Assembly (NCBI RefSeq): GCF_963921235.1
Contig: NC_086108.1
Span: forward strand, 88,538,001-88,602,000
DNA from: Mobula hypostoma
Taxonomy: Eukaryota
Length of the DNA stretch: 64,000 nt
Direction of reading: 5' to 3'
Shown here: positions 1 through 64,000 of the stretch, in pieces
How the letters are laid out: every line of letters starts with the position of its first letter
Numbering within the stretch: position 1 is the first letter of the stretch
Position numbers and translations under genes: made by a program
The notes under the pieces: model-generated
The model's database searches: none
Told to the model about the DNA's origin: nothing
What the model saw: the letters and a program-made list of their open reading frames with translations, nothing else

Positions 1-132
1 CACAGTTAAGGGGTTGAGCTTGAGAATCATCTGTAATGAATTTGCCAAGTGGAGTTCTCAAAGAGGACCAAGCATCTCGAGCTTCCAGCAAAAATCCTTT
101 AAAGGTTTCACTTGAATTGCTTTTCAATGTCA
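1..132 (-). CDS. FRRS1: FRRS1-like coding exon 2 (reeler domain); continues beyond window edge
   Basis: Acceptor TTTTTTTTAAG at 134-133, phase 1. Translates (V)TLKSNSSETFKGFLLEARDAWSSLRTPLGKFITDDSQAQPLNC, matching the reeler motif VTL...FKGFLLEAR...P.G.F of FRRS1. Could be a reeler-only paralog. Confidence 0.85.
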
Positions 133-984
133 CTTAAAAAAAAGTGCAGAATTCAGCATTAATTGAAGTTAGATGCTTCAATGTTTTAAGATGGATACCA
201 GATTTCAGTAGGAAAAACCATACATAGTAAAATTTGCAAAATGTTCCAAATAATAAAATGTACAAAGGTCAAACAAAGCACATGATGCAAAACTCCATGC
301 CCTTCCCTTGCAGATTTCCAACTTTAAAATTCTTGAGAGTACAGTGCAAAGGACCAAGTCTCTCAGCACCTGGTTTCTTCTCTTCCCCCCCCCCACCCCA
401 CCCCTATCGCACAAAAGGGACAGCTTTACTGGAATGGAAAGCTCCTGACCAAACATGCATTAAAAAATTCTCTCTGGAATAGAGTTTTTGCACAGTTTCA
501 TAACAAAGGAAGTCTCACTTCCACCATAGATATAATGTCTTCTTTTAAAAAAAATCACAGCAACATAATGGCATTTTACAAAACAAGTCTCTGCAGGAAA
601 CAAAAAGATAGATAGAACATAAACAATTTTGGAAATACTGGAGTCTGGCAACAACAATGGAGGAGAAACAGTTAACGTTTCAGATCAATCATTATTCAGA
701 AATAAGAAAACAAACAGGTTATATCACAGAGAAAGAAAAGCAAACCAAAAAGAATGGCATGATACTTTGGGGATGAAAAATTAGTTACAGGATTTGTAGC
801 ACCTGACATTACTTTCTCCCCAAAGCGGATAGGTAAAACTAATCAAGGGCACTACTAAATTACAAGTGTCACTGGACAAATATAGTCCCTATGAAGGGAC
901 CCAACGACATTCATTGTGAGGTACTGAGCGTCCCAGGTATGGATCAAACAGAAAATACACATCCGATCCATTGACACAAGAAGT

Positions 985-1110
985 ACTGCAGTTGCTGGAA
1001 AGCTGGAACAATACACACAAACTGCTGAGGAAGCTCATCAGGTCAGGCAGCATTGACAGATGGCAGTAAACAATCAATGTTTCAGCCCAAGACCCTTCAT
1101 CAGGACTGGT
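985..1110 (-). repeat. Penelope-derived short repeat with a decayed hammerhead (1071-1108)
   Basis: Reverse complement CAGTC-CTGATGA-AGGGTCTTGGGCT-GAAACATTGATTG, followed by the GCTGCCTGACCTG tail shared with 29120-29160. Confidence 0.7.
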
Positions 1111-1349
1111 CCTTTGTTTCAATTTGGGGCAAACTCTCACTTTTTGTTTAATTAATAGTACTCTAAAACGAGTATTTTTCCTATATTGGAGGGAAATGTT
1201 GGTGAAGGTGGGGTACACAGCAACAATTGATTTTTGCTCATTAACAATATGGGGCATATGTGGGGTGGGGTTCAGGGTAGTTTGAAATAGAATTCCTACA
1301 CATCTCATCTATTTCCTGCATCTCAGCTTTAATACATTCGCCTGAACAG

Positions 1350-2030
1350 CAGGAACAAATTTCCTCTGCTCCTTGCCTTCCACCCCATCAGCATCTACGT
1401 TCAACAGATTATACTTTGCAATTCTTGCCGGCTCCAATAAGATTCCACCACCAGCTACACATTCCTCTCCTTTTTCCAGAGAGTCACATCAGCAGAATTA
1501 CAAAAGGATTCACTCATTTTGACTCCCTGATTCACTCTTCTGTCCCCACTTACTTGTCCTTTTGTAAGGCACTTCCCCATGCAGATGCTGGAGTTATAAT
1601 ACCACAGTTTTCACTTCACTCATTTTCAGTCTTTTTATTCCCCCAGCTAAAGCAGCATTTCACTTGCACTTCTTATGGTCTAGTGTCCTGTAGTCTCGAG
1701 AAATCAAATGCAGATTGGACGTTTGCTTTGCAAGACATCTATGTGCACAGTCTGCACGCATAGCTACTATGTTCTCCCGCTGCTTCTCTCATCGCAATCT
1801 ATGCACCATGCTTTCCCCCATGAGGTGGTACCTGCTGTACTTGTCCCAGTTGCTAAAATTTCACCAGACCTGCTACCATGTTAATTCACCTTCATGCTCC
1901 ATTTCTGACCTCAGTCTGTCTCCTGTCCACTTACAGTGAGGCCCAAGGCAGCTTGAGAAGCAATACCTCATCTTCCATCTGGGCACGTTGCAGCCTACCA
2001 CACTTCATACCAAATTCTTCAATGTTAAAT
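1350..2030 (+). mobile_element. Old, heavily decayed Penelope RT-end/GIY-YIG fragment
   Basis: Similar to 28140-28750 (TTCCACCCCATCAGC, CATTTCACTTGCACTTC, GAGAAGCAATACCTCATCTTCCATCTGGG). Confidence 0.65.
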
Positions 2031-2666
2031 AACACTTTTTGTCAAGGTAGGCCAAATTTCCCTGCCCTTTTCTGTTTACTTGTATCATCTGGCCTATTCG
2101 GTGTATTTCAGTAGACCAGACCTCACAATATTACATGGATTATAACGGCCGTAACAGCCACATCATTCCAGCCCATCACAGCTATTCCCCTTGTTTCACT
2201 AATTAGCCACCTCCGATCTCTGCTATCTAGGTTAGCCATTTCCTCTCCTTGGTTGGGATGGTATGAAAAGACAGCAATGCTGCATGACATGTTGAATGCT
2301 TCCGATTTTTTTTTGTTGCCGTTTTTATTTCACTCTGACATTTGGCAAAAATATACAGTCAAAAAAAAAAGGCTGGGCACTATTGCTTGAGACAGATAGC
2401 TGAAGGGTTATTACCTGTGGATACAAATGGATGAAAACCACACACTCCTCCAGGCTTCCATCTTTATCAAATGAGACATGCCCCGAGATAAACCTTTCAC
2501 TCCATAAACTGCCATTTTATAAAATCATAGCAAAAAGCTTCAAATTATTTGCACTCCAAAAGGGAAAAGTAGTTAACTTGTAACAAAAAGTGACCAGATA
2601 TGCAGTACATAAAACTTAATTGCACAAGTTTCATCTGCAGTTTAGATACATTCACTCATGGGGTAC

Positions 2667-2865
2667 CTTGAATCGTATCTCCTGGATTAAAGGTGGTATT
2701 GCTTGCAATGACTTGATATGGAGCAACAGATGTCTGTGCAGTGCTCTTATGGTTGGGAACCATAGTTTCACAGACACTTTCAACTTTTCCATTTGAATAC
2801 CCAGAAACATCCACCAGGAAGAAGGAAGTAATAAAAAGCACCACAAAACGAGTACGGCCTCCCAT
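2667..2865 (-). CDS. FRRS1: FRRS1-like first coding exon (signal peptide + start of reeler domain), 199 nt
   Basis: Acceptor TTTCTCTCCTGGCAG immediately precedes ATG (2865-2863). Encodes MGGRTRFVVLFITSFFLVDVSGYSNGKVESVCETMVPNHKSTAQTSVAPYQVIASNTTFNPGDTIQ, similar to FRRS1 Y.NGKV..SC..M.P.H...TF.PGD.I. Phase-1 GT donor at 2666 joins in frame to the exon at 132. Confidence 0.88.
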
Positions 2866-3959
2866 CTGCCAGGAGAGAAAAATAATGTTAGCCAATTCTG
2901 ACCTGCTACCACCCAAAAAAGAATTTATTTTCACCACAGGGTTAAGAGTACACAAATATTAAAAGCTGCAAGGTACTCAGACGAGGAAATACCAGGACAG
3001 CTCAATTTATTTGAGTGTTAGCCAAAAGCAGGATTACAAAATGATTTTCTGTATTTAACAACAGCTATTGTAATGCTTCACAGTAATTAAACACTGCCTG
3101 GATTTCCATCATGCTAATGTATTATTACCAAATCAGAAACAGTAATTGCAGACACTGTATATACCCACATTGCAATGAATTGTCAGCAAACACCAAGACT
3201 AGAGTACGTGGCAATCTGCGAAGAACCCATACAGTCCAAATAAAAATCAATTGAAGCCAGGAATATTAAAATTTATGTTTATTTCTAATTGAGATTTTTG
3301 TATTTAACCAGGCTCAAAAAGGTAAGAGAAGCTATGAAAAGAACCAATCTTTCTTAAAAATTGTAGGTAAAATTCCTGGCAGTTCCAATTATAACTAATA
3401 CTTGAGTTGCAATTGATGGGAACCCAAGCTGCCATAAAACCACTATGAAACACAAGTGCAACACATACAAAATGGTGGAAGAACTCAGCAAGTCAAAAGG
3501 AATCTATGGAGGGATACAAGCAGACACCGTCAAGCCAAGAGCATTCATCAGGACTGTAAAGGAAAGATGCAGAAGCTAGAAAAAGGTAGGGCAAGGGGAA
3601 AGACTACAAGCTAGCAGGTGATACACAAGACCAGGTGAGGAGAAAGATGAGTGGGTGCAGAGAAGGGAGGAAGCAAGAAGTGATAGGTTGAAGAGGTAAA
3701 GGGCTGAAGAAGAAAAAAATCTAACAGTAGAAGACAGTGGACTATGGAAGAGGAGAGGAATCAGAGGGAGGCAATGGGTAGGTAAGTAGAGAAGGGGTGA
3801 ACATAGAACAGTACAGGCCCTTCGGCCCACAATGTTGTGCTGACCCTCAAACTCTGCCTCCCATATAACCGCCCCACCTTAAATTCCTCCATATACCTGT
3901 CTAGTAGTGAGAGGGTAACCAGAACAGGGAATGCAAGAGAGAAGGGCAGAGGGTGGTTT

Positions 3960-6900
3960 GATCAATGCCTTATAAGACTTCAGCATTACTTTTATAGATT
4001 CAAATACTCTTGAAATGAATGCCAACATTGCATTTGCTTTACTTACTAAAGACTCAATCTGCAAATTGGCCTACAGGGATTCCCAACTCCCTTTGCATTT
4101 CCAATCTCTGAATTCACTCCCCATTTAGAAAATAGTCTACAGCTTTATTACTTCTACTAAAGAGCATGACCATGCACTTCTCTACACCATGTTCCATCAG
4201 CCAAATTTTTGCCCATTCTCCTAACCTGTTCAAATCCTTCTGCAAACTCACTGCTTCCTCAACACTACCTGCCCCTCTACCTATCTTCGTATAATCTGAA
4301 AACTTGGCCATAAAGCCATCAATTCTGTTATCCAAATCATTGACATTGAACATAGAAATCTACAGCACGTTACAGGCCCTTCGGCCCCCAATGTTGTGCC
4401 GACCATGTAACCTACTATAGAAACTACTAGAATTTCCCTACTGCAAACCCCTCTATTTTTCCAAGCTCCATATGCCTATCTAAAGGCCCTATTGTACTAC
4501 TCTACCACCGTCGCTGGCAGTGCATTCCATGCACCCATCACCATGTGAAAAACTTGCCTACAACATCTCCCCTGTACCCACTTCCAAACACCTTCAAACT
4601 ACACCCCCCATGTTAGCCGTTTCAGCCCTGGGAAAAAAAAAGCCTCTGGCTATCCACATGATCAATGCTCCTCATCATCTTATATACCTCTATTAGGTCA
4701 CCTCTCATCTTCTGCCACTCCAAGGAGAAAAGGCCAAGTTCACACAACCTATTCTCACAAGGCATGCTCTCCAATCCAGGCAACAGCCTTGTAAACCTCC
4801 TCTGCAGTCTCTATAGTATCCACATCCTTCTTGTAGTGAGGTGACCAGAACTGAACACAGTACTCCAAGTGGGGTCTGACCAAGGTCTTATATAGCTGTA
4901 ACATTAGCTCACAGCTCTTGAACTCAATCCCACAGTTGATTAAAGCCAACACACTATTCACCTTCTTAACAACACTGTCAACCTGCGCAGCAGCTTTGAG
5001 TGTCCTATGGACACAAACCTCAAGATCTCTCAAATCCTCCACACTGCTAAGAGTCTTACTTTATTATATTGTCATCAAATTTGACCTACCAAAATGAACC
5101 ACTTCATACTTATCTGGGTTAAACTCCATCTGCCACTTCTCAGCCAGTTCTACATCCTATCAATATCCCACTGTAACTTCACAAAGAGGAGGGGTCCCAG
5201 AGCAGATCCCTATGGAACACCACTGGTCACTGAACTCCATGCAGAATACGAACCATCTAAAACCAGCCTTTGCTTTCTGTGGGCAAGCCAGTTCTGGAAA
5301 CACAAAGCAAGGACTCCTTGGATCTCATGCCTCCTTACTTTCTGAATGAGCCTTGCATGGGGAACCTTATCAAATGCCTTATTGAAATCCATATACACTA
5401 CATCCACTGCTCTACCTTCACTGTGTTTTGTTACATCCTCAACAAATTCAATCAGGTTGGTAAGGCATGACCTGCCCTTGACAAAGCCATGCTGACTATC
5501 CCTAATCAGATTAGGTCTCTCAATGCTCATAAATCCTGCCTCTCAGGATCTTCTCCAACAACTTGCCCACTACTGAAGTAAGAGTCACTAGTCTATAATC
5601 TGCTCGGCCATCTCTACCCCCTTTCTTGAACAAGGAAACAATACTTGCACCTTCCAATCCTCTGGTACTTCTCCTGTCCCTATTGATGACGCAAAGATTA
5701 TCGCTTCCCACAGTAGTCTGGAGTAAATCTCATTTGGAACCAATGGCTTATCTAACTTAATGCTTTACAAAAGCTCCAGCACATCCTCTTTCTTAATGTC
5801 TATATGCTCAAATGCTCCAGTCTGCTGCAAGTCATCCCCACAATTGCCAAGGTAATTTTCCCAGGTAATTACTGAAGCAAAGTATTCATTAAGCACCTCC
5901 ACTACCTCCCCCAACTCCATGCACACATTTCCCCTATCGTTCCTGATTGGTCTTATTCTCACACGGCTCATCCTCTTGCTCTTCACACACTTATAGAAGG
6001 CCTTGGGGTTTTCCTTAATCCTGCTCACCAAGGCCCTCTCATGGCCCCTTCTAACACTCTTAGTTTCATTCTTAAGATCCTTCCTGACAACCCTATAGTT
6101 TTCTGGAGCTCTAACAGTATCTAGTTTCTTGAACCTTTTGTAAGCTTTTCTTCTTAACTAGATTTCCAAATCCTTTGTACACCATGGTTCTTTTACACTG
6201 CCATCCTTTCTCTGCCTCAATGGAGCATACCTATGCAGAACGCCATGCAAATGTTCCCTGACTATTTGCCACATTTCTGCCATACATTTCCCTGCGAACA
6301 TCTGCTTCTAATTTATGCTCCCAAGTTTCTGCCTAACAGCATATTTCCCCCTACCCCAATTAAATATTTTCCCAAATTGTCTGCTCCTATCCCCCTCCAG
6401 TGCTATCGTGAAGGAGATAAAGTTGTAATCACTACCTCCAAAATGCACTCCCACCAAGAGATCTGACACCTGACCAGGTTCATTTCCCAATACCAGAACA
6501 AGTACAGTTTCTCCTCTGGATGGCTTATCTACATATTGCATCAGGAAACATTCCTGAACATACATAACAAACTGCACCCCACCTAACCCCTTTGCTCTAA
6601 GGAGATGGCAGACAATATTAGGGAAGTTAAGAATCACCCATCACAACAACCCTATTATTATTATTGCACCATTCAAGAATCTTCCTCTATCTGCTCCTCG
6701 ATGTCTCTGTTACTATTGGGGGGGGGGGGGTGGGTGTGGTCTATAAAATCACCTAGAGTTATTGCTCATTTCCTGTTTCCGACTTCCACTCACAATGACT
6801 CAGCTGACAATCCTTCCACGACTTACTCTCTTTCTGCAGCCATGTTATTTTCCCTGATTAGCAATGCCACACCCCCAACTTTGTGCTTTGCCTCCCTCCC

Positions 6901-7260
6901 TGTCCTTTTTGAACCAGCCAAAGCCCAGCACACTCAGCAGTCATTCCTGCTCCTGATTTGTTAGGCAAGATTACCCCTTGATGGAACCATGCTGACTTTG
7001 GTCTATTTTATCATGTACCTCCTATTTTATCAAGTACTCCGAAACCTCATCCTTAATAGTGGACTAACTTCTTGCCAACCACTAACTGGCCTATAACTTA
7101 CTTTATTTTGCCTCTCTTTAAGAAAGGAAGGAGGAGTGACATTTGCAGTTTTCCAGTCCTCTGAAATGATTCAAGAATCCAGTGAGTCTCAAAACAAAAA
7201 AAAACACCACTAATACCTTCACAATCTCTTCAGGTACCTCTTTCAGAACCCTTGGGTACA
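3960..7260 (-). mobile_element. Nested CR1 LINE fragments (copy 4350-6960 inside an older copy)
   Basis: SQHGFVKGRSCLTNL, DFNKAFDKVPH, SGVPQG, LYKTLVRPHLEYCVQFWSP motifs; 3' tail near 4350. Confidence 0.9.
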
Positions 7261-7291
7261 GAACATTTGCTTACCAGCAACCCCTGAAAAC

Positions 7292-8119
7292 TGTTACATA
7301 CCCCGTTGCCAAACCAGCAGAAATGGACCACTTAGTAGGAGTCTGGATTACTGGAACTAAGAAAGTTTTAATAAAGAAATAAGTAACACAGTACTCTAAT
7401 CGTAAGGATATAAATGCAACAGGTTAGCAATGATAAAACACACATGTACACAGAACTAGGATAATAGGAATCAATCAAGTTCTATCGCAGTCTAGGGGTA
7501 AAATGATCAGTCTCAAGTGACGTAGAGTTCAGTTCAGCTGAATACAGTTCGCAGTAATCGCTGTTGTGCCATTGGAGAGAGAGAGCGAGAGAGATAATAT
7601 GCAAATTCTGATTCACACAGACCTTCCTTCTTCGCAGTTAGCTTTCGGGCGAATCCTTTTATGTCTTCTGTGGTCACTGACTGTGACCCCTCCGTTCCGG
7701 ATACGACCGTTCTTCCGTGGTGAACCCGGCACCCAGGCAAGGGCGGACACACACACACCAGGTTCCCGCCGATCGTACCTTTTCACCCTGTGCGTTTATG
7801 GTTGGTCCCGCGACCAGACCTCCAAACTCCTACCAACTGGTGGGGGCACACCGCTTTTCCAGGTTCTCGTTATCTCATGATCTCATGGTGTCTGTCGTGC
7901 CTTAGCAAACCTGTTCCTTTTATCCCCCTGCTGAGGTATCGCCTGTCCATCAAACTTCAAACAGTTCAGGTTCAAAGCAACCGGTCTGTCAATACTCAGA
8001 ACTGTGACTCTTTTCGTTAATCTCTCTCCTCTCTCATTAACATTTTGAACGTTTCTCCATTTGTCTCTCTTATCTCTCTCATCAGCATCAATCTTCTGGT
8101 AACTTGGTTTTTCGTCACA
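7292..8119 (-). mobile_element. Solo LTR (828 bp) related to the 26463 LTR, in the presumed first intron of the FRRS1-like gene
   Basis: TGT...ACA termini; TSD AAAC (7288-7291 and 8120-8123); long blocks reverse-complementary to 26680-27296. Confidence 0.92.
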
Positions 8120-8379
8120 AAACTAATCAATAAACTTTAAGTCCTAGGGCTCCAAACATCCTTGTGCAATTGGATCCTTTATTTCCTCACTTGGAGACCC
8201 CAGTCAGGTTGGATTGGCAACAACATCTCCCCCACAATCACCATCAGCACAGGTGCACCACAGAGCTATGTATATAGCCCCCTGCTCGACTTGCTTTATA
8301 CTTATGACTTTAAGGCTAAGCACAGCTCCAATGAGATATTTAAGTCTGCTGATGACTCCACTGTTGCGAATCAAGCAGT

Positions 8380-8905
8380 TTTGAGCCCCTTATTGGGAGG
8401 AGGGATGTGCTGGCATTGGAGAGTGTCCAGAGGAGGTTCACCAGAATGATTCTGGGAATGAAAGAGTTAACCTACAAGGAGTTTGATGCCTGTAACCATT
8501 GGAGCTTAGAACAATGGGAGGGATAGAGAGGGATAATCTATTGAAACCTATTGAATATTGAAAAGTCTAGAGTGGACATGGATATTGCCAATAGTGGGGG
8601 AAACTAGGACAAGAGGAAACGTCCTCAGAATTGAAGGACATCCCTTTAGTATAGAGTTGCAGAGGAATTTCTTTAGACAGAGGTTAGTGAATCTGTGAAA
8701 TTCATTGCCACAGACAGTTGTGAAGGGCAAGTCATTGGGTACATTTAAAGTGGATGTTGATAGTTTCTTGATTAGTAAGGTCATCAAAGATTAGAGAGTA
8801 GGGAGGAGAATGGGTTGAGAGGGATAATAAAACAGCCATGATGGAATGGCAGAGCAGATTCAATGGGCTGAATGGCCCAATTCTACACTTCTGTCTTATG
8901 GTCTT
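8380..8905 (+). mobile_element. CR1 3' fragment
   Basis: CR1 ORF2 end and 3' UTR (GGGCTGAATGGCC...CTTATGGTCTT). Confidence 0.8.
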
Positions 8906-9049
8906 CAACCTTATTTCAACTCCCATTCAGTTTGATTAACCTTTCACCTTTCATATTCTCTCACCCTCCCTCATTGGAGATACCCCCTCCCCACTTCCAC
9001 TTTTCCCCCCATGTTCTCCACAGATACACACTTCCCAGTCCAGACACAT

Positions 9050-10110
9050 CCACCCTTTCTGTCGAATAGATGGTGCGAGGAAACTGGAGGTGCTCCCAGT
9101 TCCCAGGGGAAGGTGGAGTTAGCGATGTTTTCATACGAATAACCAAGACAGAAGTTCCTCCGTGAAAAACAACGAGAGTTATGGAATCGCTTGACACAAT
9201 CTACAAGAAACCTCGCACAAATATCCAACGTTATTTCATTCACAATTGACACTTCTCCTGCGGTATATATAATACAAACCGTGTAACTGGGGAAACAGAA
9301 CATCTTACCGGAAATCGGTGCACAATTAAAAGTTACTCTACCAGTTAAGCGATTAACTATTGTAAAGTATCGACCTGAAGCGAAAAGTACCCGTACAAAC
9401 ACAACATAGTTGGATCCCCTACCTTACGTTTCCTTCCAACACCGCATATACCACGTTACGTATAAAGCGAGCCTACAAGGTGCGCAAGTTATACAATGCT
9501 AGCTCCACCCACTGCTGACGTAAGGGATGTTTATGATAAACGAATCGTCATTTTCTCACAATTGTAATCCGATGTATTTGGCAGTCAGCGCTAAGAATGT
9601 TTCTCGATGGATTAAGTTATCCATTCTTAGCAGTGATTGCAATCTGTGTGCTTCTCGGCTCAAATGAGCATTTGCACGAGTCAGTGAAGTATTCCCCAGA
9701 ATGGTGCGTCCGTGTCCCATTGCGCGTCACGCCACTCAGTCCAAACAAAAAACAAGAAGAGTCGAACAACATCCAAGGCGAGAGAAACGAAGTCTTCGGG
9801 TCGCATCTCTGAAATACTGTAATCCCATAGTGTGTGTCGGAATACTGATGGCGCGGTGTTTTCATCAATTTAATTAATTAAAGTCCACCGGTGGCTGATC
9901 GACCGTAAATTGTTTCTACGTCCAATGTGCTTTGTTTTTGCTATTTTGCGCGTAGCTAGCATTTTTTTAAAATCAAGACAATACCATGGTGCAAAGACTA
10001 GCTATTCGCGCGGCATCTATGCGGATAACATTAACTGTAAGGGTCGAATAAAATATACAGTACTTGAAATATAATCACGCATTGATTCTGTCTCAGCAAA
10101 CGATCACGAA
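9050..10110 (-). promoter_or_regulatory. CpG-rich, repeat-free probable promoter and non-coding first exon of the FRRS1-like gene
   Basis: Visibly higher CpG density than the CpG-depleted surroundings. Minus-strand donor-like AAAC|GTAAGGTAGG near 9427; CRE-like TTACGTCA at about 9516-9523. The ATG exon starts at an acceptor, so an upstream UTR exon is required. Confidence 0.6.
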
Positions 10111-10182
10111 CCTGCTGATTATTTGCAACATTTTATTTCAGATTTCCAGTAGCTGTCATGTTCATTTAGAATGCCATTAAAT

Positions 10183-11225
10183 GAACATAGAGCATATCAA
10201 TTTACAGCCCATTACAGGCCCTTCAGCCCACAATGTTATGCTGACCATGTAACCTACTCTGGAGACTACCTAGAATTTCCCTACTGCATAGCCCTCTATT
10301 TTTCCAAGCTCCATGTACCTATCAAAGAGGCTCTTAAAAGACCCTATTGTATCCATTTCCACCACCACGGCCGGCACTGCATTTCACACACCCACCACTC
10401 TCTGTGTGAAAAACTTACTCCTGACATCACCTCGGTACCTGTTTCCAAGCACCTTAAAACTATGCCCACTTATGTTAGCTATTTCAACCCTGGGAAAAAG
10501 CCTCTGGCTATCCACACGATCAATGCCTCTCATCATCTTATACACTTCTATTAGGTCACCTCTCCTCCTCCGTTGCTCCAAGGAGAAAAGGCCAAGTTCA
10601 CTCAAACTGTTCTCATAAGGTACACCCTCTGTTCCAGGCAACATCCTTGTAAATCTCATCTGCACTCTCTCGATGGTATCCACATCCTTCTTGTAGTGAA
10701 GTGACCAGAACTGAACACAGCACTCCAAATGGGGTCTGACCAAGGTCTTATATAGCTGTAACATTACCTCACAGCTCTTGAGCTCAATCCCATGTTTGAT
10801 GAACACCAACACACCATACGCCTTCTTAACAACACTGTCAACCTGGACAGCAGCTTTGAGTGTCCTATTGATATGGACCCCAAGATCTCTCAGATCCTCC
10901 ACGCTGCCAAGAGTCTTTCCATTTATATTATATTCTGTCTTCAAATTGGACCTACCAAAATGAACCACTTCACACTTATCTGGGTTGAAGTCTGTCTGGC
11001 ACTTCTCAGCCCAGTTCTGCATCCTATTGATGTCCCACTGTAACCTCTGACAACTCTCTAGACTATCCACAACACCCTCAACCTTTGTGTCAACAGCAAA
11101 CTTCCTAACCCACCCTTCTACTTCTTCATCCAGATCATTTATAAATATCACCAAGAGAAGATCCCTGCGGATCACCACTCTTCACTGACCTCCATGCAGA
11201 ATACGAACCATCTACAACCACTCTT
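10183..11225 (-). mobile_element. CR1 LINE 3' part
   Basis: ORF 10384..11178: FINDLDEEVEG...LYKTLVRPHLE...RGDLIEVYK. Confidence 0.92.
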
Positions 11226-11304
11226 TTATATTTCAATAATATATTAATGTTTAATGTCTATTAATCTGCAGCATTAGCTATGTAATTCAAAATGTTTTTA
11301 ATCA

Positions 11305-11817
11305 TGTCATGTACCCTGTGATGGGAATAAAGAACCAGCAGAGATGGAAAACACTTTGGAGTCCAGTATTGCTATAAACTAATAATATTTATTAGTAATT
11401 ACGCATACAGTAATATAAATGCAAATAAATCACACAGGTTAGCAATGATTATATATCTAAGTAAGTATATCAGTAAGTGTGGAAATATATGTATGAAAAA
11501 AACACCGTACTGGGTGCCACCTGTCATTCAAATAACTCCTCCTTCCTCTCTGTGAAGAAATGCACAAGCAGGCGAACTGTCCTTGAAGTATCAACAACCT
11601 GCCTTTGGTCAGCATAGCAACTTCCGAGATGCTCGGTGCTGTCTCCATCTCCAATCCCAGTAGAAATCCAAAGTTACTTCCAGTGCCTCAAAGTGACAAT
11701 CCAACTGTTAATCTTTGTCTCCCTCCCTCTCTCTTACAAACAAGCTGCTAAATAACTCTCTCTCTCTCTCTCTTTACAAAAGCACAGTTAATAGGGGTAC
11801 TTCAGGAACCCCTCACA
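11305..11817 (-). mobile_element. Solo LTR (513 bp)
   Basis: TG...CA termini; TSD ATCA (11301-11304 and 11818-11821); terminal AACCAGCAGAGATGG block resembles the 7292 LTR. Confidence 0.85.
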
Positions 11818-12123
11818 ATCAGAAATCTTAAATCAGTTCACAACAGAAAAATAATGTTTGAAAACTGCAGATAATTGAATGGTTAACATGCCTTTATGAA
11901 ATTTGATATACCCAACTAAACTGGAGTAAGGAGAAAATTATTCCTTTAATTATAGTGCATCATTCAGTTGCGGAAAGTTAAATTGCATTGTCACCTCAGT
12001 TACTAACACAAGGTGTTATTTCGCAATGACAAAGCAAAAACTAAGCAAAATGTTTTCATACTTTTGTACTGCACAAAAATGTGCTTCCACCTTCAATGCT
12101 GACTGATGAAAGAACAATTCATA

Positions 12124-12660
12124 TTAGATTAGATTAGAAGGACACTCAGTCCTCGTTTATTGACATTTAGAAATGCATGCATTAAAAATGATACAATGTT
12201 CCTCCAGAATGATATCACAAGAAAAACAGGACAAACCAAGACTAAAACTGACAAAACCACATAATGATAACATATAGTTACAACAGTGCAAAGCAATACC
12301 ATAATTTGATAAAGAGCAGACCATGGGCACGGTAAAAAAAAGTCTCAAAATCCCAATCGACTCATCATCTAACGCAGGCGGCAGAAGGGAGAAACTCACC
12401 CTGCCATGAACCTCCAAGTGCCGACAACTTGCCGATGCATTGGAAGCACCCGCCGCAGCCGACTCTGAGTCTGTCCAAAAACTTCGCGCCTCCGACCAGC
12501 CCCTCCGAGCACCATCCTCTGCCGAGCGCTTCGACCCCCACCCCGGCCGCCAAACAACAAGCAAAGCCGAGAACTCGGGGCCTTCTCCTCCGGAGATTCT
12601 GGACCACACAGTAGCAGCAGCAGCGAAGCGGGCATTTCAGAATTTTCACCAGATGTTGCA
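12124..12660 (-). mobile_element. Rex1/L2-type element 3' end with (TCTAA)n tail
   Basis: TTAGA repeats with adjacent minus-strand AATAAA; non-coding; family inferred from tail style. Confidence 0.55.
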
Positions 12661-12714
12661 TTAGATACAGGACTGTTTTGAATCAGTGCACGGAACCATA
12701 TTCAGAGGTTTATT

Positions 12715-15700
12715 CATCAGCATCATCAGGTGTCGTGCCCAGTTTGAGCTTTGACTGCCATGGCCCACACACTCCTGTTTTGGGTCAAGTGGATCAATTC
12801 ATTGGTATTCATTTCCAATTCTCTGGCTGCTGTCTCCATCATCATTTGTCTTTGCCTTCCTCTTGCTTTCTTCCCTTCAATCTTTCCCATAATTACCGTA
12901 CATTCTAATGACTAATCACATGTCCAATGAAGTTACGTTGCCTTTTCATGATCTCATACATTATTTCTCTTTTTGTGTTTGCTCTGTTCATGACATCCTC
13001 GTTAGATATTCGTTTCATCCATGATATTCTTTGCATCCTCTTCAAAAACCACATCTCTGCTGCTACAATTCATTTCCTCATGTTACTAGATATTGTCCAA
13101 CATTCTGAGCCATATAACATAACTGGATAATCATAACTTGTCAGTACTCTGAGGTGGGTTGTCATGCCTTGTTTAGTATTGGTCAGTATACTCTTCATTC
13201 TTGTAAAGTTGTCTTTTGCCATCCCTATTCTCTTTTGATATCCAAGTCGCACCTGCCATCTGATGTCACCCAGCTTCCTAAGTAGCAAAAGTTCTTTACG
13301 TGTTTTATGTCTTCCCCATTTATTCTCAGCCTGCAGATAGGATTCTCCTTCTTTTTGGATATCACCATACATTCTGTCTTTATGCAATTGATAGATAGAC
13401 CCATTTTTGCACGTTTTTCAACAATTATATCAATTAAGTTTTGTAGTTCTTCCTCTGTACTTGCAATTAACACAGTGTCATCTGAAATTATTGATGTTTT
13501 CACCGCCAACTTTAATTCCCAAGATGTGTTTATTTTTTGTAATATCGTTTCACTATACACATTAAACAAATTAGGGGAAAAAACACACCCTTGTCTAACG
13601 CCTCTCTTGATTTTCGTAAACTGACTCACTTCTCCATCTATTCTTACAGCAGCACTTTGTTACCAGCACAGATTTCTGATTAGGCCGAGGTCTTTTGAAT
13701 CTAGATCTAGAGTTTTCTGTAATATTTCAAATAATTTATTGTGCTTCACTTTATCAAATGCTTTTGTGTAGTCAATAAAACAAACAAAAAAATCGTTTTG
13801 CACTTGAATAGCTCGTTCTGATAGTATCCTTAACATCAATATTGCGTTTCTTGTACCTTTGTCTTTCACAAAACCACATTGTTCTTTGCCTATTTCAGCT
13901 TGTATCTTACTTTTGGCTCTTGTCATCAAAATTCTTAGGGGTGTCTTGGTGATATGACTCATTAAACTTATGGTCCTATGTAATTCACATTCTATTGCTC
14001 CAGTTATCTTAGGAAGAGTGATAAATGCTGATTTTTTTTTTATCTCTTCTGGTATTATTCCAGTCTCATAAATGTCATTGATTAAATCAGTAAGTTTTCC
14101 AATTCCATAATCTTCAAGGGTGATAATTGGTTCTATTACTAATTCATCAGGACCTGCTGCCTTTTCTTTCTTCATCTTATTTATTGCATTACGAACTTCA
14201 GATTTTAAAATACTTGGATCTTCAATGTTTTTCTTAATTTCTTGATTTGTTGATGTATCCTTGTTGGATCAGTAATAGGGATTCTTTCTATTTGCTCACA
14301 TTCCTGGTTTAACCATTCTTCTTTGGCTTTTTGACATAAGCTTTTAACTTTTTTATCTAAGGACTTATATTCTATAGGATTTGCTTTCTTCCTTCTCCTT
14401 TCTTCCATTAGATTTTTGATTTCATCTGCCATCCATTTATTCTTTGTGCTTTTTTATTTTTTTGGAATCACTGACTTTGCTGATTCTACCAAGGCATCCT
14501 TTAGAGGGTTAAATTTCATTTCTGCATGATTGCTATCATCTTCAACAGATTCTATTTCTAGACTTTGAAATCTATTCCTTACTTCAATTGTAAATTTTTG
14601 TCAAGTTTTCTTCTTTAATTAATTGCAAGTAGTCAAGCGATTGTTCAGGTTTTTGCTTCTTTAGTCTTTTAAGTTTTACTTTTACGTGACATACTATTGG
14701 GTCATGGTCACTATTACAGTCTGCACCTGGATATGTTTTGCATTGAGTCACTGAGTTTCTAAATCTTTGGTTTATAGTGATAAAGTCAATTTGATTTCTA
14801 GTGTTATCACCTGGACTTTTCCATGTCCACAAGCATCTTGGATGGTTTTTAAAGTAGGTATTCATAATGACCTGATTATTCATCTTGCACCATTCTACCC
14901 ATTTCTCACCTCTTTCATTTCTTTCCCCTAGTCCAAAGTTACCTATGATATTCCCATCAGCACCTTGTCCTACTTTAGCATTCAGTTCTCCCATGATAAT
15001 AACAATATCTTAAGATTTGCAACCATTCTTTGCTTGTTCAAGCTCTTCATAGAATTTATCTATATCTTCATTTGTTCCATCTGTTGTTGGTGCATATACC
15101 TGTATAATTGTTAAATCGAATGGTTGTCCTCTGAATCTAACAAGGAGCATTCTTTCTGATATTGCCCAATGTCCTAAAACACCTTTTGCCATGTTTTCAT
15201 CCATAAGAATTCCTACTGCATTAGGATGGGATGTTCCACAAGAATAAACTAGTGTTTTATTTCTAATCTGACATGTTCCAGCACTTATCCAATGAACTTC
15301 ACTAATTCCCATGATGTTAATCTTTAGTCTTTACATTTCATTTATCACATTGTCCAATCTTCCTGCTTGATATAGGGTTCTTACAGTCCAAGTGGCAATA
15401 ATTTTCTTTTGTGTTACTTTAATTTTATGGGCAGTAGCATGATGATGGTCAGGGATCCCCTACTGGCCAGAATCAACCCTACCAATTGAAACATCTTCAG
15501 AGTTGTCTTGAAGATCCTCTTGACACTGTTGTTGTGTGATCATGAGTTTGACCATGGTTTTCTTAGCAAATTGCAATGGTGGTTTGCTATTGCCTACCGT
15601 TGGGCGAACTAAAGAAATCGCCATTTCTCTTCCCAAATGTTCATCCGCCTATACTATAGCCATTGACATTTGAGGTCGTAGTTTATCCACCTTCTCCGTC

Positions 15701-15904
15701 ATAAGTTCAGTTACTGAACCTGCCGGATCTGCTGTTGGCCTTCGCTTGTGTCCTGAGCAAGAACTCTTGAGGGTGCTACCGTTCTGGGTCAGAGCGGCCC
15801 TGTGAGCAACGAATGACTAAGGGGTAACTCCACTTTCCCCAAAGCTCTGAAAGTCCCCAATCAGAGCCTCATCACTGGTTGCAGTTTAGAGTCATACCCA
15901 GGAC
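12715..15904 (-). mobile_element. RTE-clade LINE, near full-length (APE endonuclease + RT), frameshifted
   Basis: ORFs with GISEVHW, IIQVYAPT, NQIDFI, DCNSDH (APE) and CFIDYTKAFDKV, GVRQGCVFSP, YGSECWT (RT); (GAT)n-like 3' tail near 12715; 5' end GTCCTGGGTATGAC. Confidence 0.92.
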
Positions 15905-17610
15905 TGAAATTTGGAACCTACCCTCGCCTCTGCCTGTTGAGCCAAAGCCATCCCACTTTGATTGATTTCAGTGCTAATCCATCTTGTTCACCAGCTCATT
16001 CTGGAAGGAGGGATTCACTTGGCTGTCTCCTGATGTGGTTTAGATGTCGGTGGCATACACCACCACCCTCAAGTGCTGAAGTAATTTGTTGGCTCTCTTT
16101 CACCACCAGTTCTCCCTTCACCCACCTTTGTCTCTCAGGGTTCAGGTGAACATAAATTGGATCTCCTGCCTCAAAGTTTCAACGTCTCATATTTGAATTG
16201 TACCGCACTTTCATTGTCTTGAGTCTGCCTCTTACTCAGTCTTCCAGCTCCAGCTGCAATAAATTCAATCGGGAATGCAACCTGTGGCCCATCAATAGTT
16301 AAGTTGGAGTGAAATCTGTGGTAATTTGTGGGACTGTTCAGTACTAGAAGAAAAATCAATTTATCCAGATGTGTACGTCACCATTCAACAGTTGGATATT
16401 ACTACTACTATTACTACGTCGACTCAGGCCTAGGGGGCCGGCATTGGGCACTGTTGGATCCCTACATGAACAGTCCTTTCAGCCATGACATTTGACGATG
16501 GGTGATTAGGGGACGCACATTGCAATCGGATTCCATTCTCTTGATAAAATAGTTGAATTCCTCAGTTCAACAGAGACCATTATCACAGACCACAGTATTG
16601 GGGATTCCACGTATACAAAATAGTGTGCATAAAACGTTTATCGTCGGCTGGCCGGGTCAAAGTCTTCACCACTTTGGCCTTGATCGATTTAGAATGGGCA
16701 TTGGCGACTACCAATTGCATGTGACCATCTAATGGACCTGCGTAGTCTGCGTGTAAATGGCTCCAGGATTCGGTTGGCCAATGCCATGGAGCCATAGGTA
16801 CAGAAGCGTGTAAAGATCGAGGCTGCTGACATGGGTTGTATGCACAAACAATGTGCTCAATGTCTTCAGCAGTTTTCGGCCATCAAACATAATTCCGGGC
16901 TGGTGCCTTCACATGTGATATTCCTGGATGCACACAATGTAAATTCCAGGAAAGGGGACCGTAATTGTGCAGGAATTACAATATGACTTCCCCACAGTAG
17001 ACAACCACCGTAGATGCTAAGCTCGTTTTGATGTCTGGCAGAGCTTAGCACAGTTTTGGGCAGACTAGTTGGTCATCCCTCTTCTATGCACCTTTTTACT
17101 TGTACCAATGTTACATCTTGCTCAGTTTTTTCTTTTACCTGAGAAGCAATGATTGGAGATGTGTTGGCCCAGTTCATCAGTAGTACCAGTTCGCTTGGAA
17201 GTTCTGACTCACACAGATTTTCATGAAATGGAAGATGGCTTAAGGCATCTGCAGTGTAATTGTGTCTACTGGGAACTTAAGATATCATGTACTGAAGAGC
17301 GGACAGGTATTGGGCCCACCATTGCATCCTTGGTGAAGCCTTGTGCGTGGAATGGGCTGCTGGAGACGGTGGTGGAGGCAGATACAATAGGGTCTTTTAA
17401 GATGGAGCTTAGAAAAACAGAGGGCTATGGGTAACCCTAAGTAATTTCTAAAGTAAGTACATGTTCGGCACAGCATTGTGGGCCAAAGGGCCTGTATTGT
17501 GCTGTAGGTTTTGTATGTTTTTATCTGTGGCACACCCTTGCTCTCACCAAGCAATCACACCAATGGCTTGTGGTCCAGATGAATCTCGAAACTATTGGCC
17601 GTACAAGAAT
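15905..17610 (-). mobile_element. Decayed Gypsy pol remnant (integrase and RNase H end), interrupted by a short CR1 3' end (about 17345-17520)
   Basis: WHWPTESWSHLHADYAGPLDGHMQLVV and ELSIYGGCLLWGSHIVIP integrase-region motifs. Confidence 0.75.
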
Positions 17611-17889
17611 GGCAAAAACAATTAAAGGCAAACCCGGAGGTTGGAACAGAACGTTTATCACGTACAGTTCAGCCGAGTCATTCTGTTTGACTCGTAATCA
17701 CATGTAAGTAATGAACACGTGCACGCACACTGGGTGAATGGGTCAAACATTAATTGATAAATGGACAGGCCCACAAAGTTGACCAATCAAGTGATGTCAC
17801 ATGAGAGACCAATTACAGTCACATGGTGGATAGGGCACATTCAGGGGTTCATCTTCAGAGCCAAAATCTGCGTTCCCTCCTGAACATGG

Positions 17890-19545
17890 CACACATGTAG
17901 ATAGAGTGTTAAAGAAGGCATAGAACAAGAGTCAGGAAGTCATGATGATCAGTCTGAACCCTGAGTAATTTGCACAATTCTGGTCACTCATTGAAGGAAG
18001 GGCGTAGAGGCTTTGGGGAGGACGCAGAAGAGGTTTACCAAGATGCTGACTGGATTAGACGGCATGTGCTATCCAGAGAGGTTTTCTATATAAAGTGGTG
18101 TTTTCTCTCTAGCCCTGGACAGTGAATGTCAATCATACAACTAAGTGGAAAACAATGAGGTTGCTTTCATGAATTCAGCTCAGCTTCTTCAAGGCAACCT
18201 AGATTCCCATGTAGGCTAATTCCTTTTGTCTGCATTTGACTCCTACCTCTCTGAACCTCTTCTATCCACACATCTGTTGAAATGACTTTTAAATATTTTT
18301 ATTGAACCTACCTCAGCCACTTACATACCACTCTGTGTGTGGAAAAAATATTTCCCTTGTCCGGTGACCTGTTACATCTCTCCTCTCTCATGTTAAATTA
18401 GCATCTTAAGGACTATAAGGCATAGGAGCAGAATCAGGCCATTCAGCCCATCAGTTCTTCTCTGACATTTTATCGTAGCTGATTTATTTTCCCCCTCAAC
18501 CCATTCTCCTGATTTCTCTCATAATCTTTGATGCTGTTACTAATCCAATGACTTGGCCTCCACAGACCTCTGTGGCAATGAATTCCATAGATTCACAACC
18601 CTCTAGCAAAAGAAATTCTTCCTCATCACTGTTCTAAATGTTCATCCTTCTATCCTAAGCCTGTGCCCTCTGGTCCTAGACTCTCCCACTATTCGAAACA
18701 GCCTCTCACCTCATCCACTCTATCTAGGTCTTTCAATATTCCGTATGTTTCAATGAGATTCCCCCTCTTTCTTCTAAACTCCAGTGGAGTAACTCTATCT
18801 CCTTTGCCATAGCATTGGAAAGGGATAGGAACAGACAAGTTAGGGAAGTGTTTAATTGGAGTAAGGGGAAATATGAAGCTATCAGGCAGGAACTTGGTAG
18901 TATAAATAGGGAACAGATGTTCTCAGGGAAATGTACAGCAGAAATGGGTTAAATTGTCAGGGGATATTTGCATGGTGTTCTGCATAGGTATGTTCCAATG
19001 AGACAGGAAAAGGATGATAGGATATAGGAAATGTGGTGTACAAAGGCTGTTGAAAATCTAGTCAAGAAGAAAAGAAAAGCTAACGAAATGTTCAAAAAAC
19101 TAGGTAATAATAGAGATCTAGCAGGAAGGAGCTTAAGAACGAAATTAGGAGAGCCAGAAGGGGCCATGAGAAGGCCTTGGTGAGCAGGATTAAGGAAAAC
19201 CCCAAGGCATTCTACAAATATGTGAAGAGCAAGAGATAAGACATGAGAGAATAGGACCAATCATGTGTGACAGGATGTCACTAAACACATTGATGAAGGT
19301 AGAGCAGTAGATGTAGTATATATGGATTTCAGCAAGGCATTTGATAAGGTACCCCATGTAAGACTTATTGAGAAAGTAAGGAGGCATGGGATCCAAGGGG
19401 ACCTTGCTTTGTGGATCCAAAATTGGCTTGCTCACAGAAGGCAAGGAGTGGTTGTAGATGGGTCATGTTCTGCATGGAGGTTGGTGACTAGTGGAGTGCC
19501 TCAGGGATCTGTTCTGGGACCAGTTCTCTTTGTGATTTTGCTCCG
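17890..19545. mobile_element. Cluster of CR1 fragments in both orientations
   Basis: Plus-strand DFSKAFDKVPH...SGVPQGSVLGP (19322); minus-strand CR1 3' UTR at about 18410-18785. Confidence 0.85.
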
Positions 19546-19759
19546 TAAAGACTCAGCATTATATTGTTGTTTCTATTTTGGTACACGTGACAATAATAAA
19601 ACAAAAAACTTTTTGTGCTCAGATTTCTGGAGTGGGACTCAAACCCAAAGCCTCTAAATTGACAGGTGAGGGAGTATGGTTACCTTAGTTCATAGTTGAA
19701 GATGTGCACTGAATACCTTGGATTGACAGGAATCTTGAAGCAGATCCCTTATATCAAAA

Positions 19760-20660
19760 GTTCAAAGATACATTTATTATGTATGAAGTATACAACTCTG
19801 AGATGTGTCTTCTCCAGACAGCTACGAAATAAAGAAAAACACTGGAAGCCATTCAAAGAAAAACATTAACCCCATCCCCCACCATGCACAAAAAAAAACA
19901 AATCACACAAATGGCAACATGAAAATCAAACCCCTCTACGTGAAAAAAAATCCTGCAAACAGCAACAAAAACAGCAAACTCCAACACCCACTCCCGCAGC
20001 CCCACACAAAAAAATCAGAAACAAAAAAGAAGGGGTGAAAACACTGAGTTTAACAACATAAAACTGAAAGACTCCAATTTGAACCACAATCCACAGTCCA
20101 ATCCATAAGTTGAAGAACTTCAATAACATCCTTTGATAGTATCAAGGGAGAAAGAGGCCATTCGAATGTAGAGGTCTTCCCAGAGACCGTCACACATAGC
20201 TACCTTCTCCGGCAGATAAGAGCAAGTGACCGTCACATGCAGACACCTTCTTCAGAAGAAGCGAGCGAGAGGTCATCTTACACAGAAACCTTCTCCAGAA
20301 GAAACAAGCGAGAGGCAGGTAATTGGCGCTGAACACTCGCTCACCTTCCACATTTGCCTCGATGTTTTGATCTTTGTCATTGCTTTAATCAGAAAGAAAT
20401 GGATTTGATCACTGGCTCGTGCCCCATCTCTAAGCTTCTCCACTTCGAGGCCGCTCACCTCCTGGTATTTCCTCAGCGACAACAAAGCACTAGATCACTC
20501 AATCAATCTTCAAGCTGTAAATTGCAGGCTGCAACAGCACCAGAAATGCATTTAAAATTAAAAAAGAATACGTAGCAGAAGTGAAATAAACAGTTTCATG
20601 GACTATCTGGAAGATGTCACCTGAGGAAGCATTGTTCACTGGTGCCATCTTGACCAGAAG
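19760..20660 (-). mobile_element. Non-autonomous Rex/L2-associated repeat with an internal ~43-bp tandem triplication (about 20184-20315)
   Basis: Minus-strand 5' end CTTCTGGTCAAGATGGCACC; 3' AATAAA...TTTGAAC tail; repeated GACCGTCACA...ACCTTCT unit. Confidence 0.45.
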
Positions 20661-21279
20661 TATGCTGAAACAATTTGTAGTTTCCTACAAGTTGTTTTTC
20701 TCTCAACAGTATGGCAACTGCTAGTTCACAGAAGGTGGTGAGGGAGTGAAGGAATATCATTTAAGAGATTGCTTTGTTAATTTCCAAATAAAATCTTTTA
20801 ACTGGCTAGCAGCTAGCTGCCCTTGGAGAGACAAGTGACTGCAGATGCTTACAACATTCCAGCCTTCAGTGTGAATAAACACATACACTTTAAATGCATA
20901 TCAAATATACAGTAGGTAAGGTAGTTTAATGATATAACTCACAATATGTAACTGTGGTTGTTTAGGTTTATAATTTGCATTTAAACTTGTTGGCCCTGGT
21001 TCAGACATTTTGAAGGTAAATAATATAGGAAACTCTTCAAAAAACTGAAAGATGGCAAAATTAACCTACTGCACTAAAATAAAACCTGGCATATTGTCTG
21101 TGCATCTGTCATGAAATGCAAGTTAAAAAAAAAATAAAAATAAAAAACTATTGTTGCTTTCACATTTTGTGCTTATTTATTTGATTTCTATTTCTCACAT
21201 AGATTCCATAAGAAATTATTCTGTATCTTGGATCAGATGTCTTTCTTGTAACAGGTTACTCTGCTATGGAACTGATAAT

Positions 21280-21745
21280 TTCAAGTTGGAGAGGGTGCAG
21301 AAGAAATTTACACGGATGTTTCCTGGACTAGAAGCCAAAGATAGGGAGTGGATAGCCATGTTGGATTTTAGAATGAGGGGTGACCTCACAAAAGCTTGTA
21401 AAATCATGAGGTGTACGGATAAGGCAGTCGTAGTCTTTTCGCCAAGGTTAGTGAGTCCAAAACTAAAGGGTACAGACATGAGGTAAGAGGGGAGAGATTT
21501 AAAAGAGACCTGAGAGGTAAATTCTTTACAGAGAGGGCAGTGAGTACCTGGAATGAGCTGCCAGAGGAAGTGGTTGAGTTGGGTACAATTGCAATAAGAG
21601 GGATTTGGATAGGTACATCGAGGGGAAGGGCTTCGAGGAGTATAGGCTGAATGGAGGCAACTGGGACTATCAGGGAAGATGCTGCATCCAGCATGGATCA
21701 GTCGGGCTGAAGGGCCTGTCTCCGAGCTCCATGACTTTCTGATTC
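21280..21745 (+). mobile_element. CR1 3' fragment
   Basis: LERVQKKFTRMFPGL...RMRGDL and CR1 3' UTR. Confidence 0.85.
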
Positions 21746-22869
21746 TTGTACTAGTTGATGTTTCAGGTGAAAAACCTGTTTCTCTTTCCATGGATGGTGC
21801 CCGACCTCCTGAATGCTTCTAGCATTTTCTGATTTTGTTTCAGATTTGCAGCATCTTCAAATTTTCACACTATTACTTGAAGAAAGAGAATTTTACCGAT
21901 CATCAAGTTTTTAAATATTTACTACTAGTGAGCCGGTGGGTGAGTTTTGAAAGCCAGGAGGAGATTTTTAATATTGAGATATTTTTCAATATAAGTCACC
22001 ATGATTAAGAAAACACTGGGGTGTTGGATGGAACAGAATTTGGTGCAAGTTAGATAGAAGTAATAAGCGTTTGAATGGTCTGAAGCTTATGAATTGTGAA
22101 AGGGTGAAGACAAGCAGGAAGTCTGTTGGAATAGTAAATCTAATTCTGAGAACCATCAGTCCTCACCCTTCAATTATTAAACAGCCACTGCTCAACATGA
22201 GCCTGTTAATAATCGTGGTATTGAAGATTCTGTTAACAAATGAACTGAAACTAGGGAAGAGCCAGATGATACTTCAAAGGTGGAAATGTGTAGCCTTAAC
22301 AATAGCTGGAATTTGTGACCTTAATGCTTATGCCGGAGTTGAATCTGATGCCAAGGTAATAACATGTGATTCTGTTTACCAAGGGGATTGAACAGTCGCT
22401 GAGGAAAAGAGTTTGTGTTTGGAACCAATGGCTTTAAATCTACTAATATTTTGCTGGAAGAAATTCCCAACAGGGAAAAAAATAAACACATAAGTAATTC
22501 TAATACTATAGCAGCTCTACAAACAGTGACTTCAATTTATTTACATAATAACAGTTGCGCTGGGTAGTTCTTCTCCACAGGGAAGTCCATTACATAGTAA
22601 AATCTGTTGTTTCCATAACCTTATCAACTGCTTGTAATTTTGTTTCATTGATACAATCATACAAAAGGTAAGCAATAATATTCTATGCATGTTTCTCCTA
22701 AAATTAACATTAACCCAGTTCACTGACAACATTAAAAGTGTTTCAAGAAATTTCACCATAAATTATGCAAACCAGCAACACTCTGTGTTTTGTATGATTT
22801 GATCATATTGGAAATTAACTGGCGCTCAGCACACCTCTCCTATCTGTGTGCAGATGCAAAAGGAATGAA

Positions 22870-24124
22870 TAAATAATAAACAATGATGTGTCAGCATGCA
22901 AAAAGGAGGTGAAAGGCTTGTCAGCTGGTGTGAGAACAATAACCCTGCGTCTGAATGCGGACAGGACAAAGGAGATGATTGTGAACTTCAGGAAGGCACA
23001 GGTTAGCAACATTACACGTCAATGGTTCTGCCATGGAGAGAGTGAAGAGCGCAACGTTTCTCGGTGTGCACATAACAGATGATCTAACCTGGACCCACAA
23101 CGCCTCCGCATTAGTCAAGAAAGCAGAGCAGCGTCTACACTTTCTGAGGCATGCAAGGCTCTCAGCCCTCATTTTAACAGCTTTCTCCGGGAGCATCATC
23201 AAGGGTATTCCGTCTGGCTGCATCATTGAGTGGTATGGAAGCTATAAGACATGAGACCACAAAACCCTATGGAGGATAGTGAAATTCATTGAGAGGATCA
23301 CTGGAGTCTCCCTATTCCCTACTTGCGACTTTTACTGCGAGTGTTGTATACAAAGGGACCGAAGCATTGTTGAAGGTCTCTATCACCCATCCCACAATCT
23401 CTTTGACCCACCACTGCCAGGAAGGAGGTATAGGAGCATCAGGGCTAGGATGCCCAGACTGGGTTACAGGTTCTTCCCTCAGGCTGTGAGACTAATGAAT
23501 ACGCTGCCGTCACTAAGGTATCATAATTAGGACAGCGAGCGTTATGTTGTTTGACCTGGGCTCTGCACTACATGCATTTCGCATTATATTTTATTAAGTT
23601 ATTTGTGGTACTATTTTATTTTTGTGTTCTGTGTGTGATATACATATTGTGGGTGCACCCTAGTCTGGAGGAACGCTGTTTCGTCTGGTTGTATATATAT
23701 ACTGTATATATGTATATCTCTCTCTCTGGCTATCCATCCCATAGGATGATGATGGTTCCTTTCAGTCAGTTAGTGGAGTTTAGGATTCCCCACTCCTCAG
23801 AAAGGAACAGCGTGTGCGTGAATGGATTTTCAGTGAGTAGGGGGTTGCACAGGTCCAGACCCACCCTCTCGACATCCCCTCCCGGATCCAGCGGCATGGT
23901 GGGGTCCAAGACAGCTGGGGGAAGTTCTGTTGCAGTGAATGGCCAGACCAAGCTTCGATGCAAGGGATGCCCTTTCCGCGCTTCACGCCACGTGTTTGCT
24001 AGATGGCTGTTGGCCATACGAGAGGGTTCATCCGCCCTTTCACAGGTCTTGTTTTTCATCCGGCAGGGTGTCTAGCCACCCTCCTCACCGGGCAAGCCCG
24101 GTGGGGGAGCCGGTTTAGTCACCG

Positions 24125-24183
<59 letters not shown>

Positions 24184-25660
24184 CAGTCACATGACAGTAA
24201 ACTTGAAATTGAATTTGAACTTGAAGAAAATAAATAATACTGAGAAGATGAGTTGTAGCGCCCTTGAAAGTGAGTCCATGAGTTATGGAATCAATTCAGA
24301 GCTGAGGTGAATGAACTTATCCAGGAGCCTGATGATTGAAGGGCTATCACCAGCAGGTTGTAAGAGTGGGCTCCCTCAGTTCCACCCGTCTGACTCTCAA
24401 TACAGGAGCCCCTCAGGGCTGTGACCTGAGTCCCCTCCTTTACTCCCTGTATACCCATGACTGTATCGCCACCCACAGCTCCAATCTGCTAATTAAATTT
24501 GCTGAAGACACTACATTGATTGGCCTTATCTCAAAAAATAACGAGGTGGCCTACAGGGAAGAAGTCATCTCTCTGATACAGTGATGTCAAGAAAACAACC
24601 CCTCCCTCAATGTCACAAAAACAAAGGATTGTGGATTGTGGATTACAGGAGGAATGGAGATGGACTAACCCTTATTGACATCAATAGATCTAGGGTTGAG
24701 AGCGTATAAAGGTTTAAGTTCTTCTGCATCCACATCACTGAGGATGTCACATGGTCTATGCACACCAGATGTGTGGTGAGAAAGCACAACAGCACCTCTT
24801 TCACCTCAGACAGTTGAGGAAGTTTGGTATGGGCCCCCAGATCCTAAGAACTTTCTACAGGGGCACAATTGAGAGCATCCTGACTGGCTGCATCACGGTC
24901 TGGTATGGGAACTGTACCTCTCTTAATCGCAGGACTCTGCATAGAGTCCAGTGCGCTTGTAGTAGTGAACTTCCCATGATTCAGAAAACTTACAAAGATG
25001 GGTATGTCAAAAGGGCCTATAGGATCACTGGGGACCCAAGCCATCCAACCACAATCTATTCCAGCTGCTACCATCCGGGAATCGGTATCTCAGAATAAAA
25101 GCCAGACCAACAGTTTCTTGCACCAGGCCATCAGACTGATTAACTCACACTGATTTGAATGCATTCTATGTTACATTGATGGTTCTATTTATTATAAATT
25201 ATTATAAATTACTATAATCGCACATCGCACATTTAGATGGAGATGTAACATAAAGATTTTTACTCCTCATGTATGTGAAGGATGTGAGAAATAAAGTCAA
25301 GTCAATTCAATTCAGTAACTGTTCTTGAACCTGATAGTATGGGACCTCAGATTCCTGTACCTCCTTCCTGATGGCAGCAGCAAGAAGAGAGCATGTTCTG
25401 GATTGTGGGGCTCCTTGATGATGGACGCTGCTTCCCTGTGTTAGAGCTTCTTGTAGATGTGCTCAATGGTAGGAAGTGCTTTCCCTGAGGTAGAATGGGC
25501 TGTATCCACCACTTCTTGTAAGCTTTTGCATTCTTGGACATTGGTGTTTCCATGCCGGTCTGCGATGTAACCAGTCAGGATACTCTCCACTCTACGTCTA
25601 TAGAAGTTTGTCAAAGTATTAGATGACATGCCGAATAAGCACAAACTTCTAAGAAAAGGA
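22870..25660. mobile_element. Nested Rex1/Babar LINE fragments (plus copies about 22870-23710 and 24345-25313; minus host copy about 24225-24344 and 25314-25660)
   Basis: LN..KTKEMIV.FRK, FLGVHITDDLTW, KKA.QRL.FLR, TGAPQGCDLSPLLYSLYTHDC motifs; (TTCAA)n tail at about 25295-25313. Confidence 0.85.
24128..24181. repeat. (CA)n microsatellite
   Basis: Perfect CA run. Confidence 0.98.
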
Positions 25661-26462
25661 AGCTCTTCCTCCAGTTGTTCCACACACTCACCACCCTCTG
25701 TGTGAAATAGGTGCCCCTTGGGTCCCTTTTCAATCTTTCCCCTCTCATCCTGAACCTAAGCCCTCAAACACTAGACTTCCCTACCCTGGGGGAAAGAATA
25801 TTACCATCCACCTTATCTATGCCTCTCTCCTACAACAGGGTGAACAAAACTATACATGGTCCTCTAAGTGTGGCTTCATCTACAACTTGTACAATTGCTA
25901 CATAATGTCTCAACTTCTATATTCATTTGCCCTAACTGATGAAGACCAGTATGATGAGTACCTTTCTCTCCACCCCGTCTACCTGTGATGCTATTTTCAA
26001 GAAAGTATGCACTTGTGGTCCTAGATCCCTCTGTTCCATTTCTCTCTCCAGTGCTCTACCATTCATAGTATATGTCAAATGCTGTTTTGACTTTCTAAAA
26101 TACATTACGCCACTCCTTCCTCACTAATCCCAACCTTACTATAAAACCCGCCAATGAGGGGGGTGCTCTTTGTAGTCTGGTGTACTGACCTCTACCTTGC
26201 CAAGACACAGCGACAATTCGCGTATACCTCCTCATATTTACCCCTTGATCATGACCCCACTAAGGAGCACCAGGCCATTGCCTCCCACACCATCACCAAC
26301 TTTATCAGCTCGGGGGATCTCCCATCCACTGCTACCAACCTTATAGTTCCCACACCCCGCACTTCCCGTTTCTACCTCCTACCCAAGATCCACAAACCTG
26401 CCTGTCCAGGTAGACCGATTGGCTCAGCTTGCTCCTGCCCCACCGAACTCATTTCTGCATAC

Positions 26463-27296
26463 TGTTACGAGAATACACATAAAATTAAGATGTTTGCTGG
26501 CCTGGGCTAGCATCAGTGGCATCAGCAGTTGGTCTGCCACCTGCCCTCAGGGGAAGGAGAGATAAGGAACAATGGAGCAGCGTCTGGAGATGTGTAATGA
26601 AGGGATGTGGGAGGGAGAGCTGTCTGGAGCGGCTCCCCCCTTTGAACCCTGAACTGTTTGAAGTGATGGACAGGCGATACCCCAGCAGGGGGATAAAAAG
26701 GGACAGGTTCGCTAAGACAGACACACACGCCACCCGAGGTAACGAGACCCTGGAAGCGGTACGCTTCTCACGAGTGGGTGGAAAGGTACGATCAGCGGGA
26801 ACCCGGTGTGTGTCCGCCCTTGCCTGGGTGCCGGGTTCACTGCAGAGGATCGACCGCATCTGGAGGAGGGGTCACATTCGGTGACCTCAGGTGACATCAC
26901 CAAGGACCCGCCCAAATGCTGTTTGTGAGCCATCTCGCTGGTCTGTGAGTGAAGCTGTGCTGAATGATGAGTTGTTCTTATTCTATGTCTCTCTTCCCCC
27001 ACGTTGTCCACCGCCATGGCAACGATTACTGCGAACTGAACTACTAAACTGGACTGAACTTTGAGTCATTTTGAAATTGGTCATTTACCCCTAGACAACG
27101 ATAGAGCTTGATTGATGCTGTTATCTTAATTCTGTGCACATGTGTGTTTATCATCACTGAACTGTTGCATTTATTATCCTTTCGATTACTGTGTTGCTTG
27201 TTTCTGTAATAAAACTTTCTTAGTTCTAGTACTCCAGACTCCAACTGAGTGATCCATTTCTGCTGGTTTGGCAACCCAGTTACGGGGTACGTAACA
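26463..27296 (+). mobile_element. Solo LTR (834 bp) inserted in the Penelope RT
   Basis: TGTTACG...CGTAACA termini; 4-bp TSD ATAC (26459-26462 and 27297-27300); TATA-like GATAAAA near 26692 and AATAAA near 27208. Confidence 0.93.
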
Positions 27297-29066
27297 ATAC
27301 CTTGACACGGTTTTATCCCCCCTTGTTCAATCTCTTCCCACCTATGTTCGTGACACTTCTCACGCTCTGAATTTTTTCAAAGATTTAAATTTCCCTGGCC
27401 CCCACCGCTTTTTTTCACCATGGATGTCCAGTCCCTATATACTCATCCCCCACCAGGAAGGTCTCAAAGCTCGCCGCTTCTTTTTGGATTCCAGACCTCT
27501 ATCAACACTCTCCTCCACCTAGCGGAATTAGTCCTTACTCTTAATAATTTCTCCTTTGGCTCCTCCCACTTCCTTCAAACTAAAGGTGTAGCCATGGGCA
27601 CCTGTATGGGTCCCAGCTAGGCCTGCCTTTTTGTTGGCTTTGTGGGACAGTCTATGTTCCAAGCCTATACTGGTATCCTTCCCCCACTTTTCTTTCGCTA
27701 CATCAACGAACGCATTGGTGCTGCTTCCTGCACGCATGCTGAGCTCATTGACTTCATTAACTTTGCCTCCAACTTTCACCCTGCCCTCAAGTTTACCTGG
27801 TCCATTTCCGACACCTCCCTCCCCTTTCTTGATCTTTCTGTCTCTATTTCTGGAGACAGCCTATCTACTGATGTCTACTATAAGCCTACGATCTCTCACA
27901 GCTACCTGGACTATTCCTCATCTCACCCTGTCTCTTGCAAAAATGCCACTCCCTTCTCGCAATTCCTCTGTCTCTGCCGCATCTGCTCTCAGGATGAGGC
28001 TTTTCATTCCAGGACGAAGGAGATGCCCTCCTTTTTTAAAGAAAGGGGCTTCCCTTCCTCCACCATCAACTCTGCTCTCAAATGCATCCCTCCCATTTCA
28101 CGCACATCTGCTCTCACTCCATCCTCCCGCCACCCCACTAGGAATAGGGTTCCCCTTGTCCTCACCTACCACCCCACCAGCCTCCGGGTCCAACATATAA
28201 TTCTCTGTAATTTCTGCCACCTCCAACGGGATCCCACCACTAAGCACATCTTTCCCTCCCCCCGACTTTCTGCTTTCCGCAGGTATCGCTCCCTTTGCGA
28301 CTCCCTTGTCCATTCGTCCCCCCCATCCTTTCCCACCGATCTCCCTCCTGGCACTTATCCTTGTAAGCGGAACAAGTGCTACACATGCCCTTACACTTCC
28401 TCCCTTACCACCATTCAGGGCCCCAGACAGTCCTTCCAGGTGAGGTGACACTTCACCTGTGAGTTGGCTGGCATGATACACTGCACCCAGTGCTCCTGAT
28501 GCGGCCTTCTATATATTGGCAAGACACGACGCAGGCTGGGAGACCATTTCGCTGAACACCTACACTCTGTCCGCCAGAGAAAGCAGGATCTCCCAGTGGC
28601 CACACATTTTAATTCCACGTCCCATTCCCATTCTGATATGTCTATCCTCGGCCTCCTCTACTGTCAAGATGAAGCCACACTCAGGTTGGAGGAACAACAC
28701 CTTATATTCCTTCTGGGTAGCCTCCAACCTGATGGCGTGAACATTGACCTCTAACTTCCGTTAATGCCCCTCCTCCCCTTTGTACCCCATCCTTTATTTA
28801 TTTATTTATTACTAATATTTTTTTTCCTTTCCCCCTTTTTTCCTCTCCTTTTTCTCCCTCTGTCCCTCTCAGTATACTCCTTGCCCATCCTCTGGGCTTC
28901 CCCCCTCCCCATTTCTTTCTCCCTAGGCCTCCTGCCTCATGATCCTCTCGTATCCCTTTTGCCAATCAACTTTCCAGCTCTTAGCTCCATCCCTCCTCCT
29001 CCTGTCTTCTATCATTTCGGATCTCCCCCTCCCACTTTCAAATCTCTTACTATCTCTTCTTTCAGT

Positions 29067-29104
29067 TAGTCCTGACGAAGGGTCTCGGCCTGAAACGTCG
29101 ACTG
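29067..29104 (+). ncRNA. Minimal type I hammerhead ribozyme motif in the Penelope terminal repeat
   Basis: TAGTC-CTGACGA-A-GGGTC(TC)GGCCT-GAAAC-GTC^GACTG: complete CUGAnGA/GAAA core, stem II hairpin, stem I TAGTC:GACTG, GUC cleavage triplet at 29097-29099. Confidence 0.8.
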
Positions 29105-29224
29105 TACCTCTTCCTAGAGATGCTGCCTGGCCTGCTGCGTCCACCAGCATTTTGTGTGTGCGCTCATTATGCCATACTTATCTGGTATTGATATCCTTCG
29201 TCACTCTTTGGCCCACTTCCTTAG

Positions 29225-30540
29225 TGGATCAAGTTCCTTCTGTAATCTCGGGTAACCATCTTAACTATCAACAACACCTTTTAGTTTTGCGTCATCCCCA
29301 AAATTACTGTTCAAGCCTTGTGCATCTGCATCCAAATCATCAATATAAATAAAGGATAAAAAGGGTCCCACCACTGACCCCTGCAGCACACCACTAGTCG
29401 CCAGACTTCGTTCTGAGAAACAACCTTCAACCACCGCTCCCTGCTCCCTACCTCTGAGCCAATTTCGAGAACATCTAACTAGTTCTCCTTGGATTCCAGA
29501 GAATCCAACCTTCTTGGCTAGTCTACCATGTAGTTGAAGCCCAAATAGATGGCATTCACTACCTTTCCCTCTCATCTATCCTTTTTTTGTTACCTCTTCA
29601 AAGTACTCCAAAACTTTCAATACACACAAAGCCTTGCTGACTCATAATCGGACTGTGCCTATCCAAATGCTGATAGATCCTGTCCTTCAGAATTTCCTAG
29701 CTTCTCATGGTGATGTCTAACTGACCAGCCTATAGTTCCCCGGCTTGTCCTAGGTCGCTTTCTACCTTCCAGTCATTGGGAACTTTGAAAGTGGCTAACG
29801 ATGAAGCAAGTGTATCCACAAGAGCCTCTGCATATACATCTCTAGCCTCCCTCAAAGTCCAAGAATGCACTTGGTCAGGACCTGGGGATTTATCTATCTT
29901 AATGCACTTTAAAACAGTAAATACCTCCTCCTTGGTCATATGGATGTTTTCCCAAACATTCCACTTATTTCCCTTATCTCTTGAGCAATCATGATTTTCA
30001 CCTCAGGAAACACAGGGAGAAATGTTTGTTAAAAATCCCACCCAGCTCTTGTGGCTTGAGGTAGAGGTGGCCCTGCTGATCTCTAAAGGGACCTACTGTC
30101 TTTCTGGTCACCCTCTTAATATAGCCATTGAATGTCTTTGGATTTCCTTTACTTTACCTGCCAGATCCACCTTACATCCCCTCGTTGCCACCCCCACTCC
30201 ACCGATTTTCCTCTTCAAAGTATTCCTAATCATTTTATGTCATCAAGGGCCTCACTTGTACCTGACCTCCTAAACAAACCCAATGCACATTTCCTTTTTC
30301 TTGACCAGAGCCTCAATATCCCTCATCAGTTAAGGTTCCCTGAACTTGCTGGGTTTGCCCTTTATCCTCGATTGCTATCTAATCCTTTCCCTTTGTACAT
30401 GCCACCACAATTAACCTCTGCTAGGTCCTACCTAAATCCCCTAAAATTAGCCCTGCTCCAGTTTAGGATCCTTATGTGGACCTGTCCTATCCTTTTCTAA
30501 CATGATCTTAAAACTAATAACATCATATTCACCAGAGTCC
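29225..30540 (-). mobile_element. Old CR1 fragment
   Basis: KIDKSPGPDQVH, SGVLQGSVVGP. Confidence 0.8.
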
Positions 30541-31289
30541 AATTGCTTGCTGTGTAAAGATAATTGTGTTGGAGAGATCAGAATATTCTGTTTTACTTGA
30601 ATAGGAATTGAGTCATCAAAGAAAATTTCTAAACTTTGGTCCAAATATACAGAAGGAGTGGCAGAAACAAATGACACCAGCAGAGCAGCTCGGTGCCCCA
30701 GGCTATAAGAAGTTCTTTTGATAACATATCACATATTGGTTAAGAAGCTCACAGTAGCAACAACCAAGGCAGGGTACAATGATTGCATATAGCCTGACTG
30801 AACCTCTGTTCTGGGTCAATTAGGAATGGGAATTACAATTCCAAGGTTGCCAAAGACAGCCACACCTACTGTCATGTTACAAGTTGGCACCAGAGGTTCT
30901 TGTTGGGTGGTGCTGAATTATGACAGGCTCAAGGTATCAGAGGTTATACTCATTTAGGACTTGAAGTTGAATGACAGAACAGCAACAGCTGTGAGAGCCA
31001 ATGCTGGAGAAGGAAATTTGGGCGTGAGCAACATTCTTCATGGTTGAGATTTCCTTGGGATTAAGTAGGTAGGCAAAGTGAAGGGATTATGAATGAATTC
31101 CATACTGGTTTCATCAAATATGGTAAAGATGATGGAGGAGATGTGGCGACTGCATTGGATCAGAGAAAAAAAAAATGCCAGAGCACAGTTCCAGAAATGT
31201 GAGGAGCAAGGGAACAGAAGGTCAGTGGAACGATGGCAAAGGCAAGCTGGTACAGAAAGCATGGATGGCAATCACATGCAACTTCTCCA

Positions 31290-33680
31290 CGGATATGCTG
31301 TATAGCTTTGTAGATCCAGGTCCAGAGCTCCCTAAAAATATCAACACACGTCAAAGGGAGGTGAAAAAGGCATATGCCATGCTTGCCTTCATTGGTTAGG
31401 GCAGAATATATATATATATATATGAATTATGCTGCAACTTTACAAGCCACTTGTTAGGCGACATTGGGATATTGTGTGCAGTTCTGGTTGCCGCATTATA
31501 GAATGTATGTGTTTGTGCTGCAGAGAGTGCAGAAGTGATTGATCAAGATATTGCCTGGATTGGAGGACCTTTGTGATGGGGCAAAGTGGACTAAGGGTTG
31601 ATTTGGTAGAAGTATGTAAGATTATGAGAGGCATAGATGTGGTAGATAGTCAGAATGATTTCTTTCCTATGATAGGGGTATCAAAACATAGGTTTAAGAA
31701 GGGGTTCTCAAGCTTTTTTATGCCATGCAACAACAGTATTAAGCAAGGAGTCTGTGGACCCTAGATTGGGAAGTCCTGCCTGAAGGTAAGAGGACGAAGA
31801 TTTAAAGGGGAAAAAAAGGGCATGGTTTCTTTTTACAGAATGGTTGATACCTGGAATGTGCTGCCAGAGGAGGTGGTGGAATAAAGTACATCTACAATGC
31901 TTAAAAATATTAAAGAGATACAAATAGGGAAGATATGAAAGGATATAGTCCTAATGTGGGCAAATGTGATTAGTATAGAGGGGCAGAGTGGTCAGCGGGG
32001 ATGTAGTGAACTGAAGGGCCTGTTTCTGTGCTATATAACTCTGATTCTATGGCACTTCTTCCAGGGATTTTGAGCAACTGATGATAGAAGATGATTTTTC
32101 ACAAGTTGTGGGGAGGGGGAGGGAGTATTGGGGTGTGGTGGGTGGAGTCTGGATTGCTCTGCTTGAAGACGTGGTGGATGCGGATACTGTCACGGCACTT
32201 ACGAAGCATGTAGACAAGCACTTGAATCGTCATAAAGGTAACAGACCAACTATTTGCTATTAGCTATTTTAGCTATTTCAACCCTGGGAAAAAGCCTCTG
32301 ACTATCCACACAATCAATGCCTCTCATCATCTTGTACACCTCTATCAGGTCACCTCTCATCCTCCATCTCTCCAAGTATAAAAGGCCAAGTTCACTCAAT
32401 CTATTCTCATAAGGCATGCTCCCCAATCCAGGCAACATCCTTGTAAATCTCTGCAATCTCTCTATATTATCTACATCCTTCCTGTAGTGAGGTGACCAGA
32501 ATTAAACTCAGTACTCCAAATGGAGTCTGACCAAGGTCTTATATAGCTGTAACATTACCTTACGGCTCTTGAACTTAATCCCATGGCTGATGAAGGCCAA
32601 CAAACCATATGTCTTCTTAATAATACTGTCAACCTACATAGCAGCTTTGAGTGTCAGACCCCAAGATCTCTTAGATCCTCAACACTGCCAAGAGTCTTAC
32701 CATTAATATTATATTCTATCTTCAAATTTGACCTACCAAAATGAACCACTTCACACTTATCTAGGTTAAAGTCCATCTGCCACTTCTCAACCCAGTTCTG
32801 CATCCTATCAATGTCCCACTGTAGCCTTTGACAACCCTGCAGACTATCCACACCACCAACAACTTTCTGTCATCAGCAAACTTATTAACCCATCCTTCTA
32901 CTTCTTGATCCAGGTCATTTATAAAAAAAATCACAAAGAGAATGGGTCCCAGAACAGATCCTGTGGAACACCACAGGCTACTGACCTCCATGTAGAGTAC
33001 GAACCATCTACAACCGCCCCCTGCCTTCCGTGGGCAAGTCAATTCTGGATCCACAAAGCAAGGTCTCCTTGGATTCCACGCTTCCTGACTTTCTGAATGA
33101 GCCTCGCATGGGGAACCTTATCAAATGCCTTACTGAAACCCATATATACTACATCCACTGCTCCACCTTCATCATTGTGTTTTGTTACATCTTCAAAGAA
33201 TTTAATCAGGTTTGTAAGGCATGACCTGCCCTTGACAAAACCATGCTGACTATCCCTAATCAGATGATGTTTCTCCAAATGCTCATAAATCCTGCCCCTC
33301 AGGATCTTCTCCAACAGCTTGCCCACCACTGAAGTCAGACTCACTGGTTTATAATTTCCTGGGTTATCCCTACTCCCTTTCTTGAACACGAGGACAACAT
33401 TTGCAACCCTCCAATTCTCCGGTACTTCTCCCGTCCCTATTGATGGTGCAAGGATCATCGCAAGAAGCTCAGCAATCTTTTCCTCGCTTCCCACCGTAGC
33501 CTGGGGTATATCTCATCCAGTCCCAGTGACTTATCTAACTTAATGCTTTTCAAAAGCTCCAGCACATTCTCTTTCTTAATGTCTATAAGCTCAAGCGGTT
33601 CGGTTGGCTGTAAGTCATCCCCACAATTGCCAAAGTGCTTTTCACTGGTGAATACTGAAGCAAATTATTCATTAAGTACC
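31290..33680. mobile_element. CR1 fragments (plus about 31290-32050; minus about 32265-33680)
   Basis: VPENWRVANVV, NYKPVSLTSVVGK, SQHGFVKGRSCLTNL in ORF 33039..33494. Confidence 0.88.
31699..31778. mobile_element. Tiny hAT-like MITE; partial inverted relative at 57638-57690
   Basis: AGGGGTTCTCAA...TTGGGAAGTCCTG ends; no convincing TSD. Confidence 0.45.
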
Positions 33681-36379
33681 TCATTCAGAATTGATTATGC
33701 TTGTTTGTTTTTAAAAATAATTACCTATATACAGTAATTGTTCAGTGAGTTTTATAGTGGCTGCAGTTTTCTTTATATTTTTCTGGAAACTTCTCATCTT
33801 CAGTGCTTGGCATTGCATTATTTGAACAGAGTATATTTTTATTGGTTATCTGTTATAAATGGAATTTCAATGGAATTAGTGGTCTGGCAAAAGGAAGATC
33901 AGACTTCCTTGGTCTGCTCTCTTTGTTCTTTCCCCTGCCACTCAGCTCTCTTCCCTTTCCCTATATTTTCTTTGTTATTGTAATACTTAATAAAATGATT
34001 GTAAGCAATAAGCTTTAGACATCATTCAAACTGGGGGCTTGTCCGGGATATGAACAAAATTGGAGCTTATTGATTGATTAATTATCGATCTCATTGGCTA
34101 CTACACTTTTGATTGACTTGTGTGGGGAAACCAGCAGCAATGGATCTTGGGGCATTTCTGGCGTCACCAGACCCTAAGGCATTGGGGGATGCCAGAAAGG
34201 GTGACTTGTTGGCCATTGTTAAGGAGCTGGGACTTGCTGCGGTAAAATGGGATATGAAAAAGGTACAGATTCAGAGGAGAATAGCTGAGCACTATATTTG
34301 TTTGAGGAAGTTTAAAGAGGGGGTGTTAGAAAGGTTTACTGAAAGTAAGTTCAATGATCTTGAGCTCTAGTACAAGTTAAACTAAAGATGGAAGCTGAGT
34401 TAAAACAAAAACAGCTCAAGGCTGAGTTAAAACAAAAACTGTTCGAAACTGAGTTAAGAGGAAAACAGCTTGAGGCCAAGGAAACAGAAAAACAGAGGTG
34501 GTTTGCAGCTGAAGAAGCAGAAAAACAGAGGGAAGAAGCAGGAAAACAGAAGGAGGAAGCAGAAGTATAAAGGAGTTAAAGAAGATAGAGAAGTTGCAGC
34601 AAAGGGGTCTAGTGTTTCACTCTGCTGATAAGTTTTTTGCCAGTCGGGAAGTTAAATTGGTCCCTCCATTTGATAAAATTGAGGTTGCTAAATACTTTCA
34701 GCATTTTGAGAAAGTGGCTCAGAGACTGAAGTGGCCAAAAGAAAGTTAGTCCCTCTTGTTAAAGTCTATTTAAGGGTGAGGCTCAACAAGCTCATTCTGC
34801 CCTATCAATTGAAGTTGCAGTTAAATATGAGATTGTGAAACAGGCTGTGCTTAAAGCCTATGAACTGATTCCAGAAGCCTATAGGCAAATGTTTAGGAAT
34901 TTGAAGACTCGTGGAATTTGCTTATGAGAAATCTGTGTGTTTTGAAAGATGGTGCACATCTAAAAATGTGGATGATAATTTTGAGAAACTGAAAGAGTTA
35001 ATTTTAATTGAAGAATTTAAAAGGTGCATCCATGATGATATAAAGGCATATTTAGATGAAAAGGATGCTGCCACTTTACAAGAATCTGCTAAATTAGCAG
35101 ATGAGTTTGCCTTAACCCACAAGTTTAAGTTTACTCTAAGTAAGACCTTCCAAATGAGTAGCATGGATAGTCAGGGTAAACCAGAAATCAAATCTGGATC
35201 TAGTGACAAAGGTAAGGATGAGGGGAAATAATTAAAGGAGAAGCCCTCTTGTCCTACTTGTCACTATTGTAGGAAACCTGGTCATGTTATGGCTAACTGT
35301 TTCCTCTGAAAAAGAAGAAGGAAAAGGAGGCAGTTCCAGATGCCTGTGTTCAAAATATTGAAACACCTGTAAACCCATGGGGTTCTGCACATTCTCATGA
35401 AGCTCTGTCAAAGACTAAAATGTCTGGTTAGGTTAGGAAAGAATTCCTTCATTTTACGTCAGATGGGTTTGTTTCAGTAAAGGAAGGGTCAACCCTGATA
35501 CCAGTGAAAATTCTGCGAGATACTGCGGCTTCTCTGTCACTAATGTTAGACAGTGTTCTAAAGTTTGGTAATGAGACTGCCACTGGTGAGGTAAATCTTA
35601 TTCGAGGTATTGGGTGCGATATTGTTCCTGTACCTCTGCACAAGGTAATTTTGAAGTCAGAGTTAGTTTCAGGACTTGTTAAAATAGGACTACAACCCAG
35701 CTTACTGGTGGAAGGTATTTCTTTGTTGTTAGGTAATGGCCTAGCAGGTGGTAAAGTTGTTCCTGCAGTGCAGCTGACAACTAAGCCAATCAATTATGAT
35801 TCAAAGATAGACCCTAACATTTATCCCTCATGTGCAGTAACTCGAGCTAGGGCCAAAAAACTTGTCAATGCAGATGGTCCTGTGCACCATGATTCGGCTA
35901 CTCATGATAGCCCAAATAGGGAATCAGATTTTGATGACTTGTCAGGGACTTTTCTGCCTTCATTGTTTCACCAGGATCCAGGTATTAAAACTGATGATAA
36001 AGATTTGTCTCTGTCTAGGAAAGAGTTTATAGAAGATCAGAGCAGAGACCCTGAGATTGAAGCTTTAAGAGAAAAAGCTCTCTCAGGCGAGGAGATTGAT
36101 AAAGTGCCAGGAGGGTTTTATTTCAAGGATAGAGTGTTAATGAGGAAGTGGAGACCACCTAATATTCCTGCAAGTGAGGAATGGGCAATTGTTCACCAGG
36201 TTGTAGTTCTGAAAGCCTATAGGAATGAGATTTTAACTTTGGTCCATAGTAAACCCTTGGGTGGACATCTAGGTGTGAAGAAAACTGTGAACAAAGTTTT
36301 AAAATAATTCTTCTGTCCTAGCTTGAGGAAAGATGTGGCAACATTTCGCAGGACTTGTAACACTTGTTAGGTTGTGGGT

Positions 36380-37601
36380 TGTTCTTGAGTAAGCTGAAAA
36401 ACAAAAACAGAAGGTTGCTGAATTGGAGTTTGATTTTGCAAGAGTATGATCTCATGTTAACACATTAAAGGCAAAGATAATGTAATTGCCAATTGTCTTT
36501 CCAGATGTTAAACATGCAATTTAATTTTAATAATGGAGTGGAATTTAATATTTGTATATGCTCCTGCAATATGTTGTATTACTTTGTAGTGTGCTGTATG
36601 ATAACCGTATATGTATTGTTCCACATTTTGTAGATTGTAGTTAAAACGTTGCTCCTGCAGATCAAAATGTTCTCTTCTTGGGGAGAGGTGTTATGTGTCC
36701 ACAGTTTTGTTTTCCTGGGAGTCCATAGTTTCATTTACTGTGAGCGTCACGTGTCCCCAGATTCATTGTACTGGGAATTCACAGTTTCGTTTCTGTGAGC
36801 GTTATCTTATGATGTATGTCAATGGTATAAAAGAGGGAGTCGAAGGAAAGAGAGAGAGAGTGAAGATCACAGACTTTGGGCTATCTGGGAACAGCTCACG
36901 GTCAAGGAGGGTAAAGTCTAATGCTTACCCAAACCCAAAGGATTGGGTTAATCAGCGGCACATTGTGTATTATGGAGACGTGTCTGTCCTTTGTATGATC
37001 CGTGGGTGTGGATTTCGTGACAGTCAGTTTGTAAAATCACTCTTCGTGGACTTTGGAACAGTATTCCTTGGCTGGGATCCTCAGTAACCGTTTTCTAGTT
37101 CGCTAACTGTAGAATCTTTGGAATTCGTCGTGATCAGCTCATTGCTGCATTGTGAATGCACAAGTCTCTCCTCTCATCTACTTCATGAATTACTGGGACT
37201 CTCTGAACTGCCACTGTAAGACTGTGTTTGAGTAAGATTTGTAAGAACGGGTTCTAAGTTTGACTGTAAGGGAGCTATAGACACATAACACTGTTAACTC
37301 CTGTTTAAGAAAGTAGTTTATTTAATTTTCTATATTTTTGAGTAGATGTAAATAAATATGGTGGTTTTAATATTAAAACCCGACTCAATTTGTCATCTCT
37401 TGCTGCTGGTACATTACAAAATCGTAACATCTGACTCTGCCTGACCTGTTGGATTTCACTAGCATTTTGTATGTGTTGTTTCCTAAACATTAAATGTCCT
37501 TGATGATCATCACCATAATAGCAATTATATCACATCCATCTACCTACATTTACACAGATCACTTTATCCACCCAGCTACAAATCCTATGGTAGGGCTCAT
37601 T
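36380..37601 (+). repeat. 1.22-kb direct duplicate of 39099-40317 (RNase H end + PPT + LTR 36689-37429 + about 170 bp host flank) inserted in the integrase
   Basis: Near-identical sequence with scattered substitutions and small indels; identical small ORF translations at 37305 and 40021. Confidence 0.95.
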
Positions 37602-39407
37602 CATCTGCGTATCATCCAGAATCCCAAGAGGCCTTAGAGAGAGATTCCATTTTACCCTCAAAACCATGACTAACACATTCTGTACTGAAAATGAGAAGGA
37701 TTGGGATGAGGGAGTTCATCTGCTTTTATTTTCAGTAAGGGAGTCAGTAAAAGGATCCCTAGGCTTTAGTCCCTTTGAACTTGTGTTTGGTCACCAGGTC
37801 CGAGGACCTTTGGCATTGTTAAAGGACCAGTGGGTTAACAATAACCTGCATGTTAATTTGCTAGATTATGTTTTGAAGTTCAAGGACAAATTGCAAAGGG
37901 CTTGCAACATAGCAAAGGAGAATTTAAAATCAGCCCAGGAAAGAATGAAAACTTGGTATGATAAACAAGCCAGAATGAGGTCATTCAAGCCAGGAAATAA
38001 AGTGCTTGTTTTGTTTCCTGTACAAACAAACCTTCTACAAGCTAAGTTTCATGGTCCCTATGAAATTGTGGCTAAAGTTAATGATGTGGACTATGTAGTC
38101 AAAACGCTAGATAGACGAAGGCCAACAAAGCTTTGTTACATAACTATGCTTAAGCTGTATCATGAAAAACCAACTGCAGCTGTGGCGGTTGCTGTAAACA
38201 GAGATGGATGTGAGCTCTCTGGAAATTTATGAGCTGATCCATCTGAGGCCTATTTTAAACCTAACATTATTTCAGCCAGATTGACAAATTTGACTATTTT
38301 GGAAAATATTGATGAGAAAATGGCTCATTTACAGCCACAGCAGCAGCAGCAGATGAAAGAGTTAATTATGAAATTTACGGATTTATTTCTGGATATCTCA
38401 AATAGAACCACAGTGGCTTTACATGATTTAGATGTGGGTAATAACAAACCTATAAAACAACAAACATATCGTATGAATATTGAAAAATGTTAACTTGCTG
38501 AACAAGAAATTGAGTATATGTTAGAAAATGATATTATTAGACTTTCTACTTCAGATTGGAGCCCATCTTGATTATGTTGTAGGACAAGGCAGGTTGGCTC
38601 CTGTTCAGGCAAAAGATCAGGCAACTTTTGAGGTTCCCATTCCAACCAGGAAAAGGGCTTTTAGAAGATTTCTGGGAATGGCCGGATATTATCGCAGGTT
38701 CTGTGAGAACTTTGCTGATGTTGTTCTCCTATTGACTAACCTCCTGAAGAAGGGTGAAAAGTTTGTTTAGACAGAACCTTGCCAGGAGGCGTTTGATAAA
38801 TTGAAAGCTATCTTATGTCACCAACCTGTGCTCAGGTCACCTGATTTTGCCAAGCCATTCTCCATAGCTCTGGATGCCAGTGATGAAGCTGCAGGAGCAG
38901 TGTTACTGCAAAAGGATGATTATGATGATGTTGACCATCCTGTGGCTTACTTTTCAAAGAAATTCAATGAGCATCAAAGAAATTACTCCACCATAGAGAA
39001 GGAATTATTATCACTTATTTTGGCTTTGCAGCATTTTGATGTGTATGTTTGCACAGCTCAGAAACCACTTGTGGTTTATACAGATCATAATCTGTTGGTG
39101 TTCTTGAGTAAGCTGAAAAACAAAAACAGAAGGTTGCTGAATTGGAGTTTGATTTTGCAAGAGTATGATCTCATGATAACACATTAAAGGCAAAGATAAT
39201 GTAATTGCCAATTGTCTTTCCAGATGTTAAACTTGCAATTTAATTTTAATAATGGAGTGGAATTTAATATTTGTATATGCTCCTGCAATATGTTGTATTA
39301 GTTTGTAGTGTGCTGTATGATAACCGTATATGTATTGTTCCACATTTTGTAGATTGTAGTTAAAATGTTGCTCCTGCAGATCAAAATTTTCTCTTCTTGG
39401 GGAGAGG

Positions 39408-40145
39408 TGTTATGTGTCCACAGTTTCGTTTTCCTGGGAGTCCATAGTTTCATTTACTGTGAGTGTCACGTGTCCCCAGTTTCATTGTACTGGGAATTCA
39501 CAGTTTCGTTTCTGAGCGTTATCTTATGATGTATGTCAATGGTATAAAAGAGGGAGTCGAAGGAAAGAGAGAGAGAGTGAAGATCACAGACTTCGGGCTA
39601 TCTGGGAACAGCTCACGGTCAAGGAGGGTAAAGTCTAATGCTTACCCAAACCCAAAGATTGGTTAATCAGCGGCACACTGTGCATTATGGAGACGTGTCT
39701 GTCCTTTGTATGATCCGTGGATGTGGATTTCGTGACAGTCAGTTTGTGAAATCACTCTTCGTGGACATTGGAACAGTATTCCTTGGCTGGGATCCTCAGT
39801 AACCTTTTTCTCGTTCACTAACTGTGGAATTTTTGGAATTCGTCGTGATCAGCTCATTGCTGCATTGTGAATGCACAAGTCTCTCCTCTCATCTATTTCA
39901 TGAATTACTGGGACGCTCTGAACTGCCACTGTAAGACTGTGTTTGAGTAAGATTTGTTAAGGACGGGTTCTAAGTTTGACTGTAAGGGAGCTATAGACGC
40001 ATAACACTGTTAACTCCTGTTTAAGGAAGTAGTTTATTTAATTTTCTATATTTTTGAGTAGATGTAAATAAATATGGTGGTTTTAATATTAAAACCCGAC
40101 TCAATTTGTCATCTCTTGCTGCTGGTACGTTACAAAATCGTAACA
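39408..40145 (+). repeat. 3' LTR of the Gmr1-like element (738 bp)
   Basis: TGTTATG...CGTAACA immediately after the polypurine tract. Confidence 0.9.
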
Positions 40146-40454
40146 TCTGACTCTGCCTGACCTGCTGGATTTCACTAGCATTTTGTATGTGTTGTTTCCT
40201 AAACATTAAATGTCCTTGATGATCATCACCATAATAGCAATTATATCACATCCATCTACCTACATTTGCACAGATCACTTTATCCACCCAGCTACAAATC
40301 CTATTGTAGGGCTCATTTGGATTAAGCACCTATGAATATATTTTTGATATATTAGTGTTTTCTCATACAAATGCCCTGTTTATAATATTACCAAGTCTTT
40401 TCCTACCTTTTTCACTCTTCTGTAATTGTTTGCCCACTTATTTCTTGTTCTTAT

Positions 40455-42680
40455 GCAAGGAGCACAGGACAGGCCCTTTGGCTCACAATGCATGCCAATC
40501 TAAATAAACCTATTCCATGATTAATCTAAGCCTTCCCCCCAATGTGGCCCATAATACTCCATTTTCTCTTACATCCATTGCCTATTAAATGTCCCCATTC
40601 TATCATCCTCCATCATCATGATGAACAGCAGTGCATTCCCAGTCATTCGCTGCACACTTTGTTTAAAAAAAACGGAAAATTAACTCTGACAGCATCTCTA
40701 AACATTCCTCCCCTCATTGTAACTGGATATCCTCTGGTACTGGTCATTGCTGTCCCGGGAAAAAGGTGCTGGTTCTCTATTCTATCTATGCCTCTCATAA
40801 TCTTATATAACTCTATCAATTTTCTTTATTGCTTCAAAGATAAAATCTCTAGTGCAGTCAATATTTCCACACAATACATGCTCTCTTATCCAGGCATCCT
40901 CCTGGTAAATCTCCTCTCCACCCTCTTTAAAGCTTCTACATCTTTCCTACAATGAGGAAAGCAGAACTAAATATAATACCCTATGTGTGGTCAAAGCAGT
41001 GTTTTATGGAGCTGCAACATTACCTCGCTACTCTTGAACTCATTCTCCGAATTAACGCACACAATATAGCTTCTTAACTGCTCTATCAACTTGCATGGCA
41101 GCTTTGAGGGGTCTATGGACATGGACATCAAGATCCTTCTCTTACTCCAGACTGCTAAGAATCCTGACATTAAACTTGTACTTTCCTCCAAGTTTTCAAA
41201 GTGTATAATTTCACACTTTTTCAGATTGAACCCTGTCTGATACTTCTCCACCCACTGTTGCTCCCTGTCTATAGACTCTGAGATGCAATGGGACTTGGGA
41301 GTCCTCGTACAGGATACCCTTAAGGTTAACCTTCAGGTTGAGCCAGTGGTGAAGAAGGCCAATGCAATGTTGGCATTCATTTCTAGAGGAATAGAGTATA
41401 GGAGCAGGGATGTGATGTTGAGGCTCTATAAGGCGCTCTTGAGACCTCACTTGGAGTACTGTGGGCAGTTTTGGTCTCCTTATTTAAGAAAGGATGTGCT
41501 GACCTTGGAGAGGGTACAGGGAAGATTCACTAGAATGATTCTGGGAATGAGAGGGTTAACATATGAGGAACGTTTGTCCGCTCTTGGACTGTATTCCTCG
41601 GAGATAAGAAGAATGAGGGGGGACCTCATAGAAACATTTCGAATGTTGAAAGGCATGGACAGAGTGGATGTGGCAAAGTTGTTTCCTATGATGGGGGAGT
41701 CTAGTACGAGAGGGCATGACTTAAGGATTGAAGGGCGCCCATTCAGAACAGAGATGTGAAGAAATTTTTTTAGTCAGAGGGTGGTGAATCTGTGGAATTT
41801 GTTGCCACGGGTGGCAGTGGAGGCCAAGTCATTGGGTGTATTTAAGGCAGAGATTGATAGGTCTCTGAGTAGCCAGGGCATCAAAGGTTATGGTGAGAAG
41901 GCAGGGGAGTGGGACTAAATGGGAGAATGGATCAGCTCATGATAAAATGGCAGAGCAGATTCGATGGGCCGAATGGCCGTTTCTGCTCCTTTGTCTTATG
42001 GTCTAATGGTCTTATACCCTCTTGTAACCTACAACTTCTACACTATCCACAACTCATCCAACCTTTGTGTCATCTACATACCTACTAACATCCCCCCCTT
42101 CCACTTTCTCATCCTAGTCATTTGGGAGCAAGTGTCCCAAAACAGATCCCTGCGGAACATCACCGGTCATTGACATCCAGGAAGAACATGCTCCATCTAA
42201 CACGTCCTGACTTTTTGGATAAGCCTGCCGGGGGAAATCTTGCCAAACCTTATTAAAATCTATATACACCACACTCACATCTCCACCTTCAATTTGTTTT
42301 CTTACATCCCCGCAACTTATTTTGGTTCGTGATATATGACTTACCTTAATTAAACTATGCTTTCGCAAATTCTCGTAAGTCCTGTTCCTTTTAATCCTTT
42401 CCATTAGTATGGCCACCACTGGTTTATAATCCGTAGAATTATCCTTATTATAATTCTTAAACAATGGAAGAATATTTTCCATCCTCCAACCTTCCGGTAC
42501 TACTCATGTGGCCAGGGAGATTGAAAAGGTCATCATCAATGCCCCAGCAATCCCTTCCCCAAATTCACAAAGTATTGTGGGATACATTCCTTGCAGCCCC
42601 AGGGACTTGTCAATCCTGAAGTTTTTCAGGAACTCCAAAACTGCCTCTTTCTTAACATATTCCATCACATTGGCCTGACT
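40455..42680. mobile_element. Old minus-strand CR1 with a younger plus-strand CR1 (about 41275-42008) nested inside
   Basis: ORF 41283: LYKALLRPHLEYCGQFWSP...RGDLIETFR with intact 3' UTR; flanking degenerate minus-strand CR1 ORFs. Confidence 0.88.
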
Positions 42681-44270
42681 GATTTGAAGCAGTTGAAAGC
42701 TCTGTTGCCCCAGAAATTAATTTTACTCCCCATTTAAACTAGGCAAATCCCTTAATGAACTCAACTTTGATTTTTTTCAACTCCAGCTTTACAATCTTGA
42801 ATTCTATTTTTGTGTCGACATTTCGATCCATGCAGTATTCTCATTTTCTAGTTTCTGTACTCTCACATCAGTCACTTCAGAGATGGATATTTGGCTGGTT
42901 CGTGTACTAAACACAGAGTAATCAAGATAAAATAGATATTTTGGTATTTGCTGCTATGTTTACTTTCTTACACATAAAACATAATTGAAGTTGAGAAGGA
43001 ACATGGATTTCCAATTTCAGGTAGCCCACACATCCTTTGTTTCTTTCTCTTTCCTAATGTGCCCCAGCCCTCATACACACACCTTCCTTTCCATCTTCTC
43101 CAACCCACCCCTCATTAATTTGCTTCTTTCACCACCTCCACTTGGTTCCACCTGCTTATCACTCAACCCATCTTACTTGTCGATCCAAGCTAGCAACAGC
43201 AAACAATGCTACCAAAGGTGACATACTCAAGACGGTTTATTAAGCAACTCCTTTTAGACCTTCTTTTATTTCAGATGTTGCTCTGCTACTGTTGGGGCTG
43301 TTTATCTACATTCCAGTGGTGAGTTTTCAGGCCAATCGGGCGATCTGGTGCTTCGCTGTTTCCGAGAGTGTTCCACAGGCTGCTGGCAAAGTGTGCAGCA
43401 TGGAGGCCAGGAGGTCATGATTGACTTTATCTCTCAATGATTAACGAGCTGAGGAAGATTGAAATCACTGAGGTGGGTGTGGAGAGCAATCAGGTGTTCA
43501 GTGCAATCTTTCAGCCTCTCGCTCGTGGGAGGAGGGTGTCTGCGTGGGGTGGTCTCTCTCTCCCCCTCTTGCCCACTGCTCTTGAGGGAAGCTCCTTGCA
43601 TTTCAGTGATCTCTCTCTCCCATAATGCTGTCAAAGGATGGTGCTGGAACTAGGTTTAATTGCTGTGGTTTGTGGATTTGGATTCTAATTCAGGTTTATG
43701 ATGTGTTATAGTACTGATCACTCCTTTTTCTGTTGCTACTTTTAGACAAATTTTGAGTCAGGGCAGCCTTCAGATAATGAACACTGAGCTGAACTGCAAT
43801 ATGCTTTTTGATTGTGTGTTTTATATCCTGAGTTTTTGTTTGTTTTTTATTAAGCAATTTTTTTTTTTTTTGAGCGTGAGGGTTTGAGGTTTTTCTTTGT
43901 ACGGGTTGGTTCCAAAGTCCTTTGTTTCATGACCGTGTGTGGAAGACGAATTTCAGGGTTGTGTGCTGCATACATACGTACATACTTTGATAATAAATGT
44001 ACTTTGGATCTTCAAACCCACTCAACTGCCTTGTTCTGTCCCTTCCCCCCAATTTCTCCATCTGCCCAGTAGCCTTTCTTTGTCAGGTTCCACCCATTAT
44101 TCTCCTTTTCTGTCAGATTCCATAATCTGCAGCATTTGTTGTCACCATTACCCACCTCTGACCTCTCATATTTCAGCAGTTTGCTGAGAGAAAAACAGAG
44201 TGAATCAATATAAAAACCAATTGCCACATCCCAGTGTTACCATGGATCTCTTACTAACTCTTCCTTCAGT

Positions 44271-44308
44271 TAGTCCTGACGAAGGGTCTCCGCCTGAAAC
44301 GTCGACTG
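44271..44308 (+). ncRNA. Hammerhead ribozyme motif copy in a Penelope-derived short repeat (about 44245-44410)
   Basis: TAGTC-CTGACGA-AGGGTCTCCGCCT-GAAAC-GTC-GACTG; near-identical to the 29067 copy. Confidence 0.75.
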
Positions 44309-44419
44309 TACCTCTTCCTAGAGATGCTGCCTGGCCTGCTGCGTTCACCAGCAACTCTGATGTGTGTTGCTTGAATTTCCAGCATCTGCAGAATTCCTCT
44401 TGTTTGAGATAACAGGTGG

Positions 44420-45911
44420 TTTATTTAGTGCCCTGACAATATAGCATTATCTAAAAATTTACTATTAATATATTCTCATTTTTTAAATTTTAAAGTTACA
44501 ATAGGATTTCTGGACAGAATATTTATAACTAAAATGCAATACATTAAAACTCATTTACAAACACAAAAAAAAACTTCACATTAATGAGAAATCACACAAA
44601 CACAAAAAAAAGCCTTTGAGTGATTTAATGCAATAATATGTTTAATCATAGCAGTAAATAATGTCAATGTCTGATTCATAGCTATCTGTCCTTGCAATAC
44701 ACAAAACAGATGTACAAATTGCTGTTGTTTTAAACTTAATTTTCCACAATTCCAAACAAAACTTAATACTATTTTAAAATAAATGCATGTCAAGTTTCTT
44801 CAATATTTGGAAAGATTAAATGAAAACTGAATGCTGAGGATTATACTTAGGAATAAAAATGTATATTTGTCTGTAGGACAAGACCGAATATCTCAATCAG
44901 CTTCTCTGCCCAGTACAGTACTAATTGATTGAGAGGCAAATTTAAAATCTGCTGGTTTAATGCATTGAAATGGTCAATTCTTGCACTTGGCAAGAACATC
45001 TACAGAGGAACAACAAATTAAACATTTACAGCAGACTTTAAAACCTGATGGAAATGCTATAATCTTATTGGCTGAAATGGATCAGTCATTAATGTGCATT
45101 TGAATTTTTTTTTCCGTAGTGAGATAGAAAAATACATGCATATTAATTGGTTCTTTACTTATACACTATGGCAACCTTAAAATAATCAGTTAATATAAGA
45201 CTAACTGTACCATCAAGACTTTGAAGATATTATGACTCCAAATCTCTTTCTTTTGAACACACAAATAGTTCTTGCATAGTACAATTTTAAATGTGCAAAT
45301 TTCATGCAAGTACTTAAAATAATTTTCACTCCATTAGCTTTAAACTAAGCTGGTGTACAGTGTTATACAAGATAATGTTTTGCTTCCATATTCATTCACC
45401 ATTGCTGCAAGAATTAATTCTGAAAGTGGTTTAAAAATTATAGTAATTTTTTACTCCATTCATAATGTGTAAATTCAGATTCTTTGTACTTTGGCCAATT
45501 AAATAATAGTGGTAGTTACAATGAGGCTCAAATTTTGATTAGTGCATTTCATGCATTTTAACCAAACTATCTTTCAAGATGTAGATTCTATTCTATTATC
45601 AATTTAAAACTAGCTTTAGGGTTGCTAACAGCCACACAAGATTATAACAGTTAATATCACAACCACATTAAAATATTAATTTGAGAAGCTCCTTTTATGT
45701 GAATCCTATCAGAAGAGTGCACGTGTATTACATATCACATACAAGGTCACAACATTGTACTGTTCAAGCAATGTCAATGAGGTTTTTAATTGTATCACCA
45801 AACTCATACAGTTAAATGGCAAGTGGCATTTAATACTCTGGAAAGACACACACAAAGACTGCCCTCAGTAGAACTGCTGCACCGCAGTTGGCAAGAGGAA
45901 AATATTGCACT
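44420..45911 (-). other. AGL: Probable AGL 3' UTR (AT-rich, repeat-free) with candidate AATAAA at 44425-44420
   Basis: Follows the stop codon; plus-strand TTTATT at 44420-44425. The true cleavage site cannot be determined from sequence. Confidence 0.5.
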
Positions 45912-46029
45912 TCAGAGCTCATACAGAACTTCTATAATAGTAGCTATTGACCAAGCCTGTGTTTCACAGCTAAACGGACAGTACCCTCCATTTTCATTGG
46001 TAAGCTCTGGAAGACCTTTCCAAGGAGAC
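45912..46029 (-). CDS. AGL: AGL terminal coding exon [38 protein letters not shown]
   Basis: CCTTAG acceptor; GLPELTN (catalytic Glu) and QAWS motifs; TGA at 45914-45912. Confidence 0.97.
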
Positions 46030-46439
46030 CTAAGGAATTAAACAAAACATAATAAATAAAAGCACTACAATTCATTTTAATTGGTAACTGTCACATTTTG
46101 AGGTTCTGAGAATGGTTATTCATTAGGACTTGGATACACTCTTAACAGCATAATCTTATTTAAAAGGAGTTGACCCTCCAAGACAACTCCATGCTATGTT
46201 AACAATCTGTTGTCAAAATATAATTTACACAGGTTGATCAGCAAAAAGATTTTGGAGTCAGGCAGCGACAACTCTCGCAGATGTGGAGCACCTCACACTG
46301 CACACGTTGAAATGGCATCGGAACCACGAGGAACACCTAGACTCTTCATCCTGAGTTTTAGCCTTTCTATTCTTTGTTTGTGGAGTGTCGGCGAAACATA
46401 TTAAATGTGCACACAGGTATTCGGCTGTGTATATTCATG

Positions 46440-47615
46440 TAAGACCATAAGGCATAGGAGCAGAATTAGGCCATTCAGCTCATCAAATTTGCTCCGCCAT
46501 TCCATCGTGGCTGATCCCGGCTACCACTCAATCCCATACACCTGCTTTTTCAACATATCCTTTGATGCCATGACCGATCAGGAAATGATCAAATATACGC
46601 AGAGACTTGTCCTTCACCACCAGACTGTGGCAGAGCATTCCACAGATTCACTACTCTGGTTAAAGAAACTCCCCCTCACCTCTGTTCTGAAAGGTCACCC
46701 CTCAAGTTTGAGGCTGTGCACTCTGATACCCCCACAATAGGAAACATCCTCTTCCCACCCACCTTACATAGTCCTTTCAACATTTGGTAGGTTTCAATGA
46801 GATCCCCACGCATTTTTCTAAATTCCAGTGCGTACAGGCCCAAAGCTGCCATATGTTCCTCGTATATTAACCCCTTCATTTCCAGAATCATCCTCGTGAA
46901 CAACTCTCTCCAATGGAAACACATCCTTTCTGAGACACAGGGGCAAAACTGTTGACAATACGCCACGTGAGGCCTGACTGGTGTCTTATAAAGGCTCAGC
47001 TTTATCTCCATGCTTTTATATTCTATTTCCCTTGAAATAAATGCCAACATTGCATTTGCCTTCTTTACCACAGACATGACCTGTAAATTAACCTTCTAGG
47101 AGTCTTGCGTGAGGACTCCCAAGTCCCTCTGCACCTCTGATGTTTGAACCTTCTCCCCATTTAGATAATCTTTTGTACTATTGTTCCTTTTACCAAATAC
47201 ATCATCATACATTTCCGAAAACTGTATTCCATCTGCCACTTTTTTGCCCATTCTTCGAATTTATCCAACTCCTACTGTAATCACCTTGTTCCTCAGCACT
47301 ACCTACCCTTCCACCTATCTCCGCAAACTTTGCTACAAAGCCATCAATTCCACCATCCAAATCATTGACAGCCAACCAGAAAAGTCCCCTCTTATTCCCA
47401 CTCACTGCCTCCTGCCTGTCAGCCATTCCTCTATCCATGCCCGTATAGTTCCTGTAATGCCTAACGATTTTATCCTGTTAAGCAGCTTCATGTGTGGCAC
47501 CTTATCAAATGCCTTCTGAAAATCAAAGTGACATCCACTGCCTCTCCTTTGTCCACACTGCTCGTTAATTCCTCAAAGAACTCCAACAGTTTTGTCAGGC
47601 AAGTTTTCCCTTTAC
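46440..47615 (-). mobile_element. CR1 fragment in the last AGL intron
   Basis: KKANAMLAFISR...RGDLIETY; 3' tail near 46440. Confidence 0.88.
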
Positions 47616-48202
47616 ATGTTTGTGAACTGAGCCAATAAAGGTACTTGTCAATAAATACAGATCCTCTTTGTGCCTAATTGATCATTATTATTTAGGGGTA
47701 AACCTTGTAACAACTGTTCTACAGCTATGAATTGGATTGATAAACTTGTAACCCTATTTGGCCAACTACTTCAATATAACCTTGAGTACCATTCAGTTAT
47801 AAATTAAAGTAGTATTTTCTTAAGAACATAAACACGAGGAATTCTGCAGATAAAGTCCAGGTTCCTGCTGGATCCCTTTGCATGCTGTTTTGCATTTAGA
47901 AGGTAGAACACAGAGGTACAGCACAGTCAATATGTCCTTCTTGCAACCTGATTTCTGCATCAACTAATATATGCGCTTCAAGTACAAAAGCAAATCACAA
48001 TCCTAACAAATATTGCGATATTCATTATGGAAAACTATTTCTGTTAAAAATCAAAAAAATCTTTTCAGTCACAATGACTCACACCCCACAAACCAACTTA
48101 TTGTAATGACTTGATATGAAGCAGGGTGTTACAGCAATGGTCAAAAATCAAAATGTTCCTAAGGAAATTTGCATAATGTAGACAAGTAAATTATACCCTT
48201 AC

Positions 48203-48336
48203 TTTGACAAATGATCGTAATGATGGGAAAGGATGTGCTTCACTAAAATTATAGTGTCTTCATACAATTTCTTTTCCATTACTTTTGAAAAGTGCAACTT
48301 TGCACGGAGGAAATACCCCATAGGCCACACCCATTC
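48203..48336 (-). CDS. AGL: AGL exon (134 nt) [44 protein letters not shown](K)
   Basis: TTCTAG acceptor and GTAAGG donor; follows a 94-nt intron; [12 protein letters not shown] motif. Confidence 0.97.
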
Positions 48337-48430
48337 CTAGAAAACAAAAGAAATGCAAGTCACATGTCTTTTGTATTAAATGTCCTATATATTTTAGCTG
48401 AAATAGATTAAACATAGTATAAATAATTAC

Positions 48431-48518
48431 CGGCCCTTGATGGTAATTATAGCCCTTAGCAATGTTGAAGTTGTCGCAATCCATCGAATTGTCATAGACA
48501 CCACCGTAAACAAGGTCA
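48431..48518 (-). CDS. AGL: AGL exon (88 nt) [29 protein letters not shown]
   Basis: TTAG acceptor and GTAATT donor; NYHQGP motif. Confidence 0.97.
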
Positions 48519-48920
48519 CTAACCAAAAAGAGAAATCGAATTTTACTGTCAAGACACACTAGCAGATAACCACCACAGTAAATAGGGATCAACAAACAGC
48601 TCACTAAAAGAAATACAAACACAAGAGATTCCGCAGATGCTGGAAATCTAGAGGAACACAAAATGCTGGAGGAACTCTCAGGTCAGGCAGCATCTATGAG
48701 GAGGAATAGTCAATTAATTATATTGAGATGAATGGTATCTGCCCAAAACATTGAAATCTTTATTCCTTTCTATAGATACTGCCTGACCTGCTGAGATCCT
48801 CCACTATTTTGTGTGTGTTACACGAAAGGAAACATCTTAGATTAACTATTGCACACCATTTCATTTTACTTGTAACACGCTGCAGGAACTCAGCAGGTCG
48901 GGCAGCATCCGTGGAAATGA

Positions 48921-48960
48921 TCGGTTGACGTTTCGGGCCAGAACCCTTCGTCAGGACTGA
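48921..48960 (-). ncRNA. Hammerhead ribozyme motif copy in an AGL intron, sense to AGL
   Basis: Reverse complement TCAGTC-CTGACGA-AGGGTTCTGGCCC-GAAAC-GTC-AACCGA; core intact, stem I has two mismatches. Confidence 0.65.
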
Positions 48961-49129
48961 AGAGGGAAGGATCAGAGGCCCTATAAAGAAGATGGGGGGA
49001 GGGTGGGAAGGGGAAGGCTGGTAGGTTCCAGGTTTGGAACCTCCAGCGTGTTGTGAGTGTTGCTTTGACCCCAGCATCTGCAGATTATTTTGTGTTCATT
49101 TTACTTGTACCAGGAATAACTCAACTCAC

Positions 49130-49227
49130 TCTGGGTCTAAAGTTTTCAATCCCAGCGGTCCAAGCAGCTTTTCCTCTATAGCTTTCAGAGCTTTCCATGC
49201 ATTTTCTGGTGTAAAAAGTTCAGGGGC
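49130..49227 (-). CDS. AGL: AGL exon (98 nt) [32 protein letters not shown](D)
   Basis: TTTTCAG acceptor and GTGAGT donor; LLGPLG.KTLDP motif. Confidence 0.97.
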
Positions 49228-49503
49228 CTGAAAATGCAAAGTGATAGTTTTAGTGCTATAAATAAAACTTTAGTTGGGCATTCATGTAGTTTCAAATGAA
49301 AATTATGATGAAAAGATCAAGGTTTTGCAGGAGACATGACTGAATGGAAATGGAATCAAACTCAGTTTAAAACATGTGATAACTACTCCATTGTTGGTCT
49401 CAATTACAAATATTTGTACTGTCACATATTTCTTCAAAGTAATTCTTTTAAAAAGATAGAATTAAAGCAGAAGACACTTATTTAAACAAATAGGATCACT
49501 TAC

Positions 49504-49715
49504 CACAACCATAGCAACTGGAAAATTTGGTCTCAGTTGGTAGTCACACCATGGACTGGAAGCTCCATAACAGTCTTTATATATGCTCTTTTTGTGGACA
49601 AGGTTAGGAAATTTTTCATTGGGATCATTTGGATCCCCAGAAACAAAAAAATGCTTTTCGAAGTTCTGTTGTATTCTACGGTTCCACTCCTCATATGTGA
49701 TAAATATTTCTTTTC
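49504..49715 (-). CDS. AGL: AGL exon (212 nt) [24 protein letters not shown]...[26 protein letters not shown]
   Basis: Inside ORF 49462..49728; TACAG acceptor and GTAAGT donor; DYQLRPNF motif. Confidence 0.97.
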
Positions 49716-50310
49716 CTGTACAATACAATCAATTTTATCATCCAATATGGCATGTTTAGGAAAATTATAATTGAAAATTCAATTACAAACATTTAGAAAC
49801 TTTTTCAATAAACAATGTAACATGACTAACATTTGACTAATTATAGATCTCAAAGATGATCATTTTAAGTGTTGAAATAAAACTACTACCAGCATTGCAC
49901 GCTCAACCAGATTTGACCAATAAATAATAATTCACTATCACACCTGAACTCCAAGTTGGCAGGGCAAATTTCAAGTTGTAAGTTTAAGAGTTCTACAGCT
50001 GGGAATGAGCCACTTGACTAGATTATCTTTTAGGCAACAAAATAGATGATTGGCTGAATACTCTTCAGTGCATAGTATTTAAATCTTTGACACATCTTTC
50101 TACAACTAGAGACTACCCATAAACTAACATAAAATGCTGAAAATATGCAGGTCTAACTTGGTTCCATCAAGGAACCTTATTGGAAACTTTTATTTTCTCA
50201 GATGTTGATAGCACTACAATGTGCCTCTATTTTTATTGCTGCTTCTTGGCCATCTCCTTGAACGTAAAGTCCACTTCATTACGTGACTCTAAGATTTAAG
50301 GAAGACAGTC

Positions 50311-50590
50311 TTATTTATTTAGAGATACAGGGTGGAACAAGTCCTTCCAGCTCAATGAGCTGCACTGCCCAGTAACCCATCTATTTAACCTTCGCCTCAT
50401 CACAGGACAATTTCCAATCACCAATTAACCTACTAACGGGTACGTCTTTGGACTGAGGGAGGAAACCAGAGCACCACAGGCTCACGGGAACAACATTCAA
50501 ACTTCCTTACAGGGGATGCCGGAATTGAACTCCAAACTCCAATGACCCCAGCTGTAATAACGTCATGCTACTGCTACACAACAGCGGCAC
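50311..50590 (-). mobile_element. tRNA-derived V-SINE/HE1-like SINE
   Basis: Reverse complement has a B-box-like GGAGTTCAATTCC, the central GTGCTCTGGTTTCCTCCC..AGTCCAAAGACGTAC core and a (TAAA)n tail. Confidence 0.8.
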
Positions 50591-51246
50591 TTTCTCCATT
50601 AAGTTTGGTATGTATTAATTACAAAAGTTGGTTAAATAACCTGCACATAAACAACTTGCAATTGTACGGTTGAAAAACACTAGAAATACACAGCACATCA
50701 GTCAGCTCTGGAGGAAAGATATGGGTTAAAATTTCAGGTTTACAGCCTTTCATCTGAACTTTCCCATACCAACTGAATATTTCCAGCTTTTTCAGTTCTT
50801 TCAGATTTCTACCATCAGAAATTCACAAAAGAGGAAAGGCATATGGGTAGGGCCCAAGAAAAGATAGCTTAAGAAAGATGATTAATAAAGTATTTGGAGA
50901 GAAGCTGAGAGTTATTTCTGTTTTTAAATCAAAATAACAATATGATAGAAACATTGGGACAAAGGAACTCTAGATTATAGATTTGAAAGACCAAGACAGA
51001 TAGAAAACTGGGATGATGCAACTCATGTGCCTCACAGGAATCTGCTGGAAAGTCTGATGGACTCATTGTCTTTATCAGTAGCTATGATGGACTAAGACAA
51101 ACATATTCACAACGGACAATACTGATAAATATAGTCAATACTGCAGACTGATTGAAACATTATAGCTGGGCAGGTACATGGATTCAAAAGGTTAAAGGGT
51201 TATGGGCCAAATACAGGCAAAAGGGACTAACTTAGATAGGCTAAAA

Positions 51247-53503
51247 TAGGGGTCGCCAACCCGTTGATCGCGATCGACCGGTCGATCTTTGAGACTTTCC
51301 CAGTAGATCCCGAAGAAAAATCAAAAATAAATACACAAATACTGTTGTAATGTGAGCATTATAAAAGTAATACTAATTAGGATAATGGTAATATAGCAAT
51401 ATTTTCACTAAAAAGCTGTTTGTAAAGAGAGATTGTTTCCGGGTTGAGGGGGTTTAGTTCCGTTCTTTCTGCCCAGTGCGCATGTGTGTAACTCCCCCGC
51501 CAGGCACCGCGTTTTCAGCGTAGCCTGTGCTGCATCTAAGTGACCAATCAGATTAGGTAAGAGTACAGACTGTCGTAAACATCGATATACGGCAGTGGTC
51601 CCCAACCTCCGGGCTGCGAAGCATGCAGGGGTGCAGCGGTAGTCGGGACGCACCCAGCACATCTTTAAGAAAAGAAGCCGAAATAAACCAGCTAATTAAT
51701 TAGGTGCCACCCGGCACGTGAATGTCGGCCCAGATCAGAGGCGATGCAATCGGCAATTGCTCGTGATATTCTGATAGCATAGTGGAGGCTCCACGAAAGA
51801 AGGCGAAAACATACAAATTCCATCCAGAATGGGAAGAGGAATTTCTATTTACCTTGGTGAAAGACAAGTGTGTATGCATGTTGTGCCACCAAACACAAGC
51901 ACGGACTAAAAGAGGGAATCTGGAGCAGCACCGCAACACCAACCACCAGGAATTTAAAGACACCTACCCGCCAAAGAGCGTAATTCGTGCCTGGAAAGTT
52001 GAGCTGAAATCGGGGTTGAAGGCCCAGCAATCGTTTTCCACAAAACATGCTGCTCAAAATAAGGCTGCTATTGAAGCATCATTTCGTGTAAGTCACCTTT
52101 TGGCTGAACACGAGAAGCCTTTTACAGATGGCAATTTATTCAAGGAGGCAATGGTCATTACCGCAGAGACTGTTTTTAATAACTTTAAAAACAGGAACGA
52201 CATCACAACCGCAATACATAATATACTGCTTGGCCCTGCAACAGTGACAAGGAGGGTAGAGTCACTGTCAGAGGATGTGAATATTTTTCACTACAGTTGG
52301 ATGAATCCCTGGATGTAATGCAAACAGCTCAGCTTGTTGTATTTGTCAGAATGGCTTTCCAGGATTTTACAACAAAGGAGAACTTCCTCACTCTTTTGCA
52401 ATTAAAGGAAAGAACGAGAGGTGAGGATATTTACAATGAGATTAAAAAAATGTCTGTGAAAATGACATCCCCATTCATAAACTGGTGGCAATTACTACTG
52501 ATGGGGCCGAGTAATGTGTGGTGTGTGCGTTAGTTTTATAGCACTAAAAGTCAGTGCCTACTTTGGGTCAACTTATCCATGTGAAATTGCATTTTCACAG
52601 ATGAAAATTATTAAATCTAAGTACAGGAGCTGACTTACTGACAGACACCCCACTAGGGCTGCCAACTTTCTCACTCCCAAATAAGGGACAAAAATAGCAG
52701 TCAAATCCCGGGACATTTGTGTTTACCCCAAGAAAGACTACCATGACCATGAAGCTTTGCGTGGGAACCTGTGTGTGCATGTGCATACGTGCCGATTTTT
52801 TTTACCCCATGAATCGGTTTTGGCTTAATTTTCATTATTTCTACTTCATATACGCTGTGTATTTATCATATCATTCCTGCTTTTACTATATGTTAGTGTT
52901 ATTTTAGGTTTTATGTGTTATTTGGTATGATTTGGGAGGTTTTTTTGGGGGTCTGGGAACGCTCAAAATTTTTTTCCATATAAATTGCTTCTTCGGCGTA
53001 AAGCATTTCGGCACGAAAGGTTTCATTGGAACGCTCTACTTTAGCGGGGAGGAATACGTGACAGTTGGCAACCCTACACCTCACAGGCTGTCTCAGACTG
53101 GCTGTCTGTAGTTATGAGCCAAATTTCAGCCAACTAGCAGAAAGTATTAAGCCCCAGTCATCACACTGAGTGCAACAGTCAATATTTATTCATTTATTTT
53201 TCGTGTTGAAATAAAATTAAATAATGAAACTTAGAATTAAAGGTGTGAAGTATTGTAATATTCTTAAAGAAAGACAGCTATGGCCTGTTTGATATGCTAG
53301 TTACAGTGTTTTCTTGTTCGAATTATTTTGAAAGTTTGACAAAAGTATTTTGTGTAATTCAAACACAATTCGCCCAAATAAAAGGCTTCAAATTGGAAGT
53401 ACAATCTGAGCTGTTTTTTCTCTAAACGATTTAGTAGGTAGATCTTGCCTTTCACTGAGGTCGAGGTAGGGGATCTTGGGCTTAAAAAGGTTGGTGACCA
53501 CTA
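51247..53503 (+). mobile_element. hAT (Charlie/GTF2IRD2-like) DNA transposon, internally deleted, in an AGL intron
   Basis: TIRs TAGGGGTCGCCAACC / GGTTGGTGACCACTA; 8-bp TSD GGCTAAAA vs GACTAAAA; transposase N-terminus EWEEEFLF...CVCMLC...H...H and DESLD...QLVVFVR; C-terminal FGSTY..E.AFS remnant. Confidence 0.92.
52654..53076. mobile_element. hAT-type MITE nested inside the hAT element
   Basis: TIRs TAGGGCTGCCAACT / AGTTGGCAACCCTA; 8-bp TSD CACCCCAC vs CACCTCAC. Confidence 0.88.
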
Positions 53504-54411
53504 GACTAAAATGTCTGATTCCATTCTTTACAACTCTATGACTCCAATACTGGAAAGAGAGACTAAAATGAAGTTATCGGATAAAACTTAGGGACATGTA
53601 CTTGCCTCCTTTGAAATCCAAGTCATTAAATTTGGATACAGTAGAAAACATACCAAAGTATAAATGGTGAAACAGAAATATTGTCCATTGTTAACACCAC
53701 GAATAGCTACAGACTAATAGAAAGCTGGGCTTTATATGCAGCTTCTGCAGATGCTGGAAATCAAGAGAATACACACAAAACACTGGACGAACTCAACAGG
53801 TCAGGCAGTATCTATGAAGAGGAATAAAGAGATAACATTTTGGGCCGAGACCCTTCATCTGTGTGTTTTTGTATGTGTTTTATTTTATATCTAGAATGCA
53901 AGGTATACAAAGCTGTAGTTAGATCATAGGCACGGATGGCTAACAGTATGAAAAGATATTCCAGAGTAGACTCACTATAATAGTATCCAGAATCCTATGA
54001 GGTAATTTATGAAGGGCAATAACACAAACTCGGATTGTACCGAACATAGAACAGTACAGCACAGTACAGGCCCTCTGGCTCAGGCTAATTGTCTAACAGA
54101 TAGGATGATTTCAACGTTTTCAAGATGCAATGAAAAATTAATATGGCACCAATTTGAGAAAGTAGAAATGAGAGCTATGCTTCCACCTGCCAATGGCACT
54201 GCAATTTCAAATTCTGCCATATACAGCAGTTGAATTCTGGTCAATTTATATCACACATTAATATATGTGCATACAGGATGGGTTCAGCTACCAATTGAAA
54301 TAGTGCTGAAATAAGTCTACGTGATTTACAAAGCCTACGTCTATTCCAAAAGTCAGCCACCAAAGGGAGGAAAGGGACAAGGTGTGGGTGGCAGGATGGT
54401 ATGTTGCCTCC

Positions 54412-56334
54412 CCAGACATCCCACCTCTCCCGGAAGTTCCGGGAGTCTCCCGCATATTGATGGCAGCTCCCTGACACCTGCAAATTATATACAATATCCC
54501 AGAAATTGAATTTTTTTTTTTTGAGAGGGAGAGCGAGAGGGGGAGCACAAAGAGATACCAATCAGTTTTCTCTGTGGGCGGGCTTTATAGTTGAGCTCTG
54601 TCTCTCCATCAGTTCAGTTTCGTGTCCTGCACGGCCATGGCAGAGTGTTTCAAAAAAATATGTAAAATGTATTTCACCCCAGACAGGTCAAAAGTAATGA
54701 CAGTGTTGCTCGCTGCACTGTTTGCAACAGACTTTTCTATTGCCCAGATGACTGTAAAAGACAGGTTGAGGTGAGTTTAACAGGTGTCATTCATTCATTA
54801 GCATAGCCAACGTTATTTAAACTAGCTGGCTAGCTGCTAAGGAGCTACGCTATTGATGTCCTACGTGATGAGGCCAAACTCCCTGTAGACTTGCTTAACA
54901 TTGTAATAGAATAAAAAAAAACGACTCCATGATAAAGATAGCGGAGTGAAGGGATATGGGGAGAAGGCAGGAATGGGGTACTGATTATGGATGATCAGCC
55001 ATGATCACAGTGAATGGTGGTGCTGGCTCGAAGGACTGAATGGCCTACTCCTGCACCTATTGTCTATTGATAATAATAAGTACAGAAATAGCAAAAAACT
55101 ATGCCTGCTCATCAACCAAGACAGCAGCAATTGTGAACGTGGCACTGGAACCTGAGTGTTCAGAGGATCTGTACATTCATCCAGACCGATAAAAGGCCAT
55201 ACAGTATTTTGGTTGACAAAAGCAACGATATCATGTGTGAAAAGGAATGTGCCATTTTAGCCAGGTACTAGAATGAAACACAGGATTAGGTAACAGTTGG
55301 ATTTGTAGACATGCCAGTGTGCAATGAGGCCAAAGCTGAAAACATGTTCAACTGCATTGCATTATCCATGCATGACAAGGGCTTTGAATGGTCTAATTTT
55401 GTAGGGTTTAGCAGTGACAACTGCAATGTGATGATTGGCAAAAACAACTCTGTCTTATCAAGAGTGAAAGCACAGGCCCATCATATTTACAGCGTTGACT
55501 GTCCAAGTCACCTGGTCAACATTTGTGCCAAAACTGCTGTTAAGGAGCTCTCAATGTCACCTAAAGAACTGTTCACTGACATCTACTACCACTTTGAGAA
55601 AAGTTCCAAGATAAGACCTAAAACAGTTTCAAGAGTTCTGCAATGTTGCCCAGCAGGGAGTACAAAAGCATTGTTCTACGTGCTGGCTTTCTTTAAGAAA
55701 AGGTTTGGACCATCTGCTCCACCAATGGCCAGCCTTTATTTCATATTTTGAGTCAAAGAGTGAGAATCAGAAGTTATCTCATATTCAGAAGAGGCTGAAA
55801 GACCCCCAAATGAAAACATACACATGCTTTCTCCATAATGTCACACAATGTTTTGATAAATTCAATTTGATTTTTCAGAACAAGACACCTATCCTCTTCA
55901 AGTTGGATCAGAGTGTTGAAGAGCTCCTGCATGACATAGCCAGCAGATTTACTGAGCTAAAGGTATTGAGAGAACAAAACATTCAGGAGATAGACGTGAG
56001 CAACCCTGAAATTCACCGCCCAGATGAAGAGCTTTTTACTGGGTACCTGGCAAGGAGGCAGTTGCTAAGTGAGGAAGCACAACGGATCCCCCCTTACAAG
56101 ACAAAGCAGTTCTTCAAAGATGCCAGAGCATTCTATGTCAGGTGCTTTCAAAAAATCTTGGAGAAGTTCCCAATGAGAGACCAAATCTTGAAAAATCTGT
56201 CAGTGGTCAATACAGAGAGCCAAGATGAGGTGAATCCAGACCACATTTTGACTTTGGCAGAGAGATTTCCAAATGTGATCAAGGCAGATGCAAGAGAACA
56301 GCTCCACTTGGAAGTCCTGGATTATGTTAACTTT
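54412..56334 (+). mobile_element. Second hAT-superfamily transposase relic, 3' end lost at a CR1 insertion
   Basis: YSILVDKSND, GFSSDNCNVMIGKNNSV and CPSHLVN (CxxH) transposase motifs in ORFs 55311 and 55705; terminal-like CAGACATCCCACC with CCCGG subterminal repeats near 54412. Confidence 0.8.
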
Positions 56335-56765
56335 TGAGGAGCAATTGATGGCTCTGGGTCTGTACTCGCTGGAATTTGGAAGAATGAAGGGGAATCTTAT
56401 TGAAACATATCGAATATTGAAAGGCCTATATGAAGTGGATGTAGAGAGGATGTTTCCTATAGTGAGTGAATCTAGGACCAGAGGACACAGCCTCAGAATA
56501 GAGGGATGTCCATTTCGAACAGAGATTTAGGAGGGATTTCTTTAGCCACAGTGTACTGAATCTGCATTATTTCATTGCCATGGATGCATGTGGAGGCCAA
56601 GACACTGATTATGTTTACATTGGAGACTGATAAGTTTTTGATTAGTCAGAGGATCAAAGCTTATGGGAAGAGGCAGTAGAATGGGCTTGAGAAGAATAAT
56701 AAATCAGCCATGCTGGAGTAAATCTGATGGGCTGAATGGCCTATTTCTGCTCCTATGTCTTATGG
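56335..56765 (+). mobile_element. CR1 3' fragment
   Basis: EEQLMALGLYSLEFGRMKGNLIETY and 3' UTR. Confidence 0.85.
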
Positions 56766-57465
56766 ACACTGGTGGAAAAAGTTTTTGGGCGGATAGAATA
56801 CTAGAATTTTTCATGGTGTCACTTGAAGGAACACTGTAGAGGTATTGAACAACAATTATTTCTGGGTTGCATACAGAAAGCTAAAATTGATCAATATAGG
56901 CCTGCAGTGTACATTGGTTCAAGATTTCCATGGAGTTTAAAAAAAAAAAGCTGCTGGATCAACTCAGTTGTCAGGCATTGTCTGTGCAGAGAAATGAACA
57001 GTGAATGTTTTGGTTCGAGGCCTTTCCTCTGTACTAAGATTGGAGGGGAGATAGTCAGTACAAAGAGGTGAAGGGGAAGGTGGATGAAGAGCTTGAAAGT
57101 GAGAGGTGGATCCAGGCGAGTAACGATAAACAGACAGAAGGACAAATGAAAATCAGGACAGAGATTGGGAGGACAAAGGTGGAGAAAACAAGGGACTGCA
57201 GATGATGGAATCTGAGAGGACAGGAAAGCAGAACATGGAACCAAACAAGAGGTGGGGTGGGCAGATAGAGTGGGTGGAGGGGAGGAAGGACAGTGTATTA
57301 CCATTGTGGACTCTAAGATTTCTATCCTTCTCTATTCCAACTCAATATTTACTCTCTTATTTACTGAGTATTTCTTGTCACTCATGCACCTCATCCTTTT
57401 GTAAATGTCATTTACAATGTTCTGTCCAATTTACCAGATAATTGTCAGAAAATTAGTGTTCTCAC

Positions 57466-57578
57466 CGTTCAGCTGAGCCTTGACTCCATTGTAAGGAAAC
57501 AAAGAATTTTTGGAAAGGGTCATCAGCCAGCGAACAGTTGATTTGCAAAGGCCAACAATTTCAACAGCAGATCCATCT
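57466..57578 (-). CDS. AGL: AGL exon (113 nt) [37 protein letters not shown](G)
   Basis: TTTTCAG acceptor and GTGAG donor; [11 protein letters not shown] motif. Confidence 0.97.
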
Positions 57579-58879
57579 CTGAAAAATAAATACATTTGAA
57601 AAGGTTACTTTAAGAAACCGGATTCTTCTCACCAGAGCAGGGATTCCCAACCTAGGGTCCACAGACCCCTTACTTCATGGTATTGAGAATCTCCACTCGA
57701 GAGAAAATAAAACATAGGAAACTATTCACCAGATTGCTATTATATAAAGGTTTTGATAGAAATATGCATCTCAAACAGTGCACAGGAAAACAAACTCCAA
57801 GTCAAAAGAATCCCAAAGATTAGGAGACAGAATAAAACATTTAATCAGAGAGGTAATTCCAGGGGGGGGGGGTTAAAGAGCAGTGGGTGATAGAATGACA
57901 ATGTTTTATTGAGGAAATTACAGGATGAGGCTTATGTGGATGAATGAATGTACAGCTGTCAATGACAGGATAACACGAATGGATGGAGAAACACACAAGA
58001 GCCTCCTGTCAATGGAACACTGTTCATGAAAAAGAGATAAATAAATAATCAGTAAAACCACTCCTTGTATTTTGCTGGCTTTGACTGAATGGGCAAAATG
58101 AATTGGGCAAGCGAAGCATCCTCAACAGGACAAGCATGAAGTAATTGAAGAAGCTGGTGCAATCCACTGTGTTAGAGACTGCCGATAGCTTGAGGAGGGC
58201 GAGGAGCTACAGCATACCGAGCTCACAGCTAAGTGGGCACAATTTCAAGTTCCAAGCAAACTTATTGTTAATATATATGATAAAATACACCATTGTGAGA
58301 TTCACTTTCTTTCATGCAGTCACAGTAGAACAAAGAAATACAATAGAATCAATGAAAAACTACACACCAAGACTGAGAACTAACCAATGTACTAAAGACA
58401 AACTGTGCAAATACAAAAAACAACTAATAATTGGTGACTTTGATAAGCAGCTTTTCAGTCTTGTGGCAAGGGTGGAAGTCCAAATGTAGGAGTGTAAGCT
58501 TTGAGGAGTAGGGAAGATGTCCAAACATTTGGGATGCAATAACACATATTGCCAATGAAAGGATGGTTAGAGAAGGAGCAGTTTACAGGGACAAAGAGGA
58601 CAAGCTTCGGAAAAGCAAGGTATTACAGAAAATAGAGAAAAATACAGTACATTCATTGTCAATGCCATGGACGATTTTGGAGCCCAACTCACTGAGTATA
58701 CTTAAAGTGGAGATTGATAGAGTTTTAATTAGTCAGGGCATCAAATGTTATGGGGAAAAAGACTCAAGCATGGGGTTGAGAGGGACAATAAATCAACCAT
58801 AATGCAATGGTGGAACAGTCAATGGGCTGAATGGCTTAATTCTGCTCCCATGTCTATGGTCTTTTTAGAGAGAATGATA

Positions 58880-59610
58880 CTTTCTTTATCAATCTTTTTA
58901 TTAATTTAAAAAAGTACATATATACAAATAAGAGGATTATCTCAGATATCTGTAGCGATAACAATACATATAAAAGGTAAAATAAACATTATCAAGATCA
59001 TATAGTATTAATCTAATAGTATATAATAAAAAATAAGTTAATCAATTCTCCTCTTATCATTTATAATAAGAAAAAATAAAGAAACTTTTATAATTTTTAT
59101 ATATATAACCCCCACCCCAACATTTCTCTATAAACAAAAACAAAAAAAATTTAAAAAAAGAAAAAGGGGACTGGGCAGCCCATATTGAGAGTAGAAGCAA
59201 GAAAAAAGAAAAACTTTCTGATCAAATCCAAAGTTTCGAGAAAGTAACTGGAAGAGCAATTAATCAAACCACATGAAAATAATGAATAAAAGGTCGCCAG
59301 GTTTCTTCAAATTTAAAGGATGTATCAAATGTCTGACTTCTAATTTTCTTTAAACTTAGACAGGACATAATGGAGGAAAGCCAATTAAAAAAAAAACAGT
59401 AGGTGGATTAGAGTCCTTCCATTTAAGCAAAATGGCTCTCCTAGCCAATAAAGTTATAAAAGCTATCATCCGTTGAGCAGAAACAGGAACATATCCTGCT
59501 CCCGGTGGAATGATCCCAAAAATTGCTGTAAATAAATTCCATTGTAGGTCCAAATTCAAAACTTTTGATAAAGTTGCAAAGACATCTTTCCAAAAATGAG
59601 AATCATACTG
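58880..59610 (-). mobile_element. L1/Tx1-type LINE 3' fragment
   Basis: FWKDVFATLS...AIFG...LLARRAILLKWK..NPPT (L1 ORF2 C-terminus) and T-rich 3' UTR. Confidence 0.8.
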
Positions 59611-60060
59611 TACAGAGACAGGTTCTTCAGCCAAGCAAGTCCATGTCAACCACCAGACCACCACACATTAATCCCATTTATATTTGTCTCCCAGATTCCA
59701 CCACTGAGCATCCTGCAGTCCTTTAGGATGTGGAAGGAAATACAGCAGCATGAGGAAATCTGCTCAGTCACAGCAAGAACATGCAACCTCCACACAGGCA
59801 GCACGCGAGCAAGGTGATTTTATTATCACTAGTTTACACACACACACAGTATATATAATTAAATTAAATAGGTAGTGCAAAAAGAGAGGGGAAAATAGTG
59901 AGGTAGTGTGCATGGGTTCATTGTCCATTCACAAATCTGACGGTGGAGAGGAAGAAGCTGTTCCCAAAATACTCAGTGTGCACCTTTGCACACCTGTACC
60001 TCTTCCCTGATGCTAGTAATGAAATGAGGGCATGACCTGGGTGATGAGGGTCCTTAATGA

Positions 60061-60493
60061 GGGTAGCAGGCACCAACAGAATCAACAACCTCATTCGTAA
60101 GGCCAGTGATGTTGTGGGGATGGAACTGGACTCTCTGACGGTGGTGTCTGAAAAGAGGATGCTGTCTAAGTTGCATGCCATCTTGAACAATGTCTCCCAT
60201 CCACTACATAATGTACTGGGTGGGCACAGGAGTACATTCAGCCAGAGACTCATTCCACCGAGATGCAGCACAGAGCGTCATAGGAAGTCATTCCTGCCTG
60301 TGGCCATCAAACTTTACAACTCCTCCCTTGGCGGGTCAGACATCCTGAACCAATAGGCTGGTCCTGGATTTATTTCCTGGCATAATTTACATAATACTAT
60401 TTAACTATTTATGGTTTTATTACTATTTATTATTTCTGGTGTAACTGTAACGAAAACCAATTTCCCCTGGGATCGATAAAGTATGACTATGAC
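60061..60493 (+). mobile_element. Young Rex1 3' fragment nested in an older minus-strand Rex1 (about 59815-60850)
   Basis: SHPLHNVL...RLIPPRCSTERHRKSFLPVAIKLYN; (TATGAC)n tail; TSD TAATGA (60055-60060 and 60494-60499). Confidence 0.88.
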
Positions 60494-61289
60494 TAATGAC
60501 GGATGTCCTTTTTTTCAGGCACACACTTTTGGAGTTGTCCATGCTGGAAAGGACAATGCCCATGATAGAACTGGCTGAGTTTCAATTTTCTGCAGCTTTT
60601 ACAGCCCTATGCAGTGGCCCTTCCATACCAGACAGTGATGGGACCAGTAACTGCACCAATATGTTGGGCCCAGGATGGATCTTCAGAGATGTTGACACCA
60701 AAGAACTTGAAGCTGCTCACCCTTTTCACTGCTAATCCCTTGATGAGGACTGACGTGTGTTCCTTCAACTTGCCCTTCCTGAAGTCCACAATGAATTACT
60801 GACACTGAGTGCAAGGTTGTTGTTGTGACACCATTCAATCAGCTGATTTATTCCCCTCCTGTACACCTCTCCACATCCAGCAAAATACAGCTGCAGCACC
60901 ATCTGTTGTGCCACCATCGGACCCAATAATAATCTGTCCATAACAACTCACACTTAGAGCCAAGTGCTTTTCTAATGTGTTTACCAATTATGATGGCTCT
61001 GCTCGAAAATAAATGTAACTAACTGACGACTATGGGAACTTAACCTTCATGCAAGTCAAAGAACTTTCTCCCACAGTGCATTTTTATTATTCATAGTACC
61101 TACCACTGTTACGTTTGTCTGAACTTTTAGCAAAACTTTCAGTATTAAAATTCAAGTTACGACATCACAAAAAAATTATTTTCATTAAAGCTCAAGATAT
61201 TCATGGGTTCATTAAATGGTTATTAAAAACAAATTTTAGAACAGTTTTGAAAATGTTCTTGAAATACAATATTTTAAATCTCATTTTAC

Positions 61290-61425
61290 CTTGGGGTGGC
61301 TGGAATTCCTCTGTTTTGAGCTCTGTCACTTTCTCCCATGTTATCCATCCAGGTACCACAGTTGAACCGATGTCCACCAAACACAAAACCTGTCTCTAGG
61401 TTGACCCCTATAGAAACATTGAAAC
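61290..61425 (-). CDS. AGL: AGL exon (136 nt) containing the glucosidase catalytic Asp: [44 protein letters not shown](R)
   Basis: TTCTAG acceptor and GTAAAA donor; NCGTWMD motif; phases compatible with both neighbours. Confidence 0.97.
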
Positions 61426-61540
61426 CTAGAAGGAAAATAAACTCAATGTTTAAAATGTCTCAAAATTCATTATAATTTAAAAATGACTTGGTGCCTTATT
61501 TTTAAGCAGTGTATAGGTACCAAAATTGTTGCATAATTAC

Positions 61541-61652
61541 CTTCATCTTTCATGCGTGTGTCCATATGAGGTCCAGCATTTCTTTCTCTGTACTCTACGC
61601 CTTCCATATGGCGCTGCATGGCTTCCTGCATGACATCGTGTAGTGGCTGCTC
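61541..61652 (-). CDS. AGL: AGL exon (112 nt) [37 protein letters not shown](G)
   Basis: AG/GT boundaries; homologous to human [31 protein letters not shown]; size matches human exon. Confidence 0.96.
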
Positions 61653-61907
61653 CTAATACAGAACATTTCAACACAAACGCAATTTAACAAAAATTGCTAC
61701 GCCAATACCGAAATTGGACCAAGAGGGGAAATATATCTTCCAACATCAGGTGTCTACTGCAATGTGCTAGTTAATCCACTCCCAACTTTTTGGGTGCTTG
61801 GCCTCCTTAGCATGTCTTACACCCACTTCTGCAGCAGACCTCATGGGTCAAATCAATGTTGCAGGGCCAATTGCTTCACCATATCTGGTTACACTCACTA
61901 AGGGCAG

Positions 61908-62320
61908 TCATTCGTAAGGCCAGTGATGTTGTGGGGATGGAACTGGACTCTCTGATGGTGGTGTCTGAAAAGAGGATGCTGTCTAAGTTGCATGCCATCT
62001 TGGTCAATGTCTCCCATCCACTATATAATGTACTGGGTGGGCACAGGAGTACATTCAGCCAGAGACTCATTCCACCGAGATGCAGCACAGAGCATCACAG
62101 GAAGTCATTCCTGCCTGTGGCCATCAAACTTTACAACTCCTCCCTTGGAAGGTCAGACACCCTGAGCCAATAGGTTGGTCCTGGACTTATTTCATAATTT
62201 ACTGGCATAATTTACATATTACTATTTAACCATTTATGGTTCTATTACTATTTATTATTTATGGAGCAACTGTAACGAAAACCAATTTCCCCCGGGATCA
62301 ATAAAGTATGCCTATGACTA
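61908..62320 (+). mobile_element. Rex1 3' fragment near-identical to 60091-60493
   Basis: Same coding remnant and tail. Confidence 0.88.
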
Positions 62321-62339
62321 AACTTCCTTTGCTCTCAAG

Positions 62340-64000
62340 GTTCTAAGTTCAAAAGTAAATTTTACCATCAGAGTACACATATGTCACCACATACAACCCT
62401 GAGATTCATTTTCCTGTGGGCATACTCAGCAAATCTACAGAATAGTACCATAACAGGATCATTGAGTAGAGTGCAGAAACCAACAAACTCTGAAAATGCA
62501 AATATAAATAAACAGCAATAAATAGCGAGAACATGAAATAACAAGATAGAAAGTACTTAAAGTGAGATCATTGGTTGCGGGAATATCTCAATAGATGGGC
62601 AAGTGTGTGTAGTTATCCCCTTTAGTTCAGGAGCCCAATGGTTGAGGAGTAGTAACTATAGGTCAAATCTGGTGGTGTGAGTCCTGAGGTTCTAGTACTT
62701 CTACTAATATCAGCAGTGAGAAAAGAGCATGGCCTGGCTTGTGAGGATCTCTGATGATGGTCAAACAGGGTTAACTAAATATCCCCTCTGGACTTTCCAC
62801 TAGACTATAACAATGCACTAAAGTGCACCAAGGGAGAATATATCAGAAAGAAAACATTGCTAAGACACACAAAATGCTGGAGGAACTCAGCAGGCCAGGC
62901 AGCATCTATGGAGAAGATTTCAGGCTGACCTTTTGTCAGATTTGCCGATGAAGGGCATTGACCTGAAACATCGACTGTTTATTCTTTTCAAAAGATGCTG
63001 CCTAGCCTGTTGCATTCCTCCAGCATTTTGTGTGTGCTGCTTGGAGTTCCAGCATCTTCTGATTTTCTTGTGTTTGTGATTAGTTAAGACAAATCATTTC
63101 ACAAACACGATTTAATGGCAAGATTTATAACGTTCTAATAAAAAATATTGTCACTTTATTTTTCATGATTTTTTACAAGTTACTGCAATTAACAAATATT
63201 AAATGTTAATTTTCAACAAGTTTGCTTATTAGCAACATAGTTACATCACTTTGGGAGCTGTTCATTGACTACAGCTCAGCATTTAATACCATCATTCCCA
63301 CAATCCCGATTGAGAAGTTGCAGAACCTGGGCCTCTGTACCTCGTTCTGTAATTAGATCCTTGACTTCCTAACCGGAAGACCACAGTCTGTACAATAGCC
63401 CAGTTGCAGCATAAGTAGAGTTCTACAAAGCTGCAGCCCAACTATCCAATTTTAACTCAACTCTTTGATAATCAAAGGCAAACATGTCACTCTATCAATC
63501 TGTGTAGCTATGAACTTGGACCCCAAGACTCCCTGCTCATCAGCATTGTTAAGGGCTTTGTAGTGCACTGTCTCTTTACACTTGATTTCCCAATGCCTCA
63601 CATTTGGCTGGGTTAAACTCCATCTGCCAGTTCTCTGCCCATATCTGCAACTGACCTATCTCTCATTGTATCTTTTGCCAATCTTCAACGCTATCCACAA
63701 TACCACCAATCTTTGTATCATCTGCAAACTTAACACACATCTATGATTTCAGCCAGGTCACCAACAGCAGAGGTCCCAGTACAGATCCTCTGTAGAACAA
63801 CACTAATCACAGACCTACAGCCGGAATAAATCCCATCTACAACTATCTTCTGTTTTCCATGGGAAAGACAATTCTGAATCTAAATGGCCAATTCACCATG
63901 GCTGTCATGCATCTTAATTTTCTGGATTAGCCTTCCATAAGGGACCTTGTCTAGCTCCTTATTAAGATTCACATTGACAGCATCCACAGCCCTATGTTTA
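62340..64000. mobile_element. Mixed Rex1, Penelope-tail (62865-63075) and CR1 fragments
   Basis: Similarity to other copies in this window. Confidence 0.7.

What the first reader, a model, noticed from the sequence alone, without database searches (positions are those of the whole stretch)
29067..29104. Minimal hammerhead ribozyme at the end of a Penelope element, amplified across the window
Seen: TAGTC-CTGACGA-A-GGGTCTCGGCCT-GAAAC-GTC-GACTG. This is a full CUGAnGA...GAAA core, a stem II hairpin and stem I (TAGTC:GACTG) closing on a GUC triplet, but stem III is only the loopless palindrome ACGT. Copies occur at 44271 (+) and 48921 (-), with decayed ones at about 1071 (-), 3527 (-), 53835 (-) and 62944 (+). 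Established: Penelope-like elements carry minimal type I hammerheads that need dimerisation through a palindromic stem III (Cervera & De la Pena 2014). Inference: an abundant non-autonomous ribozyme-bearing repeat family, mobilised by this Penelope RT/GIY-YIG, may process its own RNA. I cannot tell whether it has been described for this lineage.
Basis: partly seen in the sequence, partly recalled or inferred. Interest (0 to 1): 0.78.

Follow-up and report, generated by a model that had tools for sequence, protein, structure and literature searches.

The report
Shark/ray Penelope end with minimal hammerhead
This is a real copy of a known tiny self-cutting RNA motif at the tail end of a broken Penelope-type jumping gene that has over 60,000 motif-intact copies in this genome; the scattered short copies are likely cut-down ends of that same gene rather than a separate ribozyme family, and they were likely copied from RNA that had not been cut.

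Summary
The motif is real and parsed correctly. It fits the published minimal type I hammerhead (min-HHR) consensus, except for a G-U pair at 10.1-11.1. It ends the 3' pLTR of a 5'-truncated, broken Penelope-like element with a Neptune-type linker (26113-29164, probable 10-bp TSD). The genome holds 46,104 exact and 64,397 pattern-intact copies (controls 0). A full pLTR-ORF-pLTR copy has two hammerheads 3,513 nt apart.

A separate non-autonomous family is not supported. In 100 copies sampled without regard to their 5' end, starts are spread out, 3' ends are shared, and short and ORF-reaching copies share haplotypes. Of the 100, 91 run through the predicted cut, 9 start after it, and at most 1 starts at it. 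Starts peak at 29060-29072, just before the core, with or without the 37-nt tail. This likely marks an RNA 5' end.

The motif is conserved between subfamilies, but I found no compensatory changes. The monomer is predicted to fold inactive. Cleavage is untested. Only 2 of the 7 named window copies are intact. The scan noted this family many times before, here and in other genomes. Verdict: new member of a known kind, very high copy number.

The parts
29067..29104 (+). Minimal type I hammerhead motif (stem I 5 bp, core, extra A, stem II 4 bp with G10.1-U11.1, loopless ACGU, predicted cut after 29099)
   Evidence: Sequence; descriptor hit; min-HHR consensus
26113..29164 (+). 5'-truncated, inactivated Penelope-like element (Neptune-type linker) that carries the motif in its 3' pLTR; short 3' end without the 37-nt tail
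   Evidence: 88-91% identity to the intact copy L032; probable 10-bp TSD with 1 mismatch at 26103-26112 and 29165-29174
26113..28754 (+). Broken RT + CX4CX2C linker + GIY-YIG frame (stops, frameshifts, split by an insertion)
   Evidence: Translation; tblastn to the L032 protein, 83% over 466 aa; L032 hits RVT_1 (E 4.7e-5) and GIY-YIG (E 0.13), both below Pfam cut-offs
26463..27296 (.). 834-bp LTR-like insertion with inverted ends and a 4-bp duplication that interrupts the RT frame; not part of the PLE
   Evidence: Sequence and alignment gap against L032; related copy at 7305-7977
29054..29065 (+). Pyrimidine-rich strand predicted to pair with 29072-29082 and mask the core in read-through RNA; 5' ends of copies peak at 29060-29072
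   Evidence: Folding; 5'-end distribution
29118..29160 (+). Conserved 3' block ending at the first of two 3' end points; likely holds the reverse-transcription start signal (inferred)
   Evidence: Two clusters of 3' ends about 37 nt apart; majority of older copies equals the young one at 28 of 31 non-CpG positions
44246..44406 (+). 161-bp 5'-truncated copy with tail; hammerhead 44271-44308 intact, one change in loop II
48881..48970 (-). Older-subfamily terminal fragment; core and stem II intact, stem I 3' strand broken
   Evidence: no descriptor hit
48617..48826 (.). Decayed head-to-head pair of terminal fragments (48617-48711 minus, 48726-48826 plus)
62865..63076 (.). Decayed head-to-head pair of terminal fragments (62865-62945 minus, 62943-63076 plus); core damaged
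968..1108 (-). Decayed older terminal fragment
3458..3557 (-). Heavily decayed terminal fragment, GAAA lost (nhmmer E 0.048)
53742..53861 (-). Decayed terminal fragment, truncated inside the core

Best explanation
The motif is the minimal hammerhead in the terminal repeat of a very abundant Penelope-like retrotransposon, and the short copies are likely 5'-truncated by-products of that element, likely copied from RNA that the ribozyme had not cut. Steps: (1) Shown: a full copy reads pLTR-ORF-pLTR, with hammerheads 3,513 nt apart and the ATG 138 nt after the predicted 5' cut. (2) Inferred, by analogy with Anolis Poseidon: reverse transcription starts at two internal sites about 60 and 97 nt past the cut, giving the optional tail. 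(3) Shown: cDNA nearly always runs through the cut site, and about half of the copies stop within about 60 nt upstream of it, most often at 29060-29072. (4) Inferred: an RNA 5' end (probably a transcription start) lies at the foot of the hammerhead and the enzyme runs off it. (5) Predicted: the monomer folds inactive and the upstream strand masks the core in read-through RNA, so any cleavage would be slow, need a partner hammerhead or the element's protein, and matter only in parent elements. The window's own copy is a dead insertion.
For: Fit to the min-HHR consensus and position in both pLTRs of L031. An intact 1,036-codon open frame in L032 has ADKGG, YIDD, CX4CX2C and GIY-YIG motifs. Two 3' end clusters lie about 37 nt apart, and short and ORF-reaching copies share their top haplotypes. 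Of 100 anchor copies, 91 pass the cut. Truncation hazard is 1.66%/nt at 29060-72, against 0.31-0.51 downstream and 0.09 at 28800-28999. Starts do not shift with the tail (medians 29066.5 and 29068, p 0.57), and 31 of 57 short copies have inverted element sequence upstream. In 30 junction loci I saw TSD candidates of 8-25 bp or inverted partners and no shared upstream exon. The majority of 61 mostly older copies equals the young motif at 27 of 27 non-CpG positions, against 7 of 13 in the adjacent spacer (p 0.0004). Monomer MFE is -11.0 against -7.0 for the open hammerhead fold. PMC11167929 reports internal initiation, protein-assisted cleavage and uncut RNA as the main template.
Against: No cleavage, RNA end or transcription start was observed. 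There are no compensatory changes, and the non-ribozyme 3' block is conserved almost as well (28 of 31, p 0.24), so conservation alone does not single out catalysis. About a dozen of the 61 'older' copies are young ones that passed my filter. There is a small local spike of starts at the cut (26 of 100 listed junctions, hand count; 11 without obvious microhomology), so trace cleavage is not excluded. The 100-copy sample comes from one 3-Mb end of one contig. The clade was assigned by motif only, with no tree.
Confidence: 0.78

Rival explanations
1. The short copies are a self-propagating non-autonomous, retrozyme- or SINE-like family that processes its own RNA and borrows the PLE enzyme.
For: 57 of 100 sampled copies are short and non-coding. 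Their starts peak in a narrow zone. PLE-derived retrozymes exist, also in one chondrichthyan (bioRxiv 10.64898/2026.07.22.740005).
Against: 5' ends are spread over 29000-29128. The same haplotypes occur in short and ORF-reaching copies. None of the first 100 exact copies has a same-strand neighbour within 1 kb, while 9 head-to-head pairs do occur (hand count). Starts avoid the cut site.
Confidence: 0.08
2. The starts pile up because the structured hammerhead region and its self-complementary strands stall reverse transcription or favour microhomology joining. No RNA end lies there.
For: Junctions often use microhomology with the inverted partner or the target. A strong hairpin is predicted at 29054-29082 in read-through RNA.
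Against: The peak lies upstream of the core, after stems I and II have been passed, and the hazard falls about 18-fold further upstream. Initiator-like hexamers centre on A29064 and A29068 (consensus recalled, not from a call).
Confidence: 0.25
3. The ribozyme cuts efficiently in vivo, and the monomer is re-ligated into a circle that serves as the template, which restores the cut site.
For: Proposed for PLEs in PMC4209133. L031 is longer than one unit. Read-through of the cut site is expected on a circle.
Against: A circle has no end, so it does not explain why about half of the copies stop just upstream of the core. Linear cut RNA left almost no copies. The double-hammerhead fold is predicted about 19 kcal/mol less stable than the best alternative dimer (nearest-neighbour model without tertiary contacts).
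Confidence: 0.12
4. A spliceosomal 3' splice site at 29065/29066 removes the masking strand and switches the ribozyme on, as with the intron beside helix I in Drosophila virilis Penelope.
For: A pyrimidine tract and CAG lie directly before stem I, and some copies have a branch-point-like heptamer. The D. virilis precedent is in PMC4209133 and PMC2377424.
Against: The heptamer is only about 12 nt from the AG and varies between subfamilies. No captured exon in 30 junction loci. No GT..AG joint into this site among the 15 of 478 joints shown. I saw no strong, conserved donor in the pLTR.
Confidence: 0.08

Closest known systems
Minimal hammerheads (min-HHR) in pLTRs of metazoan Penelope-like elements (Cervera and De la Pena 2014, PMC4209133)
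   Same: Type I topology, CUGANGA plus an extra nucleotide, G at 10.1, loopless palindromic helix III, short helix I, U-rich 5' flank. One motif per pLTR, mostly dispersed single copies from truncated elements.
   Different: Copy number: 64,397 pattern-intact copies of one family, against about 4,000 (coelacanth) and 9,000 (Xenopus) motifs in that paper, with different methods and assemblies. No cartilaginous fish appears in its Table S1 or in the Fig. S3 rows I read. Stem II has only 4 bp. The youngest subfamily has U11.1 fixed, but G-U also occurs in several of its rows.
EN+ Penelope-like elements of the Neptune clade (PMC8557442; structure also in PMC3846280)
   Same: RT, then a CX2-5CxxC linker, then C-terminal GIY-YIG; pLTRs; inverted 5'-truncated partner; optional 30-40 bp tail; short TSDs.
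   Different: Neptune versus Nematis was not separated by a tree. The pile-up of 5' ends at the foot of the hammerhead is not described in the passages I read.
Poseidon of Anolis carolinensis, PAc (Frangieh et al. 2024, PMC11167929)
   Same: Two internal start points that define the tail; a hammerhead in the pLTR; uncut RNA as the main template.
   Different: In PAc the ORF starts inside stem II. Here the ATG is 138 nt after the cut, and the element has a Zn-finger-like linker.
Non-LTR retrozymes of animals (bioRxiv 10.64898/2026.07.22.740005)
   Same: PLE-derived, non-coding, hammerhead-bearing.
   Different: Retrozymes are tandem arrays with a hammerhead in each unit. These copies are dispersed singles or head-to-head pairs with variable 5' ends.

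Membership tests
min-HHR of metazoan PLEs | Core CUGANGA(H)...GAAA...NUH with helices I and II | tested here: met
min-HHR of metazoan PLEs | Loopless palindromic helix III (15.2-16.2) | tested here: met
   ACGU at 29095-29098
min-HHR of metazoan PLEs | G10.1-C11.1 pair (consensus above 80%) | tested here: inconclusive
   G-U here. The window's subfamily has C in 14 of 20 copies and the youngest has U in 59 of 66. G-U also occurs in published rows
min-HHR of metazoan PLEs | Location in both pLTRs of a PLE | tested here: met
   L031, motifs at 6248 and 2735 around the ORF
min-HHR of metazoan PLEs | Compensatory changes in the stems | tested here: not met
   None among 105 descriptor hits or 61 mostly older copies; only one lineage of related subfamilies was sampled, so the test has little power
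min-HHR of metazoan PLEs | Self-cleavage as a dimer or with protein | not testable with these tools
   No bench data; RNA runs held only as contigs
EN+ PLE, Neptune clade | Single ORF with RT and C-terminal GIY-YIG | tested here: met
   L032 motifs and Pfam hits below cut-off; 1,450 homologues at E<=1e-20, most listed rows with PF00078 and some with PF01541
EN+ PLE, Neptune clade | CX2-5CxxC linker (shared with Nematis) | tested here: met
   CX4CX2C in L031-L034 and in the window; definition
EN+ PLE, Neptune clade | pLTR, inverted truncated partner, optional 30-40 bp tail | tested here: met
EN+ PLE, Neptune clade | RT phylogeny with named Neptune references | not tested
   No named reference sequences were at hand
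Non-LTR retrozyme | Two or more head-to-tail units, each with a hammerhead | tested here: not met
   0 same-strand neighbours within 1 kb among the first 100 exact copies; the two intact window copies are 15 kb apart. Rare arrays elsewhere are not excluded
Non-LTR retrozyme | Circular unit-length RNA | not testable with these tools
   Contigs only
SINE-like non-autonomous family | Fixed 5' end and private variants of a short master | tested here: not met
   Spread starts and shared haplotypes

The most novel reading that the evidence does not exclude
The element's RNA starts at the foot of the hammerhead (A29064 or A29068 equivalent). The 5' copy then lacks the masking strand and can fold, while the read-through 3' copy stays masked: predicted stem I and II pairing is about 0.2-0.26 against 0.0. 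The ribozyme would act as a start-site-gated switch that trims the capped 5' end and sorts RNA between translation and copying. Tens of thousands of run-off stubs would record this start site and seed over 60,000 intact hammerhead motifs across the genome.
Probability: 0.2. Interest if true: 0.6.

Novelty: new member of a known kind. Interest (0 to 1): 0.27.

Why it matters
As a motif it is ordinary: hammerheads are expected in Penelope pLTRs. Its value is scale. One young family with near-intact frames and over 100,000 terminal copies gives a large record of how PLE copying starts and stops. That record says the template was almost never cut at the ribozyme, and that copying often ends just before it. 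This bears on the open question of what PLE hammerheads do, and it names exact positions for 5'-end mapping and an in vitro test with an intact Neptune-type protein.

Tried and rejected
Rfam scan of the window: no hammerhead family among 10 matches at E<=10, as expected for a motif without helix III. PDB sequence search with the L032 protein: 0 matches. Pfam on the two window ORF pieces: 0 families.

Cleavage footprint in genomic junctions: 1,361 junction-type matches per 102,412 anchors over 12 positions around the cut, against 861 per 100,989 over 13 positions about 20 nt downstream. By hand count, 26 of 100 listed start at 29100, but 15 of these use 3-4 nt of microhomology with the element, and the control has a similar spike (about 26 of 100 at 29117-18). 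Rejected as proof of cleavage; rough upper bound about 1% of copies.

Splice acceptor before stem I: not supported, not excluded. Cap-derived extra G at 5' junctions: none in the 6 TSD-abutting junctions among the 30. Length-determined truncation: rejected, since tail and no-tail copies stop at the same place.

Expression: no RNA holder listed. All laid runs were contigs with RNA status guessed, so nothing is concluded on expression or RNA ends. Selection on individual copies: mismatches in 47 young copies fall mainly on CpG sites, in the core as elsewhere. An antisense-template model (PMC3846280, passage) would also explain read-through; not tested. Lunse et al. 2017 (PMC5785218) was not held; I saw only its title in a reference list.

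Full report
Observation. A 27-nt pattern matches twice in the window, at 29072 and 44276, and never in 100 shuffles. My pairing descriptor finds the same two in the window, 4 in 264 kb of contiguous sequence (window plus 20 neighbouring stretches), and 0 in each of 20 shuffles. The other five named places are homologous but damaged. Rfam has no hammerhead hit among 10 weak matches.

Fit to the known motif. The consensus of Fig. S3 in PMC4209133 is a U-rich flank, helix I, CUGANGAH, a G...C helix II, GAAAN, a palindrome, NUH. The window motif fits at every position except 11.1, which is U. G10.1-U11.1 also occurs in several published rows. Among aligned copies, the window's subfamily has C in 14 of 20 and the youngest subfamily has U in 59 of 66. 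The window's U is therefore probably CpG decay, while the youngest lineage has fixed it.

The host element. The motif lies 318 nt after the stop of a broken RT + GIY-YIG frame. The copy spans about 26113-29164. It is 88-91% identical to the intact copy L032, is split by an 834-bp LTR-like insertion, and has a probable 10-bp TSD. I fetched 20 of the 150 scored protein matches, chosen for long frames. L032 holds a 1,036-codon open frame with ADKGG, YIDD, a CX4CX2C linker and GIY-YIG. Its Pfam hits are below the cut-offs. L031 is pLTR-ORF-pLTR with hammerheads 3,513 nt apart (one frameshift-like stretch in its frame), and the ATG is 138 nt after the predicted 5' cut. The linker defines Neptune and Nematis (PMC8557442); I built no tree. 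The most similar named proteins are from Chiloscyllium punctatum (72% and 69%), so the host is probably a shark or ray.

Abundance. The 3.48-Gb genome has 46,104 exact 31-mers and 64,397 matches to a pattern that keeps the core, 3 bp of stem I, stem II and the palindrome. Two downstream 19-20-mers have 102,412 and 100,989 matches. All reversed controls are 0. A permissive profile search gives 40 terminal relics in 264 kb, roughly half a million genome-wide if this one region is typical. PMC4209133 reports about 4,000 and 9,000 motifs for coelacanth and Xenopus, with other methods.

Are the short copies a family of their own? The evidence says no. 3' ends form two clusters about 37 nt apart, the PLE tail signature, and short and ORF-reaching copies share their commonest haplotypes (233 copies). 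In 100 copies with an exact downstream anchor from the first 3 Mb of contig C1, 57 start at or after 29000, spread from 29001 to 29128, and 31 of these 57 have inverted element sequence upstream. Among the first 100 exact copies there are 9 head-to-head pairs within 1.3 kb and no same-strand pair within 1 kb (hand count). Partners on opposite strands cannot pair in one transcript. In 30 junction loci the upstream DNA was a TSD candidate or an inverted partner, with no shared exon.

Was the template cut? A cut RNA would yield copies that start at 29100. Of the 100 copies, 91 extend past the cut, 9 start downstream, and none is scored at 29100, with one ambiguous between 29096 and 29100. An earlier, overlapping set gave 57 of 58 past the cut. 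Genome-wide junction patterns give 1.33% over 12 positions around the cut and 0.85% over 13 positions downstream. Against my reading, 26 of 100 listed junctions start at 29100, next to 2 at 29099 and 4 at 29101 (hand count). However, 15 of the 26 use microhomology with the element's own stems, and the control shows a similar spike. The upper bound is about 1% of copies. This agrees with PMC11167929, where ribozyme mutants did not affect insertion, cleavage needed the protein, and no RNA ends were seen at the site.

Where copies stop. The hazard per base is 0.31% (29101-29), 0.47-0.51% (29073-99), 1.66% (29060-72), 0.81% (29040-59), 0.43% (29000-39) and 0.09% (28800-999) (upstream coordinates are approximate). 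In one search, 66 of 100 listed junctions within 29060-66 fall at 29064-66 (hand count; 1,372 matches in all, anchor count not taken). Tail and no-tail copies stop at the same place (p 0.57; one search gave p 0.055 on 37 copies, with tailed copies stopping further upstream, opposite to a length effect). The stop is therefore set by position. I favour run-off from an RNA 5' end. Penelope pLTRs carry Inr-type promoters, and the hexamers around A29064 and A29068 fit an initiator consensus that I recall. Stalling with microhomology joining remains a real rival.

Folding and conservation. The 38-mer is not unusually stable (z -1.24). Its best fold keeps stems I and II but pairs GACG of the core with CGUC (-11.0 against -7.0 kcal/mol). 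The double hammerhead scores -11.5 against -30.3 for the best dimer. With 30-60 nt of upstream flank, stems I and II have about zero predicted probability; starting at A29064 or A29068 equivalents raises them to about 0.2-0.26. These are model values without tertiary contacts. The majority of 61 mostly older copies equals the young motif at 27 of 27 non-CpG positions, against 7 of 13 in the next spacer (p 0.0004) and 28 of 31 in the 3' block (p 0.24). About a dozen of the 61 are young copies. Contigs from coded organisms A, C and D show loose ends of other flanks beginning at the two stem I boundaries, which points the same way. No compensatory change was found.

Literature seen. PMC4209133: parts 1-2 of 4 of the text and parts 1-2 of 3 of its supplement. 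PMC11167929: parts 1-2 of 4. bioRxiv 10.64898/2026.07.22.740005: parts 1-3 of 5 and passages; its supplements are closed, so I could not see which chondrichthyan or which families it lists, and this family may be among them. PMC8557442, PMC6765202, PMC2377424 and PMC3846280: passages. Lunse et al.: title only. Searches for a description in cartilaginous fish (listings only) showed none that describes this family; Repbase and Dfam were not available.

Earlier scan notes. 93 notes in at least 24 genomes hold my search words, and 1,838 notes fit in this genome. Several reach the same reading on 5' ends. My first tests of it came before these look-ups; the notes raised its weight and led me to enlarge the sample. 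They are not independent evidence.

Verdict. A real motif and a new member of a known kind: the pLTR hammerhead of an abundant, probably Neptune-clade element. The non-autonomous family reading is not supported, and catalysis is untested. Interest 0.27.

Noticed in passing
window 26463-27296 and 7305-7977 (-): LTR-like segment with inverted terminal heptamers and a 4-bp duplication, inserted in the PLE RT frame; a second copy at 71% identity lies elsewhere in the window.
   Followed up: partly
window 35432-39187 (+): Broken Gypsy-like LTR retrotransposon pol pieces (integrase-related Pfam hits).
   Followed up: no
window about 37380-37500 and 40100-40210 (+): A duplicated ~120-bp segment that joins an LTR-like end to a relic of the PLE 3' block.
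   Followed up: no
window 51767-52318 (+): ORF piece with a Spin-doc zinc finger (PF18658), likely a hAT-type DNA transposon relic.
   Followed up: no
window 13225-15009 (-), 10384-11181 (-), 33039-33512 (-), 41241-41759 (+): Many LINE fragments; RVT_1 hit at 13660-14265. The RTE-like and CR1-like labels are recalled, not tested.
   Followed up: no
window 1281-1491 (+): Fragment of a diverged PLE frame (44% over 70 aa to L032) lying head-to-head with the decayed terminus at 968-1108 (-).
   Followed up: partly
L031:2460-2735: Complex 3' end: the young terminus runs into an inverted piece and a second, older-subfamily terminus, which puts two same-strand hammerheads 154 nt apart.
   Followed up: no
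G000 C1, listing: 5 of 100 listed junctions are clean deletions of the whole core between the two GTC repeats of stem I and helix III.
   Followed up: no
window 29049-29065 and equivalents: Branch-point-like heptamer, pyrimidine tract and CAG directly before stem I; the young lineage has a 4-base duplication that gives two AGs.
   Followed up: partly
L032 and L031: Near-intact ~1,016-aa frames from the ATG with a long Pro/Ser-rich region before the RT; the family looks recently active (95-99% identity among 20 long copies).
   Followed up: partly
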